A DNA stretch of 64,000 nt from Kofleriaceae bacterium. Its GTDB lineage: Bacteria; Myxococcota_A; Polyangia; Haliangiales; Haliangiaceae. Below the pieces are notes generated by a model. That model worked only from the letters and a program-made list of their open reading frames with translations. It ran no database searches and had not been told where the DNA came from. Location: assembly GCA_965215005.1 (NCBI GenBank), contig CBDCCZ010000003.1, forward strand, positions 64,001 to 128,000, in the 5' to 3' direction. Positions 1 through 64,000 of this stretch are shown here, in pieces (positions within the stretch are counted from its first letter, which is position 1; every line of letters starts with the position of its first letter). The position numbers and the translations under genes were made by a program.

Positions 1-1680
1 TCCCTTGTCGCGTGCGCGGAGGAGACGGCGATTCCTATCGAAGACGTCGGTGATGCCCCGGCTGGCGTGATGCTGGCTCCGCTCCAGCGCCGCGACGCGG
101 TAGCGGCCGAGTGGCAGTTCCGCGACGGCAGCGCCGCAGCTGGGGCCGCGGTTGCGCATATGCCGGCGGCGCCGGCCACACCGATCGTGCGCGCGGTGCT
201 CGCGGGCGTCGCGGCCGGCGACATCGACGACGACGGCGACCTCGATATCTTCGCCATTGGCGGCTCGGCGCCCGATCAGCTGCTCCTCAACCGGGGCGAT
301 GGCACCTTCGAAGCCATCGACGCCAGCGAGCGCGGCATTGCGCCTGCGGAGCCGCACCCGGCATATGGCAGCGCCAGCGGCGCGCCGCTCCTGGCCGATC
401 TGGATGGCGACGGCACGCTCGATCTATTCGTGGGCGGCAGCAGCCACGAAAGCGACGCCCTGCTCGCCGGCCGCGTCTATCTCGGCCGCGGCGACGGCAC
501 GTTTGTGCAAGCCGAAAGCGGCATCGCGCCCGAGCTACGCGCGCCGACCCTGTCGGTCTCCGCCGCCGACTACGATCTCGATGGCGATCTCGATTTGCTC
601 ACTAGCCACTGGACCGCGCAAAATGGCGTGCAGCTTTGGCAGAACTCGCGCGGCAATTTCGTGGCGGCGCGGCAGCGTGCCGGGCTCGATCGAGAATGGG
701 CCGGAGCCCTCAGCGGCGCCCTGTCGGCCAACTTCGTCGATCTGGGCGACGACGGCTTCCCCGAGCTGTTGGCGGCGATCGACTTCCGCGAGAGCGTCTC
801 GTACGCGAATGACGCCGGCCAGCTCAGTTTCATCGCCGAGAACTATCTCGACGACTTCAACGGCATGGGCAGCGCCTTCGGCGACTTCGACGGCGACTTG
901 CGCATCGACTGGTTCGTCAGCGCCATCGATGAGCAGGATGCCTGCACGGCCTGTCCCATCCAAGGCACCGGCAATCGCCTGTATCGCAATCTCGGCGGTG
1001 ACCGTTTGATGGACATGAGCCAGGCCAGCCCGGTTCGCAGCGGCGACTGGGGCTGGGCGGCCTGCGCCGCGGATCTCGATCTCGACGGCGATCTCGACTT
1101 GGTGCACACCAACGGCATGATCGCCTACGACAGCACCACTGCTGAGCGGGTGGCACCGTTTGCCCAGGATGCGTTGCGCGTGTTTCTCAATGACGGCGCC
1201 GGCGGGTTCGTCCGCCGCGACGTCGAGCTCGGCATCGATGATCGCGATCAGGGACGCGGGCTTTTGTGCGCGGACTTCGATCGCGATGGCGACCTCGACG
1301 TATTCGTCCACAATCACGGGCAGCCGAGCCGCTTCTGGCGGAACGAGCTGAGCAGCGGCCACGCCGTCACAATCGAGCTGCGCGATGACGATCCCAACAC
1401 GCGGGCGATCGGCGCGCGTATCTGGCTCCGCACCGGCGACCGATGGCAGGTCGGCGACGTCACCGCCTCCACCAACTACGCCAGCCAAGGCCCCGCCGAG
1501 GTGCACTTCGGGGTCGGCGCGGCAGCGCGCATCGACGAGCTCTGGATCCGCTGGCCCGACGTCGAGCGCTCGGTCACCGCACTTCATAACCTACCGGTCG
1601 ATCAACTCGTGCACGTCGATGGAGCCGTCGTATCGCGCATAGCGGGCGGCAAGGTGCCCGATGCCGCCGCGCGCGAGTAG
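1..1680 (+). CDS. CRTAC1-family FG-GAP repeat / ASPIC-UnbV lipoprotein (5' partial)
   Basis: Repeated DxDxDGDLD FG-GAP motifs; C-terminal ASPIC/UnbV signature (N.RAIGARI, YASQ, VHFGVG, IRWP). The frame is open from base 1 and reads SLVAC, a lipobox-like sequence, so the start lies upstream of the window. Confidence 0.85.
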   Translation, partial: SLVACAEETAIPIEDVGDAPAGVMLAPLQRRDAVAAEWQFRDGSAAAGAAVAHMPAAPATPIVRAVLAGVAAGDIDDDGDLDIFAIGGSAPDQLLLNRGDGTFEAIDASERGIAPAEPHPAYGSASGAPLLADLDGDGTLDLFVGGSSHESDALLAGRVYLGRGDGTFVQAESGIAPELRAPTLSVSAADYDLDGDLDLLTSHWTAQNGVQLWQNSRGNFVAARQRAGLDREWAGALSGALSANFVDLGDDGFPELLAAIDFRESVSYANDAGQLSFIAENYLDDFNGMGSAFGDFDGDLRIDWFVSAIDEQDACTACPIQGTGNRLYRNLGGDRLMDMSQASPVRSGDWGWAACAADLDLDGDLDLVHTNGMIAYDSTTAERVAPFAQDALRVFLNDGAGGFVRRDVELGIDDRDQGRGLLCADFDRDGDLDVFVHNHGQPSRFWRNELSSGHAVTIELRDDDPNTRAIGARIWLRTGDRWQVGDVTASTNYASQGPAEVHFGVGAAARIDELWIRWPDVERSVTALHNLPVDQLVHVDGAVVSRIAGGKVPDAAARE

Positions 1681-1724
1681 GCCGCTGTCGTACCAGAGGA
1701 ACGCCCGCGCCGAGGGCGATCGCG

Positions 1725-2972
1725 ATGCGCGATTCCATCTATGATCATCGGATGGGGGCGCAGCGAACCAACCGTGCGCGCTGCAGCGGCGCGCATACTC
1801 AATCGATCGCGTTACTGGTGTGCGCAGCGGCGGCTTGTCACGGCAGCGACGCCGCCACGCCGCTCGCCGACGCGGGCCTGCCCGATGCGCTTGCACCGGT
1901 AGACGCGACCGGCGATGACGACGCGGCAACAGAGGCTTGCAGCGATGCATGGCAGCGCGCTGCCGAGGTCACGCTCGATGCGACCGGCCGCAGCGACGTG
2001 GTGGAGATTTCCTTGCCACGACCAGTCACCGCTGTGCAGCTTCGGCTAACAGCCATCGGCGCTAACTCATCAAAAGCCTGCTACGGCATCGAAGAGGTTT
2101 GGATCGATGGTGTCGAATATGTGGGCGCCGGAGCCGATGGCGCGCAAGACGTTTGCATCGACTGCACGCAGCCGGTCCGTTTGCATCCCGAGGCAGGGTA
2201 TTTCGTGCTGCCGAGCGGCGATCCGATCCCGCCGTTTTCACTCGTGCGGCTGCGTGTTGCCCTCCGCGAATGCGACACTCTGCTGCGTCCCTCGGCCTCG
2301 TTTCCGCTACCAGCGCCGAACCAGGTGCGTATCGAGTACGCTGCCCTCCATGAGCCCGCCACCGACGCAACGCTCTTGCTCGAGGTGGTTCCGATCGTCA
2401 CCGCGCGCGCGCTCCTCGAGTTAACGCCGAGTGAGCGCGCCGCCTGGCTCGATACCGTGCAGAAGACAGTGGACGAGGTGTTTGCAAACGCGCGGATCGA
2501 GCTCGCGTGGCAGCCCGCGGTCTTCGGTGCCAGCAGCGAACGTCTGGCGTGGGCCCCGACCGAACGCGCGGCGCTTACCGCACCTTTGGCTGTGTTACCG
2601 GCCCAGTCGCGCACCGTGCCTATCGTGTTCGCGCCGTGCCTCGAGCGCGCCACTCTCACCGGAGTAGCCCGCCCCGAAGGCTTCGCGCCCCATGTGCCTG
2701 GATCTTGTTCCGCGGCGTCAGCGGCGGTTTACGTCGCCAGCCAGCGCTGCGGCGGCGGCCTGAGCTCCCCCGAGCTTGCCGGCGTCGTAACGGCTCATGA
2801 GCTGGGCCACTACCTCGGACTGCTGCACGTCGATGAGTCCACACCGTTTCCGACCGACCGCGAGCCGCGCGCGCCAAACCTCATGTCTGCTACCGCCTCC
2901 GGCCAAACCACGCTCACAGACGATCAAATCGCTGCGCTGCGACGGCATCCGCTACTGCGCGAAGAGCCGTAG
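1725..2972 (+). CDS. Putative lipoprotein with C-terminal metzincin zinc metalloprotease domain
   Basis: HELGHYLGLLH (HExxHxxGxxH) followed by NLMS Met-turn; LLVCAAAAC signal/lipobox. Start uncertain. Confidence 0.7.
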   Translation: MRDSIYDHRMGAQRTNRARCSGAHTQSIALLVCAAAACHGSDAATPLADAGLPDALAPVDATGDDDAATEACSDAWQRAAEVTLDATGRSDVVEISLPRPVTAVQLRLTAIGANSSKACYGIEEVWIDGVEYVGAGADGAQDVCIDCTQPVRLHPEAGYFVLPSGDPIPPFSLVRLRVALRECDTLLRPSASFPLPAPNQVRIEYAALHEPATDATLLLEVVPIVTARALLELTPSERAAWLDTVQKTVDEVFANARIELAWQPAVFGASSERLAWAPTERAALTAPLAVLPAQSRTVPIVFAPCLERATLTGVARPEGFAPHVPGSCSAASAAVYVASQRCGGGLSSPELAGVVTAHELGHYLGLLHVDESTPFPTDREPRAPNLMSATASGQTTLTDDQIAALRRHPLLREEP

Positions 2973-2991
2973 GGCGATAGGGACTCGGTAG

Positions 2992-3024
2992 AAAAAAAGG
3001 CCCACCGAAGTCGGTGGGCCTTTT
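2992..3024. terminator. Bidirectional intrinsic terminator between convergent genes
   Basis: A7-GGCCCACCGA-AG-TCGGTGGGCC-T4 perfect stem with A and T tracts on either side. Confidence 0.85.
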
Positions 3025-3042
3025 GCTAGCTATGAGTACACA

Positions 3043-4824
3043 CTAGAGTGTTTTCAGGTACTCGATGACAGCCATACGCTGGCCATCGGACAATTGCGTA
3101 CCCCAGTAGTGGCCGCCATTGCCGTTGCCAACCAAGGTGGTATCGAGAAGGACAGATTCGGCTTTCTTCTCGGTCGAGAAGCCAACCTTCACCGGGTCGA
3201 ACTTATGACTACCAACGTAGAACTGCTTGGTGCGCTGGTCGGGCGGCAAGAGAAGCTCGTAAAGCGACGGCACCGAGCCATTATGCAGGTACGGAGCGGT
3301 GAAGACGACGCCGTTGAGCGGACGAGCTTTGTAGGTCACGAGCTGCGCCGATGACGGCGTGAGCGACTCGCGGAAACCCAGGTATGCGAGCTTCTGCATC
3401 GTGTCGAGGCCGTTCTCGGCGAAGAACCGCTGGATGATGAGGCTGCCCGAGATGTTGAGCAGAGCGGCCGCCGGCGCCTTGCCCTCGGCGTTGATGAGGC
3501 CTTTGGCACGCACAATTGGCTCGAAGGGGCCGGGAAAAGCGGTTCGCATGGCGAATGAAACCGCCGCCGTCGGGTCGGTTCCCAGTAGCCCCTGGGGCGG
3601 AACTTCGCCATTTGGGCCCGGGAACAGCGGCGTGCTGAAGTCGACCTTGGCGAAGGTCAATCCAAACGCATTGGGTGCGGTGCGCGGTTGCGGGTCGAGC
3701 GTGTGACAGCTCGCGCACTCGCTTGCGTAGAGCTCCGCGCCCTGCGCGGCAAGGGTGACGTCGATTTCCCCAAGCAGCTCCTCGGGCCACGCCGGCGAGC
3801 GCAACGTCTTGAGCATCTCTTCGAGCGCACTGAGATTCTCGATATTGGCGCTCGACTCGACGATGAGACCATACGGATTCGTTAGATCGAGCTGATTCTC
3901 CGCAAACACGCCTGTGGCCTGGCCGACGTTGCGGCCAAGCGGACTGTGAACCGACGAGTTGTACTGAACCCACTCGAAGTCGGGCGTATCCCAAAGATGC
4001 GGGAACTGGGTTGGAGCCACCGCGGGAGTACAGTTGCGCGGGTCCTGAAACATCTCGCAAACGATCTCATTGCCGATGATGGTGAACGCATCCGTGCGGC
4101 TCGGCCCATGAGGAGAGAGGCCGCGGCTGCGCTCGATACGGGCCGCCCACCAGTCGCGAAGCGTCGTCATCTCGGCTACGAGAGCCTCGCGCGCAGCGGC
4201 GCCGGCTCCCGCATCCAGGATCTTGCCAGCAAATCGGTCAAGCTTCTTCGAATCGGCGAGCGTCGCAGCGAGTGAGCCGTGAATGGCCCGCTGCAGCTGC
4301 TCGAGGTCGGCCATCGATTGGCCGCCATCGATTCGAATCACGCGGCCTCCGTACTCGAGCTGGCCCGTGTGGCAGGTGGCGCAGGTGAGGCCGAGTGCGT
4401 CACCACGCACCACGTCGACGTCACGAGTCAAACCGATTGGCAGATGGTCGGGGTTGCTTGCAGCCGCTTCGGCTTCGGACACGAACCCCATTATTGCCAA
4501 GTTCTTCGGATCCCGAAGCGGATCCTTCTTATCTGCTTGCTCGAGGTGCAAGAACCACTTGTACGGCAGTAAACGCGAGCCCTGCGTGGTCTGGTAAAAC
4601 GCCGCTCGCGTGGCTGCGTCCCAGCCCTGCTCGAGGTAGGCCACGCCGTTGCCGCCCGGGCCGGCTGTCGTCGATGTGTCTACATCACCGGCACTGGCGT
4701 CTACGAAACAACCAGTTGCCGACAACGCGGCAGAGACCATTCCGGTCAATACAACTGGCCTGATAGTCAAACGTGCCACATGACTTACAGCTACCGATAT
4801 TGATGCTCGACGCTTTCGAACCAT
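3043..4824 (-). CDS. Di-heme c-type cytochrome, RoxA-like / di-heme peroxidase superfamily lipoprotein (copy 1)
   Basis: CATCH and CASCH heme motifs; YKARPLNG...APYLHNGSVPSLYELL; GNGNGGH and IEYLKTL C-terminus; lipobox ATGC; GGGAG RBS. Confidence 0.85.
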   Translation of the reverse strand: MVRKRRASISVAVSHVARLTIRPVVLTGMVSAALSATGCFVDASAGDVDTSTTAGPGGNGVAYLEQGWDAATRAAFYQTTQGSRLLPYKWFLHLEQADKKDPLRDPKNLAIMGFVSEAEAAASNPDHLPIGLTRDVDVVRGDALGLTCATCHTGQLEYGGRVIRIDGGQSMADLEQLQRAIHGSLAATLADSKKLDRFAGKILDAGAGAAAREALVAEMTTLRDWWAARIERSRGLSPHGPSRTDAFTIIGNEIVCEMFQDPRNCTPAVAPTQFPHLWDTPDFEWVQYNSSVHSPLGRNVGQATGVFAENQLDLTNPYGLIVESSANIENLSALEEMLKTLRSPAWPEELLGEIDVTLAAQGAELYASECASCHTLDPQPRTAPNAFGLTFAKVDFSTPLFPGPNGEVPPQGLLGTDPTAAVSFAMRTAFPGPFEPIVRAKGLINAEGKAPAAALLNISGSLIIQRFFAENGLDTMQKLAYLGFRESLTPSSAQLVTYKARPLNGVVFTAPYLHNGSVPSLYELLLPPDQRTKQFYVGSHKFDPVKVGFSTEKKAESVLLDTTLVGNGNGGHYWGTQLSDGQRMAVIEYLKTL

Positions 4825-5234
4825 TCAGGTGTCTCCCTATCAGCAACGCAGATTACGTCGCGTTTCGCGGGCGAGCCGCCCGTCTGTGCACATTGCCGAG
4901 ACAACGACAGGTCCGTCAACGGAGACTTTGCCGGCAAGAGGTCCAGTCTAGGTGGAAATCTATTAGACGAGCGTAATTAGCCAGTTGGCGGAGCGCAGAT
5001 TCGCTGATGTCGCCCCACGTGTGAGCAATTATGCTCATCCCGAAGGTTAGTCACCCCACAGACGTTACGCGCGCCGCAATAACGCACTTCGTTTGTCGTA
5101 AGCAATGACACAAATCATCGCGAAGCAAGGGTACAGCAGGGCCGTTTGTGCCGGTAGGTGAGTGGTTGCCACAGCTCGGTACCGCGGTTGCGTCCCGAAG
5201 CCACAGGTTCTCTGTAACGGGCAATCCGTTCGCC

Positions 5235-5265
5235 AAAAAAAAAGCCGCCGGATTGCTCCGGCGGC
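5235..5265 (-). terminator. Intrinsic terminator of di-heme copy 2
   Basis: GCCGCCGGA / GCAA loop / TCCGGCGGC stem followed by U9 on the minus strand, 30 nt after the stop. Confidence 0.85.
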
Positions 5266-5295
5266 CTCTTCGATCGAGTCGAAGGTGGGGAGAGA

Positions 5296-7089
5296 TTACA
5301 ACGTCTTCATGTACTCGATGACTGCCATGCGCTCGGCGTCGGAAAAGTCGGTACCCCAATAGTGGCCACCGTTGCCGTTGCCGACTTGGGTTGTATCGAA
5401 GAGCGCCGCGTTCTTCTTGTCTCTGGTGTCGAGACCGACGCGGACCGGGTCGAACTTCTTGCTACCAACGTAGAACTGCGCAGACCGCTGCTCGGGCGGC
5501 AGTAGCAGCTCGTACAGCGAGGGCACCGAGCCGTTGTGCAGGTAGGGAGCCGTGAAGACGGCGCCGTTCAGCGGTCGGGCCCTATAGGTGGTCAGCTGCA
5601 CCTGCGTCGGACGGAGCGGCTCGCGGAATCCGAGATACGCGATCTTCTCAGCGTCGGTGAGACCGTTCTCAGCAAAGAAGCGCTTGATGAGAAGCTGACC
5701 TGAGATGTTGATGAGCGCCGCTGCAGACGCCTTGCCATCCCCGCCGACGAGGCCCTGCGCTTGAGCAATGGCGGTAAACGGGCCTGGGAAGGCCTTGCGA
5801 GTCGCGAAGGAGACCGCGGCGGTCGGATCCGTGCCGAGGAGTCCCTGCGGAGAAACTTCGCCGTTCGGCCCCGGAAACAGCGGCGTGCTGAAGTTGGTCT
5901 TGGCGAAGGTCTTGCCGTACGCGTTGGGATCCGTGCGCGGCTGCGGGTCGAGCGTGTGGCAGCTGGCGCAGTTCTCCGCATACAGCGCCGCGCCCTGCGA
6001 GGCAAGCTGCTGATCGATGGCACCGAACAGCTCCTCGGGCCATGCCGGCGACTGAAGCGACTGCACCCAACCCTCGAGGGCGTCGAGGTTCTCGACGTTC
6101 GCGCTCGACTCGACGATCAAGCCGTAGGGATTGCTGAGGTCGAGCGTGTTCTGGGTGAACGTTCCGGTGGCCTGCCCCACGTTGCGGCCAATCGGGCTGT
6201 GCACCGAAGAATTGTACTGTACCCACTCGAAGTCGGACGTGTTCCAAAGGTAGGGGAACTGCGTCGGCGCAATGGCTGCTTGGCAGTTGCGCGGATCCTC
6301 GAAGAGAGCGCAAACGACTTCGTTGCCGATGATCGTGAACGCATCCGTACGACCGGGGCCATGAGGGCTCTGGCCGCGGCTGCGCTCTAGACGCGCCACC
6401 CACCAATCGCGCGCCTCATTAATCTCGACGAGAAGCTGGCTGCGCTCAGCGTTGCCGGCATTGCCCCCGAGGACGTTGTTTGCGAAGCGCTCGAACTTGC
6501 GACTGTCGTCCAACGTAGCCTGAAGAGACGCAAGAATGGCCTCTTGCAGTTGCTCGAGATCGGCAAGGCTCTGACCACCGTCAATGCGGACGGCGCGGCC
6601 CTTATACTCGAGCTCTCCGGTGTGGCAGCCCGCGCAGGTGAGGCCGATGTAATCGCCTCCGGCGAGATCGACGTCGCGCGCGAAGCCAACCGGTAAGCGG
6701 TCAGGGTTAGCCTCCGTGGCCTCGTCCTCGACTAGATAGCCCATCGCGCGGATGTTCTTTGGATCGCGCAATAGCTTTTTCTTATCGGCTTGCTCCAAGT
6801 GAAGAAACCACTTATAGGGGAGCATGCGCGAACCCTCAGACGTCTGATAGAACGCTGCTCGCGTTGCTGCGTCCCAGCCTTGCTCCAAATACACGACTTG
6901 CTTGCCGCCACGATCCCCTTTGGCAGCCGCGTTCTCCGTTAGAAAGCCGTCGTCCGAGGTGGACTCGGCCGCACAGCCCGTGAATGCGATGGCGGCCGCG
7001 GCCAGCCCAGAAACTGCGGCATGGCGCTTGAGACCACCCGCAAGGCCACCGACCGTGCGGGAGCCTACCACTCGACGCTCTTTGAACAT
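5296..7089 (-). CDS. Di-heme c-type cytochrome, RoxA-like lipoprotein (copy 2, paralogue of 3043-4824)
   Basis: CAGCH and CASCH; APYLHNGSVP; colinear with copy 1 over most of its length; AAGGAGG RBS before ATG 7089; lipobox FTGC. Confidence 0.85.
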   Translation of the reverse strand: MFKERRVVGSRTVGGLAGGLKRHAAVSGLAAAAIAFTGCAAESTSDDGFLTENAAAKGDRGGKQVVYLEQGWDAATRAAFYQTSEGSRMLPYKWFLHLEQADKKKLLRDPKNIRAMGYLVEDEATEANPDRLPVGFARDVDLAGGDYIGLTCAGCHTGELEYKGRAVRIDGGQSLADLEQLQEAILASLQATLDDSRKFERFANNVLGGNAGNAERSQLLVEINEARDWWVARLERSRGQSPHGPGRTDAFTIIGNEVVCALFEDPRNCQAAIAPTQFPYLWNTSDFEWVQYNSSVHSPIGRNVGQATGTFTQNTLDLSNPYGLIVESSANVENLDALEGWVQSLQSPAWPEELFGAIDQQLASQGAALYAENCASCHTLDPQPRTDPNAYGKTFAKTNFSTPLFPGPNGEVSPQGLLGTDPTAAVSFATRKAFPGPFTAIAQAQGLVGGDGKASAAALINISGQLLIKRFFAENGLTDAEKIAYLGFREPLRPTQVQLTTYRARPLNGAVFTAPYLHNGSVPSLYELLLPPEQRSAQFYVGSKKFDPVRVGLDTRDKKNAALFDTTQVGNGNGGHYWGTDFSDAERMAVIEYMKTL

Positions 7090-7401
7090 CCGAATCGCCT
7101 CCTTAGACAACAGCATCTCGTCGCCAATGGTTGTGCAACGTGCCGTCGCGAGGAGCACAATGAGGGGTTCGGTCTAGTTTCGTCAAGACGGCTGCCTGTG
7201 TGGCCAGTACCGTGAATTCGAAGGGATCCTCGCAACCCCTCTGGATGCCTCATGGTTCACAGGTTCGTCACCATTATGATTTGTTTATTCCGGCCAAAAT
7301 CGCCATGCAAACATCGTAGTTGTGCTCACCTACGTCACAGTCACGCCTGCACGAGCCCGCAGCGTCGACTCAAGTGGACCCGACGCCGCGGGATTCATGA
7401 C

Positions 7402-7447
7402 GCAGAAATCCGCCGCCCCGATGCGGGCAAGGGCGGCAGATTTCTGC
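7402..7447. repeat. 17-bp inverted repeat (intergenic hairpin)
   Basis: GCAGAAATCCGCCGCCC ... GGGCGGCAGATTTCTGC, one mismatch, 12-nt loop. Confidence 0.6.
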
Positions 7448-7480
7448 TGCTCAGGCGCCCCCTTTGGCGTCTCCCCAAGA

Positions 7481-7526
7481 GATCGTTGTTTTTCTAGTGG
7501 TTCACGACTTCGCCGTGAACCACTAG
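7481..7526 (-). repeat. CTAG-palindrome REP-like element, copy 1
   Basis: Minus strand CTAGTGGTTCACG-GCGAAGT-CGTGAACCACTAG-AAAAACAACGATC; matches 27026-27078 and 53878-53930. Confidence 0.85.
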
Positions 7527-10500
7527 CTCATCCGAAGGCGCGCTCGATCGGTGTCTGTAAACGCCGCCACCGCTGCTGCAGCGCCGAGCTCACGCGCCCA
7601 GGACAGGAACCGAGCCAACGTGTTCTCGGTTTCCTCACCGCAGTTGCCCTCGTGGCGATCGATCAGCACCCGGGCCCGCATGCCGTAGAAGGATGCCCAC
7701 GTGGCGCGAACATCGTCAGAGTAATCCTCGAGCTGCTGCAGATAACGGCGCGCCCGCGGCACGTCGTCGAGAGCAAGTGCTATGTCGATTCCTTCAGTGT
7801 AGACCGGTAGCACGTTGAACGCCGCCGGCAGGCGCAGTGCGTATGCCTCGCTGCGATCCAGCGCCCGTTGCCGCTCCGCGGGCTCCTCGCTCGTCCGGGC
7901 CAGCAGTAAATACGCGTCGGCGCCGCCGAGGAGGCCATGACCATCTTCGGCCATTCCGCATGCCTCAGTGATGACCTCGATAGCTTCGCCGAAGCGACCG
8001 GCGGCAACCAGCGCACGCGCCTTGGTCGCCAATGAGATACAGATCAACCGCGGCAAGCGCACCCGCCGGCTGGCCTCTAGCATGTTCAGCGTCACGGCCA
8101 GTGCCTCTTCATGAGCTCGAGGCTCACGAAGGTAGAGACTATAGATGTGGCCTGTGATCGCAATTTCCCGCGCCAAATCTTCGGCCTGCGCAAGCTCATA
8201 TGCAGTCCGAGCAACCTGCTCGCCACGCTGCCAATCGAGTAGAAAATAGCCGAGACCGGCGTCGACGGAGCTATTGATCACGAAAGCCGCGGCGTCGCCG
8301 AGCTGCTCCGCAAGCGTCTCGGCCGCCGAAAACTGCTCACGTGCAGCGGACAGCTCGCGAATCATCATTAGCGCGTCGCCAATGCCGCTCGTCGCCCGCA
8401 GCTCAGCCTGGCGGTCTCCCACGGCGATGGCCCACTGGCGCGCTCGCTCGTGGTGCGATCGACATCCCGCAGCATCTCCTCTGGCGAAAGCGGCGTTGCC
8501 TCGCAGATTGGCAACTCTTGCCAGCTCGCTCATGAGCTCCCAGCGCTCTGCGATCTGCTCCGCGGCATCTAAATGCGCGGCGATAAGCTGTGCATCTCCG
8601 CCGAACGCGCGGGCCATCGCGGCCAAACCGACGTAAATCTTCGCCCGCAGCTCATCGGAGGCTCGGTCGTCCCGATCCTGCAAAACCGCCAGCGCATCCT
8701 CGTAAATGGCTCTGGCGCGCTCGAACGCGAGCTGCCGCTCGGCCTCCGCGGCAAACTGCAGTGCATACTGCGCGGCGCGAAGAGAGTCGCCACCGGCGGT
8801 GAAATGATGCACCAGCGCCGCTGTCGGCGTATCCGGGTGCCCTTCCAACGCCAAGGCCAAGCGCAGGTGATGATCCTTGCGGCCCATGGGCTCGATTGCC
8901 TCGAGCAATGCGGCACGAATCGCAGCGTGCGCAGATTCGATGCTCATGCTGCTCGTGAGCGAGGAGGTAGCAACGACACCGGCAGCGCGGAGCTCGAGCG
9001 CCGCCCGTTCGCGATCTTCTGGCTCGAGCACCAGCGCAGCGCCCAGCACGACCACGGGCACCGGCTCACCGGCAACCACGACCATCTCCGCCATCCGCTG
9101 AGCGACACCGCCGAGGGCGCGCACGCGCTCGCGAACGGCTTCGTGAAGGTTCCAATCCGCGGCTCCGCCCGCCGCAGCCACATGAGCCGCAAGCTCGATC
9201 AGAAATAGCGGCGATCCCGCGGCAGAGGCCCAGGCACTATCATCCTGACGCGCGACCCCAAACTGCTCGACTAGACGCCGCTGCGACGCTACATCGAGCG
9301 GCCCAAGCTCCAGATGGACAGCGGAGCTCATCCGCGCATCCGTGGGCAGGGTGCGACTGAGCACCATGAGCAGAACCGGCGCGTCCATCGCCGAGAGCGC
9401 ATCGAGCAGCTGTGAGCTCGCCTCGTCTGACCATTGCCAATCATCGATGCACATCAGCAGTGGTCGCTTGCGCGCACACGCGGCGATGACTGCGATCAAG
9501 CGCTCTACCGCCACCGCCCGCGTATGCTCGGGCGACGCTGCCTCTATCAACTTGCGGGCTGGATCCAGTCGTCGAAACACCGGGAACAAATGGCCTACCC
9601 ACGCCGCAGCGTCGCCAATCAGCTCATCGCGGCTGTCGCCATGATGCGAGGCGATGTACAGCGTGAGCTCGTCCATCAGCCCATCAAAGCCATTGTAAGC
9701 CAGACTCTCCCGCTCGTGGCAACGGCCCATGAAGACGACTGGTGAGTTATCGACCCGCGAGAGTTTGTCTATTAGCTCGTGTAGAAAACGTGTCTTACCG
9801 ATACCAGCCTCGCCGCTCACGCGCACGAGAGTGGCTTGAGCCGACGCAGCGACGCTGCGATAACACTCCACGAGTTGCGCAAGCTCGCGCTCGCGACCGA
9901 CGAACTGCCGAGCTCGCCAGTTTTGTCGCGGTGGCGGCAGGTCGAAGGCCGTGAGGAGCTCACTGGCCTGCGGCCTGGCCGCAGGAGACGGGGCGAGCAA
10001 GCGATTGCACAACTCGACGAGGTCGGTCGGCAAGTTGGCCGTGAGCAGGTTTGGATCGATGGGCGTCAAGCCGCCGCACTTGGCCGATAGAATGCTCATC
10101 GTCGGCCCAACGTACGGAGCGGTGCCAGTGAGCGCAGCGTAAAGCAGCACACCTACCGCGTACCAATCGCTTGCCGGCTCGGGCGTGCCGCCCGCGGCTT
10201 GCTCCGGCGCCATATATGCGACCGTGCCGGCAGTGCGATCGTGCAGCCCGACTCGTCGCGCGCGGGGAAGCTCTGCGACCACGCCGAAATCCGTGATCAC
10301 AACGCGACCATCCCGCCGCACGAGAACATTCGACGACTTGATATCGCGATGGACGATATCGGCCTCGTGAAGTGCAGCGAGGCCACTGACGAGCTGGCGC
10401 ATGGCTTCGCGCAGCCGCTCGACGTCCACGACCTCATCGACCGTGGGACGCGTATCGGGAACCGCTGGCAGCGCGATTCGCGAAAGTAGCGTCACGGGAT

Positions 10501-10912
10501 CGCCGAGGATGACACTCGTTCCATCGCCGCCAACATCCCGGGCGGTGGTTCTGGTGGCGGTCTGCATCGCGACCATGCTCGCGACATCGGTGACCGACGC
10601 CGCGGGCGGATTGCGCCCCGCGCGCACATACGAAAGGAAGTCGCCAGCGTCGGCAACCTCCATGGCCAGATACCAGTTGCCGTCCTCGCAGGCGAGGTCG
10701 TAGAGGGCCACGACGTTGGGGTGCGCGAGATCCCCCACCGCCCGATACTCGCGCTTGAAGCGATACAGGTTGACCGGATCGAAGGTTCGCAGGGTCTTGA
10801 GCGCTACAGGAACCCGTCGCTGCTCATCGAACGCTTCGAATACCACGCCCATCCCGCCAGCACCGAGACGGCCACGAATGGTGAAGCGAGAGTTCTGGGG
10901 CAAGGGTTTCAT
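7523..10912 (-). CDS. Ser/Thr protein kinase fused to AAA/STAND ATPase and TPR-like helical region
   Basis: GAGGMG, VALK, HRDIKSSN, DFG, GTVAYMAPE; FVGRERE, Walker A GEAGIGKT, Walker B IDDWQWSD; Ala-rich helical C-terminus. Confidence 0.9.
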   Translation of the reverse strand: MKPLPQNSRFTIRGRLGAGGMGVVFEAFDEQRRVPVALKTLRTFDPVNLYRFKREYRAVGDLAHPNVVALYDLACEDGNWYLAMEVADAGDFLSYVRAGRNPPAASVTDVASMVAMQTATRTTARDVGGDGTSVILGDPVTLLSRIALPAVPDTRPTVDEVVDVERLREAMRQLVSGLAALHEADIVHRDIKSSNVLVRRDGRVVITDFGVVAELPRARRVGLHDRTAGTVAYMAPEQAAGGTPEPASDWYAVGVLLYAALTGTAPYVGPTMSILSAKCGGLTPIDPNLLTANLPTDLVELCNRLLAPSPAARPQASELLTAFDLPPPRQNWRARQFVGRERELAQLVECYRSVAASAQATLVRVSGEAGIGKTRFLHELIDKLSRVDNSPVVFMGRCHERESLAYNGFDGLMDELTLYIASHHGDSRDELIGDAAAWVGHLFPVFRRLDPARKLIEAASPEHTRAVAVERLIAVIAACARKRPLLMCIDDWQWSDEASSQLLDALSAMDAPVLLMVLSRTLPTDARMSSAVHLELGPLDVASQRRLVEQFGVARQDDSAWASAAGSPLFLIELAAHVAAAGGAADWNLHEAVRERVRALGGVAQRMAEMVVVAGEPVPVVVLGAALVLEPEDRERAALELRAAGVVATSSLTSSMSIESAHAAIRAALLEAIEPMGRKDHHLRLALALEGHPDTPTAALVHHFTAGGDSLRAAQYALQFAAEAERQLAFERARAIYEDALAVLQDRDDRASDELRAKIYVGLAAMARAFGGDAQLIAAHLDAAEQIAERWELMSELARVANLRGNAAFARGDAAGCRSHHERARQWAIAVGDRQAELRATSGIGDALMMIRELSAAREQFSAAETLAEQLGDAAAFVINSSVDAGLGYFLLDWQRGEQVARTAYELAQAEDLAREIAITGHIYSLYLREPRAHEEALAVTLNMLEASRRVRLPRLICISLATKARALVAAGRFGEAIEVITEACGMAEDGHGLLGGADAYLLLARTSEEPAERQRALDRSEAYALRLPAAFNVLPVYTEGIDIALALDDVPRARRYLQQLEDYSDDVRATWASFYGMRARVLIDRHEGNCGEETENTLARFLSWARELGAAAAVAAFTDTDRARLRMS

Positions 10913-11195
10913 CTTAACGCAAGCGGCGCCGTTGCACGCAGTCAGCTCGTGCTGCTGCTAAATCAGAAGACCTCGCAGCAGCAGCGAGAGCAGCGCTAGC
11001 GACACCTCTGGCGAGCAGCAAAAGTCGGCCGGTCAGCGGCTGGGAGAAGGTGGCAAAACAATCGTCGTTGCATTTTACTCGTTCAGCCATCACAGTAACT
11101 TCCGATACCTAAAAATACACGAGAGAATTCACCGCGAGTGCTGAATTGCTGAGGCCACGCTGCACAGCCGCCTGATGCGGCCATCGAGGAAGTAC

Positions 11196-12917
11196 ATGTC
11201 ACCGTTGCAACGACCCATCACCGATCTTGGCACTGCGGCCACACACGCCCCTCTCAGTCATCACCTCACGAGCCTGCTAGAAGCACTGGGCATTCGCCAC
11301 GCATTTGGCGTCTCTGGCGGCGCCATCGGCGCGCTTTGGCACTCTCTTCACCAAAGTGACATCGAGGTCATGCACTTCCGTCATGAAGCGGGCGCCGCGT
11401 TCGCGGCAATCGAGAGTTACTTCGTTACCGGTGTTCCGGCGGCGGTCTTCGTGACCAGCGGCCCGGGACTCACCAACGCACTCACAGGCGCCTACGCCGC
11501 TCGTTACGACGGCGCCAAGCTACTACTCTTGTCACCAGCAACGGCAGCGAGCGGTCGCGGGCGGCGCGCATTTCAGGAAACCAGCTCTGCAACGCTACCC
11601 TCGGGGCTGTTCGAAGATGGACCGCTCTTCGACTATGCGACGACGATCAGCTCAGGCGACGAGCTCGGACAGGTTGCCCGGCGGCTAGCGATGGGGTTCT
11701 CGCGGCCAGGAACCTTCGTGGCGCATGTGAGTGTACCTACGTCGCTGCAAACCGCACTCACGGAAGCACGGGCTTGGCCATCCGTCCGCGTGGCGCCGGC
11801 CGCACCATCGGAAGAGTCAGTAAAGGAGTGCGCCTCTCTCCTCAACGAGGCTCCTTTTGTCATTTGGGTGGGGCATGGTGCGCGTGATGATGCTCCATTG
11901 GTTCGCGAGCTCGCCCAACAAAGCGGCGCGGCGGTTATGTGCTCACCCCGCGCGAAAGGGATTGTATCGGAGCGGGATCCGCAGTACTTGGGAGTAACCG
12001 GCTTTGCGGGTCATGAGCAGGTTCTCCACTACATGAGAGAGTCGCGACCGGCTCGGGTGTTGGTACTCGGAAGTCGCCTCGGAGAGCTCACGTCGTTCTT
12101 CGATCAAGAGCTCACTCCAGCCGAGGGCTTCATTCACGTCGACGTCGACGCATCGGTCTTCGGCGCCGCCTATCCCGATAGCGAGACACTCGGCGTCCAA
12201 GCTGACATCGGTGCGTTCCTCCGCGCGCTCCTGCCACATATCGAGAAGCGAGTACCATCCGGCTTACCTCGCCCACAGCCCGAGCCGATGCGTCTCATGG
12301 CAGAAGGACGCGGCGTCGACCCGCGAGCGGTCATGCGTGCCATCCAAGACGTGGTCGTCGACGAGAGCGAGGGAATGGTGATTACCGAGGCCGGGAACTC
12401 GTTTGCGTGGGGCACGCACTGTCTCCGCTTCGAAGACGCCAAGCGCTACCGAGTCAGCACCGGATGCGCCGCCATGGGCCACGCCGCCACGGGTGTACTG
12501 GGTTCGGCGTTGGTCGCCGACCGCCCCTCCGTAGCCGTGGTAGGCGATGGTGCCATGTTGATGAACAGCGAGGTCAGCACAGCCGTTCACTACGGGATTC
12601 CAGCAATCTGGGTAGTGCTTAACGACGCAAGGTACAACATGGTTTGCCAGGGCGCAGCGCAGCTCGGCCTGCGCGGCCTCGACGCAGAGATACCCGCGTG
12701 CGATTTTGTGCAAATCGCCCGTGGGATGGGAGCCAGCGGCATTCGTGTGGAGCGCGAAGATGAGCTCGAAGCGGCCCTACGAGCAGCGCTTGCCGCCAAC
12801 GCGCCTTACGTCATCGACGTGCAGATCGATCATCAGGTTGCGGCACCCACCGGCAACCGCAATGCTCACTTGGCCAGCCAAGGCATCAATCGAAACTTAC
12901 AGGATGGAGCGCTGTGA
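11196..12917 (+). CDS. scyA: ThDP-dependent acyloin synthase, ScyA-like (acetolactate synthase family)
   Basis: FGVSGGA, HFRHEAGAAFAA.E.YF, GPGLTNALTG, RGR.A.QETS, F.AH.S.PT..QT as I recall them from cyanobacterial ScyA; ThDP motif GDGAMLMN...VLND; GAGGA RBS before ATG 11196 (alternative start 11175); coupled to a scyC-like gene. Confidence 0.75.
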   Translation: MSPLQRPITDLGTAATHAPLSHHLTSLLEALGIRHAFGVSGGAIGALWHSLHQSDIEVMHFRHEAGAAFAAIESYFVTGVPAAVFVTSGPGLTNALTGAYAARYDGAKLLLLSPATAASGRGRRAFQETSSATLPSGLFEDGPLFDYATTISSGDELGQVARRLAMGFSRPGTFVAHVSVPTSLQTALTEARAWPSVRVAPAAPSEESVKECASLLNEAPFVIWVGHGARDDAPLVRELAQQSGAAVMCSPRAKGIVSERDPQYLGVTGFAGHEQVLHYMRESRPARVLVLGSRLGELTSFFDQELTPAEGFIHVDVDASVFGAAYPDSETLGVQADIGAFLRALLPHIEKRVPSGLPRPQPEPMRLMAEGRGVDPRAVMRAIQDVVVDESEGMVITEAGNSFAWGTHCLRFEDAKRYRVSTGCAAMGHAATGVLGSALVADRPSVAVVGDGAMLMNSEVSTAVHYGIPAIWVVLNDARYNMVCQGAAQLGLRGLDAEIPACDFVQIARGMGASGIRVEREDELEAALRAALAANAPYVIDVQIDHQVAAPTGNRNAHLASQGINRNLQDGAL

Positions 12918-13867
12918 ACAACGAACGCAACACGGTAGCCGTTTCCGCGTACATCGATACCAGCCTAGATGCATCGCTGGCGTACATGCAGAGGCTAGAG
13001 CACCTCAACGATTGGACGCTGTTTAGTCGCATGGTCGAAAAGGTTGACGACTACACCTGGCTAGGCACCGCGTCCTGCTATCAAAGCCAGCTCTACTATC
13101 ATTTGCGCACCATCGATACGCCTCGCTTCACCGGTATCGAGTGGCACTGCGGGCTCGAGTATCAGAACTACTTTCAGGTCTACCCCGCGCTCCTGTTTCC
13201 GCCGAGCTACGTTCGTCCCGGCTCGCAAGAAACGGGCAGCTACCTGCACTGGGTGAGCTTTGTAGATCCCCGGCGCCGCACAGGAATGATGGAGCAGGCA
13301 GTAGAGCTCGTTCACCGTTCCGAGGTCCGGTCGCTCAAGGCGATTCTCGAGCGCAAGGCAGGCCTCTCGCGAGCCGCCGTTGGCGAGTGGGACATTCGCA
13401 GCCAGACGATCTACATAGACGCGCCACTTGCCGACGGCGTGGCCTACCTCGCCGACGTTCGCAACGTTGCCGAGTGGGCCCACCTGCTCCGCGCCGACGG
13501 CCAGCTAGGCAGCGATCGCGGCGTCTTCCGCGACGAATACGATCAAGTCGTAGAGGTCTCGACCAGCGTGCAGGAGCTAGGCAAGTACTTCATCGTCGAG
13601 GAAGATCGGCATTTCCCCCAGCATGAGAAGTGGGAGCGTTGCCCAACTCTACTCATTCCCTGCTCCTACGCATTTGGTGACCCCGAAGCCACTGGCTACC
13701 TGCAGCACCGCATCACCTTCTGGCCACGAACGGAGACGCCGACGCGGGGCCGGCTCCTGCTCGAGGACTACGCTGCAGAAAGCGTCAATATCAAGCGATT
13801 GATCGAAGCTCGCGCCGGGAACCTCGAGACCTTTGCCCGCGGCCTGAGCTACCTGCCCCGCACCTAG
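12914..13867 (+). CDS. scyC: ScyC-like cyclase/decarboxylase (two tandem SRPBCC-like domains)
   Basis: SAYI, WTLFSRM, TWLGTAS, LYYH, GIEWHCGLEY..YFQVYP.LLFPP, HW.SFVDP, VH.SE.RSLK..LERKAG match remembered ScyC; second repeat TIYIDAP...EWA; GTGA overlap with upstream stop. Confidence 0.8.
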   Translation: MNNERNTVAVSAYIDTSLDASLAYMQRLEHLNDWTLFSRMVEKVDDYTWLGTASCYQSQLYYHLRTIDTPRFTGIEWHCGLEYQNYFQVYPALLFPPSYVRPGSQETGSYLHWVSFVDPRRRTGMMEQAVELVHRSEVRSLKAILERKAGLSRAAVGEWDIRSQTIYIDAPLADGVAYLADVRNVAEWAHLLRADGQLGSDRGVFRDEYDQVVEVSTSVQELGKYFIVEEDRHFPQHEKWERCPTLLIPCSYAFGDPEATGYLQHRITFWPRTETPTRGRLLLEDYAAESVNIKRLIEARAGNLETFARGLSYLPRT

Positions 13868-14069
13868 GTCGGCGCTCCGAAATAGATGGTCCGTTCTAGG
13901 CGACTGTGCATCCGTGCTGGCGGCGTTGCCTTGCCAGCCCGGCGCACAGACGCCGATCTTCTGACCATTTATTCCTGCGCGCCTCCTAATCTCATTAGAG
14001 TCATTTCGCAAGTCCCCTGCGACGGGCCGGTGTCGACGTCGTCGCCAACCTACTGCCAGGAGCCAAGAC

Positions 14070-14699
14070 ATGAGCATTCGAGTATTTGGAGTCGCCGAGA
14101 GCGCGTGTACCCAGAAGGTTCTACTCACACTTGCCGAGAAAGATGTCAGCTACGAGCTCTGCCGCGTCGACCTTCTCACCGGAGAGCATAAGCAGCCGAG
14201 CCATCTAGCGCGCCATCCCTTTGGGGTAGTGCCAGCCATCGACCACGACGGCTTCGAGCTCTACGAGTCGACTGCCATCATGCGATATCTCGACGCTCGC
14301 TTCCCCGACCCGCCGCTCACCCCATCGTCACTCCAGCAGCGAGCGCGGATGGATCAGATGATCAGCGTCGAGCAATCTTACCTGTCGCGCCACACCAACA
14401 CGCTCATCGTGCAGCTCCTGCTAGCCCCTACCCGGGGCGCCACGCCCGACGCAACCGCCGTGGGTCAAGCCCGCGAAGGCCTTGCGACGTGCGCGACGGT
14501 TCTAAATGACGTCCTCGCGCAGACCCGCTTCCTGGCTGCCGACGAGCGCTCTCTGGCCGATCTGGCCTGTCTGCCGTATGTGGCTGCGGCAATGCGCCTA
14601 GAGGCTCTCCCACCCATAGAACGATCCCCGCACCTGGCCCGCTGGCTGGGCGAGCTCACGGAATCGAAGAGCTGGCGCGCCCTAACGCCCCGCGGCTAG
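14070..14699 (+). CDS. Glutathione S-transferase (phi-like)
   Basis: GEHKQPSHLARHPFGVVPAI, LYESTAIMRYL, SLADL; AGGAG RBS. Confidence 0.9.
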   Translation: MSIRVFGVAESACTQKVLLTLAEKDVSYELCRVDLLTGEHKQPSHLARHPFGVVPAIDHDGFELYESTAIMRYLDARFPDPPLTPSSLQQRARMDQMISVEQSYLSRHTNTLIVQLLLAPTRGATPDATAVGQAREGLATCATVLNDVLAQTRFLAADERSLADLACLPYVAAAMRLEALPPIERSPHLARWLGELTESKSWRALTPRG

Positions 14700-15379
14700 C
14701 TCTTGCCCGTGCGCTTCTCGGCCACGCCCACGTAGATGGCGTGGCTTCGACCGCCCTTGCCAGCGTGATGCACCGAGGTCGTGAATCCAGCGTTGGCAAA
14801 GCGACGGGCGAAGGCGGCGTCAGGCTCTTCGGACCACACCGCGAGCACGCCGCCCGGGCACAGAGCCCGGCGGGCCCGCGCCAGCGCTTCACGACTATAG
14901 AAAGGATCATCGCGCTGCTGCGTGACCTCGTGAGGTCCTTCATAGAGGTCGAGGATGATCGCGTGGAGCTGCCCGGGCTCAGCGCGGGCGATGACGGCGG
15001 CTACATCGTCTAGCTCGACCCGCACCCGCGAATCGCCCACAGCGTCGTCGGTGAGTGTCGCCCAATGCGTGCGACACCACTGCAGCACCTCCGGCTGCAG
15101 CTCGGCCACGGTAACGCGCGCAGCGGCGGGCAACGCATCGAGCGCTGCACGGAGCGTGTATCCCATGCCAAGACCGCCGATGAGGATGCTTGGAGCCGCC
15201 ACGGCCGGCGTCGCCGCGCACGCGATCGTCGCCAGCGCCTCTTCGGAGCGACGCGCGGTGGAGGTCATGAGCACGCGTCCATCGATGACGAGCAGAAAAT
15301 CGCCGTCCCCGCGCTGCCGCAGCTCGAGCATTCCCTCGCGGGTCATCACTGTCTCGAGGGTCTTCCATGGACGCGCCAT
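14696..15379 (-). CDS. Spermidine synthase-like SAM-dependent transferase
   Basis: ILIGGLGMGYTLRAAL, VTVAEL, AIILDLYEGP, L.PGGVLAVWS. Confidence 0.8.
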   Translation of the reverse strand: MARPWKTLETVMTREGMLELRQRGDGDFLLVIDGRVLMTSTARRSEEALATIACAATPAVAAPSILIGGLGMGYTLRAALDALPAAARVTVAELQPEVLQWCRTHWATLTDDAVGDSRVRVELDDVAAVIARAEPGQLHAIILDLYEGPHEVTQQRDDPFYSREALARARRALCPGGVLAVWSEEPDAAFARRFANAGFTTSVHHAGKGGRSHAIYVGVAEKRTGKS

Positions 15380-15508
15380 TGGCGCACCATAACGCAGCCG
15401 ACCCGCTCCTCGGCAGCGCTCGTGGCTCAGCGAAGTCGCGCGAGAGACGCGCCGTCCCAGCGGCGCGAGCTCGTCGCCGACCGGCCACTCTTGTTACCAT
15501 CGCGATTC

Positions 15509-16363
15509 ATGCTCACCGGACCCGAAGCGGCACTGTTGGCGGTCATGTTGCTCGGTTTGATGCTGGGCGTCGGCTGCACCTTATCGCTTCGCGACTTCCG
15601 CCAGGTGGCGGCAGCCCCGTTGCCAATCGCGATCGGCCTGGTGTCGCAGTTGGTCGGTATGCCGCTCCTCGCTCTGGGCCTCGCGGCTGTCTTCGAGCTG
15701 CCCGCCCCGCTCGCGCTCGGGTTGGTGTTCGTCGCCTGCACCCCAGGCGGCACGTTGAGCAATGTCTTTGCCTACCTCGCCCGCGGCAACGTCGCCCTCA
15801 GTGTGAGCATGACCGCGGCTTCTTCGCTGATTTCGGTGGTCGCCATGCCAGTGAGCCTGTGGTTCTACGCCGGCAGCCTCACCACCACCCAAATGCGGAT
15901 CCCATACGGTGGCGTGGCTGCATCGCTTGGATCGGTGCTGTTGCCGGTGGTCGCGGGTATGGCGATCCGCGCGCGCAACGCAGCGCTGGCGGCTCGCATC
16001 GAGCGCCTCGCCAGTCGCATTGCCTTCGTTGCGCTCGCTCTCATGGCGGCGCTGTGGGCACCGAAGTTCTGGACCTATGTCGGCGACACGAACGCTGCAG
16101 GGTTTTGCGCGATCAGCGCACTGGCGCTCGCTGGATTTGCGCTCGGCTTCGGCGCCGCATCCATCGCGCGACTGCCGCTTGCGGACCGCAAGGTAATCGC
16201 GCTCGAGACCGGCATCCAAAACACGACGCTCACGTTTGGCATCATCACGTTGAGCTTTCCGCCCGCGCAGGCTGCAGCGTTTGGATGGGTTCCGCTGGTG
16301 TACGGCGCGCTCACGCTGATCTGGGCAGCCTGCCTCACCGTGCTGCTTCGTCGCGCGACGTGA
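15509..16363 (+). CDS. Bile acid:sodium symporter family transporter
   Basis: IGLVSQ...MP, CTPGGTLSNVFAYLARGNVALSVSMT, ALETGIQN; many TM helices; start moved to ATG 15509. Confidence 0.9.
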   Translation: MLTGPEAALLAVMLLGLMLGVGCTLSLRDFRQVAAAPLPIAIGLVSQLVGMPLLALGLAAVFELPAPLALGLVFVACTPGGTLSNVFAYLARGNVALSVSMTAASSLISVVAMPVSLWFYAGSLTTTQMRIPYGGVAASLGSVLLPVVAGMAIRARNAALAARIERLASRIAFVALALMAALWAPKFWTYVGDTNAAGFCAISALALAGFALGFGAASIARLPLADRKVIALETGIQNTTLTFGIITLSFPPAQAAAFGWVPLVYGALTLIWAACLTVLLRRAT

Positions 16364-16424
16364 CCATCCAGCGCGTGGGCGCGCCAGCGCCACCTTTCGC
16401 GCGCATTGAGGGTATTCTGCCGAG

Positions 16425-17204
16425 ATGCGATGGCCGGTGCTCGAGCTTGGCGGTGAGGATCGCACCACGCCGCCGCTGGTGCTGCTGCACGGCTTCACCG
16501 GCGTCGCAGAGAGCATGCGCGCGGTCGCGGAGCGCGCGCATGCGCCCGCGGTGAAACGCGCCCTGGCGCTTCCTGGGCATCATCCTGCGGCGCCCGTGGC
16601 AGGCTCGTTTGCCGCCAATGTCGCGCAGCTGGCGGATGCGTTGCGCGTTCTTGGACCGCCCGCGCATCTCGTTGGCTACTCGCTCGGCGCACGATTGGCG
16701 CTCGGACTGTTGGCTGAATATCCAGCTCTAGTCGCCCGAGCGACTCTCATCGGTGTGCATCCGGGATTGATCGATGAGCAGCAGCGAGCAGCGCGGCGCT
16801 CTCACGACGAGCGCTGGGTGCGACTGCTCCGCGAGCATGGCATTGCCGCGTTCGTCGCCCAGTGGGAGGCCCTGCCGATGTGGCGCACGCAGCATCGATG
16901 CAGCGGCCGGGCGCTGGCCGCGCAGCGCGCGGCTCGCTTGCAACACGACGCCGAGGCGCTGGCGAGGAGCCTCGAGACGATGGGGCTTGCCGAGATGCCG
17001 AGCTACGTCTCGGCGTTGGCCGCAACCGAGAAACCGGTCGAGCTGGTGACGGGCGCTGCCGACGCAAAGTTCACCGCCATCGCCCACGACTTGCTCGGCG
17101 TTGCTCCTCAGCTCCGGCATCGGAGTATCGCCGACGCCGGCCACAACCTCGTGCTGGAAGCGCCCGTCGCCATCTGGCCGGAGGCGAATTATAGTGCCCA
17201 ATAA
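16425..17204 (+). CDS. menH: Alpha/beta hydrolase, MenH-like (SHCHC synthase)
   Basis: LLHGFTG, GYSLGARLAL nucleophile elbow, R..R...DE.W, D.KF, AGHN. Confidence 0.7.
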   Translation: MRWPVLELGGEDRTTPPLVLLHGFTGVAESMRAVAERAHAPAVKRALALPGHHPAAPVAGSFAANVAQLADALRVLGPPAHLVGYSLGARLALGLLAEYPALVARATLIGVHPGLIDEQQRAARRSHDERWVRLLREHGIAAFVAQWEALPMWRTQHRCSGRALAAQRAARLQHDAEALARSLETMGLAEMPSYVSALAATEKPVELVTGAADAKFTAIAHDLLGVAPQLRHRSIADAGHNLVLEAPVAIWPEANYSAQ

Positions 17205-17447
17205 GCACGTTCCGCTTCGGCGCTCAGCCTCTCGAGCTCTCTTCGCACATCGTACGACCCTCCCCACCTCTTCGAATCTTCGACGGCGAAAGCTCACGCC
17301 AAACATAGATGATTCGATGGAAGCCGCTGTAGCCACTGAGATGTTCGCGAAGCATCAACTGGCTAGTCCACTCGTCACTTTGGCACTTTAGTGCCAGTAA
17401 ACGTAAGATGCCGTACTGCTACAACAGCAGCTTCACTGCGCCGCTGA

Positions 17448-17463
17448 TGGCCCGCCGGTTGCT
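17448..17463 (+). promoter_or_regulatory. Candidate sigma-54 promoter (-24/-12) with upstream palindrome at 17381-17396
   Basis: TGGCCCGCCGGTTGCT (GG-N10-GC) 12 nt before the ATG; palindrome TGGCAC-TTTA-GTGCCA about 50 bp upstream. Confidence 0.55.
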
Positions 17464-17475
17464 CTGTGGCGCTTC

Positions 17476-18519
17476 ATGCACCCTACTCAATCGCTTCGCT
17501 TTTTAGCGCTGGCCTTGGCCGGCGTAGGCAGCTCCGTCGGCTGTGCCGAACCGCTCTCGAACGACGCCACTGCTCTGGCGGCAACCGCCGATAGCGAGTC
17601 CGGCGCCGGCTCGATCACGTTCGCGGTACCGCGCCGCACCCGCGTCCAATTCGCAACGCTTCCGGCCGGACCGATCAACATCGAGCTCGAGCTCCGGTCC
17701 AGCACCGATCTCGATCTGCAAGTATTCGACGGCCAAACCCCCGTGGTCCAGTGGCCTGCCGGTGTGCTTGCCGGCGAGACCGGCGCCGCGGTGGAATACG
17801 ACGGCGCACTCATCACCTATAGCGGGTACGGCGGCGACGGCAGCGGCACCGGCAACGAACGGCTCCACATCGGCGGCAACCTCGCCAGTCCCCTCACCGT
17901 CCACGTATTCGGCTATTCCGCCGGCGTTGCGACCGTGAATTACGAGTTTGGCCAGAGCGGCGTTGGCGCCAGCTGTGGCAGCCGCGGCCTGCCGCCGTGC
18001 GCGCCCAACCTGGTGTGCAAGAACGGCGACGACGGAGCCATCGAGCGCGACGTGCCCGGCACCTGCCAAACCGAGACCTGGTGCGAGAGCGAAGCGAGCG
18101 CCGCCAGCGACTGTGAAGGCCTCGTCCATGTCGCCGTGCCGGGCCGCTGGGGCTGCGAATCCTTCGAGTGCGTATGGCGCACCGATGAGGACGCCGCCCC
18201 GCCGCAGGCGTGCTCGCTCTATGGCGATGCATGCGCCGCCGGAAGCGTTTGCGACTACGAATGCCCCACCGCCACCAACTGCGGCATCAATCCGCAGGGC
18301 ACCTGCCGCCTCGAGTGCACCTCGGCCGTCGACTGTGACGCCGGCCAATACTGCACCACCACCGGCGTGTGCCGCGCCGATAGCACCTGCGGAACGCCAG
18401 CCGACTGCACCCAGCCCGACAACGACTGGGACTCTGGCGCCTGCATCGCCACCCGCCGTTGGGTGCCGACCTGCGAAGCCCAGAGCTGCGGCTTCGGCTG
18501 CGCTCCGCTCGAGCCGTAA
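17476..18519 (+). CDS. Secreted lipoprotein with PPC-like beta domain and Cys-rich C-terminal repeats
   Basis: Lipobox SVGC; DLDLQV...GNE.L.I...V.VFGY; CGSRGLPPC followed by many disulfide-type Cys modules. Confidence 0.7.
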   Translation: MHPTQSLRFLALALAGVGSSVGCAEPLSNDATALAATADSESGAGSITFAVPRRTRVQFATLPAGPINIELELRSSTDLDLQVFDGQTPVVQWPAGVLAGETGAAVEYDGALITYSGYGGDGSGTGNERLHIGGNLASPLTVHVFGYSAGVATVNYEFGQSGVGASCGSRGLPPCAPNLVCKNGDDGAIERDVPGTCQTETWCESEASAASDCEGLVHVAVPGRWGCESFECVWRTDEDAAPPQACSLYGDACAAGSVCDYECPTATNCGINPQGTCRLECTSAVDCDAGQYCTTTGVCRADSTCGTPADCTQPDNDWDSGACIATRRWVPTCEAQSCGFGCAPLEP

Positions 18520-18647
18520 GCGCGATCGAACCAGACGGCGGTGACCTCGGCATCGCCGCGCCGCGCTCCCGATCAGCCGCGGACCGCGATTCGGGAGCGC
18601 GCTCGCTTCCACTCGAATTTGGTGGGTGTTACAGTGAGTTAGCGCTC

Positions 18648-21600
18648 ATGTCGATGCGCGATACCCTCACGCCGAGCAACCCCCGAACAACCGACGTGCT
18701 GAGCGCGCAACTGGAAGCGTTTCGCAGGAACCCGACCGACGGAGCGCTGTTTCACGAGCTTCGGGCGGAGCTGCGCAAGAGCGGCCAAGCAGAACCGCTT
18801 GCCGATATCGGCGAGCTTCACGCGCCGCACGAGCGCGATCGGCTGCGCGCCGCCGAAATCTGGAGCGAGGCCGGCGAAGCGCGGCTGGTGCTCGGTCACG
18901 AGCAACAGGGCGAAGCGGATTTGCGCCGGGCTCTCGAGCTCGACCCGGCGAACGAACGCGCGGCGGCACGCCTCACCGAGCTGCTACTGACCGCGGAGCG
19001 ATTCGCAGAGGCTGCCGAGGTTCTCGAGGTCGAAATCGAGGAGCTCGAGCGCCGCGCTGGCGCCTCAAGCGACAGCGCCTCACTCAACGCTCGACGCGGC
19101 CAGCGCCATCGCACGCTGGCGCAGCTTTGGGACGAACGACTTGGCCGCGTTGACTTGGCCCTGCAACACTGGCAGTGCGCCTGGCAGCTCGACCCCGAAT
19201 GCGGCGACGCACTCGAAGCCGCGCGCAACATTTATACGTCGCTGGGCGACGACGCCATGGTGGCCCGGCTTTACGAAGCCGAAATTGCCGCCTTGGCAGC
19301 CGATGCGCCGGCCGAGCGCCGGGCCCGCCTCGAGCACCAGCTCGGGCGAATCTTGCACCGCCAAGGACGAGCAGCGGACGCCGCTGAGCGCCTCGAGCGC
19401 GCGCTCGAGCTCGCGCCGCGCTCCCCACAAATTCGCGAGGCCCTCGCCGAGGTCTATGCCTCCAATGAGCTCGTTGGCGACGAGCAGCATCAGCACCGCG
19501 CTAGCGAGCTGTTCGTCGAGCTCGGCCGGCATCGCCTCAGCACCCAACAAGGCGAGGCCGCGATCGTCTATCTGCGGCGCGCGCTGGGCGTCGATCCATA
19601 TTCGCAAGAAGGCAGCGCCGCGCTCGAAGGAGCGCTTGCCGCCGAAGAGCGCTGGGACGAGCTCGAGCGGCTGTATCGCCACCGCTCGAGTCTCGCCGCG
19701 GATCCTGGTGAGCGGCGCGCCATCACCCACAAGCGCGCCGAGCTCTATGAACGCCAGCTCGGCGATCGCGATGCTCTCAAGACGGCGCTTGCTGAGCTCG
19801 TCGCCGAAGAGGCGCCCGGCGGCGACAGCGCGGCGCGGCTGCGCGATTTGTACCGGCAGGACCAGGACTGGGCGCTGCTCGCCGGCCTCATCGAGCGCGA
19901 GCTGCCGGCCGTCGAGCACGATCGCGCGCGGTTGTGCGCCGAGCTTTTAGAGCTCGCGACCATCGCACGCGAGCATTTGAGCGATCGCGATCGCGCCGCT
20001 GAGCTCTTGCACCGCGTGCTCACCATCGATTCACGCAACGCCGAGGCGCTGGCTCGCTACGGCGAGCACTTCCGCGAGCGCCGCGATTGGCGCGGTTTGG
20101 CCGACTTGCTCGAGTTCGCCCTCGACAATGCCCGCGAAGATGGCGCCACCGCGGAAGAGCTGGTGCGCCAGCTCGAAGACCTCGCCAAGCTCGCTGAGCT
20201 GCGGCTCGGCGACGTCGAGCGAGCCATCAACGCCTGGCGTCGCATTCAGGAACTCGAGCCCGACAACCGTAAAGCGGGCGAAGCGCTGCGGCGGCTGATG
20301 TCGCAGGCAAAGATGTACGAGTCGCTCGTGGGAATGCTCGAGGGCGAAGCAGAGCGCGCGCAGAGTCCCGTCGAGCGCGCCGAAGCGCTGCGCCGCATCG
20401 CTCAGGTGTATCGCGAGCGGCAGGTCAATCCGCGCCGCGCCATCGCGCTGTATGAAGAGGTTCTAGGGCTGTTTCCCCGCGATGAGGCGGTGCTCAAAGC
20501 GCTTTCTGAGCTCTATGAGCGCGAAGGCGATGACGCGGGTCTGGCGCACACGCTGCGCCGGCAGCTCGATCTCGACCTCGAGAAGATGCAAGCCGAGGTC
20601 GACGGCACGCGCGCGATGACGGCTCGCGATTGGCCGGTTGCCAAGCGTTCCCAGCGGCTCACCGCGCTGCGCCGGCTGGCTTCGATGTACGAAGATCGCC
20701 TCGATGACCCCGAAGGCGTGGTGTATGCGTGCACCGGCATCCTCGAGCTCATGCCCGGCGATCGCGATGCGCTCGATCGCATGGAGCGCGTTCTCGACAA
20801 AGCCGGCGATGCCGAGCGTCTCGAGCAGACGCTGGAATATCACGCCTCGTCGGCAACCGGTCCCGCTGAACGCGCCAAAGTCCTTCGCCGCCTAGCGCGG
20901 CTCGCTGCCGATCAGGGCGATGAGGTCAAGGCGATGGAGCGCTGGGAAACCACGCTCAAGGCGGCACCGAGTGATGCGGAGGCGCTGGAAGCGCTGGGCG
21001 CACTTTACGAAGCCCATCAGCGGTGGGGGGAGCTGGCAACCGTGCTCGAGCGCCAGCACGCTTCGCAGAAGCTGCCCACCCCCGGCTCGGCCGCTGCGGC
21101 GCTCGCCGCGGTCGAGCTCAAGCGTTACGCCCACGTGGTGGATGCCGAGCTCGGTGATACCCCGCGGGCGCTGCGCGCGTGGCAGCGAGTGCTCGAGGTT
21201 CAGCCGCGAGACCGGCAAGCACTCGATGCCCTCACGCGGCTCTACGAAACCGCCGGTCGGTGGCGCGACTTAGCCGAAATTCTGGCCACGCAAGCGCCGC
21301 TCTATGTCGACGATGAGCCGCAAAAGGCAGCGGCGGTGGGCCTGCGGCGAGCACGCCTTCTCGAGGAGCGCCTGGGCGCCCCCGCCGAAGCCGCCAAGGC
21401 GCTCGAAGCACTGCTCAGCGACCTCGACCCGGCGAACCTCGATGCTCACAAGGCGCTGCGCCGCCTCTATGAAGCACGCGGCGACTTCGACGCGGCGGTG
21501 CGGATCGCCGAGCGCGAGATGTATCTTGCGACCGAGCCCAGCGAGAAGATCGCTCGTGGGCTGGAAATCGGGCTTCTGTGCCGCGATCGCCTCAGCGACC

Positions 21601-24600
21601 CGAAGCGGGCTCTGCAGGCGTTCGAGCGCGTGCTCGAGCTGTCGGAGGGCCACGAAGAAGCCATCACCGCCGCCGCGGAGCTCTACGCGCGGGTCGGTGA
21701 CTGGGGCAAGCACATCGAGCTGCTCGAGCGTCGCATCGAGCGCCTCGACAGCCCGCGCGCTCGCCGCGGACTGATGTTGCGCATCGCCCAGGTAAGCGCG
21801 GAACGGCTCGAAGATCCCGAGGCCGCTTTCGGCTGGTATCGCGCCGCCCACGAAGCCGCACCCGATGCCACCACCATTGGCGAGCTGCGCCGAGCCGCCG
21901 AAGCCTTTGGCCTGTGGCGCGAGCTAGCGGAGGTGTATCGCGCGGAACGCGATCGCCTGCGCGAGGGCGAGCTCAGTCCGCAGAGCGAGGGCGCCTACGT
22001 TGCTGCCAGCCGCGAGCTCGCGGCGATCATCGAGCATCGGCTCGGCAACCGCGCCGATGCGATGACCGTGCTTCGACAAGCGCTCGAGGTGCGCCCCCTC
22101 GATGACGTGTTGCGCGCGGAGTGTGAGCGCATCGCGCTGGAAGCCGACGAGCCCGAGCTTTGGAAGGAGCTGCTGCAGTGTCTCGACGTGCCGCTCGCGA
22201 CCGCCGACGCGGCAACTCGGGTATCGCTGCATCGTCGTCGGGCGCGCATCCTCGAGGAGCGCCTCGCGGATGGCCAAGGCGCCATCGAAGAGCTGTTGCA
22301 CGCGTTCTCGTGGGCTCCAGAGCGCGATGAGACTCGCCTTGCGCTCTACGATCTGGCGGAGAACACCGGCAACTGGGCCGAGGTCGTCAGCGTCGAGTCT
22401 GCGTTGCTCTTGCGTGCTCCGACCACAGGTCGCCGAATCGAGGCGTTGCGGCGCCGAGCGCACGTGATTGAAGAGCATCTCGCCGACTCCGTGCGCGCGT
22501 TTCGCACCCATTTGGTCGCGTTCTTGCTCGCGCCGCAGGACAGCGAGACCGTGGCGCATCTGTGGCGGCTGGCGCGCCAAATTGACCGCTATCGCGAAGC
22601 CGACAAGACGCCGCGGCCGGAGCCCGCCCCCGCCTTCGTGCAGTCGCCCGCGGCAATCACGGCGATCAACCGCGCCGCCATGCGCCCCAGCAAGCGCCAC
22701 AGCCGCTTGGCGACGCAAGAGCTGAGCGTGGATGATCTGCTGCCGAACTCGATGCGACCACCTTCCGCTGACTTCGTCGATGACGATGCCGAGGATGCGG
22801 AATGGAGTCAGCGAAAGCTGGGAGTGGGCGACTCGACCATGCCCATCGACGTTGGCGACCTCGAGGATATCGTCGAGGTCGAGAGCGGCGCTCAGAAGCC
22901 GCATCGAGATGATCCAACGATCGAGCTGCGCACCGAAGATCTCATCGGGGCCCTGGGCGCGCGCCGCAGCTCCGGCCGTCCTGGCCTTCCCGGCCTCACG
23001 CCGCGCGACAACGCACCACCGCCGCCACCGAAGAAGGCGCTCAAGCGAGTCTCGCCACCGCCGGCGCCCGCACCGCTGCCCTTGCTACAAACGCTGCCTG
23101 TGCGCCCGTATCAGTCGCCGTGGGAAGAGCTGGCAACGGGTTACGAGCGTTTGCCCGCGAGCACCGCGGACGGCAAGCTGCGGTGGATCTTTCGCGCCGC
23201 CGAGGTGTGGGAAACCGGCGCCGGCGAAATCGGCCGCGCCTTCGATACCCTGTCGCTGGCGCTCGAGCTGTGTGAAGGCGATGACGCGGAGCCACGCGCG
23301 CGGTTGCATCGGCTCGCTGCCGCTCACGACGCCTGGGATCGGCTCGCCGCGCTCTACGAGAACGCCGCCGAGGAGGCCCGCACCGGCGAGGCAGCGGTGA
23401 ACTTGCTGATGGAGGTTGGCGAGATTCGCGCGCGGCAAGGCCGCGATGCCGAAACCGAGGCGACCTATCGCCGGATTCTCGGCATGCGCCCCGATGATGC
23501 CGTCGCGCGCGAGCGCCTCGAGGCCCTCTATCGACGCGCCGACCGCTGGGTAGATCTCGCCGCGTCGCTCGAAGAACGAACCGACCCTCGCTTGGGAACC
23601 GCGGCTCCCGAGCCGGAGCGTCCGGCGCTCCTGCGCGAGCTGGCGGCGATGTATCGCGATCGACTCGGCCGCCCGCACGATGCCATCGATGCACTCAATC
23701 GCCTGCGGCAGCTCGCCCCCGAGGACATCGAGCTGCTGCGCGAGTTGGCCGAGCTCTACGCCACCATCGGGCGCTGGAGCAAAGTCATCACCATGCTCGG
23801 ACGCATCGCCGAAATTGCCGACGGCGGCGAGGCAAAGAGCGCGCTGCGGCGCATCGCCGAGATTTACGAACGCGAGCTCGAGCTGCCAGATCGCGCAATC
23901 GAAGCGTACACGCAGCTGGTATCGTCTTGGCCCGACGATACCGACGCCTACGCCGCCCTCGATAGCCTCTATCAATCGCACGGCCGCTGGCACGAGCTTT
24001 CAGAGATCCTCCGGCGGCGTGCTGGACTGGCGCGTGATCCGCAAGAGCGTTCACGGCTGCTGCGACGCCGCGCTCAGGTGTTGCTCGAGTGGCTCGATGC
24101 GCCGGAGGAAGCGGCGGCGGCACTGCGCCACGCTCGCACCATCACGCCCGATGACGTGGAGCTCGCGGGAGAGCTGGTCGCGGCGCTCATCGCTGCGCAC
24201 CGCGAGCGGGAAGCAGCGGCGGTGCTCGAGGCCCGCATCGCCAGCTTGGACGATAGCGGCGGGCGCGGCGACAAGGCAGCCCTGCTGATTCGGCTCGCCA
24301 ACCTGCGCGCCGAGCATCTCGCCGATGCCGATGGTGCGCGGCGTGCGCTGGAGCAAGCGCTCGAGGAAGTTCCCGAGCATCCCACCGCGCTCACGACGTT
24401 GGCGCGCCTGGCCGAGAATCAAGAAGATCCGCGCGCCTTTGCCGAGGCCAAGTTGCGCGAAGCCGATGCCCTCACCGATGTCGATGCCCGCGTCGAAGCG
24501 CTCATGGCAGCCGGCATCGCGCTGCGCGACCGGGTCGCCGATGCCGACGCTGCGCGTGCTGCGTTCGCCAAAGTGATCGAGCTGCGCCCGTATCACTCGC

Positions 24601-27029
24601 GCGCCACCTGGGCGCTAGCGGGATTGGTCGAGCAAGGCGGTGACCTCGAGACCGCGACGCGGCTGCTCGAAGCGCGCCTTGAGGATCCAGCCGTCGAGGC
24701 GGAGGAGCGCGCGCTCATTCTCACCCAACTCGCAGCACTGGCGCGTCATGCTGGGGTTGCCGCGGTTGCCGAACGCCGCCTCGATGAGGCGCTCGCGGTA
24801 GCTCCTAGCCATCTTCCCGCGGTGCTTGCGCTGAGCGACATGCTCACCGAGGCCGGGCGCCAGAGCGATCTCGAGGAGTTTTTGCTCGAGACCATTCCCA
24901 AGCTCGAAGACGCGCCGCCGGCGGCGCTCGCTGAGCTCCATCGCCGGCTCGCGGCGGTCTACGAAACGCTTGGCCGCAGCGACGACGCCTATCAAACGCT
25001 GCTCAGTGCCGATCGGCTGCACCGCAACCACCTTCTCGTCAAGCTCGCGCTCGGCGAGAACCGCTATCGCGCGCGACGCTGGCGCGAAGCAGCGCTGCAT
25101 CTCGCAACGCTTGCCGACCATCCCGATGCCGGCAAGTTTCCCGCCGAGGTCGCCGAAGGCCTTTACCACGCCGCTCTCGCCGAAATTCGCTCGCTGCGGC
25201 CGGAGAAGGCGGGTGCTCTCTACGAGCGCGCGGTCGAGCTCAAGCCAAACTACACCCCCGCGTTACACGCTCTGGCCGAGCAGGCGATGGAGCGCGGCGA
25301 TCATCGTCGCGCCGCCGATTTGTTGACCCGCCAAGCCACCGCTACCGACGAGCCGGGCGAGCGCATGCGCCTGTTCGAAGCGCTTGGTGATATGGCGCTG
25401 ATGACCTTGCACGATGAGGATCGCGCTCGAGTCTGCTTCGAGGCAGCCGTGCAAGCGGCATCTCCGCTCGAGTCGCAGCATCTGCCACTGCTGGAGAAGC
25501 TTCTCGAGCGGCAAGACCTCGCGGGCGATCATGCCGGCGCCGCGCGCACCGCTGAGCTCATGGCTTCGTTTGGCAGCGATGAAAGCGCCCGCGCCGCTCG
25601 CTATACCGCGGCGGCCGAGAGTTACGCCGCCGCCGGCGATAGCACGCGCGCGCGCCTCGCCGCCGAGCGCGCCGTGGAAGCCCATCCCTACGACCTCACG
25701 GCGGTCACCGTGCTCGCAAATCTGCTCCTGGAAGAAGCCGACCACGAAGCCGCCGCGGCGATCCTCGGTCGCGCGCTCTCCGGCTCCGATGACGCCGATG
25801 ACGAGCTGACCCGGGCACGCAAAGCCCAGCTGTGGGTCCGCTTAGGGCAAGCACGGCTGGAGCGCGGCGACGTCGGCGGCGCCAGCTCGGCACTGGAGAA
25901 GGCCGTATTTCTGGCCCCGGACTCCGACGGCGCCATGCAAGCCCGACGACATCTAGTCGAGGTGTGGAAAGACGAGCCCAAGCGAGCCGAGGCAGTCATC
26001 GACTATCGCCGGGAGCTCGCGGCCGACAGTCTCGAGCTCGCAGATGTGCTCGCCTATGCTCGCATGCTTCGTCGGGCCGGCCACGGCGACGGCGGCCGCG
26101 CCATGCTCGAGGTCGCCACCACGCTCGGCCACACCCTCGATGTACACGACAGCGCGTTCTTGGCCGATCATCCCGCCGCGCATCTCGCCGAAGACGAAGC
26201 CTATCGCGGCACCCTCGATGAGGAGCTTCGCGCGGCCCTCATCGCCGACCGCGATGAGCAGCCACTCGGCGAGCTCCTAGCAATGCTATGGCAAGCGGCG
26301 CCGCTGCTTTGGACCGAGGCCGAGGAAGCACTCGAGCGCTGCGGCGTGGTCGGCGCCACCCGCGTCACCGCCAAATCCGCGGCGCCGGCGATCAACATCT
26401 TTCCGCGCGTGGCCGCCGCACTCGGACTTGGCGCGACGTTGCTCTATCACACCGAGCTTCCCGACGCCCCGGACGTGCAAGTCGTCTGTGTCGCGCCTCC
26501 CATCATCGTGCTGGGGCCAAGACTCACGGCCGCCAGCGAGCGGCCTAGCGATGCACAGCTGCGGTTTCTTTTGGGGCGAGCCGCCGAAATGGCGCGACCC
26601 GAGCGCGTCATCGCCATGGGGCTTCCCGAAGAGGATTTCATCAACCTACTCGCATCGCTGGTTCGCTGCTTTGGCCCGCCCGGCCTTGCCGCCAGCATTG
26701 GCAGCGGCATCGACGACCGCGACGTCATGCGCGCGCACGACGCGCTGTTGCGCACCACGTTGCCGGTAAAGCTGCGCACGCGGCTCGAGCAGCTGCTCGC
26801 GCATCGTCGCGCCGGCGACCTCTCAGCCGAGCGTTTCTTCGCCGCCGCCGATCGCGCCGCCGATCGCGCCGGTCTCTTGGTGTGCGGCGATTTCGCCACC
26901 GCCACCGCTCACGCCGGCGCCACCAGCGCCGAGGGCCGACGACTGACGCGACATCTCGTCCAGACCGCTCTGTCTCGCGCCTACTTGCCAGCGCGCGCCC
27001 GCCTAGGAGTCGGCGTTCGCAGCGCCTAG
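18648..27029 (+). CDS. Giant TPR-repeat protein (about 2790 aa), AgmK/GltI-like myxobacterial family
   Basis: Dozens of TPR units (ALELDP...A...L..LY...W); Pro/acidic linker in the middle; C-terminal LRFLLGR...ADRAGLLVCGD region; start moved to ATG 18648. Confidence 0.85.
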   Translation: MSMRDTLTPSNPRTTDVLSAQLEAFRRNPTDGALFHELRAELRKSGQAEPLADIGELHAPHERDRLRAAEIWSEAGEARLVLGHEQQGEADLRRALELDPANERAAARLTELLLTAERFAEAAEVLEVEIEELERRAGASSDSASLNARRGQRHRTLAQLWDERLGRVDLALQHWQCAWQLDPECGDALEAARNIYTSLGDDAMVARLYEAEIAALAADAPAERRARLEHQLGRILHRQGRAADAAERLERALELAPRSPQIREALAEVYASNELVGDEQHQHRASELFVELGRHRLSTQQGEAAIVYLRRALGVDPYSQEGSAALEGALAAEERWDELERLYRHRSSLAADPGERRAITHKRAELYERQLGDRDALKTALAELVAEEAPGGDSAARLRDLYRQDQDWALLAGLIERELPAVEHDRARLCAELLELATIAREHLSDRDRAAELLHRVLTIDSRNAEALARYGEHFRERRDWRGLADLLEFALDNAREDGATAEELVRQLEDLAKLAELRLGDVERAINAWRRIQELEPDNRKAGEALRRLMSQAKMYESLVGMLEGEAERAQSPVERAEALRRIAQVYRERQVNPRRAIALYEEVLGLFPRDEAVLKALSELYEREGDDAGLAHTLRRQLDLDLEKMQAEVDGTRAMTARDWPVAKRSQRLTALRRLASMYEDRLDDPEGVVYACTGILELMPGDRDALDRMERVLDKAGDAERLEQTLEYHASSATGPAERAKVLRRLARLAADQGDEVKAMERWETTLKAAPSDAEALEALGALYEAHQRWGELATVLERQHASQKLPTPGSAAAALAAVELKRYAHVVDAELGDTPRALRAWQRVLEVQPRDRQALDALTRLYETAGRWRDLAEILATQAPLYVDDEPQKAAAVGLRRARLLEERLGAPAEAAKALEALLSDLDPANLDAHKALRRLYEARGDFDAAVRIAEREMYLATEPSEKIARGLEIGLLCRDRLSDPKRALQAFERVLELSEGHEEAITAAAELYARVGDWGKHIELLERRIERLDSPRARRGLMLRIAQVSAERLEDPEAAFGWYRAAHEAAPDATTIGELRRAAEAFGLWRELAEVYRAERDRLREGELSPQSEGAYVAASRELAAIIEHRLGNRADAMTVLRQALEVRPLDDVLRAECERIALEADEPELWKELLQCLDVPLATADAATRVSLHRRRARILEERLADGQGAIEELLHAFSWAPERDETRLALYDLAENTGNWAEVVSVESALLLRAPTTGRRIEALRRRAHVIEEHLADSVRAFRTHLVAFLLAPQDSETVAHLWRLARQIDRYREADKTPRPEPAPAFVQSPAAITAINRAAMRPSKRHSRLATQELSVDDLLPNSMRPPSADFVDDDAEDAEWSQRKLGVGDSTMPIDVGDLEDIVEVESGAQKPHRDDPTIELRTEDLIGALGARRSSGRPGLPGLTPRDNAPPPPPKKALKRVSPPPAPAPLPLLQTLPVRPYQSPWEELATGYERLPASTADGKLRWIFRAAEVWETGAGEIGRAFDTLSLALELCEGDDAEPRARLHRLAAAHDAWDRLAALYENAAEEARTGEAAVNLLMEVGEIRARQGRDAETEATYRRILGMRPDDAVARERLEALYRRADRWVDLAASLEERTDPRLGTAAPEPERPALLRELAAMYRDRLGRPHDAIDALNRLRQLAPEDIELLRELAELYATIGRWSKVITMLGRIAEIADGGEAKSALRRIAEIYERELELPDRAIEAYTQLVSSWPDDTDAYAALDSLYQSHGRWHELSEILRRRAGLARDPQERSRLLRRRAQVLLEWLDAPEEAAAALRHARTITPDDVELAGELVAALIAAHREREAAAVLEARIASLDDSGGRGDKAALLIRLANLRAEHLADADGARRALEQALEEVPEHPTALTTLARLAENQEDPRAFAEAKLREADALTDVDARVEALMAAGIALRDRVADADAARAAFAKVIELRPYHSRATWALAGLVEQGGDLETATRLLEARLEDPAVEAEERALILTQLAALARHAGVAAVAERRLDEALAVAPSHLPAVLALSDMLTEAGRQSDLEEFLLETIPKLEDAPPAALAELHRRLAAVYETLGRSDDAYQTLLSADRLHRNHLLVKLALGENRYRARRWREAALHLATLADHPDAGKFPAEVAEGLYHAALAEIRSLRPEKAGALYERAVELKPNYTPALHALAEQAMERGDHRRAADLLTRQATATDEPGERMRLFEALGDMALMTLHDEDRARVCFEAAVQAASPLESQHLPLLEKLLERQDLAGDHAGAARTAELMASFGSDESARAARYTAAAESYAAAGDSTRARLAAERAVEAHPYDLTAVTVLANLLLEEADHEAAAAILGRALSGSDDADDELTRARKAQLWVRLGQARLERGDVGGASSALEKAVFLAPDSDGAMQARRHLVEVWKDEPKRAEAVIDYRRELAADSLELADVLAYARMLRRAGHGDGGRAMLEVATTLGHTLDVHDSAFLADHPAAHLAEDEAYRGTLDEELRAALIADRDEQPLGELLAMLWQAAPLLWTEAEEALERCGVVGATRVTAKSAAPAINIFPRVAAALGLGATLLYHTELPDAPDVQVVCVAPPIIVLGPRLTAASERPSDAQLRFLLGRAAEMARPERVIAMGLPEEDFINLLASLVRCFGPPGLAASIGSGIDDRDVMRAHDALLRTTLPVKLRTRLEQLLAHRRAGDLSAERFFAAADRAADRAGLLVCGDFATATAHAGATSAEGRRLTRHLVQTALSRAYLPARARLGVGVRSA

Positions 27030-27078
27030 CGGTTCACGGCGGAAGTCGTAAATCGTTAGAAAAACAATAATCGCCTAG
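27026..27078 (+). repeat. CTAG-palindrome REP-like element, copy 2 (degenerate)
   Basis: CTAGCGGTTCACGGCGGAAGTCGTAAATCGTTAGAAAAACAATAATCGCCTAG; includes the TAG stop of the TPR gene. Confidence 0.8.
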
Positions 27079-27079
27079 C

Positions 27080-27547
27080 TCACAGCCGTGCCCGCCGCCC
27101 GCTGTGCTGCTCGATTAGGCTGCGCAGGTACTTCGCCAGAGCGATCACCTCGCGGTCGTCATCGTCGTGGTGAACATACGTGACGTAGAGCTCGTGCTCG
27201 TCTTCGCCGGGTACACGCAGCCGCAACACCACTCCGCCCTCGTCGTCATCGAGCGCGCCTTCGTCCCGCGTGGGTACATCGACGAGATCGACCAGCTGCC
27301 ATAGCCGTTTGATTTCGCGCTCGGTGAGCCGGTAGGTGCCGAGGTCTTCGAAGCGTTGGCCGCTCGAATAGGCAACCCACATCGAGTTGCCGCGGAGTCG
27401 GATCGTCCATTCGCTCTTGGGCTTGATGCTCACGAAGTCGAAGGAGTGCCCGTTGACCTCGCCTCGCGGCTGCTCCGCCGGCGCCACTGGCTGGGCGCCG
27501 CAACCGGAGCTCGCGATTATTAAGATCGTCATCAGCAGCGCCCGCAC
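27080..27547 (-). CDS. Hypothetical lipoprotein
   Basis: MRALLMTILIIASSGC signal/lipobox; globular composition; GTG start assumed. Confidence 0.65.
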   Translation of the reverse strand: MRALLMTILIIASSGCGAQPVAPAEQPRGEVNGHSFDFVSIKPKSEWTIRLRGNSMWVAYSSGQRFEDLGTYRLTEREIKRLWQLVDLVDVPTRDEGALDDDEGGVVLRLRVPGEDEHELYVTYVHHDDDDREVIALAKYLRSLIEQHSGRRARL

Positions 27548-27762
27548 GCATCCATCATGAAGCAAAACGCGGGCCCTAGGAAAGGCCCACCGAAGCGCCG
27601 CGCGCCGCTCCTTACCCGGGGCCGTGCGCCCCAGTTGTCGGCGTTGCTAAACATGTAGGTGACAGGCCCAGAGTTGCCCGCAAGGCGGCAAAGATTGGCG
27701 TTGTGCCGGCGGCCGCGGGTCAACATCGAGGCACCCGGCTTCCGCGCTGCTATGGTCGCGCC

Positions 27763-29121
27763 GTGCCACGCGCGCTTCGGTTACCTCCGGGACCTCCTGC
27801 CCGCCGCGGCGGCGTGCTTGGCAACGCGGCTTACTACCTGCGCTTCGTCGCCGACCCGCTCGCCTTCGTCGGCGCGCGCTTCGACCGTTACGGCGACCTC
27901 TACTGCGCGCCCAACCCCGATGGGCTGTTGTTCGTGTTGCGCCACCCCGATCACTTGCGCGAGGTGCTGGCGCAGAAGAGCGGCGTCTATCGCAAGACGC
28001 ATAGTCTGTTCGATCGGCTCGCGCGCGTGCTCGGTAACGGATTGGTAACGACTGACGGCGACGTATGGCGACGCCATCGGCGGATGATTCAGCCAGCGTT
28101 TCACCGCGACCGTCTCGAGGATTACGCCGAGCCCATCGTCGAGGAAGCCGAGCGGGCTACCGAGCAGTGGCAGAGCGGCACCATCCGCGATGTCGGCGCC
28201 GATCTGATGGCGCTCACGCTGCGCATCGTGAGCCGGCTGCTGTTCTCCCACGATGCCTCTTCCGACATCGCCACCGTCGCCGCGGTCATGGCGGAGTTCC
28301 AACGAGCCATCGCGCGTCCCGAATTGGCGCCGCCGTGGCTGCCGAGCCCGCAACGTCGGCGGATTCAGCGCGCCACCACCGCGCTGGATACGATGCTCTT
28401 CGGCATGGTCGATGCCCGTCGGCGCGCTTTGGCCGCAGGCGGTGAGCGGCCCCGCGATCTCTTACAGCGCCTCATCGATGCGGTCGATGAGCAAGATGGC
28501 GCGGGCCTCAGCCGCCAAGAGCTCCGCGATGAGCTGGTCACGCTGCTGCTCGCCGGCCACGAGACCACCTCGCACGCGCTGTCTTGGACTCTCTATTTAT
28601 TGGCCGAGCATCCCGCGGAAACCGCCTTGCTGACCGCAGAGCTCGATTCTCGGTTGCATGACAGAGTGCCGAAGCTCGCCGATCTCGCAACGCTGCCGCG
28701 TACCGGATGGGCCGTGGAAGAAGCGATGCGGCTGTATCCGCCGGCTTACATGCTCGCGCGTCGCGCGGCGGCCGATACCACCATCGGCGGCTATGAGGTC
28801 CCCTGCGGCAGCGAGATCACCATGTGGACCTATTTCACCCATCGCGATGCGCGGTGGTTTCCCGAGCCCACCGCCTTCCGCCCCACGCGGTTCGAGAGCG
28901 CGGCTCGGCAAGCGCTTCCCAAGCTCGCGTATCTGCCGTTTGGCGGCGGCCCACGCGCGTGCATCGGCGCGCAGCTCGCGCTACTAGAAGCTCGTCTGAT
29001 CCTCGCTTCGTGGCTGCGGCGGTGGCGTTTTGAGCGGCTACCTGAGCAGCAAGTGCAGCCGCAGCCGCGCATTACGCTGCGGCCCAAGCACGGCTTGCGG
29101 ATGCGCGTTACTCGCCGCTGA
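27763..29121 (+). CDS. Cytochrome P450
   Basis: LPPGP, AGHETT, EAMRLYPP (ExxR), FRPTRF, FGGGPRACIG heme ligand; start moved to GTG 27763. Confidence 0.95.
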   Translation: MPRALRLPPGPPARRGGVLGNAAYYLRFVADPLAFVGARFDRYGDLYCAPNPDGLLFVLRHPDHLREVLAQKSGVYRKTHSLFDRLARVLGNGLVTTDGDVWRRHRRMIQPAFHRDRLEDYAEPIVEEAERATEQWQSGTIRDVGADLMALTLRIVSRLLFSHDASSDIATVAAVMAEFQRAIARPELAPPWLPSPQRRRIQRATTALDTMLFGMVDARRRALAAGGERPRDLLQRLIDAVDEQDGAGLSRQELRDELVTLLLAGHETTSHALSWTLYLLAEHPAETALLTAELDSRLHDRVPKLADLATLPRTGWAVEEAMRLYPPAYMLARRAAADTTIGGYEVPCGSEITMWTYFTHRDARWFPEPTAFRPTRFESAARQALPKLAYLPFGGGPRACIGAQLALLEARLILASWLRRWRFERLPEQQVQPQPRITLRPKHGLRMRVTRR

Positions 29122-29129
29122 AACTGCGG

Positions 29130-30698
29130 CTAGAAGCGTGCCTGCAGCGTCGCGTTGAATCCGAGCTGGTTGAACTCGCCAAATTCGCGGCGCAAGAGCT
29201 CTTCGGGCCCTTCGCGCGTGAGTCGGGTTTGATTGGCGTCGCGAGTGTAATAAATCTCGAGGATTGCCGCGAAAAACTCTGCGAAGTCCAAACGTCCAGT
29301 TAGCTTGCTGGCGAACAGCGGCACCGCCTTCTCCCCTTCGGGCAAAATCACCAGATCGCCCTCGCTGCGAATCACCGCGGTCGATCGGCCCTTACCTTCC
29401 ACGGTGTCAAACGACAGCGCTCCAGTCGGAGTCTCGAGAGTCGCGGGCATCTCGACGCCAAGCACCACGCCGAGCGTAAACGTATCGGCCCAGTTCTGGT
29501 CGACGCCAGCCGCAGCAAACAAGTTAGGTCCTTGATCGTACTCGCGGGGAAAGTCGGTGTAAGTCGGCAGCGAAGGCGTCGAATGAAGGATGTACGCGAG
29601 GTCGCGGTATTGCAGATCCAATCGGAAGCGGGTGCGGTTCCACTTCAAGCGCGCGTTAACGTCGCCGGCGCTGGCCCACTGCACGGTCGTCGAGCCGGTG
29701 GCTTCTGGATCCTTGAGCGTCTGCCCGAGCACCGTCGCCTCAGCCGCGACTAGCCACGAAATGCCGCCCGGATACACCGGCGGCTGGAACAGGCGGTCCA
29801 CGCGGGTGGGATCGTTGCGATACAGCAAGTAATCGATGGAGCTGCCGATCGGCATGCCGTCGTGGAGCGCGACTTGGCCGCTCACGCCAAACAGCTGCAC
29901 ATCTTCATCGACTACATCTTGCAGCTCGTTGGAGCCGCGATTGAAGTAGCCGCCGTTGATGTCCAGATGCAGCAACTCGGTGACGTCGACACCGGCGCCA
30001 CCGAGAAATCCCAGTACCGCTTCTTGCTCGGAGGTTGCGCTATCGAGCTGCACCGCCGATTTGGCGCCGACGTAAGCATAGGCGCGGTCAACCTCATACT
30101 GCAGCTTGAATCCTGGAACCGCACTCCTGCTCCGGCGATACTCATCCGAGCCGCCCCACGACAACCGATAGCTGTAGCCGAGTCGCATGCGGTCCGAAGA
30201 AGTGGGAAAGGCGACGAAATCAACGCGCGCCGGGCTGCGACGCGACGGATCGAACCAGTAGGCGACGCGGATATAGGATCCTGCATCGGACAGATCAATG
30301 GTTCGCTCGGAGAGGTCGTTGATGCGCAACACCAGCGCACCTTCGACTTCGTAATTGTCAGCGTTGTAGCGGCGATACATCACCGCATGCGCAAGCGTTT
30401 CATAGCCGGAAAAGCGGGTGTCGTAGTTGTCGAAGAACAACACGCCCAGCGAGTTGGGCCGACCAAACCGCCAGCCGGGCACGCTGGGAATCGTCTCGCC
30501 CGGCTCTGCAAAGATGTTCTCGTTGACGAAGGTGAAGTTTAGGCGAACGTCCATGAACCCCGACTCGCCGGTGACCACCGGCTCCTCGGTGCCTTGCGGA
30601 GATTTGGCCGGATCGTCTGCGCCCATCGGTTCGGCGGGCTGTGCATGCGCCGCGGCAGACGCAAGAAGGACCATGGAGATGACAATGCAGCGCTTCAC
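29130..30698 (-). CDS. Putative outer-membrane beta-barrel protein
   Basis: Sec signal ending AHA; alternating amphipathic beta pattern; C-terminal FNATLQARF; start overlaps region just downstream of the lipoprotein gene. Confidence 0.65.
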   Translation of the reverse strand: MKRCIVISMVLLASAAAHAQPAEPMGADDPAKSPQGTEEPVVTGESGFMDVRLNFTFVNENIFAEPGETIPSVPGWRFGRPNSLGVLFFDNYDTRFSGYETLAHAVMYRRYNADNYEVEGALVLRINDLSERTIDLSDAGSYIRVAYWFDPSRRSPARVDFVAFPTSSDRMRLGYSYRLSWGGSDEYRRSRSAVPGFKLQYEVDRAYAYVGAKSAVQLDSATSEQEAVLGFLGGAGVDVTELLHLDINGGYFNRGSNELQDVVDEDVQLFGVSGQVALHDGMPIGSSIDYLLYRNDPTRVDRLFQPPVYPGGISWLVAAEATVLGQTLKDPEATGSTTVQWASAGDVNARLKWNRTRFRLDLQYRDLAYILHSTPSLPTYTDFPREYDQGPNLFAAAGVDQNWADTFTLGVVLGVEMPATLETPTGALSFDTVEGKGRSTAVIRSEGDLVILPEGEKAVPLFASKLTGRLDFAEFFAAILEIYYTRDANQTRLTREGPEELLRREFGEFNQLGFNATLQARF

Positions 30699-30711
30699 GA
30701 TGAGCTCCGAA

Positions 30712-31884
30712 TTAGGGCAGATCGAGGTCTTCGACAGCCCGCGGATAGACGATCCACACGTTGAACGAGCCGATATTGATCGGCCGCAAGGTGCCCACGA
30801 CGCGTGGAATCACAGCCCCTACGTAGTCTGAGGGCATAAACTCGGCGACTTGACCGGCGGTGATGATGTTGATCGAGTTGCGGTCGCAGCCGAATCCGAC
30901 GTCGAGCTTCCATTGTTTGAAAGTCTGCCAATCGTCGTCTAGTGGGCACACCGTGGCGTTCTCGATGGCAATCAGCGCTGCTTCATTGCGCTCCATCTCG
31001 ACCCGCGACATGAGCCACGCTGGATCAAGGATCACCGGCGCCGGCACCTGCGCCGGCGTGGGCTCGGGATCGGCCACGAACGACTGCGGAAAGTTCACCT
31101 CGGTGAGACCGTTGAACTCGCTCACCGCGCCGGTGAGGCGGGTGACCGTCTGCCCGACTTTCATGCGGCGAAACTGCTCGTCTTCGGGTCTGCTGAAGCT
31201 AAAGACGAAGATCGAGTCATAGTCGCCCGTGGTGCATGGCGGCGTGCCCGCGGCGTCGGCGCACTGCACGTCTGCTAGCGTGTAACCCTGCGGATAGATT
31301 CCCGTGACCACCAATCGACCGCGGGCGCCGTAGCGGGACGCGGTAACGTTGATTTGCTTGGCCTCGAGCGGCGAGCGCTCCAGCGCATCCAAAGCGGTCT
31401 CATCGGCAGGCTGCGAGACATCGGCGAGAAACGGATCCCGATACCACAGCGTATCCGAGGTGCCGGTGGCGAAGGTGGCGCCATCGCCGGCATCTTCGAC
31501 CCACAAGAACGTCGGACCAAACACGCGCGGCAGCTCGAGTGTGACCTCATCGGAAACGCCGGCCTCGATCTGCACCGAGCCCAGCGCCCGACCTTGATCG
31601 AGCGCCGGCGTGAGGCTGCCGAGGTAATGCGCGAAGATGTCGACCTCGCCGGAAAAACTGCTGTCGAGGTCGCCTTGCTCGTCGAGCGCCTCGACCTGCA
31701 ACGTCACGGCGCGTTGCTCGTCGAGGAGACGATCATCGCTCGTGCCGTAGCTCTGCGGCTCGAGCAACGTCACCCGCAGGGAGGTCGTCCCCTCGACGCC
31801 GGCCAGCTCTTCGTTGCACCCGAGCACGAGCACGGCAGCGACGAGCGCTGCGCTACTCGAAAACCGGCCGAATGCGTCCATCAT
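30712..31884 (-). CDS. Lipoprotein with YhcR/ExeM-type OB-fold-like motifs
   Basis: Lipobox VLGC; GQTVTRLTGAVSEFNGLTEV and ERNEAALIAIEN motifs; overlaps stop of the nucleotidase gene; start 31884 or 31881. Confidence 0.6.
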   Translation of the reverse strand: MMDAFGRFSSSAALVAAVLVLGCNEELAGVEGTTSLRVTLLEPQSYGTSDDRLLDEQRAVTLQVEALDEQGDLDSSFSGEVDIFAHYLGSLTPALDQGRALGSVQIEAGVSDEVTLELPRVFGPTFLWVEDAGDGATFATGTSDTLWYRDPFLADVSQPADETALDALERSPLEAKQINVTASRYGARGRLVVTGIYPQGYTLADVQCADAAGTPPCTTGDYDSIFVFSFSRPEDEQFRRMKVGQTVTRLTGAVSEFNGLTEVNFPQSFVADPEPTPAQVPAPVILDPAWLMSRVEMERNEAALIAIENATVCPLDDDWQTFKQWKLDVGFGCDRNSINIITAGQVAEFMPSDYVGAVIPRVVGTLRPINIGSFNVWIVYPRAVEDLDLP

Positions 31885-33700
31885 GAGCCTCGAATTTGTC
31901 GTCGATGCACGCAACTCGTCCCCAACGCTCGGCGACCGTCTGGCCTTCGGGCGAGGTGAAATCGACGATGCTGGCGTCGCAGGGCGTTTGCTGCCGCATG
32001 AAATCCACCAGTGCATCACGCAGTGAAACGCCAGTGTCTTGTTTGGAGGTGTTGCGCTTGAGCACTTCGAAGCCCGAGCCGCCACGCGAGATGTAATCAT
32101 TGACCGCTGCGCGATAGAGCCCCGTGGGAACCACTGGCGTGCAGCGCGCGGGGTCGATGGGGCCGTCGGGATCGCCGTTGCGACAGTCCTCGCCCAGATA
32201 GATGTTTTTGGCGCAGGCACTCGCCCCGCCTGGGCACTCGCCACTGCACACCATGTCGAACCAGATTCCCGCCATCTGCGCTTGCGTGCGACAACCGCGA
32301 ACCGCCGACCGGCGGGAAATGAAGTCGAGTGTTTCCTGAATCTCGAGTCCAGAGAGGTACATCACCGTGATGCTGTTCTCGAACGGAAACACGTTGAACA
32401 TCTGCTCGATGGTGAGCGGACCGCGCTCGAAGTCGGCCCGGATGCCAAGCGAGTTGGTCAACGCGAACTCGGCCTCGACCCCAGCGCGAACTTGCATGGC
32501 CCGAGCGACCATGTTGCCGAGCTGCGAGTCGCCGCCGCTGCTGTCGTTGCGGATCACCTTGCTGCCGTCTGGAGTGGCCGCGTAGGCAAACACGCCATCG
32601 AGGTCTATCGACTGATTGATCGCCAGCGAGTAAGGCTCGAGGAGCTCGCTGATATCGCGATCAGCGGGCACCGTGGAGTCGACTGGCAGCAGATCATACG
32701 AGAAGGCGGTCACTTTGCTGCGGCGCGCGGGATCCGCATTGTCCTCACCGATCCGCACCACCAGGTCGAGGCGACCGACGTACTTAGCAAACGCTCCTGA
32801 GTGGGCGATGACCGTCTGGTTGCCGTTCTGGTCGTTGGGAACCACCTTCGGCGGATTGAGGACGATATGCAGGTGGCCGCCGAGAATCACGTCGACGCCG
32901 GCGAGCGGCAGATTCTCGTTCTTGTCGCTCACCTGATGACCGCCGAGCCCTTCGTCCTCGTCGAGCCCCAGATGCGAAAGCAAGATCAAGACGTCGACCT
33001 GCGGCCGAAGCAGCCGCACGTATTGCTCGACCACCTGCGCATCCTCGAGCGGCCGAATCCCCAGCGAGTTGCCACCCTCGAAGATGCCGGTCATGGACGA
33101 CCAGTTGGCCATGCCGATCACGCCCACCGTCACCCCGTCGACATCGTAGATGGCGTAGGGAGCCGCGACATCGGGCAACCAGGTCGATTCGGGATTGGGC
33201 GCATCTTCGTAAAGATAGTTGGCGGCCAGCGTCGGAAATTGCGCCCAGTTATCGATTTGCTCGACCAGATTGGAGCTGCCCAGGTCGAACTCGTGGTTGC
33301 CGATGACCGCGCCATCGAGCCCCATCTCGCTGAGCGCGCGCATCTCCGCCTCGCCCTTGAACATGTTGAAGATGGGCGCACCCTGGAAACAATCGCCCGA
33401 GTCGAGCCACAGCGAGCGCCCGGCCGCGGCTCGCTCGCGCTTGATGATGGTGGCCATCCGAGCAACCCCACCGAAGGGGCCATTTTGCGGCAACAGACCG
33501 TTGTCGCGTTCGAACCGATTTGGCACGAAGTTGTATGGGAACAACCGCGAGTGGATATCGGAGGTGTGGATGAGGGTAAGCCGCACGTCTTGCCCGCGCA
33601 GGTTGGGCGGCTCGCGGCTCACCGTGCATCCGGTGACAAGCAGGCTGGCCGCGACGAGCGCGTAAACGAGTGCTGCGATGGCTACGCCCCGATGTCTCAC
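31853..33700 (-). CDS. Bifunctional metallophosphatase / 5'-nucleotidase lipoprotein (UshA-like)
   Basis: HTSDIHS, DSGDCFQG, IGNHEFD, LSHLG, GGHLH; C-domain NSLGIR, PFEN, NDYISRGGSGF; lipobox VTGC; GGAGGAAG RBS before GTG 33700. Confidence 0.92.
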   Translation of the reverse strand: MRHRGVAIAALVYALVAASLLVTGCTVSREPPNLRGQDVRLTLIHTSDIHSRLFPYNFVPNRFERDNGLLPQNGPFGGVARMATIIKRERAAAGRSLWLDSGDCFQGAPIFNMFKGEAEMRALSEMGLDGAVIGNHEFDLGSSNLVEQIDNWAQFPTLAANYLYEDAPNPESTWLPDVAAPYAIYDVDGVTVGVIGMANWSSMTGIFEGGNSLGIRPLEDAQVVEQYVRLLRPQVDVLILLSHLGLDEDEGLGGHQVSDKNENLPLAGVDVILGGHLHIVLNPPKVVPNDQNGNQTVIAHSGAFAKYVGRLDLVVRIGEDNADPARRSKVTAFSYDLLPVDSTVPADRDISELLEPYSLAINQSIDLDGVFAYAATPDGSKVIRNDSSGGDSQLGNMVARAMQVRAGVEAEFALTNSLGIRADFERGPLTIEQMFNVFPFENSITVMYLSGLEIQETLDFISRRSAVRGCRTQAQMAGIWFDMVCSGECPGGASACAKNIYLGEDCRNGDPDGPIDPARCTPVVPTGLYRAAVNDYISRGGSGFEVLKRNTSKQDTGVSLRDALVDFMRQQTPCDASIVDFTSPEGQTVAERWGRVACIDDKFEAHDGRIRPVFE

Positions 33701-33781
33701 GATACTTCCTCCGCGCACGGCGGCACGGTATACGCGCGCTGCCGGGCCCGACGCAAGCGTTTTATGATTTAGACTCGCCGC

Positions 33782-35194
33782 ATGCGACGCGCGAAGATCG
33801 TGTGCACCCTGGGTCCGGCTACCTCGACCGCCGAGCGCATCGGCGAGCTCATCGACGCCGGCATGGACATGGCTCGGCTGAACTTTAGCCACGGCACTCA
33901 CGAGAGCCACGAACAAACCCTGTATAGGGTGCGCAGTGAAGCCGAGAAGCGCGGCCGCGCGGTGGCGGTGCTACTCGATTTGCAAGGGCCGAAGATTCGC
34001 GTAGGTACGTTCGCAGACGGCAAGGTCAACCTCGAGCCGGGCGCCGAGTTCATCATCACCACCGAAGACGTCGTTGGCGATGCGCATCGGGTCTCTACCT
34101 CGTATCAAGGGCTGCCAGGTGACGTTCGTGTTGGCGATCAGTTACTCCTCGATGACGGCTACTTGTCATTGACGGTCACCGACGTGGTCGGCGCCGAGGT
34201 CAAGACGTTGGTGGTCTCCGGCGGCGTGCTCAAGAACAACAAGGGGATCAACCTTCCTCACGTCGAGGTATCGGCGCCCGCGCTCACCGAAAAAGACCGC
34301 GCCGACTTGGCATGGGGGCTGCGCCACGGGGTGGATTACCTCGCGCTGTCGTTCGTGCGCTCGGCGGCCGATGTTCGCGAGGCGCGGCTGCTCGCCACCG
34401 CCGATGAGCAGCGAATTCCCATCATCGCCAAGATCGAGAAGCCGCAGGCAGTGGAGTGCCTCGACGCCATCATCGAAGCGGCCGACGGAATCATGGTGGC
34501 CCGCGGCGATCTCGGCGTGGAGATGGGTCCCGAGAAGGTACCCATCATTCAAAAGGAGCTCATCGAAAAGACCAACCGCGCCGGCAAGGTGGTGATCACC
34601 GCGACGCAGATGCTCGAGTCGATGATCAATCAACCTCGACCGACTCGCGCCGAAGCCTCCGACGTCGCCAACGCCGTGCTCGACGGCACCGACGCTTTGA
34701 TGCTCTCAGGAGAGACCGCCGCCGGCAAGCACCCGATTGAGAGCGTGCGGACGATGAGCCGCATCATTCGGGAGGTCGAGAAGAGCCATCACTATCGCTC
34801 CAACATCGAGATCCCGTCGATGGAGCTGCCGGTGAGCGCCAACGCCATCGCGCACGGTGCCGTGATAGCCGCCTGGGAAATGAAGGTGAGCACCATCGTC
34901 GCAGTAACCGAGTCCGGTGGCGCTGCGCGGCTGATGAGCGAGTATCGCCCGGAAGCGGCGATCATCGCCTGCACCAGCAACGAGACCACGTTTCGCCGAC
35001 TGGCGCTGCACTGGGGCGTCACGCCGATCCTCATCTCGCCGTGCGCCACCATCGACGAGCTGCTCGAGCGCATCGAGCGAACGCTGGTGACACGAGGCGC
35101 CGTGCACACCGGAGAGCGGCTGGTCGTGACCATGGGCTTTCCGGTCGGCTCAGGCGAGACGACCAACATGCTCAAGATCCACAAAGTCGGTTGA
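33782..35194 (+). CDS. pyk: Pyruvate kinase
   Basis: [65 protein letters not shown]. Confidence 0.98.
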
Positions 35195-35276
35195 CGGGAC
35201 GCCGCAGCTCAGCGCCTTGAGTGGCGCGAGCACGACGCGGGCCAGCGTCTTCGGACGTCACGGGATGCCAGTCAAG

Positions 35277-36224
35277 CTACCGCGCTGCGAGATCGCCTGC
35301 TTCGGAGAGCTCGTTCGAAGAAGATGGCAGCCCCTTTAGCGCGTGCTCGCGAAAATGACGGCGGATGAAGAGGACAAAGGCGCGAACGGCCGGCGAAAGA
35401 TGGCGGCGGCTGGGATAGACGATCCAGATGCTGCCGGCGGAGGGACATGCGCGCGGCAGGACGGCGCGCATGGTACCGGCTGCCAACTCGCTAGCGCAGA
35501 TCATCTCAGGCATTAGAGCGATGCCCACATTGGCCAGAACCGCCTGCTTGATAGCGACCCAATTATTCGTCGCTAGGCGCGCAGTGATCGGGGTCTTGAC
35601 GAGGTTGCGACCGCGGCGCAGCGACCAGTTGGCGTCGATGGTGTCGAGACCGAATAGAAGGCAGTTGTGGTCGCGCAGGTCGGCAACCCCTGCTGGCGTG
35701 CCTCGCTGTTGCAGATAGGCCGGCGTCGCGACCATCGCGTAGCGGGTCTCGCAGAGGCGGTGGCCGCCTAGGGACGAGTCGGCGCGGACGCCGGCGCGGA
35801 TCGCGGCGTCGTAGCCTTCTCCGGCCAAATCAATATAGCGGTTGGTGAGGTCGAGCTCGAGGTGCACCTCCGGATGCGCAGCCAGAAAATGAGCCATCAT
35901 GGCGCCCGAGCCAGATAGCTCGACGGGGGCGGTTACCCGTACACGTCCCCTTGGCTCGGTTTGGCGCTCGGCGAGCTCCTGCTCGGCGGCATTCAACCCT
36001 TCCAAGAGGGCGGCGCCATGCTGATAGTACGTGCGACCCGCTTCCGTGAGGCTGAGCTTGCGAGTCGTGCGATGAAGGAGCCGAGCGCCGAGCGACTCCT
36101 CGAGCCGAGCGACGCGACGGCTTACGGCCGAAGTAGGCAGGCTGAGCCGACGCGCAGCGCCGCTGAAGCTGCCGGCATCAACGACGTGGGTGAACACGGC
36201 AACATCGTTGAGATCCCGCTTCAT
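35277..36224 (-). CDS. LysR-family transcriptional regulator (CrgA-like)
   Basis: GSFSGAARRL...SAVSRRV..LE..LG.RLL.RTTR; PRGRVRVTAP; divergent from DoxX gene. Confidence 0.92.
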   Translation of the reverse strand: MKRDLNDVAVFTHVVDAGSFSGAARRLSLPTSAVSRRVARLEESLGARLLHRTTRKLSLTEAGRTYYQHGAALLEGLNAAEQELAERQTEPRGRVRVTAPVELSGSGAMMAHFLAAHPEVHLELDLTNRYIDLAGEGYDAAIRAGVRADSSLGGHRLCETRYAMVATPAYLQQRGTPAGVADLRDHNCLLFGLDTIDANWSLRRGRNLVKTPITARLATNNWVAIKQAVLANVGIALMPEMICASELAAGTMRAVLPRACPSAGSIWIVYPSRRHLSPAVRAFVLFIRRHFREHALKGLPSSSNELSEAGDLAAR

Positions 36225-36329
36225 CGTTGCCACCATAGCAAAGGACTCTTCTCCTCCTGGGATCTACTGTCGCTGCGGCAACAGCGCTAGGTTTGGCTCA
36301 CTCATAGGTCACTCATAGGAGAGGACATC

Positions 36330-36782
36330 ATGGATAAGCTAACTCGCTATGCGCCCATTGTTGCCCGCGTGCTGCTAGGCCTCGTGTTCCTGGTCTTCGG
36401 CCTCAACGGCTTTCTAAACTTCATTCCGCAGCCGCCGATGGAGGGGCAAGCCGCCGCTTTTATGGGCGGGCTCGGCGCCAGCGGCTACTTCTTTCCGCTG
36501 CTCAAGGCCACGGAGGTCGTTGTTGGCGCGCTGCTGCTCGCCGGCGTATTCGTGCCTCTGGCCCTGCTCGTGCTGGCGCCAGTCACCCTCAACATCCTTG
36601 CGTTCCACGCATTCTTAGCTCCCGCGGGATTGCCAATGGCGGTCATCCTGATCGCTCTGCACCTGTATCTGGCGTACGCCTATCGAGGCTCGTTCCGCGG
36701 TGTCCTGAATTCTGCCGCCAAGCCCGCGAATGCTCGGCCCGCGGAGTCCAGAGCCGAGCGCGTCCCAGCTCCCGCACGCTGA
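36330..36782 (+). CDS. DoxX-family membrane protein
   Basis: ARVLLGLVFLVFGLNGFLNF, SGYFFPL, E...G.LLL, PVTLNILAFH; AGGAGAGG RBS. Confidence 0.88.
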   Translation: MDKLTRYAPIVARVLLGLVFLVFGLNGFLNFIPQPPMEGQAAAFMGGLGASGYFFPLLKATEVVVGALLLAGVFVPLALLVLAPVTLNILAFHAFLAPAGLPMAVILIALHLYLAYAYRGSFRGVLNSAAKPANARPAESRAERVPAPAR

Positions 36783-36829
36783 CAGGTGGCCGCCAGCTGC
36801 ATCGCAGGCGCGCGGCTGACGCTGGCCGC

Positions 36830-36895
36830 AAATACGTGGCCGGCGGCAGCCGCGACAGCGCTAAATACGTAGCCGGCGGCAGCCGCGACAGCGCT
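36830..36895. repeat. 33-bp tandem direct repeat (2 copies)
   Basis: AAATACGTRGCCGGCGGCAGCCGCGACAGCGCT x2, one mismatch. Confidence 0.85.
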
Positions 36896-36911
36896 AGTGA
36901 GCGGGGTCAGC

Positions 36912-37955
36912 TTAGGGCGCGGGCGCCTTCTTGATGATGACCTCGAATACGAACTTACCAGCCCAGGTGACCGTGAGCTTATAGTCATTGTTGGAGGCAG
37001 GGAGAGTCCATTTAGCGGTCGTAGTAACGCCAGCAGCAGATTTCACCCATTTCGACGCCGGGACGGTCACTGCTTTGCCCCCCGCTTTTTTAGCCTTCAG
37101 AGCCGTGGCGGGGTTGGGTAGCGTCTTTACGTCGCCATCGAATCCAGGATACCTGAGTCGGATGGTCACTTTGTCGCCAGGCCCAGGCCCTCCAGTGACT
37201 TCGATATCCGGTCGTCCTGGGTCCGTTGCGAGGTTCTTGTCATATAACCGACGCGCTGCTTTCTTGTCGCCAGCAGACAGCGCTGTGGCGGTGACCCGAT
37301 TTGCCTTACAGTAGTTCATGATGGAGGCCGCATCGAACGAGTCGATCACGAGCCCTCCCCCCGGTGCATACGGCTGATCCTTATCACACGGCTTAGGCAC
37401 ATCCGATCGATCTTGTTCGTGTCGAAGGCCAATAGCGTGGCCAAACTCGTGAATAGCAATCGCCTTGATGCACTTCTCGCGGTTGGCTTCGGACTTCAAG
37501 CACGGGTCGAGGAAACCGGCAATACCGGTCCCATTCCAAATAGCATCCTGTCCAGCCAGATCGAATGACAGCTGCATACTCGGAAAGTTCTTCTTGGAGC
37601 TATTTCCGAAGTACGAGAATGGACCATTCGCGTTATTTTCGATAGCAATCGAGATCCCGTTAGACCCACCGTTGCACTTCCCCCACCCTGTAAACTTGAG
37701 CTTTGGATTTGCGGCCGTCCAACTATTGGTGATCGCTTGCCTCACCCAAGCTTTCCCCTTGTCGTAACCATCCGTTACCCAACAAACCGGAATGTTCCCC
37801 GGATTGCCCCAAAGCACGCCGGGCTGAATAATGGCATCGGAATCCTCGACACCAGGCTCATCCTCGAGCATGTCGAGCTCACCAAGACAGCCGCCTATGA
37901 GCAGCGTCGATAGCATGAGCGCAAACAATCCACCAGAAGCTCGTTCTCGCAACAT
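36912..37955 (-). CDS. Astacin/M12-like zinc metalloprotease lipoprotein
   Basis: HEFGHAIGLRHEQDR, SIMNY Met-turn; lipobox IGGC; GAAAGGA RBS before ATG 37955. Confidence 0.85.
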   Translation of the reverse strand: MLRERASGGLFALMLSTLLIGGCLGELDMLEDEPGVEDSDAIIQPGVLWGNPGNIPVCWVTDGYDKGKAWVRQAITNSWTAANPKLKFTGWGKCNGGSNGISIAIENNANGPFSYFGNSSKKNFPSMQLSFDLAGQDAIWNGTGIAGFLDPCLKSEANREKCIKAIAIHEFGHAIGLRHEQDRSDVPKPCDKDQPYAPGGGLVIDSFDAASIMNYCKANRVTATALSAGDKKAARRLYDKNLATDPGRPDIEVTGGPGPGDKVTIRLRYPGFDGDVKTLPNPATALKAKKAGGKAVTVPASKWVKSAAGVTTTAKWTLPASNNDYKLTVTWAGKFVFEVIIKKAPAP

Positions 37956-38180
37956 CCTCAACGTCCTTTCGTGTGTGCAATCCCGGCTGATCTGGTGAGT
38001 ACCGTACTCGCTGCGCCCACGTTGACGCCTTAATTCGAGCTTAAGCCTATGATGCTGCCGCGACGAGTCGGCGCCATTCCACCACACAACACCGCGGCTT
38101 CAGCCGCCTACGCGCCCACGGCCGCTAGCGGCGATTGCGTCGAAGGGCTGCGAAACTTCTCCGGTTGACGCAGGTGGACG

Positions 38181-38795
38181 TCACGGAGCTCTCGTGACGA
38201 GCGCGATCCAAGCAGAATACGGAACTGCAGAGGTTGAGTGAAACTCCGCGGACCTGATCCACTCCACTGTCCAAGCTCCTTCAGCGAAGCAGGAGCGCAG
38301 CTCGGCTTCGCTGAGCTGGTGAGGACCTGGTCCGCGAACTCGGCGCGTATCGCTGAAGCAGTGGACTAGGAGCTTTCCGTCTGGCTTCAACGCTGCCGCG
38401 AGCGCGGCGACGTACGCGCGTGCCGCAGGCGGGTTGAACTGGTGCAAAAGGCCGCTGTCGAGTATCGCGTCGAAGGGTGCACCTGGTAGCACCTGGGCAC
38501 GCATCGCGTCGCCGACCACGAACTCCGCGCGCTCGCCAATGTGCGCCGCGCGCAGCCGCGCCGTGCGTATGGCTCGTTCGACGGCGTCAACTCCGGTGAC
38601 ATGGTAGCCACGCTCGGCGAGATAGATGGCGTTGTCACCAGTGCCACAACCGACATCGAGCACGCGGGCACCAGCCGGCAGCGCGCCCTCATCGATGACT
38701 TTGACGAGGTCGGGTTGAGGTTTTCCTATTGCCCACTCGGCGAAACCGAATCGATAGGATGCTTCGAAGAACAGATTCCGCAGAGTGCTTTTCAT
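38181..38795 (-). CDS. Class I SAM-dependent methyltransferase (TPMT/TehB-like)
   Basis: W.IG.PQP, VLDVGCGTGDNAIYLA, VTGVD, FDAILDSGLLH; start moved to ATG 38795. Confidence 0.88.
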   Translation of the reverse strand: MKSTLRNLFFEASYRFGFAEWAIGKPQPDLVKVIDEGALPAGARVLDVGCGTGDNAIYLAERGYHVTGVDAVERAIRTARLRAAHIGERAEFVVGDAMRAQVLPGAPFDAILDSGLLHQFNPPAARAYVAALAAALKPDGKLLVHCFSDTRRVRGPGPHQLSEAELRSCFAEGAWTVEWIRSAEFHSTSAVPYSAWIALVTRAP

Positions 38796-38847
38796 GCTCA
38801 CGAGCCTGCCCGCCAACGGCCTCTCGGACAATCCATGCATCAGCGGA

Positions 38848-39768
38848 CTATCTGTCCGTACGCAGCGGACGACTCTTCCGAGGCGCCTTCCGCTTCGGGA
38901 CCGGCGAATGCGTACCCGGTTCCACGGCTCCGGCAGTGACAGCGACGGTTTCCAAGAATCGCCGGGTCCGGGGTGCCAAGAAACGCCCCGCCGGATAAAT
39001 GGCGTGAATCTCTGACACTTTCGCCGCTTTGCCCTCAAATAATAAGACGAGTCGGCCCGCCCGAATGTCCTGGGCAACCAGCAGGCTTGGGAGACGTGCG
39101 ACTCCTATCCCTTGCCGTGCTGCTACGAGGGCGGCGCGCGCGGAGTTCACTCGGAGTACCGGCGGCACCGGTTGCTCGCGTGCTCCGCGTGAGGTCCAGT
39201 CGATCCAGCGCTCGAGTCGATCGGGCGCAGTAGGCGCACCGTGTCGAGCGAGATAGCTAGGATGCGCAACGAAGTACGTCCGCGCCGGCAGAACTTTGCG
39301 CGCGATGAAGGACGTGTCGGCGGGCCGCTCATACCAGAACGCGACGTCGAAGCCTTCCTCCACGACGTTGACCGGGCGGTCCGCGAGATGCAAATCGACG
39401 GAGATGCGTGGCCACTCGGCAGTGAAGCGAGCGATTGCTTCGACCAGCACGATCTCGCCGAAGGTGACCGTCGACGCGAGCCGCAATTGGCCGGTCGGCT
39501 CGACGAGCCCCGCCTGGAGCTCTCGATTCGCTTCCTCTGCCTGCTCCAGAATCGCGACACACCGCGCGAAGTAGCGCTCTCCAGCCTCAGTAGGTCGCAC
39601 GCGTCTCGTCGTCCGCTCGAGGAGGCGAACGCCCAGGCTCGTCTCCAGGCGAGTGACCTGGTCACTCAACCCTTGCTTGCTCACGCCGAGCTGCCGAGCG
39701 GCTGCGGTGAAGCCGCCGCTCCGCACCACGGCGGTGAAGGCCGCCATTGTGTCGAAGTTGGGTTTCAT
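38848..39768 (-). CDS. LysR-family transcriptional regulator
   Basis: GGFTAAARQLG, LE..LGVRLLERTTR, PTGQLRL, EEGFDVA. Confidence 0.9.
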   Translation of the reverse strand: MKPNFDTMAAFTAVVRSGGFTAAARQLGVSKQGLSDQVTRLETSLGVRLLERTTRRVRPTEAGERYFARCVAILEQAEEANRELQAGLVEPTGQLRLASTVTFGEIVLVEAIARFTAEWPRISVDLHLADRPVNVVEEGFDVAFWYERPADTSFIARKVLPARTYFVAHPSYLARHGAPTAPDRLERWIDWTSRGAREQPVPPVLRVNSARAALVAARQGIGVARLPSLLVAQDIRAGRLVLLFEGKAAKVSEIHAIYPAGRFLAPRTRRFLETVAVTAGAVEPGTHSPVPKRKAPRKSRPLRTDR

Positions 39769-39822
39769 CGCGGCGCCGGGCGCGGGCTACGCAACTATCG
39801 CCCGGTGAGTGCCATTGGCAGC

Positions 39823-40671
39823 TCAGGCTAGCTCAGCCAAGAGCCGACGCTCTTGACCGATTCGGTGTCCTGTCCAGCCGTAGGCGAATGGCAAATAGAG
39901 CCCGGTGATCGCCACGAGCAACACCGGAATGCCGATGAATCCGAGCCCCGGGACCAGCGAGGACAACACCACCCATCCGTAGGTACCCCAGCCCAGCCGG
40001 GCGCTCTCCTCGAGGCCGATCGCTCCAGTCACGAGAGCGCGACCATCGCAGATGGCGCAGTAGAACAGCACCAGGTGGCAGTGGCCGACGATGCACGCAC
40101 TCAGCACGATGTAGACGTCAAAGCCGTGGTGCGGAGCGACCTGCAACGTAAACAGAGAAACGGCTGCGTAATGGAGACTCAACGGCAACAGGATGCACAG
40201 CCCGCTGAGCCACAGCGTCACGCTCGGTGAGGCCGCGCCGTTGATCATTGCGAGGGCGCGGCCGCGGAGGTTCACGGCGCGCAGTTGCTGCAAACACTGG
40301 AACACTTCGCCTTGTACGCGCAGCTCCGCGGCCAACGCGCGATCGAAGGAGACTTTCGCCCACGCTCCAGCGCCTACGTAAAGCAGGACGGCAGCCACCC
40401 AACATGAACCAAGAAGAAGTGTCAGCTGCCCATCGGCCCCTTGAGCACCGACTGCAAGCGCGCGGATGACGCCAAACCCGAGAAGAGCTAGACCTCCCGT
40501 GGCGGCAGCCGCGCCTGCAACCGCACGGGATACGCGACGCGCATAGATTACTCGAAGGACCGGCGGCAGTGCCGCGAGCTCACGCTGGCGCTGCAGACGC
40601 AGGCGCCGCACCTGGAGGCGAGCGCCGACTGCCTCGTCGCGATAGATGCCGCGTCCGGCCTCTCGTATCAT
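39823..40671 (-). CDS. Hypothetical integral membrane protein
   Basis: About 6 hydrophobic segments; N-terminal YRDE followed by a basic coiled stretch; start uncertain. Confidence 0.6.
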   Translation of the reverse strand: MIREAGRGIYRDEAVGARLQVRRLRLQRQRELAALPPVLRVIYARRVSRAVAGAAAATGGLALLGFGVIRALAVGAQGADGQLTLLLGSCWVAAVLLYVGAGAWAKVSFDRALAAELRVQGEVFQCLQQLRAVNLRGRALAMINGAASPSVTLWLSGLCILLPLSLHYAAVSLFTLQVAPHHGFDVYIVLSACIVGHCHLVLFYCAICDGRALVTGAIGLEESARLGWGTYGWVVLSSLVPGLGFIGIPVLLVAITGLYLPFAYGWTGHRIGQERRLLAELA

Positions 40672-40922
40672 GGATAACTCCACGGTGTCCGTTGCCTCAC
40701 CTCCTAGCATAGCCGGCGACGCTGTGCCTGCACGCATTTTGCGCCTGGAGCGCCCGCCAACGCAGCACAACGCCGCGACAGGATTGCTCACGCGTGCAGC
40801 GGCCGCGCCGACGCGGGCAAGGGCGGCGGAGCTCGCTAGGCCACCCTTTTACGTCTCCGCTTCGAGGTTGCTTTTCGAGTGGTTTACGACGCACGACAGC
40901 AAACCGCTCGCGCTAGAACGGC

Positions 40923-41315
40923 TCAATCGGCCTTGAGCTCCAATGCTGCCGAATTGATGCAGTAGCGAACACCGGTGGGAGCAGGCCCATCAGGAAACGC
41001 GTGCCCCAGATGCGCATCGCAACGGGCGCACTTCACCTCGGTGCGCTCCATTCCCAGACTGGTGTCGCGCTGCGTCGCCACCATTTGCTCATCGACGGGC
41101 TCAGTGAAGCTCGGCCAGCCACTGCCCGAGTCGTACTTGTTGTTCGACGAGAACAGCGCCGTGCCACAACAGACGCAGCGATAGGTGCCCTGCTGCTTAC
41201 TGTCCCAGTACGCACCTGTGAAGGCGCGCTCGGTGCCACCTTCACGGGTCACGTGATACTGCTGAGGCGTGAGCTTCTCTCGCCACTCTCGATCGCGATC
41301 GTCTCGTTCTGACAT
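40923..41315 (-). CDS. msrB: Peptide-methionine (R)-S-oxide reductase
   Basis: [50 protein letters not shown]. Confidence 0.97.
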
Positions 41316-41370
41316 CTCGGCATTGTAGGTCGATGCGTCCCGACGCGCACTCGACCGCGCCGCTGGCGCC

Positions 41371-41805
41371 TCAACCTGCGTGGTCGCCAATGAGCTCGTG
41401 CAGGTACGTGACCACCTGCCAAATTTCCTCATCCGTGAGCACCCCAGCCCACGCCGGCATTTGCGACTCCACCGGTTCGCCGTTGCCGCCCTCGGAGATG
41501 CGCCAGAAGTAGTAATCATCCTCGTGGTCGAGGCCGTGCTCGTGGAGGTCGGGGGGCGGTGGCTCGAGGCCACCGGCGAGTGGGCCGTCGCCGCTTCCCG
41601 TGTCCCCATGGCACGACGCGCACCGCTCCGAATAAATTGCGGCCCCCGCCGTCGCGGCGTCGGGATCGCCAGCGAGCGGATTGGTCATGCCCGCGTATTC
41701 CGCGGGTACGTCGGCCTCGTCTCCATGATCGTGGTCGTGGTCGTCGTGACCACAGCCGAAAGCTCCAAGGAACATCACGAAGCTAGTCCACAACAGGAGT
41801 TTCAT
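41371..41805 (-). CDS. Mono-heme cytochrome c lipoprotein with His-rich N-terminus
   Basis: Lipobox [27 protein letters not shown], distal MPAW. Confidence 0.88.
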
Positions 41806-41889
41806 CGAATGAGCATACAGAGGTTCCACACAAGACAACAAGCACCGTACCGCTGCCCAAAGCCCGCCCGCTCCGCCGTTTTGGAAGCT

Positions 41890-42213
41890 TCACTCCCCGC
41901 GCAGCATGCGCTCGATCTCACGGCGAACCAGAGCCTCATCCTTGACGATCCGGTCGTCCACTGCAATGAGCGAGTCGATTTGCCGCAGTACTTCGTCGGG
42001 CGCCTGGCGCAGCAGCGGGAAGCTCGGAGCCGGAAGGCGCTTATCATCGCGCAAGCAGCGCTCGAGCTCCCGAACGTCTCCCTCGTCTGCACCTACCTGC
42101 TGCGCAAGGGTCATGACGTATTGCGCTTCTTCTTCCGCGACTTCTCGATCTGCCCAGGCGACCTCGATGAGCAGCTTGAGCGTCTCGAGTCCCAGTCGTC
42201 GTTGATCCACCAT
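41890..42213 (-). CDS. TerB-like helical protein
   Basis: VAWAD.EV..EE and IAVDDRIV.DE duplicated TerB motifs. Confidence 0.7.
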   Translation of the reverse strand: MVDQRRLGLETLKLLIEVAWADREVAEEEAQYVMTLAQQVGADEGDVRELERCLRDDKRLPAPSFPLLRQAPDEVLRQIDSLIAVDDRIVKDEALVRREIERMLRGE

Positions 42214-42264
42214 TCGACAATCGTACGACGAAGCTGCGACCAATGCGCCATCTTCGGGGGATTC

Positions 42265-43350
42265 CTACGCCCCAAAGACGTCGCTCAGTCGCCAGTGGAT
42301 CGCCTGACACGACACCTGCCCCCAGCCCTCAGGCGATTCCGATGCAGCCGAGCCGCCTCCAAAGTAAAGTGCCGTCACTAGAGACTCATCAGAGAGCTGC
42401 ACCGTGGAAGGATACCCAACGTCATTACCGATTCCGTCTCCCGCCAGCACGACCTCTCTCGCCAGATCCCATGAGGCACCGTCCGCACTGATAAGGGCCC
42501 CGCAGCCGAGCGGGCGGATCCGCCGCCCGTAGGTGAGAAGGACCCTACCATCGCGCAACTGCGTGATATCCGCCGGATGCTCGCCGGCGCGGGTCACAGG
42601 TCGCGGCTCGGAAAAATGCTGGCCACCGTCGACGCTCGTAGTCACCGCCACCTCACCTCGTTCGGTACGCGCCGCTGCCAAGAGTCGGCCATCGTCGAGT
42701 AGGCACAACGAGGTCTCGTTGCAATGGTTGGCGATGATGGTTTCTTCGCCCCAGCTCGCTCCACCATCGCGGCTACGCACGATGATCGCCGCAGAGTGCA
42801 TTTGATCGCCGCTGCGTAGCCTTCCGTACGCCGGCATCAGCAGCTCGCCGTCGCGTCCCGCGACAATGCGTCCATAGGGGCTCAGTAGCGTGGCCAATTC
42901 ACTTCGATACGCCGTAGGCCGCGACCAGCTGCGGCCCCCATCGCTGCTCGACGTTATGAACAGGCCAGGCTCGTCCGGCGGCGCTTCGGGACGGGGGTCC
43001 TGCCAACGCAGCTCACCGCCGCGATCCTTATAACAGTGCGCTGCGGCTTCCCAATAACTGAGCAGCAGCGTTCCATCGGAATTGGTCCCGAGTGCTGGAT
43101 TGCGCACGTCGCGCCCGCGCGGCGCAACTTCGATTGGATCCGACCAGCTGATACCGCCGTCGTCGGAGCGACTCACGGCAATGGTACCGGTGATCCCGAA
43201 GTGGGCGCCTCCCGTGCGATAGGCGGCCCACATCGTTTCGTCTTTATGGGCCAATACAGGAAAGTATCCCTGCAGCGGGCATATCAGCGTGCGCCGCAGC
43301 TCCACCCGGCGACCTACGAACGCATCCGAGTAGCCAAGCCGTCTCTGCAT
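42265..43350 (-). CDS. BNR/Asp-box repeat sialidase-family protein
   Basis: Asp-boxes SDDGGISWS, SSDGGRSWS, SRDGGASW, SVDGGQHFS, SADGASW; GYPS near the C-terminus; no signal peptide. Confidence 0.8.
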   Translation of the reverse strand: MQRRLGYSDAFVGRRVELRRTLICPLQGYFPVLAHKDETMWAAYRTGGAHFGITGTIAVSRSDDGGISWSDPIEVAPRGRDVRNPALGTNSDGTLLLSYWEAAAHCYKDRGGELRWQDPRPEAPPDEPGLFITSSSDGGRSWSRPTAYRSELATLLSPYGRIVAGRDGELLMPAYGRLRSGDQMHSAAIIVRSRDGGASWGEETIIANHCNETSLCLLDDGRLLAAARTERGEVAVTTSVDGGQHFSEPRPVTRAGEHPADITQLRDGRVLLTYGRRIRPLGCGALISADGASWDLAREVVLAGDGIGNDVGYPSTVQLSDESLVTALYFGGGSAASESPEGWGQVSCQAIHWRLSDVFGA

Positions 43351-43542
43351 TCGACGATGCTTACACAGATCGGCTGGCGATAACGCCGACGCGACGGCTG
43401 GTTTTGTGGCGGCTCGCGCCGAGTCACCGAGTGCAGGTGCACCGGGGAACGACGAGCGTATGATTTGAATGGCAAACCGTGACGCGGGTCTCCGGCGACA
43501 CCAAGCAGTGGTCGCCGGAAACACGCGAGCAACGGAGAGCGG

Positions 43543-43986
43543 CTACGGCAAGCCGGCGATCCACTCCTCGATACATGCCTGCGTGTTCTCCGGCAAGGCG
43601 CCCGCAGGCGGCATGACGACACCGCAGCTCGGGCTCGGCTTTAGTTTCTCGAGCAGATAGCTCATCGAGGGATCGCCCGGCGTTACGAGAACTTCGGAAC
43701 CGCAGGTAGAGGCCGCATTGACCATGGCGTTGACATCCACCTCCGTCACCAGAGACAGACCTCCCTGCGGATTATCGGCGCCGTGGCAACCAGATGCCGC
43801 GCACGTGGGGGAGGTGAGAGTTTGCATGGTGATGGTGGCCGGATCTCCGTTGCAAGCCGAATCGCCTGCACCGCCGCCGGCGTCTGGAGCGTCTGGAGTG
43901 ACGCCGCCGCCATCACTTCCATCATCGCCGCAACCGACGAGGGAACAGAGAAGCAGTAAAGGAACCAAGCGTATGAACGATCGCAT
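43543..43986 (-). CDS. Lipoprotein, putative c-type cytochrome with CX4CH motif
   Basis: Lipobox LVGC; CAASGCH; VTPGDP..SYLLEKL; MPP; I..WI. Confidence 0.7.
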   Translation of the reverse strand: MRSFIRLVPLLLLCSLVGCGDDGSDGGGVTPDAPDAGGGAGDSACNGDPATITMQTLTSPTCAASGCHGADNPQGGLSLVTEVDVNAMVNAASTCGSEVLVTPGDPSMSYLLEKLKPSPSCGVVMPPAGALPENTQACIEEWIAGLP

Positions 43987-44295
43987 GGCGGCCATTTTAG
44001 CGAACCGTGTGCCAGTAATCCTGCACCGAGGTACCAGTTTCCACCCGCCCTCGTGAGCCCGCGAATACCAGGAGCTGGCCCGCTGCTGTCCTCCCCCCTC
44101 CGGGACCACAGCGGGTTCGATCACACGGCAGAGGCGCGGCTGAGGCAGGCGAGAACCAGCAACCGAGGCGGGGGGTCCCACGTACGGACTCAGGTCATCA
44201 GGTGGGCGGTTGGTCGTCGCAACGCAGCCCGCCATTGGCGGCTTCCGCCGACAGCTCGGCAGCGGCCATCAATTTGCACTGCGAGGCGCGAGCGG

Positions 44296-45144
44296 ATGCC
44301 CGAACTCTCATCGTCTCAACCACTGCGCGGTTTTGCGACGGCACTGGCGGGTGCGTCACTTGCTTTGCTCGCGGGTGGTCTCGTCGTGCTCGCTTGGCGG
44401 TGGGTCGTTTACCAACCCTGCGACTGGGCGCTGCTCTGGCCGGGCCCGTTCGTAGCGGTGCTGGCCGCATCCGCTGCCGCGCTCGTCCTATCCCGCGGCG
44501 CCGCCAGACGCCCCACACTCGGTTCAGTCGTGATCGTAGGCGCGGGCGCATTTGGACTGGCAGCCGGATGGATGCTTCGCATCTGGGCCTGGTGCGGAGC
44601 AGCTTCCTGGGAGATCGACACGTTATGGGCCGGCGCCGCCGACCTTCGCGCTGCGGGTCTGCAGACCGAGATGCTCGAGCTGCGCGGCGTGCTCGTGCCG
44701 ATTGTCTGGATGCTCGAGGCAATGCTGATCGTGGCGCTAATCGCTTGGGTGGCGACAGCAACCTATCGCGGGGTCGGCTGCCGCGCGTGCCGTAGTTGGT
44801 GTCGCAACGTCGCGGGCCCGCGAACCATTGCCGTGCGCCTGCCGCCGGCAGAGCTCGAACAACGCATCTTGGGAGCGGATTGGGTAGGTCTTGGCCGCAG
44901 CAAGGCACAGACGGCGACGTCGCGCGTTGCGCTGAGCTTGGCGCAGTGTCGTTGCGGCAAGGCGCACACCGTATCGGCGGTGCGACAGCGACGACTCTGG
45001 CTTTCGCGTACCGTGATTCGCCATCTGCGGGTCGGCTCCGATGTCGCGCGCACGGTGCGACGACTGATCGAGGAGCGGGCCGCCACCGGCTCAGGCGGCA
45101 CCAGAGCCGCTCGATTCTCTAGCTCTGTTGCCTCGGGCGGGTAG
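44296..45144 (+). CDS. Hypothetical membrane protein with C-terminal Cys cluster
   Basis: About 4 TM segments, then CRAC..WC and CRC..H; start uncertain. Confidence 0.5.
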   Translation: MPELSSSQPLRGFATALAGASLALLAGGLVVLAWRWVVYQPCDWALLWPGPFVAVLAASAAALVLSRGAARRPTLGSVVIVGAGAFGLAAGWMLRIWAWCGAASWEIDTLWAGAADLRAAGLQTEMLELRGVLVPIVWMLEAMLIVALIAWVATATYRGVGCRACRSWCRNVAGPRTIAVRLPPAELEQRILGADWVGLGRSKAQTATSRVALSLAQCRCGKAHTVSAVRQRRLWLSRTVIRHLRVGSDVARTVRRLIEERAATGSGGTRAARFSSSVASGG

Positions 45145-45149
45145 AACCG

Positions 45150-46301
45150 CTACTCGATCCCGTACATCGTGAACAACTCGGCAATGCGTCGCTGGGGCAG
45201 CAAGCGCATGGCGGTCGCGACGGCGGCGTTGCGCAGCCGCGGCCATGAGGACCGTCGCCCCAGCCTTCCGTTGAGCGCTGCGCGATGGGCGGTGGTTTGA
45301 TAGGCGGCGATGCGCCGCTGTTCATACGCCTGCAGTGTCGTCTGTGGATCGGCACCCGAGCCGAATATCTGGCCGAAGCAGTCGGCAAGGTCCCAGGCCG
45401 CGAGCCAGCCGAGGTTCATGCCCTGGCCACCAAAGGGACTCACCACGTGGGCGGCGTCGCCCGCCAGCAGTCGAGGCCCGGCACGCAACGCCGAGGCACG
45501 CCGTTGCTCCACCCCAAACCCGCTCACCATGGATACCGTCTCGGCGCGAATCGCGTGACCGGTGCGCTCGGTCGCCAGTCGCGCGACCAAACGGGCCGAC
45601 GGCTGTAGCTCGGGGCGGGCGACCTGAAGTACCCAACGCCGTCGCTTCAAGGGCAGCGGAAAGCTCTCGACGAGCCCCTCGTCAGCGAGAAACACCGCAG
45701 CGTCACTGCCGAGCTCGGTGTCATCGGCATAGTCGCCCATGACGTACGACTCCGGGCGCGAGGCACCAACGAAGTCAACGCCCATGGCCGCTCGCACCGC
45801 GCTGTTGCGGCCGTCGCAGCCGACCACGTAGCGGGCGGTGAAGCCGAGTTTCTGGCCCGTCGCGTCGACACCCGTGACGGCGACTCTAGAGTCACTGGAC
45901 GCGACATCTACAATCTTGACACCGCGCCGCAACGCGCCGGTGTCGCGCCGAGCTAGCTCGGCGGCAAGAATTTCTTCACTTCGCTGCTGCGGCAGCGACA
46001 ACGCAAACGGGAACGCACCGGCACGTGCCGATAGGTCCACGCTACCCAGCAATCCGCGGCTCGAGAACGCGTGCCCACGGTCGATGCGGACGCCCTCGCG
46101 CAAGAATGCATCGACCACGCCCAGCTGCGCAAAGCGCTCGAGGGATGGAGCGTGGATGCCAATCGCCCGCGATTCTTCGACCGGTCGAGCTCGCTGCTCG
46201 AGCACACGAACCGAGATACTTGCGCCCGCCAGCCGGCACCCTAGCAGCAGTCCTACGGGACCACCGCCAACCACGAGCACGTCCACCGGCGAGTCGATCA
46301 T
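45150..46301 (-). CDS. FAD-dependent aromatic monooxygenase (SrsC-like)
   Basis: VVGGGPVGL, VVGCDGRNSAVR, LAGDAAH..SPFGGQGMNLG. Confidence 0.9.
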   Translation of the reverse strand: MIDSPVDVLVVGGGPVGLLLGCRLAGASISVRVLEQRARPVEESRAIGIHAPSLERFAQLGVVDAFLREGVRIDRGHAFSSRGLLGSVDLSARAGAFPFALSLPQQRSEEILAAELARRDTGALRRGVKIVDVASSDSRVAVTGVDATGQKLGFTARYVVGCDGRNSAVRAAMGVDFVGASRPESYVMGDYADDTELGSDAAVFLADEGLVESFPLPLKRRRWVLQVARPELQPSARLVARLATERTGHAIRAETVSMVSGFGVEQRRASALRAGPRLLAGDAAHVVSPFGGQGMNLGWLAAWDLADCFGQIFGSGADPQTTLQAYEQRRIAAYQTTAHRAALNGRLGRRSSWPRLRNAAVATAMRLLPQRRIAELFTMYGIE

Positions 46302-46308
46302 TGCTGTA

Positions 46309-46881
46309 TCAAGGGGCTCGAGAGTGCGGAATGAAACGCCGTCGCTCCGCGAACCGCGCCTCATAATCACTGGTACTCGCAAGCGCACGCTCTTCGGCTT
46401 TGATTCGGCGCCAAAGGAGCAAGCCGTTTAGAACGCTCGCGATCGTTGCCGTGAGCCATGCGCCGTGAATCAGCGGTAAGGCAGCGATCTCGAGAACGAC
46501 GCCGAGGTAGTTTGGATGCCGCAGATAGCGAAATATGCCACCAGCCACCGGCTCTTCGGCGACCGTGATGATCTTGACGGTCCAGCGCGGCCCCAGCGCG
46601 CGCATCGCTGCCAACCGCAGCGCCTGGCCGGTCATGAACACGATGAAAGCAATGATGGCGAGCCACGGAAGCAGTGGTCGGTCGAGAAGCCATACCTCGA
46701 CGGGCGCAGCCACGAGCCAGGCGCTGTGCAGTAGCGTCATTGGCAGCATTTGCCGCGGCGCGTGCTCCGTAGCACCGCGAGCGCGCAGCGCCGCTTCATG
46801 ACGGCGACTAATCCGCAGCTCGACGAGCCGCTGGCCGGCTACCGCGATCACCAATAGCAGGAACGCGAGCTCACTCACCAT
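46309..46881 (-). CDS. Isoprenylcysteine carboxyl methyltransferase family protein (SrsB/BpsB-like)
   Basis: QRLVEL..SRR, LG.RW, RHPNY.GV..E, RI.AEE.AL; overlaps PKS stop. Confidence 0.9.
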   Translation of the reverse strand: MVSELAFLLLVIAVAGQRLVELRISRRHEAALRARGATEHAPRQMLPMTLLHSAWLVAAPVEVWLLDRPLLPWLAIIAFIVFMTGQALRLAAMRALGPRWTVKIITVAEEPVAGGIFRYLRHPNYLGVVLEIAALPLIHGAWLTATIASVLNGLLLWRRIKAEERALASTSDYEARFAERRRFIPHSRAP

Positions 46882-47975
46882 CGCAGCAGCACCAGCTCAG
46901 CACAGAAGGCAGGTCCCATGGCCAGCAAAATGCCATGAGAGCCCGGCTTAGGGCGAATTCGCCGCAGATAGTCATTCAACAGAAACAACACCGACGCCGA
47001 GGACAAGTTGCCAACCTCGGCGAGTCCTGCTCGCGCCGGTGCGAGGGCGTCGTCATCGAGCTGCAGCCCCTCTTGCACCGCGTCTATGACTTTGGGACCG
47101 CCCGGGTGGGTAACCCAGGCCAGAATATCGGCCCGCTGCAGGCCGTGATCGGCGAGGAAGGCATCCATCGCCGGCGGCAGCTCTTGTCGCGCTAGCCGCG
47201 GCACGTCAGCGCTGAGGACGATCTTAAAGCCGGTGTCGACCATGTCCCAACCCATGACTCGTTCGGTATTGGGAAAGAACACCGAACGGCTGTCGAGCAC
47301 GTTGGGACGCGCTTCTCGAGCACGCGGATGCTCGGCACCAACCATGAGCACTGCCGCGGCACCATCGCCAAACAATCCCGTGGAGATGATGTTGGCAACG
47401 GAGACGTCCTCGGGCTGCATGGTGAGTGAGCAAAGCTCCACCGACAACAGCACTGCAGCGCGGTCGGGATACGCGCGTAGATAATCAGCAACGCGCGCAA
47501 CGCCAGCCGCGCCGGCGACGCAGCCAAGCCCGAACAATGGCACGCGGCGCAGATCGCGCGCGAAGGGAAGTCGGTTCATGAGCCGCGCATCGAGCGACGG
47601 CACCGCGACTCCGGTGACAGTGGTGGTTACCAGCTGCCCGATCTCGGCGGCGTCGATGCCGGTTTCCTCGAAGAGCGACCGCAACGTCCGCTCGCCCAGC
47701 TCGAGGGCGACCTCCAGCCAAGCGCGGCTGCGGTCTTCGAACCCGCGCAGCGCCCGATAGCCATCTGGCGGCAGCGCGAGATACCGTTCCTTGACGCCGG
47801 TTCGGGAGAAGAACCGCTCGATGACGCGAGGCTCGACATCGGCCTCAGCAAGTATGTCGACCGCGAGCGCTGCGAGCTCGTCCTGGCGAAACCGATGTGC
47901 AGGCAGCGCGGTTGCAGTGCCAACCACCGCCGGAGCGGCCTCAGAAGGCGTTTTGGAGGGAGATAACGGCGGCAT
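46875..47975 (-). CDS. Type III polyketide synthase (SrsA/BpsA/Pks10-like)
   Basis: Catalytic Cys (GLGCVAGAAG), His (HPGGPKV), Asn (GNLSSAS); LFGDGAAA; MGPAF.AEL. Confidence 0.95.
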   Translation of the reverse strand: MPPLSPSKTPSEAAPAVVGTATALPAHRFRQDELAALAVDILAEADVEPRVIERFFSRTGVKERYLALPPDGYRALRGFEDRSRAWLEVALELGERTLRSLFEETGIDAAEIGQLVTTTVTGVAVPSLDARLMNRLPFARDLRRVPLFGLGCVAGAAGVARVADYLRAYPDRAAVLLSVELCSLTMQPEDVSVANIISTGLFGDGAAAVLMVGAEHPRAREARPNVLDSRSVFFPNTERVMGWDMVDTGFKIVLSADVPRLARQELPPAMDAFLADHGLQRADILAWVTHPGGPKVIDAVQEGLQLDDDALAPARAGLAEVGNLSSASVLFLLNDYLRRIRPKPGSHGILLAMGPAFCAELVLLRW

Positions 47976-48334
47976 CGGCCGCGCAGACTGCACCAAGCGT
48001 GCCGCACGAGCTGCTGCGGAACATCAGGAGGCACGTGGAAACGGCTCTGAGCGCAGCTCTGCAACGCCGCGTCATCACGACGATGCGAGACACTGCGCGC
48101 ACCGCCCTTACAATGTGGGATCGGGGAGAGGCGGCACAGGCGGGGAGAGGCGCCACGGTGGCTCGCGCCTGGGGGAGAGTTACGCGCTCGCGGGCCTGCA
48201 CACCTCGGGGAACGTGGCCGCTGTAACAGCGTTGTCATGGAAGATCGGACAACCGGTTGAAACAACAGATCTATTTTCGCAGCAGCCGGAGGCACGAAAC
48301 CTGCTCAGTCACGCAGTTAGGAGCCGATGGAGAA

Positions 48335-50386
48335 ATGCTGAGTCCCGCCCCGCCGCTGATTTTTGCCGTGGTCATTGCACTCGCGTCGCTAGCGCTGCCT
48401 GGCAACGTAGCGCATGCCGATGAGGCCGGCGGTGCAAACGAGGCCGATGAGGCCAATGTTGGCGAACCCGCGCCAGGGGCTCCTGCGCCGGTGCAAACCG
48501 CTCAGCTCGAGCCGATGCCGCCGGTGGTGACCGCGGCGCCTGCCCCTGCGCCAAGCGCGCCGCAAGCAAGCAGCACCGCCGTGATCGATGACGCGCTGCT
48601 GGCCGCGATGGCGCAAGGCGAGGTCATCGAGGTCTGGGACGAGCGCGCCGACAAGCCCTTTGATCGCGACACCGAGCTCCGCATTACCGGTGCGGAGCTC
48701 GCGCGCCGAGGCGCATCCAACCTTGCCGACGCCCTCGCCTTCGTCCCCGAAATCAACGCGCGCAATGTAAATCGCGGCGGCACCCAAATTGACGTTCGCG
48801 GCGCCCGCAAAGGCTCGCTCAAGATCTTCATCGATGGCATTCCGGTGAGCGATCCGTATCGCGGCAACTTCGACATTTCCTCCATCCCGATCACCGACGT
48901 GGTCGAGGTACGGGTGTCAACCACGCCGGCATCCCCCATCGATGGCACTGGCGGCCCCGGCGGAGTCATCGAGGTCCACACCCGCGACGCGATCGGCGGA
49001 CAGGTGATCGGCATTCGTGCCGACGTCAATACGCTGCCACAGGCGATGGCAGCGGCTTCGGCCAGTAGCATGATCGCGCGGCACCTGGCGGTCCGGGTCT
49101 CGGCGACGGGCGACATCGGCCGCCGGGACCTCTCTGTCGTCTTGCCCGAGGGGCAGCCTGGCCGCCTCGATGAAGACCGGCAGAACGCCGGCGGCGCGAT
49201 GCGCCTCGAATATCGCAAAGGAACCCGCCGCGGCGTCCTGGACGTCGCCGCCCGCACTGGCGGCTACATCGTTCCGCCGAGCGAAGCCATCACCGATGAG
49301 GTCGTGCATGTTGCCGCCGCCGATGACGCCCGAGTCGGGCTCGCCGTCGATGATCAAGCGGGCCGGTTCCGACTTCAGGGACGCGCCTATGGCTATGCAA
49401 CCCGCAAGAACACCGAGTTCTTCGCAGACGCGACCATGGCGGAGGTCGCACGTGTGGAAGATGCAACGGCAGCAACGTTTGGTGGGCGTTTTCTGGTCAA
49501 CCGACCGATTGGCAACTCGCTCGAGCTGCTTGGCTCGGCCTCGCTCGACGCCGAAGATGGCCGCGTGGAGCGCGAAAACGGCGGCGTGACCGGCGGTCGC
49601 GCCACCATCGCCGCCTTGGCCAGCGGCTTCGAGCTTAAAAGAGATGTGTTTCGAGTCGATGGCTCAGCAGGAGTCGCGCTGCCTCTCGACATTGGCGCTT
49701 CGCCATGGCCGGAAGGCAAGCTCAGCGTCAAACTCACTCCGACTCGCATGCTCACGACGCGACTGGTTGGTGGCTACAAAGGGCGGCTTCCGACACTGCA
49801 AGAGCGATTCGACAGCGGCACCGGCAACGCGGCGCTCGGACCCGAGAAGGCCCTCTTTGCAGAAGCTGGCGTCCGCCTGGAAAAGAACCACGTCATCGAA
49901 GCCGATCTTGCGGTGTACGAACGTCGCTCGAGCGGAATGATTCGTTATAGCGCTGAGGAGATGAGCCTCATCAATCTCGGAGAGCTCACCATTCGCGGCG
50001 CCGACGCCCGCGCCACCGTGTTTCCGCTATCGCCTATTCATGGCGGTGGCAGTGTTTCAGTGCTCAATGCCAGCTCCGCCGAGTTCGGCGATGATCCCAT
50101 CGATCGCCTTCCCGAGCGCCGTGGTGATCTGTGGCTGTCGGGTCGCTATCGCACTCGGCTGGGTGGAATGATGCGGCTCAGCTACATCGGCGAAATGGTC
50201 GATCAGAGCCTCACGCTTCCCGATTACGTTCTTCTCGACACGAGCATGTACGTGCGCATCAACCCGGCCCTCATGACGACGCTGCGGGTCGACAACCTCC
50301 TAAACGAGCGTTACCTCGACCGCGCGAGCGGCGTTCTCGGCATCGGCAGAACCGTTATTCTCAGCATGCAAGGTCACTGGGAATAA
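48335..50386 (+). CDS. TonB-dependent receptor
   Basis: Signal ending AHA; EVIEV TonB-box-like; plug motifs LADAL..VP, IDVRG, IFIDGIP, GGVI; L.PE; VDNLLNERY; GGAG RBS. Confidence 0.9.
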   Translation: MLSPAPPLIFAVVIALASLALPGNVAHADEAGGANEADEANVGEPAPGAPAPVQTAQLEPMPPVVTAAPAPAPSAPQASSTAVIDDALLAAMAQGEVIEVWDERADKPFDRDTELRITGAELARRGASNLADALAFVPEINARNVNRGGTQIDVRGARKGSLKIFIDGIPVSDPYRGNFDISSIPITDVVEVRVSTTPASPIDGTGGPGGVIEVHTRDAIGGQVIGIRADVNTLPQAMAAASASSMIARHLAVRVSATGDIGRRDLSVVLPEGQPGRLDEDRQNAGGAMRLEYRKGTRRGVLDVAARTGGYIVPPSEAITDEVVHVAAADDARVGLAVDDQAGRFRLQGRAYGYATRKNTEFFADATMAEVARVEDATAATFGGRFLVNRPIGNSLELLGSASLDAEDGRVERENGGVTGGRATIAALASGFELKRDVFRVDGSAGVALPLDIGASPWPEGKLSVKLTPTRMLTTRLVGGYKGRLPTLQERFDSGTGNAALGPEKALFAEAGVRLEKNHVIEADLAVYERRSSGMIRYSAEEMSLINLGELTIRGADARATVFPLSPIHGGGSVSVLNASSAEFGDDPIDRLPERRGDLWLSGRYRTRLGGMMRLSYIGEMVDQSLTLPDYVLLDTSMYVRINPALMTTLRVDNLLNERYLDRASGVLGIGRTVILSMQGHWE

Positions 50387-50755
50387 CAGCGTTTCCTCAA
50401 GCGCCTACTACTCCATTGCGACTCGAGTGAAGACGCTGCTGCTGTGCCTCTCGTGATGACGTGATCGCGCCAACGTGCACGAGCGCTCGTCCACGGGCCG
50501 CTCCTTGCGCACGCAATGATCCACGTCACCCGCGTGCGATCTTGCCATGAAGCCAGAACTTCGGCTCCATCCAGCTCGCGAGCACGGCGGTCATCATGAA
50601 CGGCCCCAGAGACAGCAGCTGTCAGCGTCGCTAAGGCCACTGAAGGACGATTTGCGCCGCCGAACGTGCACTGCTGTGGCGCGACAGCGTCGTGCGCAGA
50701 CGCGAGCAGTTGATGCGAATCACACACGCCGTTCAAACGGCAGGAGTCGAACACA

Positions 50756-52807
50756 ATGAAGCAGTTCAACGTCGAAACGTGGCTGGCGCTCAGTGCCGCA
50801 GCCGGAATGATGGCCGGCTGCAGCGCCGAGCCTTCTCCAGAAGGCACATTCGCGCAAGCGGAGCGCGAAAACCTCCTTGGCACCTCGTCGAGAATCGTGC
50901 TGGGTCTGGTGTGGAACGATGTCGACGCCGACGGAGAGCTCGATTTCTTCAAGGAGCTACCGACTCCTGGCGTGACGGTTTATGTCGATTTGGACGACGA
51001 TGGGCAGCTTGACGCCGGCGAGCCATCGACCGTCACCGGAGCGCTCGGACTCTACGAGTTCAAGGGGCTGGAGCCCGGCAGCTATGCGGTAAGGCAAGTC
51101 GTGCCGTTCGGCCAACGCAGCGTTAGCGGCGGCGAACCAGCCGTCGCGCCAGCAAACGTGGCAGTGCAACGTGTCGCGGAGCCGGCGCTAAGCCACTTGG
51201 CGGCGCCCGACGTCGCCGACATCATCGGCGGCGATGAGACCGAGCCCCGCGAGTATCCCTTCATGGTCGCCCTCGGCAGCGAGCGCGACGGCCAGTTCTT
51301 GCAGTTTTGTGGCGGCGTGCTGATCACTGACCGTTGGGTTTTGACGGCTGCGCATTGCACAGAAGGCATCCCGCCGGAACGTGTCCAGGTGCTGGTCGGC
51401 AGCAACAATGTCGACGACGGAAGCGGTGAGCGGGTGCCGGTGCGAGCCACGTACATCCATCCCGACTACGTGGTCACGCCCGACCCATTCCCTGAAGATC
51501 CGCCACCGTTTGGTACCTCAGCGGGCTCGGATATGGCGCTATGGGAGCTCGATCGACCCGTGAAGCTCGCGCTGGGCGAGCTCGAGACGGTTGCTATGGT
51601 CGCAGAAGAGTCGGCCGCGTTGGCCGCCGAGGACGTCCTTGCCACCGCGGTTGGCTGGGGCAACAGCGATCGCGACAGCACGCTGCTGCAGGATGTCCAC
51701 GTGCCCATCTTCGATACCGAGCTGTGCAACGAGCTCATCCTTGGTGAGCTCGAGGGAGTTTCGCCGCAGACGCAGATCTGCGCGGGCATTCCCGAAGGCT
51801 CCATCGACACGTGTCAGGGCGACAGTGGCGGTCCGCTGTTGGTGCGAGATTATCTCGCGCGCTGGCAAGTGGCGGGTATCACCAGCTATGGCATTGGCTG
51901 CGCCGAACCCGGTTATCCAGGGATTTATGCGCGGGTTTCGGCCTTGTCGCAATGGGCCAAAGCCACCGCACGAGAGCCGTCACGGGTGCAGCGAGTCGTG
52001 GTCGGCAGCGGCGTGAGCATCGTCTATGCAGGCTTCGGCAATCAATCTACGCAGCTCGAAGCCATCGAGCTGATCGAGCCGCGTTGGCAGCTACTTGCCT
52101 TCGCGGGCGAGTCAACCGCCACTGGATACACGTACACCTGGCGCATCCTCGATGAGTGGGTTGCCCCACGGCAGTTTCATTGTGCCATCGATATCGATGG
52201 TCCGGGCCCGCGACCGGCCCAAGAGCTTAGTTGCCACGGCGGCGAAAATCGCCTCGAGGTACCGCTCGAAGACGGCTTGTATCTAACGACGCTCACGGCG
52301 TTTCTCGGCGATACCGACTTCGTTAGGTACACTGGTGCGGTGCGAGGAATGCCGCCCGAGGTCACCACGGCAGGCGAGCTCACCGCAGAGGATGGCACCG
52401 ACCCGGACTTTTCCGATGCGCCCTACTTCATTGACTACTTTGATGTGAGTGGTCTCGGTGGCGACAAGGCAGTCATGGTTCGCGTCGAGTCCGCAGACTT
52501 TGCAGTGTTCGCCGGCCTCTATGATCGAGCCACCCGTGAGACCCAAGGAAACGGCGGCGTTATTGACTTTTTCTCCGGCAACGCTCCTGGGGAAGCCGCC
52601 GAATATACGTTCTTCCCAGAGCCAGGCGTTGACTATTTGCTCGGCATATCGACCTTCGATCCGGAAGCCACGGGCAGCTACACCGTCACCATCATCAACG
52701 ATGGAGAGCCCGTAGCCACCACGCTGCAAACGATGGCGGCGCCGGCGCGGCAGAGCTTTGGGCGCAAGCGGCCCGCGCAGCACTCCTTGCTGATGCCGCC
52801 GCGCTAA
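50756..52807 (+). CDS. Trypsin-like (S1) serine protease lipoprotein with SdrD-B-like and C-terminal PPC-like domains
   Basis: IIGG, CGG, LTAAHC, DMAL, DTCQGDSGGP, PGIYARVS; GLVWND.DADG...VYVDLDDDGQLDAGEP; lipobox MAGC; AGGAG RBS. Confidence 0.92.
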   Translation: MKQFNVETWLALSAAAGMMAGCSAEPSPEGTFAQAERENLLGTSSRIVLGLVWNDVDADGELDFFKELPTPGVTVYVDLDDDGQLDAGEPSTVTGALGLYEFKGLEPGSYAVRQVVPFGQRSVSGGEPAVAPANVAVQRVAEPALSHLAAPDVADIIGGDETEPREYPFMVALGSERDGQFLQFCGGVLITDRWVLTAAHCTEGIPPERVQVLVGSNNVDDGSGERVPVRATYIHPDYVVTPDPFPEDPPPFGTSAGSDMALWELDRPVKLALGELETVAMVAEESAALAAEDVLATAVGWGNSDRDSTLLQDVHVPIFDTELCNELILGELEGVSPQTQICAGIPEGSIDTCQGDSGGPLLVRDYLARWQVAGITSYGIGCAEPGYPGIYARVSALSQWAKATAREPSRVQRVVVGSGVSIVYAGFGNQSTQLEAIELIEPRWQLLAFAGESTATGYTYTWRILDEWVAPRQFHCAIDIDGPGPRPAQELSCHGGENRLEVPLEDGLYLTTLTAFLGDTDFVRYTGAVRGMPPEVTTAGELTAEDGTDPDFSDAPYFIDYFDVSGLGGDKAVMVRVESADFAVFAGLYDRATRETQGNGGVIDFFSGNAPGEAAEYTFFPEPGVDYLLGISTFDPEATGSYTVTIINDGEPVATTLQTMAAPARQSFGRKRPAQHSLLMPPR

Positions 52808-52884
52808 CGTTCCTCTCCTCTCGAGCCTGCTTTCGATTCCTGCCCGACCACCCCGAGGTAAATCGCTTCGGGGTGGTGCCCCAC

Positions 52885-53004
52885 TCCAGTCTCCTGCAAG
52901 TGGCAGGCGTCACCAGTGGCCCCGAGCCGCGCGAGTTTCAATGCGCACTAGATGCGGATGGGCCGGGGCCAAGTGTTGAATCGGATGACTTGGACTTGTA
53001 CGCG
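52885..53004 (+). pseudogene. Collapsed remnant of a paralogue of the upstream protease
   Basis: In-frame SSLLQ / QVAGVTS / PREFQCALDADGPGP / VESDDLDLYA match, in order, STLLQ / QVAGITS / PRQFHCAIDIDGPGP / VESADFAVFA of 50756-52807. Confidence 0.65.
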
Positions 53005-53019
53005 TCATCACCGCAACCG

Positions 53020-53733
53020 TCAATCCGCTGGTGGTTCGTTCGCTGCAGGTTTCTTGCGGCGCACGCGCTTGATCACCACAGGAGCCACGGCTAGAAGCGC
53101 CAGTGCTGCCAACGGCACCAACACCCCGGGCGTAAACAGCACCTCTGATGGCACTGTTTCCGCTTCGGCCAACGAGGCAAGACGGCTGCCGACACCGCCA
53201 ACGATGAAGGCGATAGGTAGAATGCCCAATAGGGTCGCGAGAAATACTGCGCGCAGCGGTATCGGAAACAGCACCGGCACCAGATTTACGAGCCACGCCG
53301 GCAAAATCGGCACCAGGCGCGCCGCGAACAGCCAGTGCCCGCCATCTTCCCGAATGACTTGCTCCAGGTGCGAGAGCCGTGGTCCAAAGCGCGCCGCAAT
53401 AGTCTGATGCACGAGCAAGCGCCCCAGCCACGCCACGAGCAGCGCCGAGAGCGCCGCTCCCAGCGCCGAAAGCACCGGCCCCACGATGGGCCCAAACAGC
53501 AGCCCGCCTGCGAGCATCAAGACCAGCCCTCCCGGCAATGGGGTGATCTTACCGAGGGTGGCGGCGACAACGAACAGTGCGCCGCCTAGCATCGGATGAT
53601 GCTGCACCCAAAGGCTCGCGTCATTGCTGAGCCCGAGAATGACCCCGCTTGCAGCAGCGCCATGCCGCACCACGAGCCATATGCAGCTGATCCCAACGAG
53701 GGCACAGAGGAGGAGCGTTAGACGTCGTTGCAT
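53020..53733 (-). CDS. TVP38/TMEM64 (DedA/VTT, SNARE-associated) membrane protein
   Basis: PLPGG....AGGLLFGP..G, ARLVPILP..LVNL, FLATLLGILP. Confidence 0.88.
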   Translation of the reverse strand: MQRRLTLLLCALVGISCIWLVVRHGAAASGVILGLSNDASLWVQHHPMLGGALFVVAATLGKITPLPGGLVLMLAGGLLFGPIVGPVLSALGAALSALLVAWLGRLLVHQTIAARFGPRLSHLEQVIREDGGHWLFAARLVPILPAWLVNLVPVLFPIPLRAVFLATLLGILPIAFIVGGVGSRLASLAEAETVPSEVLFTPGVLVPLAALALLAVAPVVIKRVRRKKPAANEPPAD

Positions 53734-53877
53734 GCGCGGTGGGCGCGCCGCTGGCTGCAACACGCGCGATCAGTGTGCAGCGCCAGGCCGCCAAACGCCA
53801 ATCGTGACCATCACGCCGCGTCGGCTACGACACCACCCAGTGAGCGCTCAAACGCCTCACCCACGCCCCCACAGCGG

Positions 53878-53930
53878 CTAGTGGTTCACGGCGGAAGTCG
53901 TGAACCGCTAGAAAAACAACAATCACCTAG
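53878..53930 (+). repeat. CTAG-palindrome REP-like element, copy 3
   Basis: CTAGTGGTTCACGGCGGAAGTCGTGAACCGCTAGAAAAACAACAATCACCTAG; the terminal CTAG contains the stop of 53927-54838. Confidence 0.85.
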
Positions 53931-54838
53931 AACTCCACGGAGATCCGCAAGCTCGCAGAAACCACCGCAAGCACCGCCGCCGCGCCAAAGCCCATGTTGG
54001 CGAGCCGCGCGTTGTCGCGACCACTTTGCTCGAGCGCCATTGCCTCGCCGAAGCTGTGATCGCCACTGGTCGCGATGATGCCGCTCAGCTCATTCCAGTC
54101 ATTGTTAGCGCGATAGGCGAAGTATCCGGCAGCCGCCGCGGTGCCCACCGCGGCCATTCCCCACGTATACCAGCGCGCATACATCGGTCGCGCGGTCGCC
54201 GGCGCGTCCGAGCGCATTACCGTGGAGGCTCCCATCGTCTCCGACGCCGCAGGAGTTGTCGCGGCAATAGCGGCGGGTGCCGGCACGACAGCTTGCTTGT
54301 CCTGCCACGGGCGAGCCAGCAGCTGATTCCCATATCGATCGATAGCTGCAACGACGAGCGGCTTGCGCTCGACGATGACGGCGCGCTCGAACATGTGCAG
54401 CGGGTCAGAAACGACCTCAACGGTCGCCGTGCCCGCTTTGACGTCGACGCTGCGAAACCGAAGATCGAGACGGCCGGCGCTCGTAACCCACTCGCGCGCG
54501 CGCTCGAACGGCCGCGTAATCTTTGGTGCCAATCCCGCCTCCAAAGCGGCGTCTGGGGCGAGCGTGAGTAGTCGTTTGAAGTATTCTGTCGCCTGCTCTT
54601 CACGTCCGAAGGCCGCGGCCACGCGCCCTGAGAGCAAATACACCGCCGCCAAATCGTCGGCATCGAGCCCGCCGCCAAACAACGCTTCGTCGAGCGCGAT
54701 CTCGGCGCTGGCGTAGTCGAGATCGGCAATCGCCGTTCGCGCACGCTCGACGGTTTCGGCTTCCGCCGCGGCATCGCCGGCTGATAATGCCAATGATGCA
54801 ATTACCCGAAAGGAGATAGCGTAACGATTCCCAGCCAT
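53927..54838 (-). CDS. Exported TPR protein with C-terminal membrane segments
   Basis: Signal peptide; A..YF.RLL.L.P, L.PKI..PF..AR; P.YARWYTW followed by hydrophobic helices. Confidence 0.7.
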   Translation of the reverse strand: MAGNRYAISFRVIASLALSAGDAAAEAETVERARTAIADLDYASAEIALDEALFGGGLDADDLAAVYLLSGRVAAAFGREEQATEYFKRLLTLAPDAALEAGLAPKITRPFERAREWVTSAGRLDLRFRSVDVKAGTATVEVVSDPLHMFERAVIVERKPLVVAAIDRYGNQLLARPWQDKQAVVPAPAAIAATTPAASETMGASTVMRSDAPATARPMYARWYTWGMAAVGTAAAAGYFAYRANNDWNELSGIIATSGDHSFGEAMALEQSGRDNARLANMGFGAAAVLAVVSASLRISVEF

Positions 54839-54844
54839 GACGTG

Positions 54845-55978
54845 CTACTCGCTGTAGACGACTCTTCTTCGTTCAACCTGACCATCGCCGATCCGCACCG
54901 TGAAGGAACGAGCTCGGCCATCGGCAGTCACTGTGCGAACGCGGCGCGCACCTGCGGGTAGCTCGACGCGAACCAGCGGTGTTTCGCCGACCTTGCGGCC
55001 ATCGACGTAGACGATCGCATAGGGACTCGAATCGACGGTCAAATATCCGCCGCGCTCGCGCGGCAACGTCTCATTCGCGACCGCAGCAGGTTGCCGCGAG
55101 CGCCTTGCCACCGCGTCGTCGCGGCGCTCGCTGGAGCTGTCTGCCCCGGCGCCGCTGTCGGTGCGCTCTCGCCTATCGCCTGCGGCAGGTGCGTCGCGAG
55201 CTGCTCCCTTCGCGAAAGCTGGAGCGGCGGCCGGCTCGGGTTCGACGTCGGCAACGGCCTCGGCGCGGTGAGCTCTCCGGCTCTGCGCCTTCTCCGCCTC
55301 TGGCAGAGCTGCGGAAGCCGCGCGATCCGCGCCCTCAGCGACGAGCAGCAGTTCCTCATCACCGCCATCATCGGTCTCTGCAGACGCACGTGCGTCGTCC
55401 GCGGCGCTCTCGCGTGCCGCGCGCGCATCACTGCCGCGTTGCGGTTTCGCTTCGGGGGCGCGATCGGCCAGCCCTTCCGCTGCCATCCCTAGATTCGTCG
55501 GCACCGCTTCTACCCGCTGCGGCGGCGCCGACACAGCTGTCGCGCGCGCGGCCGGCTCCTCTCGCTCCGCAGTCGCCCCGAGATCTGGCGGCGGCTGAAA
55601 TGCCCGACTGCCCACGTAGGCGCTCAGCGCACAGACAAGGAGCGAGAGCACGATGATCATGGCGCCGCCACGCACTCGCTTCGGGACCACCTCGACGACG
55701 TCGATGGTCGCGGCCGGCGGCCGCCGATGCACCGCGCTTGCAGACGCCGTGGCCACGAAGTCGACAGCCTGCGCCCGCGCTCGCAGCCGGGCGGTCGCAG
55801 CCGCAACGTGTTCTTCACTCATCGTCGACGGCGCCCCGAACTCCCCGCGCCGGTGGGTACCAACGCGCCGCTCCGGCGGCGGCGTCTGCGTCGGTGCTTG
55901 CAGCGGCAGCCGGTCGACGATGGTGCGCCGGCGAGCGCGCCGATCGACCAATCCCGGGGGTGGTGAGAGCGTCGACAT
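54845..55978 (-). CDS. Bitopic protein with low-complexity linker and C-terminal PEGA domain
   Basis: Single TM (MIIVLSLLVCALSAYV); GYLTVDSSPYAIVYVDG..VGETPL...LPAG; start uncertain. Confidence 0.72.
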   Translation of the reverse strand: MSTLSPPPGLVDRRARRRTIVDRLPLQAPTQTPPPERRVGTHRRGEFGAPSTMSEEHVAAATARLRARAQAVDFVATASASAVHRRPPAATIDVVEVVPKRVRGGAMIIVLSLLVCALSAYVGSRAFQPPPDLGATAEREEPAARATAVSAPPQRVEAVPTNLGMAAEGLADRAPEAKPQRGSDARAARESAADDARASAETDDGGDEELLLVAEGADRAASAALPEAEKAQSRRAHRAEAVADVEPEPAAAPAFAKGAARDAPAAGDRRERTDSGAGADSSSERRDDAVARRSRQPAAVANETLPRERGGYLTVDSSPYAIVYVDGRKVGETPLVRVELPAGARRVRTVTADGRARSFTVRIGDGQVERRRVVYSE

Positions 55979-56207
55979 CGTACGGCCGGGGTGGTTGCGA
56001 AGTGGATGCCAACGGCAACTGCGCGAAACGACGAGCGCCTGCGCAACGTATTGGCCGCCGCACACCCCGATCCAGTGCCGGAGCCCCCAGGTAGGCGTGG
56101 TGAGAGGCGCTACGCGATTCGCAACCGACGCGCCGCGGCAGCTGGTCTGCACGCTCACCTCGCCCCACTGCATCCCCTCAGCGCTGCGCGCGCGTTACGC
56201 TGCGTTC

Positions 56208-56825
56208 ATGAAGCTGTACACGGCCTCGTTCGCACCCAACCCGCGTCGCGTCCACATCTATCTCGAAGAGAAGGGCATCGAGCTGGAACGTGTGTACCTC
56301 GATATGCGCGGCGGCGAGCACCGCGCTGCCTCGTTCCTCGAGAAGAACCCGCTCGGGCTGTTGCCGGTACTCGAGCTCGACGATGGTCGACTGCTCTCCG
56401 AGTCGCTGGCGATCTGCGAATACCTCGAAGAGCTACACCCAGAGCCCGCCCTCTTAGGAGGCGATGCGTGGCAACGGGCGCGCACCCGCGAAGCCACCCG
56501 CCGCGCAGAGCTCGGACTACTCTTTGGCGCCGCGCTTGCCTTTCAACACTCCAATCCGTTCTTCGCCGGCCGCTTTCCGCAGCATGTCGAGGTCGCCGAG
56601 GTCGGGCGGCGGCGATTTCTCGAGCATTTGGAAGTACTCGACACGGTGTTGGCGGCACGCCGTTGGCTCGCGGGCGAAGACTTCACCATTGCTGACATCA
56701 CGGCGCTTTGCGCCATCGATTTTGGCACCGTCTGCGGCTGCAGTGTGCCTTCGTCACTGGCGCAGGTGACCTCGTGGCTCGAGCGCGTCCGACAACGTCC
56801 GAGCTGCCAACTGCGTCGCAAGTAG
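56208..56825 (+). CDS. Glutathione S-transferase
   Basis: MKLY...APNPRRV, NPLG.LPVLELDDG, SESLAICEYLE, FTIADI. Confidence 0.92.
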   Translation: MKLYTASFAPNPRRVHIYLEEKGIELERVYLDMRGGEHRAASFLEKNPLGLLPVLELDDGRLLSESLAICEYLEELHPEPALLGGDAWQRARTREATRRAELGLLFGAALAFQHSNPFFAGRFPQHVEVAEVGRRRFLEHLEVLDTVLAARRWLAGEDFTIADITALCAIDFGTVCGCSVPSSLAQVTSWLERVRQRPSCQLRRK

Positions 56826-56842
56826 TGGCCCGCGCGATGGTT

Positions 56843-58465
56843 TCATAGCCCGCGTGGATACCACTCCACACCCACGGTAAATCGATACTGATGATAGTAG
56901 AAAGGAATCCCCGTGATCTGCGGGATGGGCACCGCAATGTCTCCCGGCGCAACGATGAGCTTGGTGCTGCCGCCGAGCGGAATCGCCAGGCCCAACGGAT
57001 TCCACCCGACGAAGGGCCCAATGCTGCCTTTGCCGGCCCCAACCAAGTCAAAGAGCAGCATGGATGCTCCAAAGCGAGCCGTGGTCCGCAACTCCCATGA
57101 ACCAAACCGCTTGAGTGTCCAATGGACAGGAACAGCCAGCGTCGCCACCCCAGCGGCGATTTCTTGATTGCTAAGCGAGATCCACGGATTGTATTCGAGA
57201 TCCAAGCCGAGGCCGACGTCTCGCCAGGGATTGAAGCGTACCCCACCCGCAATGGCGCCGGCGCCGCGGTCGAGCGCTCCACCGATGGTGCCGGCGACGC
57301 CCCAGCTAGCCTTGACCGTGTCGTCGAGCGACTCGATGACCCGCTCTTGCTGCTCGACTTGCTGCTCCGATTCGTCAACGCTGGTGGCGTCGGCGGCTTC
57401 GGGCTGCGCGCGCGCATCTCCCGAAGCCGAGGCGACCGCCATCACCACCATCACCGCGCCGAGCCAGCGGCCACGGCGTCCGAGCGCGAGCAAGGCGAGC
57501 ACCAGCAGCGCCGTACCCGCCAATGAGCCCGGCGCGGCCGCGCAGCCGCCAAGCGTTGGCTCTACCGAGTCGCACCAGCGATTATCGACACCGCAGCCTG
57601 CCTCGATATTGAACTCCGCGTCGAGCACCGCGGCGGCGCGCGTCAACCGCCCGGCGCGACCTCCTTGCGGATCGGCCACGGCGGCGAGTAGCGCCGTCGA
57701 TGCCTCACGAGCCCACGCCTCGCGCCGCTCGATAGCCGGCATAGAGGAGCTGCAGTCATCGAGAACGTCCAGGTGCTCGTGACCGTCTCGAGCCACGATG
57801 TGCTCGCGCGAGAGATTGCCTTCGATCCAATTGAGCACCCCGCGGATCCGCGAATCATCAGGGTTGCGAAACGAGTGGGTGAAGCTGTCTTGGAGTGCGT
57901 GCAACGCTCGACCCGCGTGGTAGGCAAAGCGCTGCAGCTCGAGCTCCGTCGAGTCGCGAAACACCAGATACACTTCGACTTCTTCGGTGGTCGTGAGATC
58001 GGCCGCATCCCCAGATCCCAGCGCCAACGCGAGCTCTTCCAAGATGAACTCGCGGCAACTAACGAGTGCTTCGGCGTCGCCATCGGGACCATCGTCGGCA
58101 AGCTGTCGCAGACAGTGTCGCGGCTGCTTGGAGTTGGAATTGTGAACCGAGACCAGAGCGGCGAGATCCGTCGGATCATTGTCCTCGATGTCGTTGTAGC
58201 GAACGCCGATCACGAGCGCCGCCGTCCACGGATCACGCCCCCACGCAGGCAAGTCAAATGGCAGGTCGGCAATGAACCGCCGCTCGGTCTCCGTTGGCTC
58301 CGGCGGTTGCTCGCCAGCGGGCCAACCGGCGGCCTCGATCGCCGCCAGCGTGATTCGCTCGTGGCAGCCGGTGGTTACTGCTGTCTCGATCTGAAACGCT
58401 TCGGCGAAGCGAGCACTACCGATGAGGACCGCGAGAGCGACGCTGGCGATGGTTATGTAGCGCAC
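56843..58465 (-). CDS. Secreted protein: Zn-dependent PLC/HET-C-like domain, internal MYXO-CTERM-like segment, beta-barrel-like C-domain
   Basis: Signal ending AEA; CHERIT, RHCLR, GRALHALQDSFTH; GGCAAAPG..hydrophobic..GRRGR; C-terminal QYRFTVGVEW. Confidence 0.65.
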   Translation of the reverse strand: MRYITIASVALAVLIGSARFAEAFQIETAVTTGCHERITLAAIEAAGWPAGEQPPEPTETERRFIADLPFDLPAWGRDPWTAALVIGVRYNDIEDNDPTDLAALVSVHNSNSKQPRHCLRQLADDGPDGDAEALVSCREFILEELALALGSGDAADLTTTEEVEVYLVFRDSTELELQRFAYHAGRALHALQDSFTHSFRNPDDSRIRGVLNWIEGNLSREHIVARDGHEHLDVLDDCSSSMPAIERREAWAREASTALLAAVADPQGGRAGRLTRAAAVLDAEFNIEAGCGVDNRWCDSVEPTLGGCAAAPGSLAGTALLVLALLALGRRGRWLGAVMVVMAVASASGDARAQPEAADATSVDESEQQVEQQERVIESLDDTVKASWGVAGTIGGALDRGAGAIAGGVRFNPWRDVGLGLDLEYNPWISLSNQEIAAGVATLAVPVHWTLKRFGSWELRTTARFGASMLLFDLVGAGKGSIGPFVGWNPLGLAIPLGGSTKLIVAPGDIAVPIPQITGIPFYYHQYRFTVGVEWYPRGL

Positions 58466-58508
58466 CGCTGCATCTTACGACGCCGCCGGCCCGGTTGTTC
58501 CGTTCCGG

Positions 58509-59066
58509 TTACGGTCTTCGTGCGAGCTCATAGGTGTAGGTCAAGATGAGCCCCTTCTCGGAGGCAGGGACCCGCACCGCACGTACCGCGTCACGCACAC
58601 ACTTGGCCGCCTCATCGGGCAATGCCGCGCCGACCACCTCGGCCTCCTGCACGACTCCAGCGGGATCGATGGTCACTTTCACATCGAGACTGCCACTACT
58701 CAAGTTGTTGCGACGGGCGCAGCTGCGGACCGCTCCCCGCACCGCGGCGAGCTCTTTGCGAACCGCTGCTTCGTCGGGTCGCTCGGCCTTGGATTCCGTG
58801 TCTGCCGCGGCTACCACGGGCCCCTTTTCCGTCGCCGCAACCGCGAGCTCGGCGCGCGCCTCGGAGGGCGACTCGCTCGGCCGATTCGTGGCGGCAACCT
58901 CAGAGGCCAACACATCGGCGCGAGCGAGTACCTCGGCGCGCTGCGTAGCCGACGATTCGACGGCAGCGGTGGCAGTCTGCCGCTCGTGCTCCGGCGGAGT
59001 TGATTCCTTCGCGCAGCTAGACAACAACGTGAGCAAGGCAGAAGCAAAAACGATCGGTGTAGGCAT
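58509..59066 (-). CDS. Lipoprotein with AgmX/PglI (TonB-C-like) C-terminal domain
   Basis: Lipobox LSSC; VRSC, G.LDVKVTIDP.G.V, KCV...V....P, TY.Y. Confidence 0.72.
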   Translation of the reverse strand: MPTPIVFASALLTLLSSCAKESTPPEHERQTATAAVESSATQRAEVLARADVLASEVAATNRPSESPSEARAELAVAATEKGPVVAAADTESKAERPDEAAVRKELAAVRGAVRSCARRNNLSSGSLDVKVTIDPAGVVQEAEVVGAALPDEAAKCVRDAVRAVRVPASEKGLILTYTYELARRP

Positions 59067-59289
59067 GGCTCTTTCAGGTATGCCCTCACCGCTGGCGAAC
59101 TTCAAACCACAATGGCTCTACAAAGAGCCTAATGGACCTCTTGTTCGTCCATGGCGAGCCGAGAAGCGAGTGACTCAGAGGCTTTGACAGCTCCGTGAGA
59201 CGCAGCACACGCTGTTTCACTTGACATCGTCGCGGCCGAAGTTCATTAGCTAGCGCTGGTAGACGACAGAAGTTCGTCTTTGAGCTCGC

Positions 59290-60750
59290 GTGTCCCCGAC
59301 TGCTTCGTCCATCGCGCCATCATCAGGTCGCAGCACCGACATCGACCGCGCCATGCGCTTGGCGCTGATCGAGGTCGCTTTCTACGCGACCATGGTCGGT
59401 CTTGGCGAGATCTACTTCATCGCCGATGCGGTGCGCCTGGGTGCCGCTCCGCTGGAGCTAGGGTTGGTGGCGACGCTACCGCTATGCGTGGGTGCGCTGG
59501 GGCCCCTGCTGGGATTGGTGGCGCTGGCAAAGCGGGTGCGACGCAAGCTGGTGGTGCTGCTCGGAGCCGGCGCGCAAGCGGCAGCGTTGGCCGCCCTGGC
59601 TGGCAGCGACTACCTTGCCACCACTACGCCGCTCACGCTGATGATTGCGGCCTGCGTCTATCAAATTGGCGGACAAGCGGCCGGGACGGCTTGGGCCTCG
59701 TGGTTCGGCGATTTGGTTCCCGCCGACATCCGCGGCCGATATTTCGCGCGGCGCAACCGCGTCGCGCACACCGTCACGTGTGCTGCCCTCATCGCAGCGG
59801 GCGCGCTGCTGCACGTTCTGGAGCCCGGAGCCGCCGGCGATGTACGCGCAGGCGTTGGCGGAGTGGGCTTTGCGGTCATCTTTGCGGTCGCTTCGATTTC
59901 TCGCTTGCTGTCGGCAATCCTGCTCGCTGGTGCGTACGAAGCGCCATACCAGCGCCTGCCGCGCGCGCGCACGCTGGCGACACTGGCGGTCTCTAAAGCG
60001 GGTTTACCGCTGCGCCGGCTATTGGCGAGTGCGTTTGCGCTTCAGCTGATGGTCTACCTGTCCTCGCCCTTCTTTAGCCCCTTCATGCTCGAGCAGCTGC
60101 GTCTGTCGTATCTCGAGTACACGGCTGGCAGTGTAGCGGTGACTTTGTTGAAAGTGATCACGCTGCCGCGTTGGGGCCGTATTCTCGACCATCACGGCGC
60201 CCGCAACGTGTATCTCCTTGCGGTCGCGCTCATCGGCATCGTGCCGCTGCCATGGCTTTGGGCCGAGGGACTCGCATGGGTGCTCATCGCGCAAGCGCTG
60301 TCGGGCTTCGCGTGGGGCGGCCATGAGCTCGCGCAGTTTGCGTACGTATTGGAATCGACGCCGGAGCAGATGCGCCCGCATACATTTGCCAGTCTCACAA
60401 TCGCGCAGGGCACGGCACAGCTCCTCGGCGGCCTCATCGGTGGCGTCCTGCTGGGATTGGTGGGTGGCGACTTCCGCACCATCTTTGCAATAAGCATGAT
60501 CGGCCGGGCCGCCGTAGCCGCGCTGCTGCCGCGCACGCTGCCCGTGTTGACCTCGGGAAGCCCTGTTCGCCGCCGCCAGCTCTTCTTGCGCATGGTCGGT
60601 ATTCGTCCAAGTGGCGGAGCCTCCCACGGAGCCATCGCCGTGCCTCTCGCAGCAGCAAACGCCCCGGCCGCCCTCACGACGCGCCCCTCAGACACCCCCG
60701 CGCAAGAAACCCATGATCGCACGGGGGCATCCACGCACAGCAAGCGTTGA
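59290..60750 (+). CDS. MFS transporter
   Basis: About 12 TM helices; W.SW.GDLVP..IRGRYFARRN; WGRILDHHG loop. Confidence 0.88.
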   Translation: MSPTASSIAPSSGRSTDIDRAMRLALIEVAFYATMVGLGEIYFIADAVRLGAAPLELGLVATLPLCVGALGPLLGLVALAKRVRRKLVVLLGAGAQAAALAALAGSDYLATTTPLTLMIAACVYQIGGQAAGTAWASWFGDLVPADIRGRYFARRNRVAHTVTCAALIAAGALLHVLEPGAAGDVRAGVGGVGFAVIFAVASISRLLSAILLAGAYEAPYQRLPRARTLATLAVSKAGLPLRRLLASAFALQLMVYLSSPFFSPFMLEQLRLSYLEYTAGSVAVTLLKVITLPRWGRILDHHGARNVYLLAVALIGIVPLPWLWAEGLAWVLIAQALSGFAWGGHELAQFAYVLESTPEQMRPHTFASLTIAQGTAQLLGGLIGGVLLGLVGGDFRTIFAISMIGRAAVAALLPRTLPVLTSGSPVRRRQLFLRMVGIRPSGGASHGAIAVPLAAANAPAALTTRPSDTPAQETHDRTGASTHSKR

Positions 60751-60820
60751 TATCCGCAGCAGTAGAGACGAACGCGTCGCCTCGCTCAATCAATACTCTG
60801 AGAGGACCGCGCAGCCGACC

Positions 60821-61156
60821 TCATCGCGCAGCGGCGATACACGCCTCGAGCGCTTCTTGGTCGCTAAACCCGCAACTCCCATCCGCCAGAGCAACGCACT
60901 CTACCTGTTGGTAGCAGTCATACTCCGGCCTCCACTCACACGTCGTCATCACCTCGTTGCCAACTGGCGCGCAGACCGTTCCCGAGCACCCCGTCCGCAC
61001 ACAAGCGAGCCCCTCTGACTCATCAACCTCGTTGGTAGTTGCCGGCTGATCGCCACCATCGTCACCAGCCGACTGCTCGGCAGGGGGCGGCGATTCCTGC
61101 GGACCGCCACAGCCAACTCCCAAACACAAAATCACCACTGCGAGCGCGTGCTTCAT
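60821..61156 (-). CDS. Small lipoprotein with eight-cysteine cluster domain
   Basis: Lipobox GVGC; C.RTGCSG.VC...TTCEW.PEY.C....C......CG........C (8 Cys). Confidence 0.75.
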   Translation of the reverse strand: MKHALAVVILCLGVGCGGPQESPPPAEQSAGDDGGDQPATTNEVDESEGLACVRTGCSGTVCAPVGNEVMTTCEWRPEYDCYQQVECVALADGSCGFSDQEALEACIAAAR

Positions 61157-61215
61157 GCGTCCCGTTATACCGCGGGCGCCCCCGCGCCCACGGCAACGTG
61201 ACGCGAGCTTCTCGC

Positions 61216-63285
<2,070 letters not shown>

Positions 63286-63375
63286 GCGACTTCTTACCCG
63301 CACCGCTCCGCTGCCGCCAGAGTTCGCCGGTGCAGAAGCCAACCCGGCATCGTGAAGCCCAAGGCGCGACCCCGC

Positions 63376-63555
63376 CCCCAACCGAGGTGCGACCGAAGGC
63401 GACCCCGCACTCACGACCGAAGGCGACCCCGCGCCACACAACGCAACCACGACCGGAGGCGACCACGCCCCAACCGAGGTGCGACCGAAGGCGACCCCGC
63501 ACTCACGACCGAAGGCGACCCCGCGCCACACAACGCAACCACGACCGGAGGCGAC
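63376..63555. repeat. 92-bp-period tandem duplication built of CGACCG(A/G)AGGCGAC subunits
   Basis: 63376-63463 and 63468-63555 are identical by eye; three subunits per copy. Confidence 0.85.
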
Positions 63556-63696
63556 AAGCCGAAGCCGCAGGCCGTGAGCTCGGGCGCGGGGGCGTTTCGT
63601 AGTGCTCGCGCCGAAGGCGCGACGCCAACGAAGAACCCGAGCGTCGACGCGCCGCCGGACCGCAGGTCCGCCGGCGTAACGACGCGTCCCCCGCGA

Positions 63697-63805
63697 CCGC
63701 GCTCACGGCCGGAGGCGACCGCGCTCACGGCCGGAGAGGCGACCGCGCTACCGCGCTCACGGCCGGAGACGCCCCCGCGCTCACGGCCGGAGACGCCCCC
63801 GCGCC
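63697..63805. repeat. Short tandem array of CCGCGCTCACGGCCGGAG units (4 copies)
   Basis: Unit recurs at about 21-30 bp spacing with GCGAC or ACGCCC linkers. Confidence 0.8.
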
Positions 63806-63822
63806 CCCCCGGCCGACACGCG

Positions 63823-63999
63823 CTAGTTGCCGATCTTCAGCCCCCCACCGGCCTTCACCTTCAGCCCACCCCCCGCTTTCACGCCCCCGCCGCTCTTCAC
63901 CTTGCTGCCCGCCTTCGCGTCGCCCCCAGCTTTCACACCCGCCTTCGCTCCGCCCCCAACCTTCACACTCGGCGCCTTCACCTTCACGCTCGGCGCCTT
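63823..63999 (-). CDS. 3' end of a CDS with Lys/Val/Gly low-complexity tail (partial)
   Basis: Open frame ...KAPSVKVKAPSVKVGGGAKAGVKAGG...GGGLKVKAGGGLKIGN* with GC-rich third positions; runs off the window end. Confidence 0.6.
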   Translation of the reverse strand, partial: KAPSVKVKAPSVKVGGGAKAGVKAGGDAKAGSKVKSGGGVKAGGGLKVKAGGGLKIGN

Positions 64000-64000
64000 C

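Follow-up and report, generated by a model that had tools for sequence, protein, structure and literature searches.

Why does a myxobacterium carry, side by side, genes for the two enzymes that build the carbon skeleton of scytonemin, and what might it make with them? Scytonemin and the enzymes of its biosynthesis have been called exclusive to cyanobacteria, and the single exception named in the available part of PMC9796282 is Methylocaldum marinum, whose ScyC, with 53% identity to the Nostoc protein, is the sole non-cyanobacterial ScyC reported there and whose genome is stated to encode homologues of ScyA, ScyB and ScyC. The window analysed here, a stretch of 64,000 nucleotides, resembles Methylocaldum marinum in encoding a non-cyanobacterial ScyC at a similar distance, but differs from it in the ScyB homologue reported for the latter. 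A preliminary description of the window had proposed a minimal scyA-scyC operon that lacks scyB, lies in a non-cyanobacterial context, is fed by housekeeping aminotransferases and makes a monomeric cyclopenta[b]indole. The observation on which that proposal was built is confirmed by the present analysis, and its interpretation is partly supported.

Organization of the scyA-scyC locus

The gene for a thiamine diphosphate (ThDP)-dependent carboligase and the gene for the cyclase lie on the same strand (Table 1). As the preliminary description had stated, both open reading frames are present and joined by a GTGA overlap, and a glutathione S-transferase (GST) gene follows after a gap of 202 bp. 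The start of scyA was placed at ATG 11196, which is preceded by the ribosome site GAGGAAG at 11186-11192, with an in-frame alternative ATG at 11175. The junction of the two genes reads ...GGATGGAGCGCTGTGAAC, in which scyC starts at the GTG and scyA stops at the TGA of a 4-nt overlap, and a GGAG-type ribosome site is located 5-6 nt before this start. The kinase encoded by the divergent gene upstream of scyA is of the Ser/Thr and not of the histidine type and carries an AAA_16 domain.

Table 1. Features of the scyA-scyC locus, with positions in the window.
Feature	Position	Strand	Basis
Intergenic stretch, presumed promoter region, flanked by scyA and the divergent Ser/Thr-kinase gene	10913..11195	.	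Sequence read
scyA-type gene, ThDP-dependent carboligase, 573 aa, putative 'ScyA-related' lineage	11196..12917	+	Pfam, NCBIfam
GTGA overlap of scyC start and scyA stop (translational coupling)	12914..12917	+	Sequence read
scyC, predicted cyclase/decarboxylase, 317 aa, two SRPBCC domains	12914..13867	+	NCBIfam NF035924, AlphaFold
Spacer between scyC and the GST gene, 202 bp	13868..14069	.	
Glutathione S-transferase, 209 aa; membership in the unit doubtful	14070..14699	+	GST_N, GST_C

Consensus scans of 10800-15500 returned no promoter-like site, including no sigma-70-like site before scyA, and a single terminator-like site, which belongs to the kinase gene, with none between scyC and the GST gene. 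Rfam gave zero matches on 10500-15500. Searches for marks of mobility around the pair found no tRNA, and only short repeats at chance level. The preliminary description had recognised no trp/aro genes in the window. In agreement with this, the annotated open reading frames of the window include no supply genes of the trp, aro or tyrA kind, and tblastn yielded no match to such genes at window positions 3001-24000; no aminotransferase gene adjoins the pair. When 15 kb of DNA were searched against 30 genomes of the family, in which the genus is represented by this genome alone, only scattered gene-level matches appeared. Comparison of four regions around a SpeE-like neighbour revealed no other window gene in common, except a weak (32%) match to the Ser/Thr-kinase domain in one of them (L203).

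Family assignment of the cyclase and the carboligase

The product of 12914-13867, which the preliminary description had taken for ScyC, scored 480.7 bits on the ScyC model NF035924, for which the cut-off is 400. The match covers the model in full (1-312 of 312), and the score in the genome search was 480.3 bits. Its best match was a cyanobacterial ScyC at 62% identity, the nearest clusters in the ESM Atlas were likewise cyanobacterial ScyC, and all named matches among the 120 listed for each of the ScyA and ScyC searches were cyanobacterial. The family is isolated, with only 340 matches among 5.8 billion clusters. The AlphaFold model (pLDDT 91.8) consists of two helix-grip/SRPBCC domains, and the best Foldseek matches were StfQ and BexL, both di-domain aromatase/cyclases, together with DynU16 and the carbazole synthase CqsB2 (E values of 5e-9 to 7e-8 for StfQ, BexL and CqsB2); no similarity was detectable between the ScyC sequence and PDB chains. 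StfQ, BexL and CqsB2 thereby share the fold of the window ScyC but act on different substrates; CqsB2 likewise works downstream of a ThDP acyloin synthase. Conservation of 97% or more in 36 low-GC ScyC sequences applies to 107 columns, of which the window protein retains 96; several of the 11 deviations are like-for-like (L227I, I263L, K280R and Y234F), while N30H and Q241E occur in the window protein only, all 29 other high-GC sequences keeping the conserved residue. By its sequence, the protein is a true member of the ScyC family, with predicted cyclisation and decarboxylation activity.

The ThDP enzyme contains all three Pfam domains, TPP_enzyme_N, TPP_enzyme_M and TPP_enzyme_C. It scored 761 bits on the ScyA-related subfamily model NF035927 (positions 3-550 of 551) and 758.7 bits on the ScyA equivalog model NF035923, reaching neither the cut-off of 1000 for the former nor that of 1020 for the latter. 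The match to NF035923 begins at model position 58, which indicates that the canonical N-terminal extension of ScyA is lacking. That the enzyme is not an ordinary IlvB, as the preliminary description had supposed, is borne out by the 197 bits of the next-best family and by the tree, in which it groups with two low-GC loci, L115 and L116, and with the ScyA-related sequences; the acetolactate-synthase-like paralogues of the same genome scored at most 192 bits on the ScyA model. The enzyme is 53-58% identical to cyanobacterial proteins of the ScyA and ScyA-related types, and the best ScyA identity, 59%, was to locus L116. The nearest solved ThDP structures were BbmA and CsmA, on which the literature yielded no relevant paper. 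An intact cofactor motif, GDG-X24-ND, is located at residue 450. Of 178 highly conserved columns, the enzyme retains 158. Eight deviations, among them H261D, R375D and W302F, affect residues that show 97% or higher conservation in the low-GC set and are kept by all 29 other high-GC sequences. In the ScyA tree, a 95% branch unites all remaining ScyA and ScyA-related sequences, and the window enzyme, L115 and L116 fall outside it, towards the outgroup. Judged from these comparisons, the enzyme is a member of the ScyA/ScyA-related clade and apparently of its 'ScyA-related' lineage rather than a canonical ScyA. Given this lineage, for which we found no substrate determination in the literature, its keto acids may differ from those of Nostoc ScyA.

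Host genome and search for the remaining scytonemin genes

The host is a Kofleriaceae/Haliangium-like myxobacterium and not a cyanobacterium, in keeping with the non-cyanobacterial context of the preliminary description. The pair lies inside a contig of 388,595 bp with myxobacterial genes on both sides, which rules out mis-binning, and the pyruvate kinase of the window is 70-74% identical to proteins labelled Kofleriaceae, Haliangium or Myxococcales at NCBI. The GC content is 65.1% for the genome and 61.9% for the pair, the latter corresponding to the 10th percentile of 2.7-kb windows. Among sequencing runs, one contained the sequence, probably that of the source sample, and no RNA run was listed.

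The absence of a complete scy cluster elsewhere, on which the preliminary description depended, was found across the assembly (6.2 Mb, 92.8% complete). The best match to ScyB (NF035922, cut-off 600) reached 79 bits on another contig, a level of ordinary dehydrogenases, as sub-threshold matches were also obtained in 11 of 14 control genomes. The best scores were 30.5 bits for ScyD/ScyE (NF033206, cut-off 80) and 26 bits for ScyF (NF035926, cut-off 350), and EboE (NF035939) and EboC (NF035940) gave zero matches. At 92.8% completeness, and with 8,000 bases withheld, the absence of scyB is not absolute.

A Pfam search for tyrosinase gave zero matches, and the controls were equally without a match.

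Recurrence of the pair outside cyanobacteria

Neighbourhoods were surveyed for the best 80 ScyC loci in genomes (185 more lay beyond these) and for the 80 best metagenome loci, 40 of which have a GC content of at least 55% (high-GC) and 40 a lower one (low-GC). The gene scyB lies immediately 5′ of scyC in all 80 of the best genome loci and in 37 of the 40 low-GC metagenome loci. Among the 40 high-GC loci, scyA directly precedes scyC in 33, and scyB or scyDEF occurs in none. The scyA-scyC pair is therefore not unique but recurs in non-cyanobacterial metagenome contigs; we found no description of stand-alone scyA-scyC pairs in the literature. This recurrence, the 'ScyA-related' lineage of the ThDP enzyme and the separate origin considered below go beyond the preliminary description.

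A bare pair was seen in the window and in another myxococcote genome (G051), where the spacer is 11 nt; the other high-GC clusters carry additional genes. Supply genes in the 40 high-GC loci include trpG after scyC (16 loci), trpD and trpC (14), trpE (12), class II DAHP synthase (11), tyrA (11) and a class I/II aminotransferase (3). Clusters of one high-GC clade (H1) add trpG-D-C-E, class II DAHP synthase and tyrA, and those of another (H2) add P450, SRPBCC and cytochrome c genes, with the P450 directly after scyC. H1, H2 and G051 resemble the window in having scyA directly 5′ of scyC and neither scyB nor scyDEF; H1 and H2 differ from it in these additional genes, of which the window has none. 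A 657-aa open reading frame ('family 8') after scyC in clade H1 was rejected as an antisense artefact over trpG-D-C. Within the sampled Myxococcota, matches over the cut-off occurred in 2 of 401 genomes, with 1 of 401 in the class of the window and 1 of 225 in that of G051.

Phylogenetic placement and comparison with known clusters

In the concatenated tree, the window pair joins L115 and L116 at 100/100, on a terminal branch of 1.16 changes per column, and in both this tree and the ScyA tree the high-GC loci and G051 form a separate clade. The grouping with L115 and L116, apart from the main high-GC clade, indicates a separate acquisition, and the window pair has an origin distinct from that of the main non-cyanobacterial clade. 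When a single clade for all high-GC ScyC was put to an AU test, p was 0.026; this group had been defined after a tree had been seen, and the concatenated tree is for this reason preferred as the basis.

The cyanobacterial core scyA-scyB-scyC, as in Nostoc punctiforme, shares with the window a homologous carboligase and cyclase (53-62% identity) on the same strand, with A before C. Unlike it, the window has no scyB between the genes, with none found genome-wide, no scyD/E/F, ebo, trp/aro/tyrA or dedicated two-component pair nearby, and a myxobacterial host. Both window proteins have their nearest relatives (62% identity for ScyC) in L115 and L116, which are low-GC, cyanobacterial-type loci with an NF035927 enzyme, and in L115 the ThDP gene also lies directly 5′ of scyC, with a 13-nt gap. 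They differ from the window in carrying ScyB in both loci, ScyE in L115 and DAHP synthase and P450 in L116, and in a GC content of 41-45%, as against 62% for the window pair. Furthermore, the ThDP enzyme of L116 passes the NF035927 cut-off (1017 bits), whereas that of the window does not.

Proposed pathway and alternative explanations

Taking these results together, we consider it probable that the pair is a horizontally acquired and long-resident two-gene operon that keeps only the carbon-skeleton enzymes of scytonemin biosynthesis in a Kofleriaceae/Haliangium-like host. For the reactions of ScyA and ScyC we follow the available part of PMC4870267, in which Balskus & Walsh 2008/2009 and Malla & Sommer 2014 are cited and which gives [M+H]+ 278.12 for the ScyC ketone and 276.10 for its oxidised form. 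By homology with the Nostoc enzymes, the ThDP enzyme would couple two aromatic 2-keto acids, most likely indole-3-pyruvate and p-hydroxyphenylpyruvate, into a labile beta-keto-acid acyloin, and the translationally coupled ScyC would cyclise and decarboxylate this intermediate to a tricyclic cyclopent[b]indol-2-one. Since no ScyB was found in the genome, indole-3-pyruvate would need general transaminases, and keto-acid supply by aminotransferases is indirectly supported by the class I/II aminotransferase gene beside the cluster in the three related high-GC loci. The trp, DAHP synthase and tyrA genes of high-GC loci, and the ScyB of L115 and L116, give a further hint as to the substrates. Because ScyD/E/F, EboC and EboE were likewise not found, the product should remain a monomeric cyclopent[b]indolone, perhaps spontaneously oxidised, rather than a dimeric sunscreen.

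This proposal is weakened by the long branches of both proteins, by deviant residues that could mean altered specificity, by the scores of the ThDP enzyme under both curated cut-offs and by the lack of Trp/Tyr supply genes in the window. The same points, together with the slightly better score on the ScyA-related than on the ScyA model and the place of the enzyme with L115 and L116 outside the 95% branch, would suit an altered chemistry, in which other 2-keto acids (phenylpyruvate, two identical aryl-pyruvates or an aliphatic partner) are joined and ScyC closes a different carbocycle, not the skeleton of the scytonemin monomer. We regard such a chemistry as rather unlikely, given that L115 and L116, the closest relatives, keep the tryptophan dehydrogenase ScyB in their clusters, which indicates an indole-pyruvate substrate, and that the conserved columns of ScyC are largely retained in a family so isolated.

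It is less likely still that the pair is only the central part of a more extensive pathway encoded nearby, in which the GST conjugates or isomerises the product and a downstream SBF-family transporter, an alpha/beta hydrolase or the P450 at 27703-29121 perhaps takes part. The GST gene does share the strand and follows scyC with no terminator-like site in between, and the related H2 clusters have a P450 directly after scyC. However, GST homologues (E<=1e-5) were found in none of 161 other ScyC loci, so that the place in the pathway which the preliminary description had offered this gene was not upheld, and the G051 pair has no adjoining GST. The best NCBIfam match of the protein was maiA, at 81.7 bits under a cut-off of 171. 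The window P450 lies 13.8 kb away, past a gene for a 2856-aa TPR protein, and is 24-31% identical to the cluster P450s, and the plus-strand unit is closed at 14699 by a convergent gene (14696-15379) whose stop overlaps that of the GST gene. Lastly, the patchy distribution in Myxococcota and the long branches might suggest that the pair is left over, unused, from a transferred scytonemin cluster and drifts to loss, or that it is a cyanobacterial assembly or binning artefact, but this is very improbable in view of two intact reading frames with their conserved columns and cofactor motif, the preserved coupling of the scyA stop and scyC start, and a GC content largely adjusted to the host (the closest loci from cyanobacteria have about 41-45%).

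Implications for scytonemin-type enzymes

The two-gene operon proposed here may belong to a wider pattern. We put forward, tentatively, that at least two independent non-cyanobacterial ScyA/ScyC lineages without ScyB or the periplasmic dimerisation genes make undescribed monomeric metabolites of the cyclopent[b]indole type, and that in the myxobacterium, as a predatory or social organism, the free monomer serves as a signal, an antibiotic or a redox-active pigment and not as a sunscreen. One lineage would be the large high-GC clade, with its own supply operon or with P450/cytochrome c tailoring, and the other the bare myxobacterial pair, derived from a 'ScyA-related' variant cluster. If this is true, the high-GC clade, whose position in the tree adjoins canonical cyanobacterial ScyA, matters for the rooting of the trees with which the origin of scytonemin is dated. 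The non-cyanobacterial loci provide additional outgroup and sister lineages for dating the evolution of the pathway. As a route to cyclopent[b]indolones, the scyA-scyC pair would be small, with two genes only, and easy to express, and a ScyC gene without a preceding ScyB gene would give genome mining a handle that flags candidate unexplored indole natural products. As the window and about 40 related high-GC contigs show, the skeleton-forming enzyme pair circulates widely beyond cyanobacteria, in stripped-down or re-equipped form.

The scyA-type gene and scyC in a myxobacterial genome

The scyA-type gene (gene 1) and scyC (gene 2) of the pair are joined by a GTGA overlap, in which the GTG start of gene 2 lies on the TGA stop of gene 1, with GGATGGAG immediately 5′. 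GAGGAAG precedes the ATG at 11196, a likelier start for gene 1 than the alternative in-frame ATG at 11175. Gene 2 scored 480.7 bits over the whole of the NCBIfam ScyC model NF035924 (cut-off 400), and gene 1 scored best on the ScyA-related model NF035927 (761 bits, cut-off 1000) and the ScyA model NF035923 (758.7 bits, cut-off 1020), both under cut-off, its next-best NCBIfam family reaching only 197 bits. The pairing of a ThDP enzyme with ScyC in the preliminary description was thus borne out, and existing NCBI models would name both proteins. An AlphaFold model built from the ScyC alignment (pLDDT 91.8, pTM 0.90) has two helix-grip domains and matched best, by Foldseek, the di-domain aromatase/cyclases StfQ and BexL, DynU16 and the carbazole synthase CqsB2, in agreement with the earlier label "two-domain SRPBCC-like"; by sequence, no PDB chain was detectable.

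The pair lies within a 388,595-bp contig of a 6.2 Mb assembly (92.8% complete). Other genes of the window are myxobacterial in look (Ser/Thr kinase, 2856-aa TPR protein, PEGA, FG-GAP/ASPIC and trypsin-like proteins), and its pyruvate kinase shares 70-74% identity with proteins labelled Kofleriaceae, Haliangium sp. or Myxococcales at NCBI. The GC content of the pair, 61.9% in a genome of 65.1%, falls at the 10th percentile of 2.7-kb windows, mildly atypical for the host, yet far from the 41-45% of the nearest relatives. Profile searches of this genome gave at best 79 bits for ScyB (cut-off 600; comparable sub-threshold matches occurred in 11 of 14 control genomes), 30.5 bits for ScyD/E (cut-off 80) and 26 bits for ScyF (cut-off 350), and no match for EboE or EboC; a tyrosinase search gave no match here, nor in its controls, and so carries no weight. 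The complete scy cluster elsewhere that would have counted against the preliminary description was not found, and the case that the rest of the scytonemin pathway is absent is strong but, with 7% of marker genes missing and 8,000 bases outside the searched sequence, not absolute.

Coordinates and composition of the loci described (window positions unless a locus is named)
Feature	Location	Strand	Remarks
Di-haem cytochrome c peroxidase genes	3043-4824; 5296-7158	-	tandem paralogues
Repeat	7381-7528		~148 bp
Ser/Thr kinase, 1129 aa	7523-10912	-	AAA_16 domain; divergent, upstream of gene 1; signalling protein
Gene 1, ScyA-type ThDP enzyme	11196-12917	+	intact ORF; three Pfam ThDP-enzyme domains
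Gene 2, ScyC	12914-13867	+	intact ORF
GST	14070-14699	+	GST_N and GST_C; 202 bp 3′ of scyC
TPR protein	18459-27029	+	2856-aa ORF
Type III polyketide synthase locus	45150-47996	-	
Signalling protein, genome G051	L088 6445-8379	-	divergent hybrid histidine kinase
ThDP enzyme and ScyC-like gene, genome G713	L206 (G713:C33) 3277-6362	-	
Signalling protein, genome G713	L206 4209-6362	-	receiver domain fused to ThDP enzyme
Low-GC metagenome locus	L116 1-9436		DAHP synthase, ScyA-related (1017 bits, over cut-off), ScyB, P450, unknown 349-aa ORF, ScyC
Low-GC metagenome locus	L115 229-6620		ScyE (opposite strand), ScyB, ScyA-related, ScyC; 13 nt between last two
H1 loci (metagenome)	L172, L176-L178, L181-L194		GC 64-72%
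H2 loci (metagenome)	L138, L144-L146, L148-L150, L152, L154, L156, L169, L170, L175, L179, L180		GC 55-71%

The scyB-less arrangement outside cyanobacteria

Two criteria, GC content and the gene immediately 5′ of scyC, served to sort the ScyC loci. In GTDB species genomes, the best 80 of 265 ScyC-encoding stretches were all low-GC cyanobacterial loci with scyB in that position (80/80), and 75 of these additionally carried scyD/E/F. The metagenome set, the best 80 of 129 stretches, comprised 40 loci with GC <55%, in 37 of which scyB lay 5′ of scyC (the others being L115, L116 and one truncated contig), and 40 with GC 55-72%. Among these high-GC loci scyA lay immediately 5′ of scyC in 33, two had something between the two genes, five were cut off upstream, and scyB and scyD/E/F were found in none (0/40). 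Therefore, the scyB-less pair is the rule outside cyanobacteria. In G051, a 4.6 Mb genome of the same phylum, scyA and scyC are separated by 11 nt. The ScyC gene is rare within Myxococcota: a phylum-wide sample of 401 genomes contained two with a match above the cut-off, and samples of 401 from the window's class and 225 from G051's class contained one each.

The H1 cluster, which is non-cyanobacterial, brings its own genes for Trp/Tyr supply but lacks scyB and scyDEF; it is ordered scyA-scyC-trpG-trpD-trpC-trpE together with class II DAHP synthase and tyrA. With gene counts in both cluster types bounded by contig ends, trpG immediately followed scyC in 16 high-GC loci, accompanied by trpD and trpC in 14, trpE in 12, class II DAHP synthase in 11, tyrA in 11 and an upstream class I/II aminotransferase gene in three. 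In H2, the genes after scyA-scyC encode a cytochrome P450 (14 high-GC loci), one or two single-domain SRPBCC proteins (9/14) and cytochromes c (5/14). A ~1000-aa GDSL-lipase and CBM60 protein often lies ahead of H1, and a PEP-CTERM protein near one H2 locus. In contrast to both, the pairs of the window and of G051 are bare, with neither gene set beside them.

Neighbouring genes

The GST had been suggested as a possible conjugating or detoxifying partner, a role that gained no comparative support: no homologue was found at E≤1e-5 in 161 other ScyC loci, nor in the neighbourhood of the G051 pair. Its stop overlaps that of a convergent SpeE-like methyltransferase gene, and no promoter or terminator was callable in the scyC-GST spacer. 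We treat the GST as a neighbour, not a system member.

Each of the three Myxococcota genomes analysed (this genome, G051 and G713) has a signalling protein directly at the ThDP gene, reminiscent of the two-component pair that adjoins scy clusters in cyanobacteria. G713, of the same family, has a more distant ScyC-like gene, 47% identical to that of the window and, at 372 bits, below the cut-off. It directly follows a ThDP enzyme with only ~30% identity to ScyA and a fused N-terminal response-regulator receiver domain. Genes for histidine kinases, a sigma-54 activator, PAS and SpoIIE proteins surround the two, which appear to form a carboligase-cyclase pair under phosphorylation control.

Elsewhere in the window, the peroxidase genes have RoxA-like domains and ~72% DNA identity to each other. 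The MITE/REP-like repeat between a peroxidase gene and the kinase gene 3′ end has at least nine further copies on other contigs of the genome (91-95% identity). The TPR ORF consists nearly entirely of TPR repeats, its 5′ part being conserved across many of the family's genomes (64-70% DNA identity). The type III polyketide synthase (chalcone/stilbene-synthase-like), adjoining an FAD-dependent monooxygenase, appears to form a small biosynthetic locus of its own.

Predicted chemistry

As outlined in PMC4870267 (citing Balskus & Walsh and Malla & Sommer), ScyB yields indole-3-pyruvate, which ScyA joins to p-hydroxyphenylpyruvate; from the labile beta-keto acid so formed, ScyC produces a tricyclic ketone ([M+H]+ 278.12) by cyclisation and decarboxylation. 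With scyABC in E. coli, the oxidised monomer (276.10) builds up. By homology, the window's pair would catalyse both middle steps, using keto acids from general metabolism, and, since ScyD-F and Ebo proteins are absent, the pathway is expected to stop at the monomer, its predicted product. For the pair family, substrates derived from aromatic amino acids seem probable because relatives' loci carry Trp/Tyr genes (H1), an aminotransferase (three H1 loci) or ScyB (L115 and L116). Among columns at least 97% conserved in low-GC, cyanobacterial-type sequences, the window's ScyC keeps 96 of 107 and its ThDP enzyme 158 of 178, the GDG-X24-ND cofactor motif being intact. Some changes (in ScyC, for instance, N30H and Q241E; in the ThDP enzyme, H261D, R375D and W302F) fall at positions invariant in every other sequence compared, so specificity may be altered.

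Origin of the pair

In the ScyC tree, the window's protein groups with L115 and L116 (SH-aLRT 99) and with one that carries the label Moorea sp. SIO1F2. The ScyA tree again brings the window, L115 and L116 together, here on the side of a 95% branch that faces the outgroup, with cyanobacterial "ScyA-related" paralogues next; all 18 other high-GC sequences, including G051, form a single clade (99) beside canonical cyanobacterial ScyA. The concatenated ScyA+ScyC tree (36 rows) joined the window with L115 and L116 at 100/100 and united all high-GC rows in 0 of 200 bootstrap trees; on ScyC alone, a single high-GC clade, a group named after a tree was seen, was rejected by the AU test (p = 0.026). 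Long branches (1.16 changes per column) lead to both of the window's proteins. The pair would have descended from an L115-type variant of the cyanobacterial cluster, scyB being left out at acquisition or lost later, in an event independent of the large high-GC clade and old enough for composition to near that of the host. From the patchy distribution, and with trees that have no reliable root, we infer transfer from cyanobacterium to myxobacterium.

L115 and L116 are low-GC variant clusters that pair the ScyA-related paralogue, not canonical ScyA, with ScyB and ScyC, which suggests, from gene content, a role for this unexplained cyanobacterial paralogue. PMC9796282 reports one non-cyanobacterial ScyC, in Methylocaldum marinum, which is said to have homologues of ScyA, ScyB and ScyC; full-text searches of the main texts of openly accessible papers gave no account of scyA-scyC pairs lacking scyB, or of H1/H2 clusters, outside cyanobacteria.
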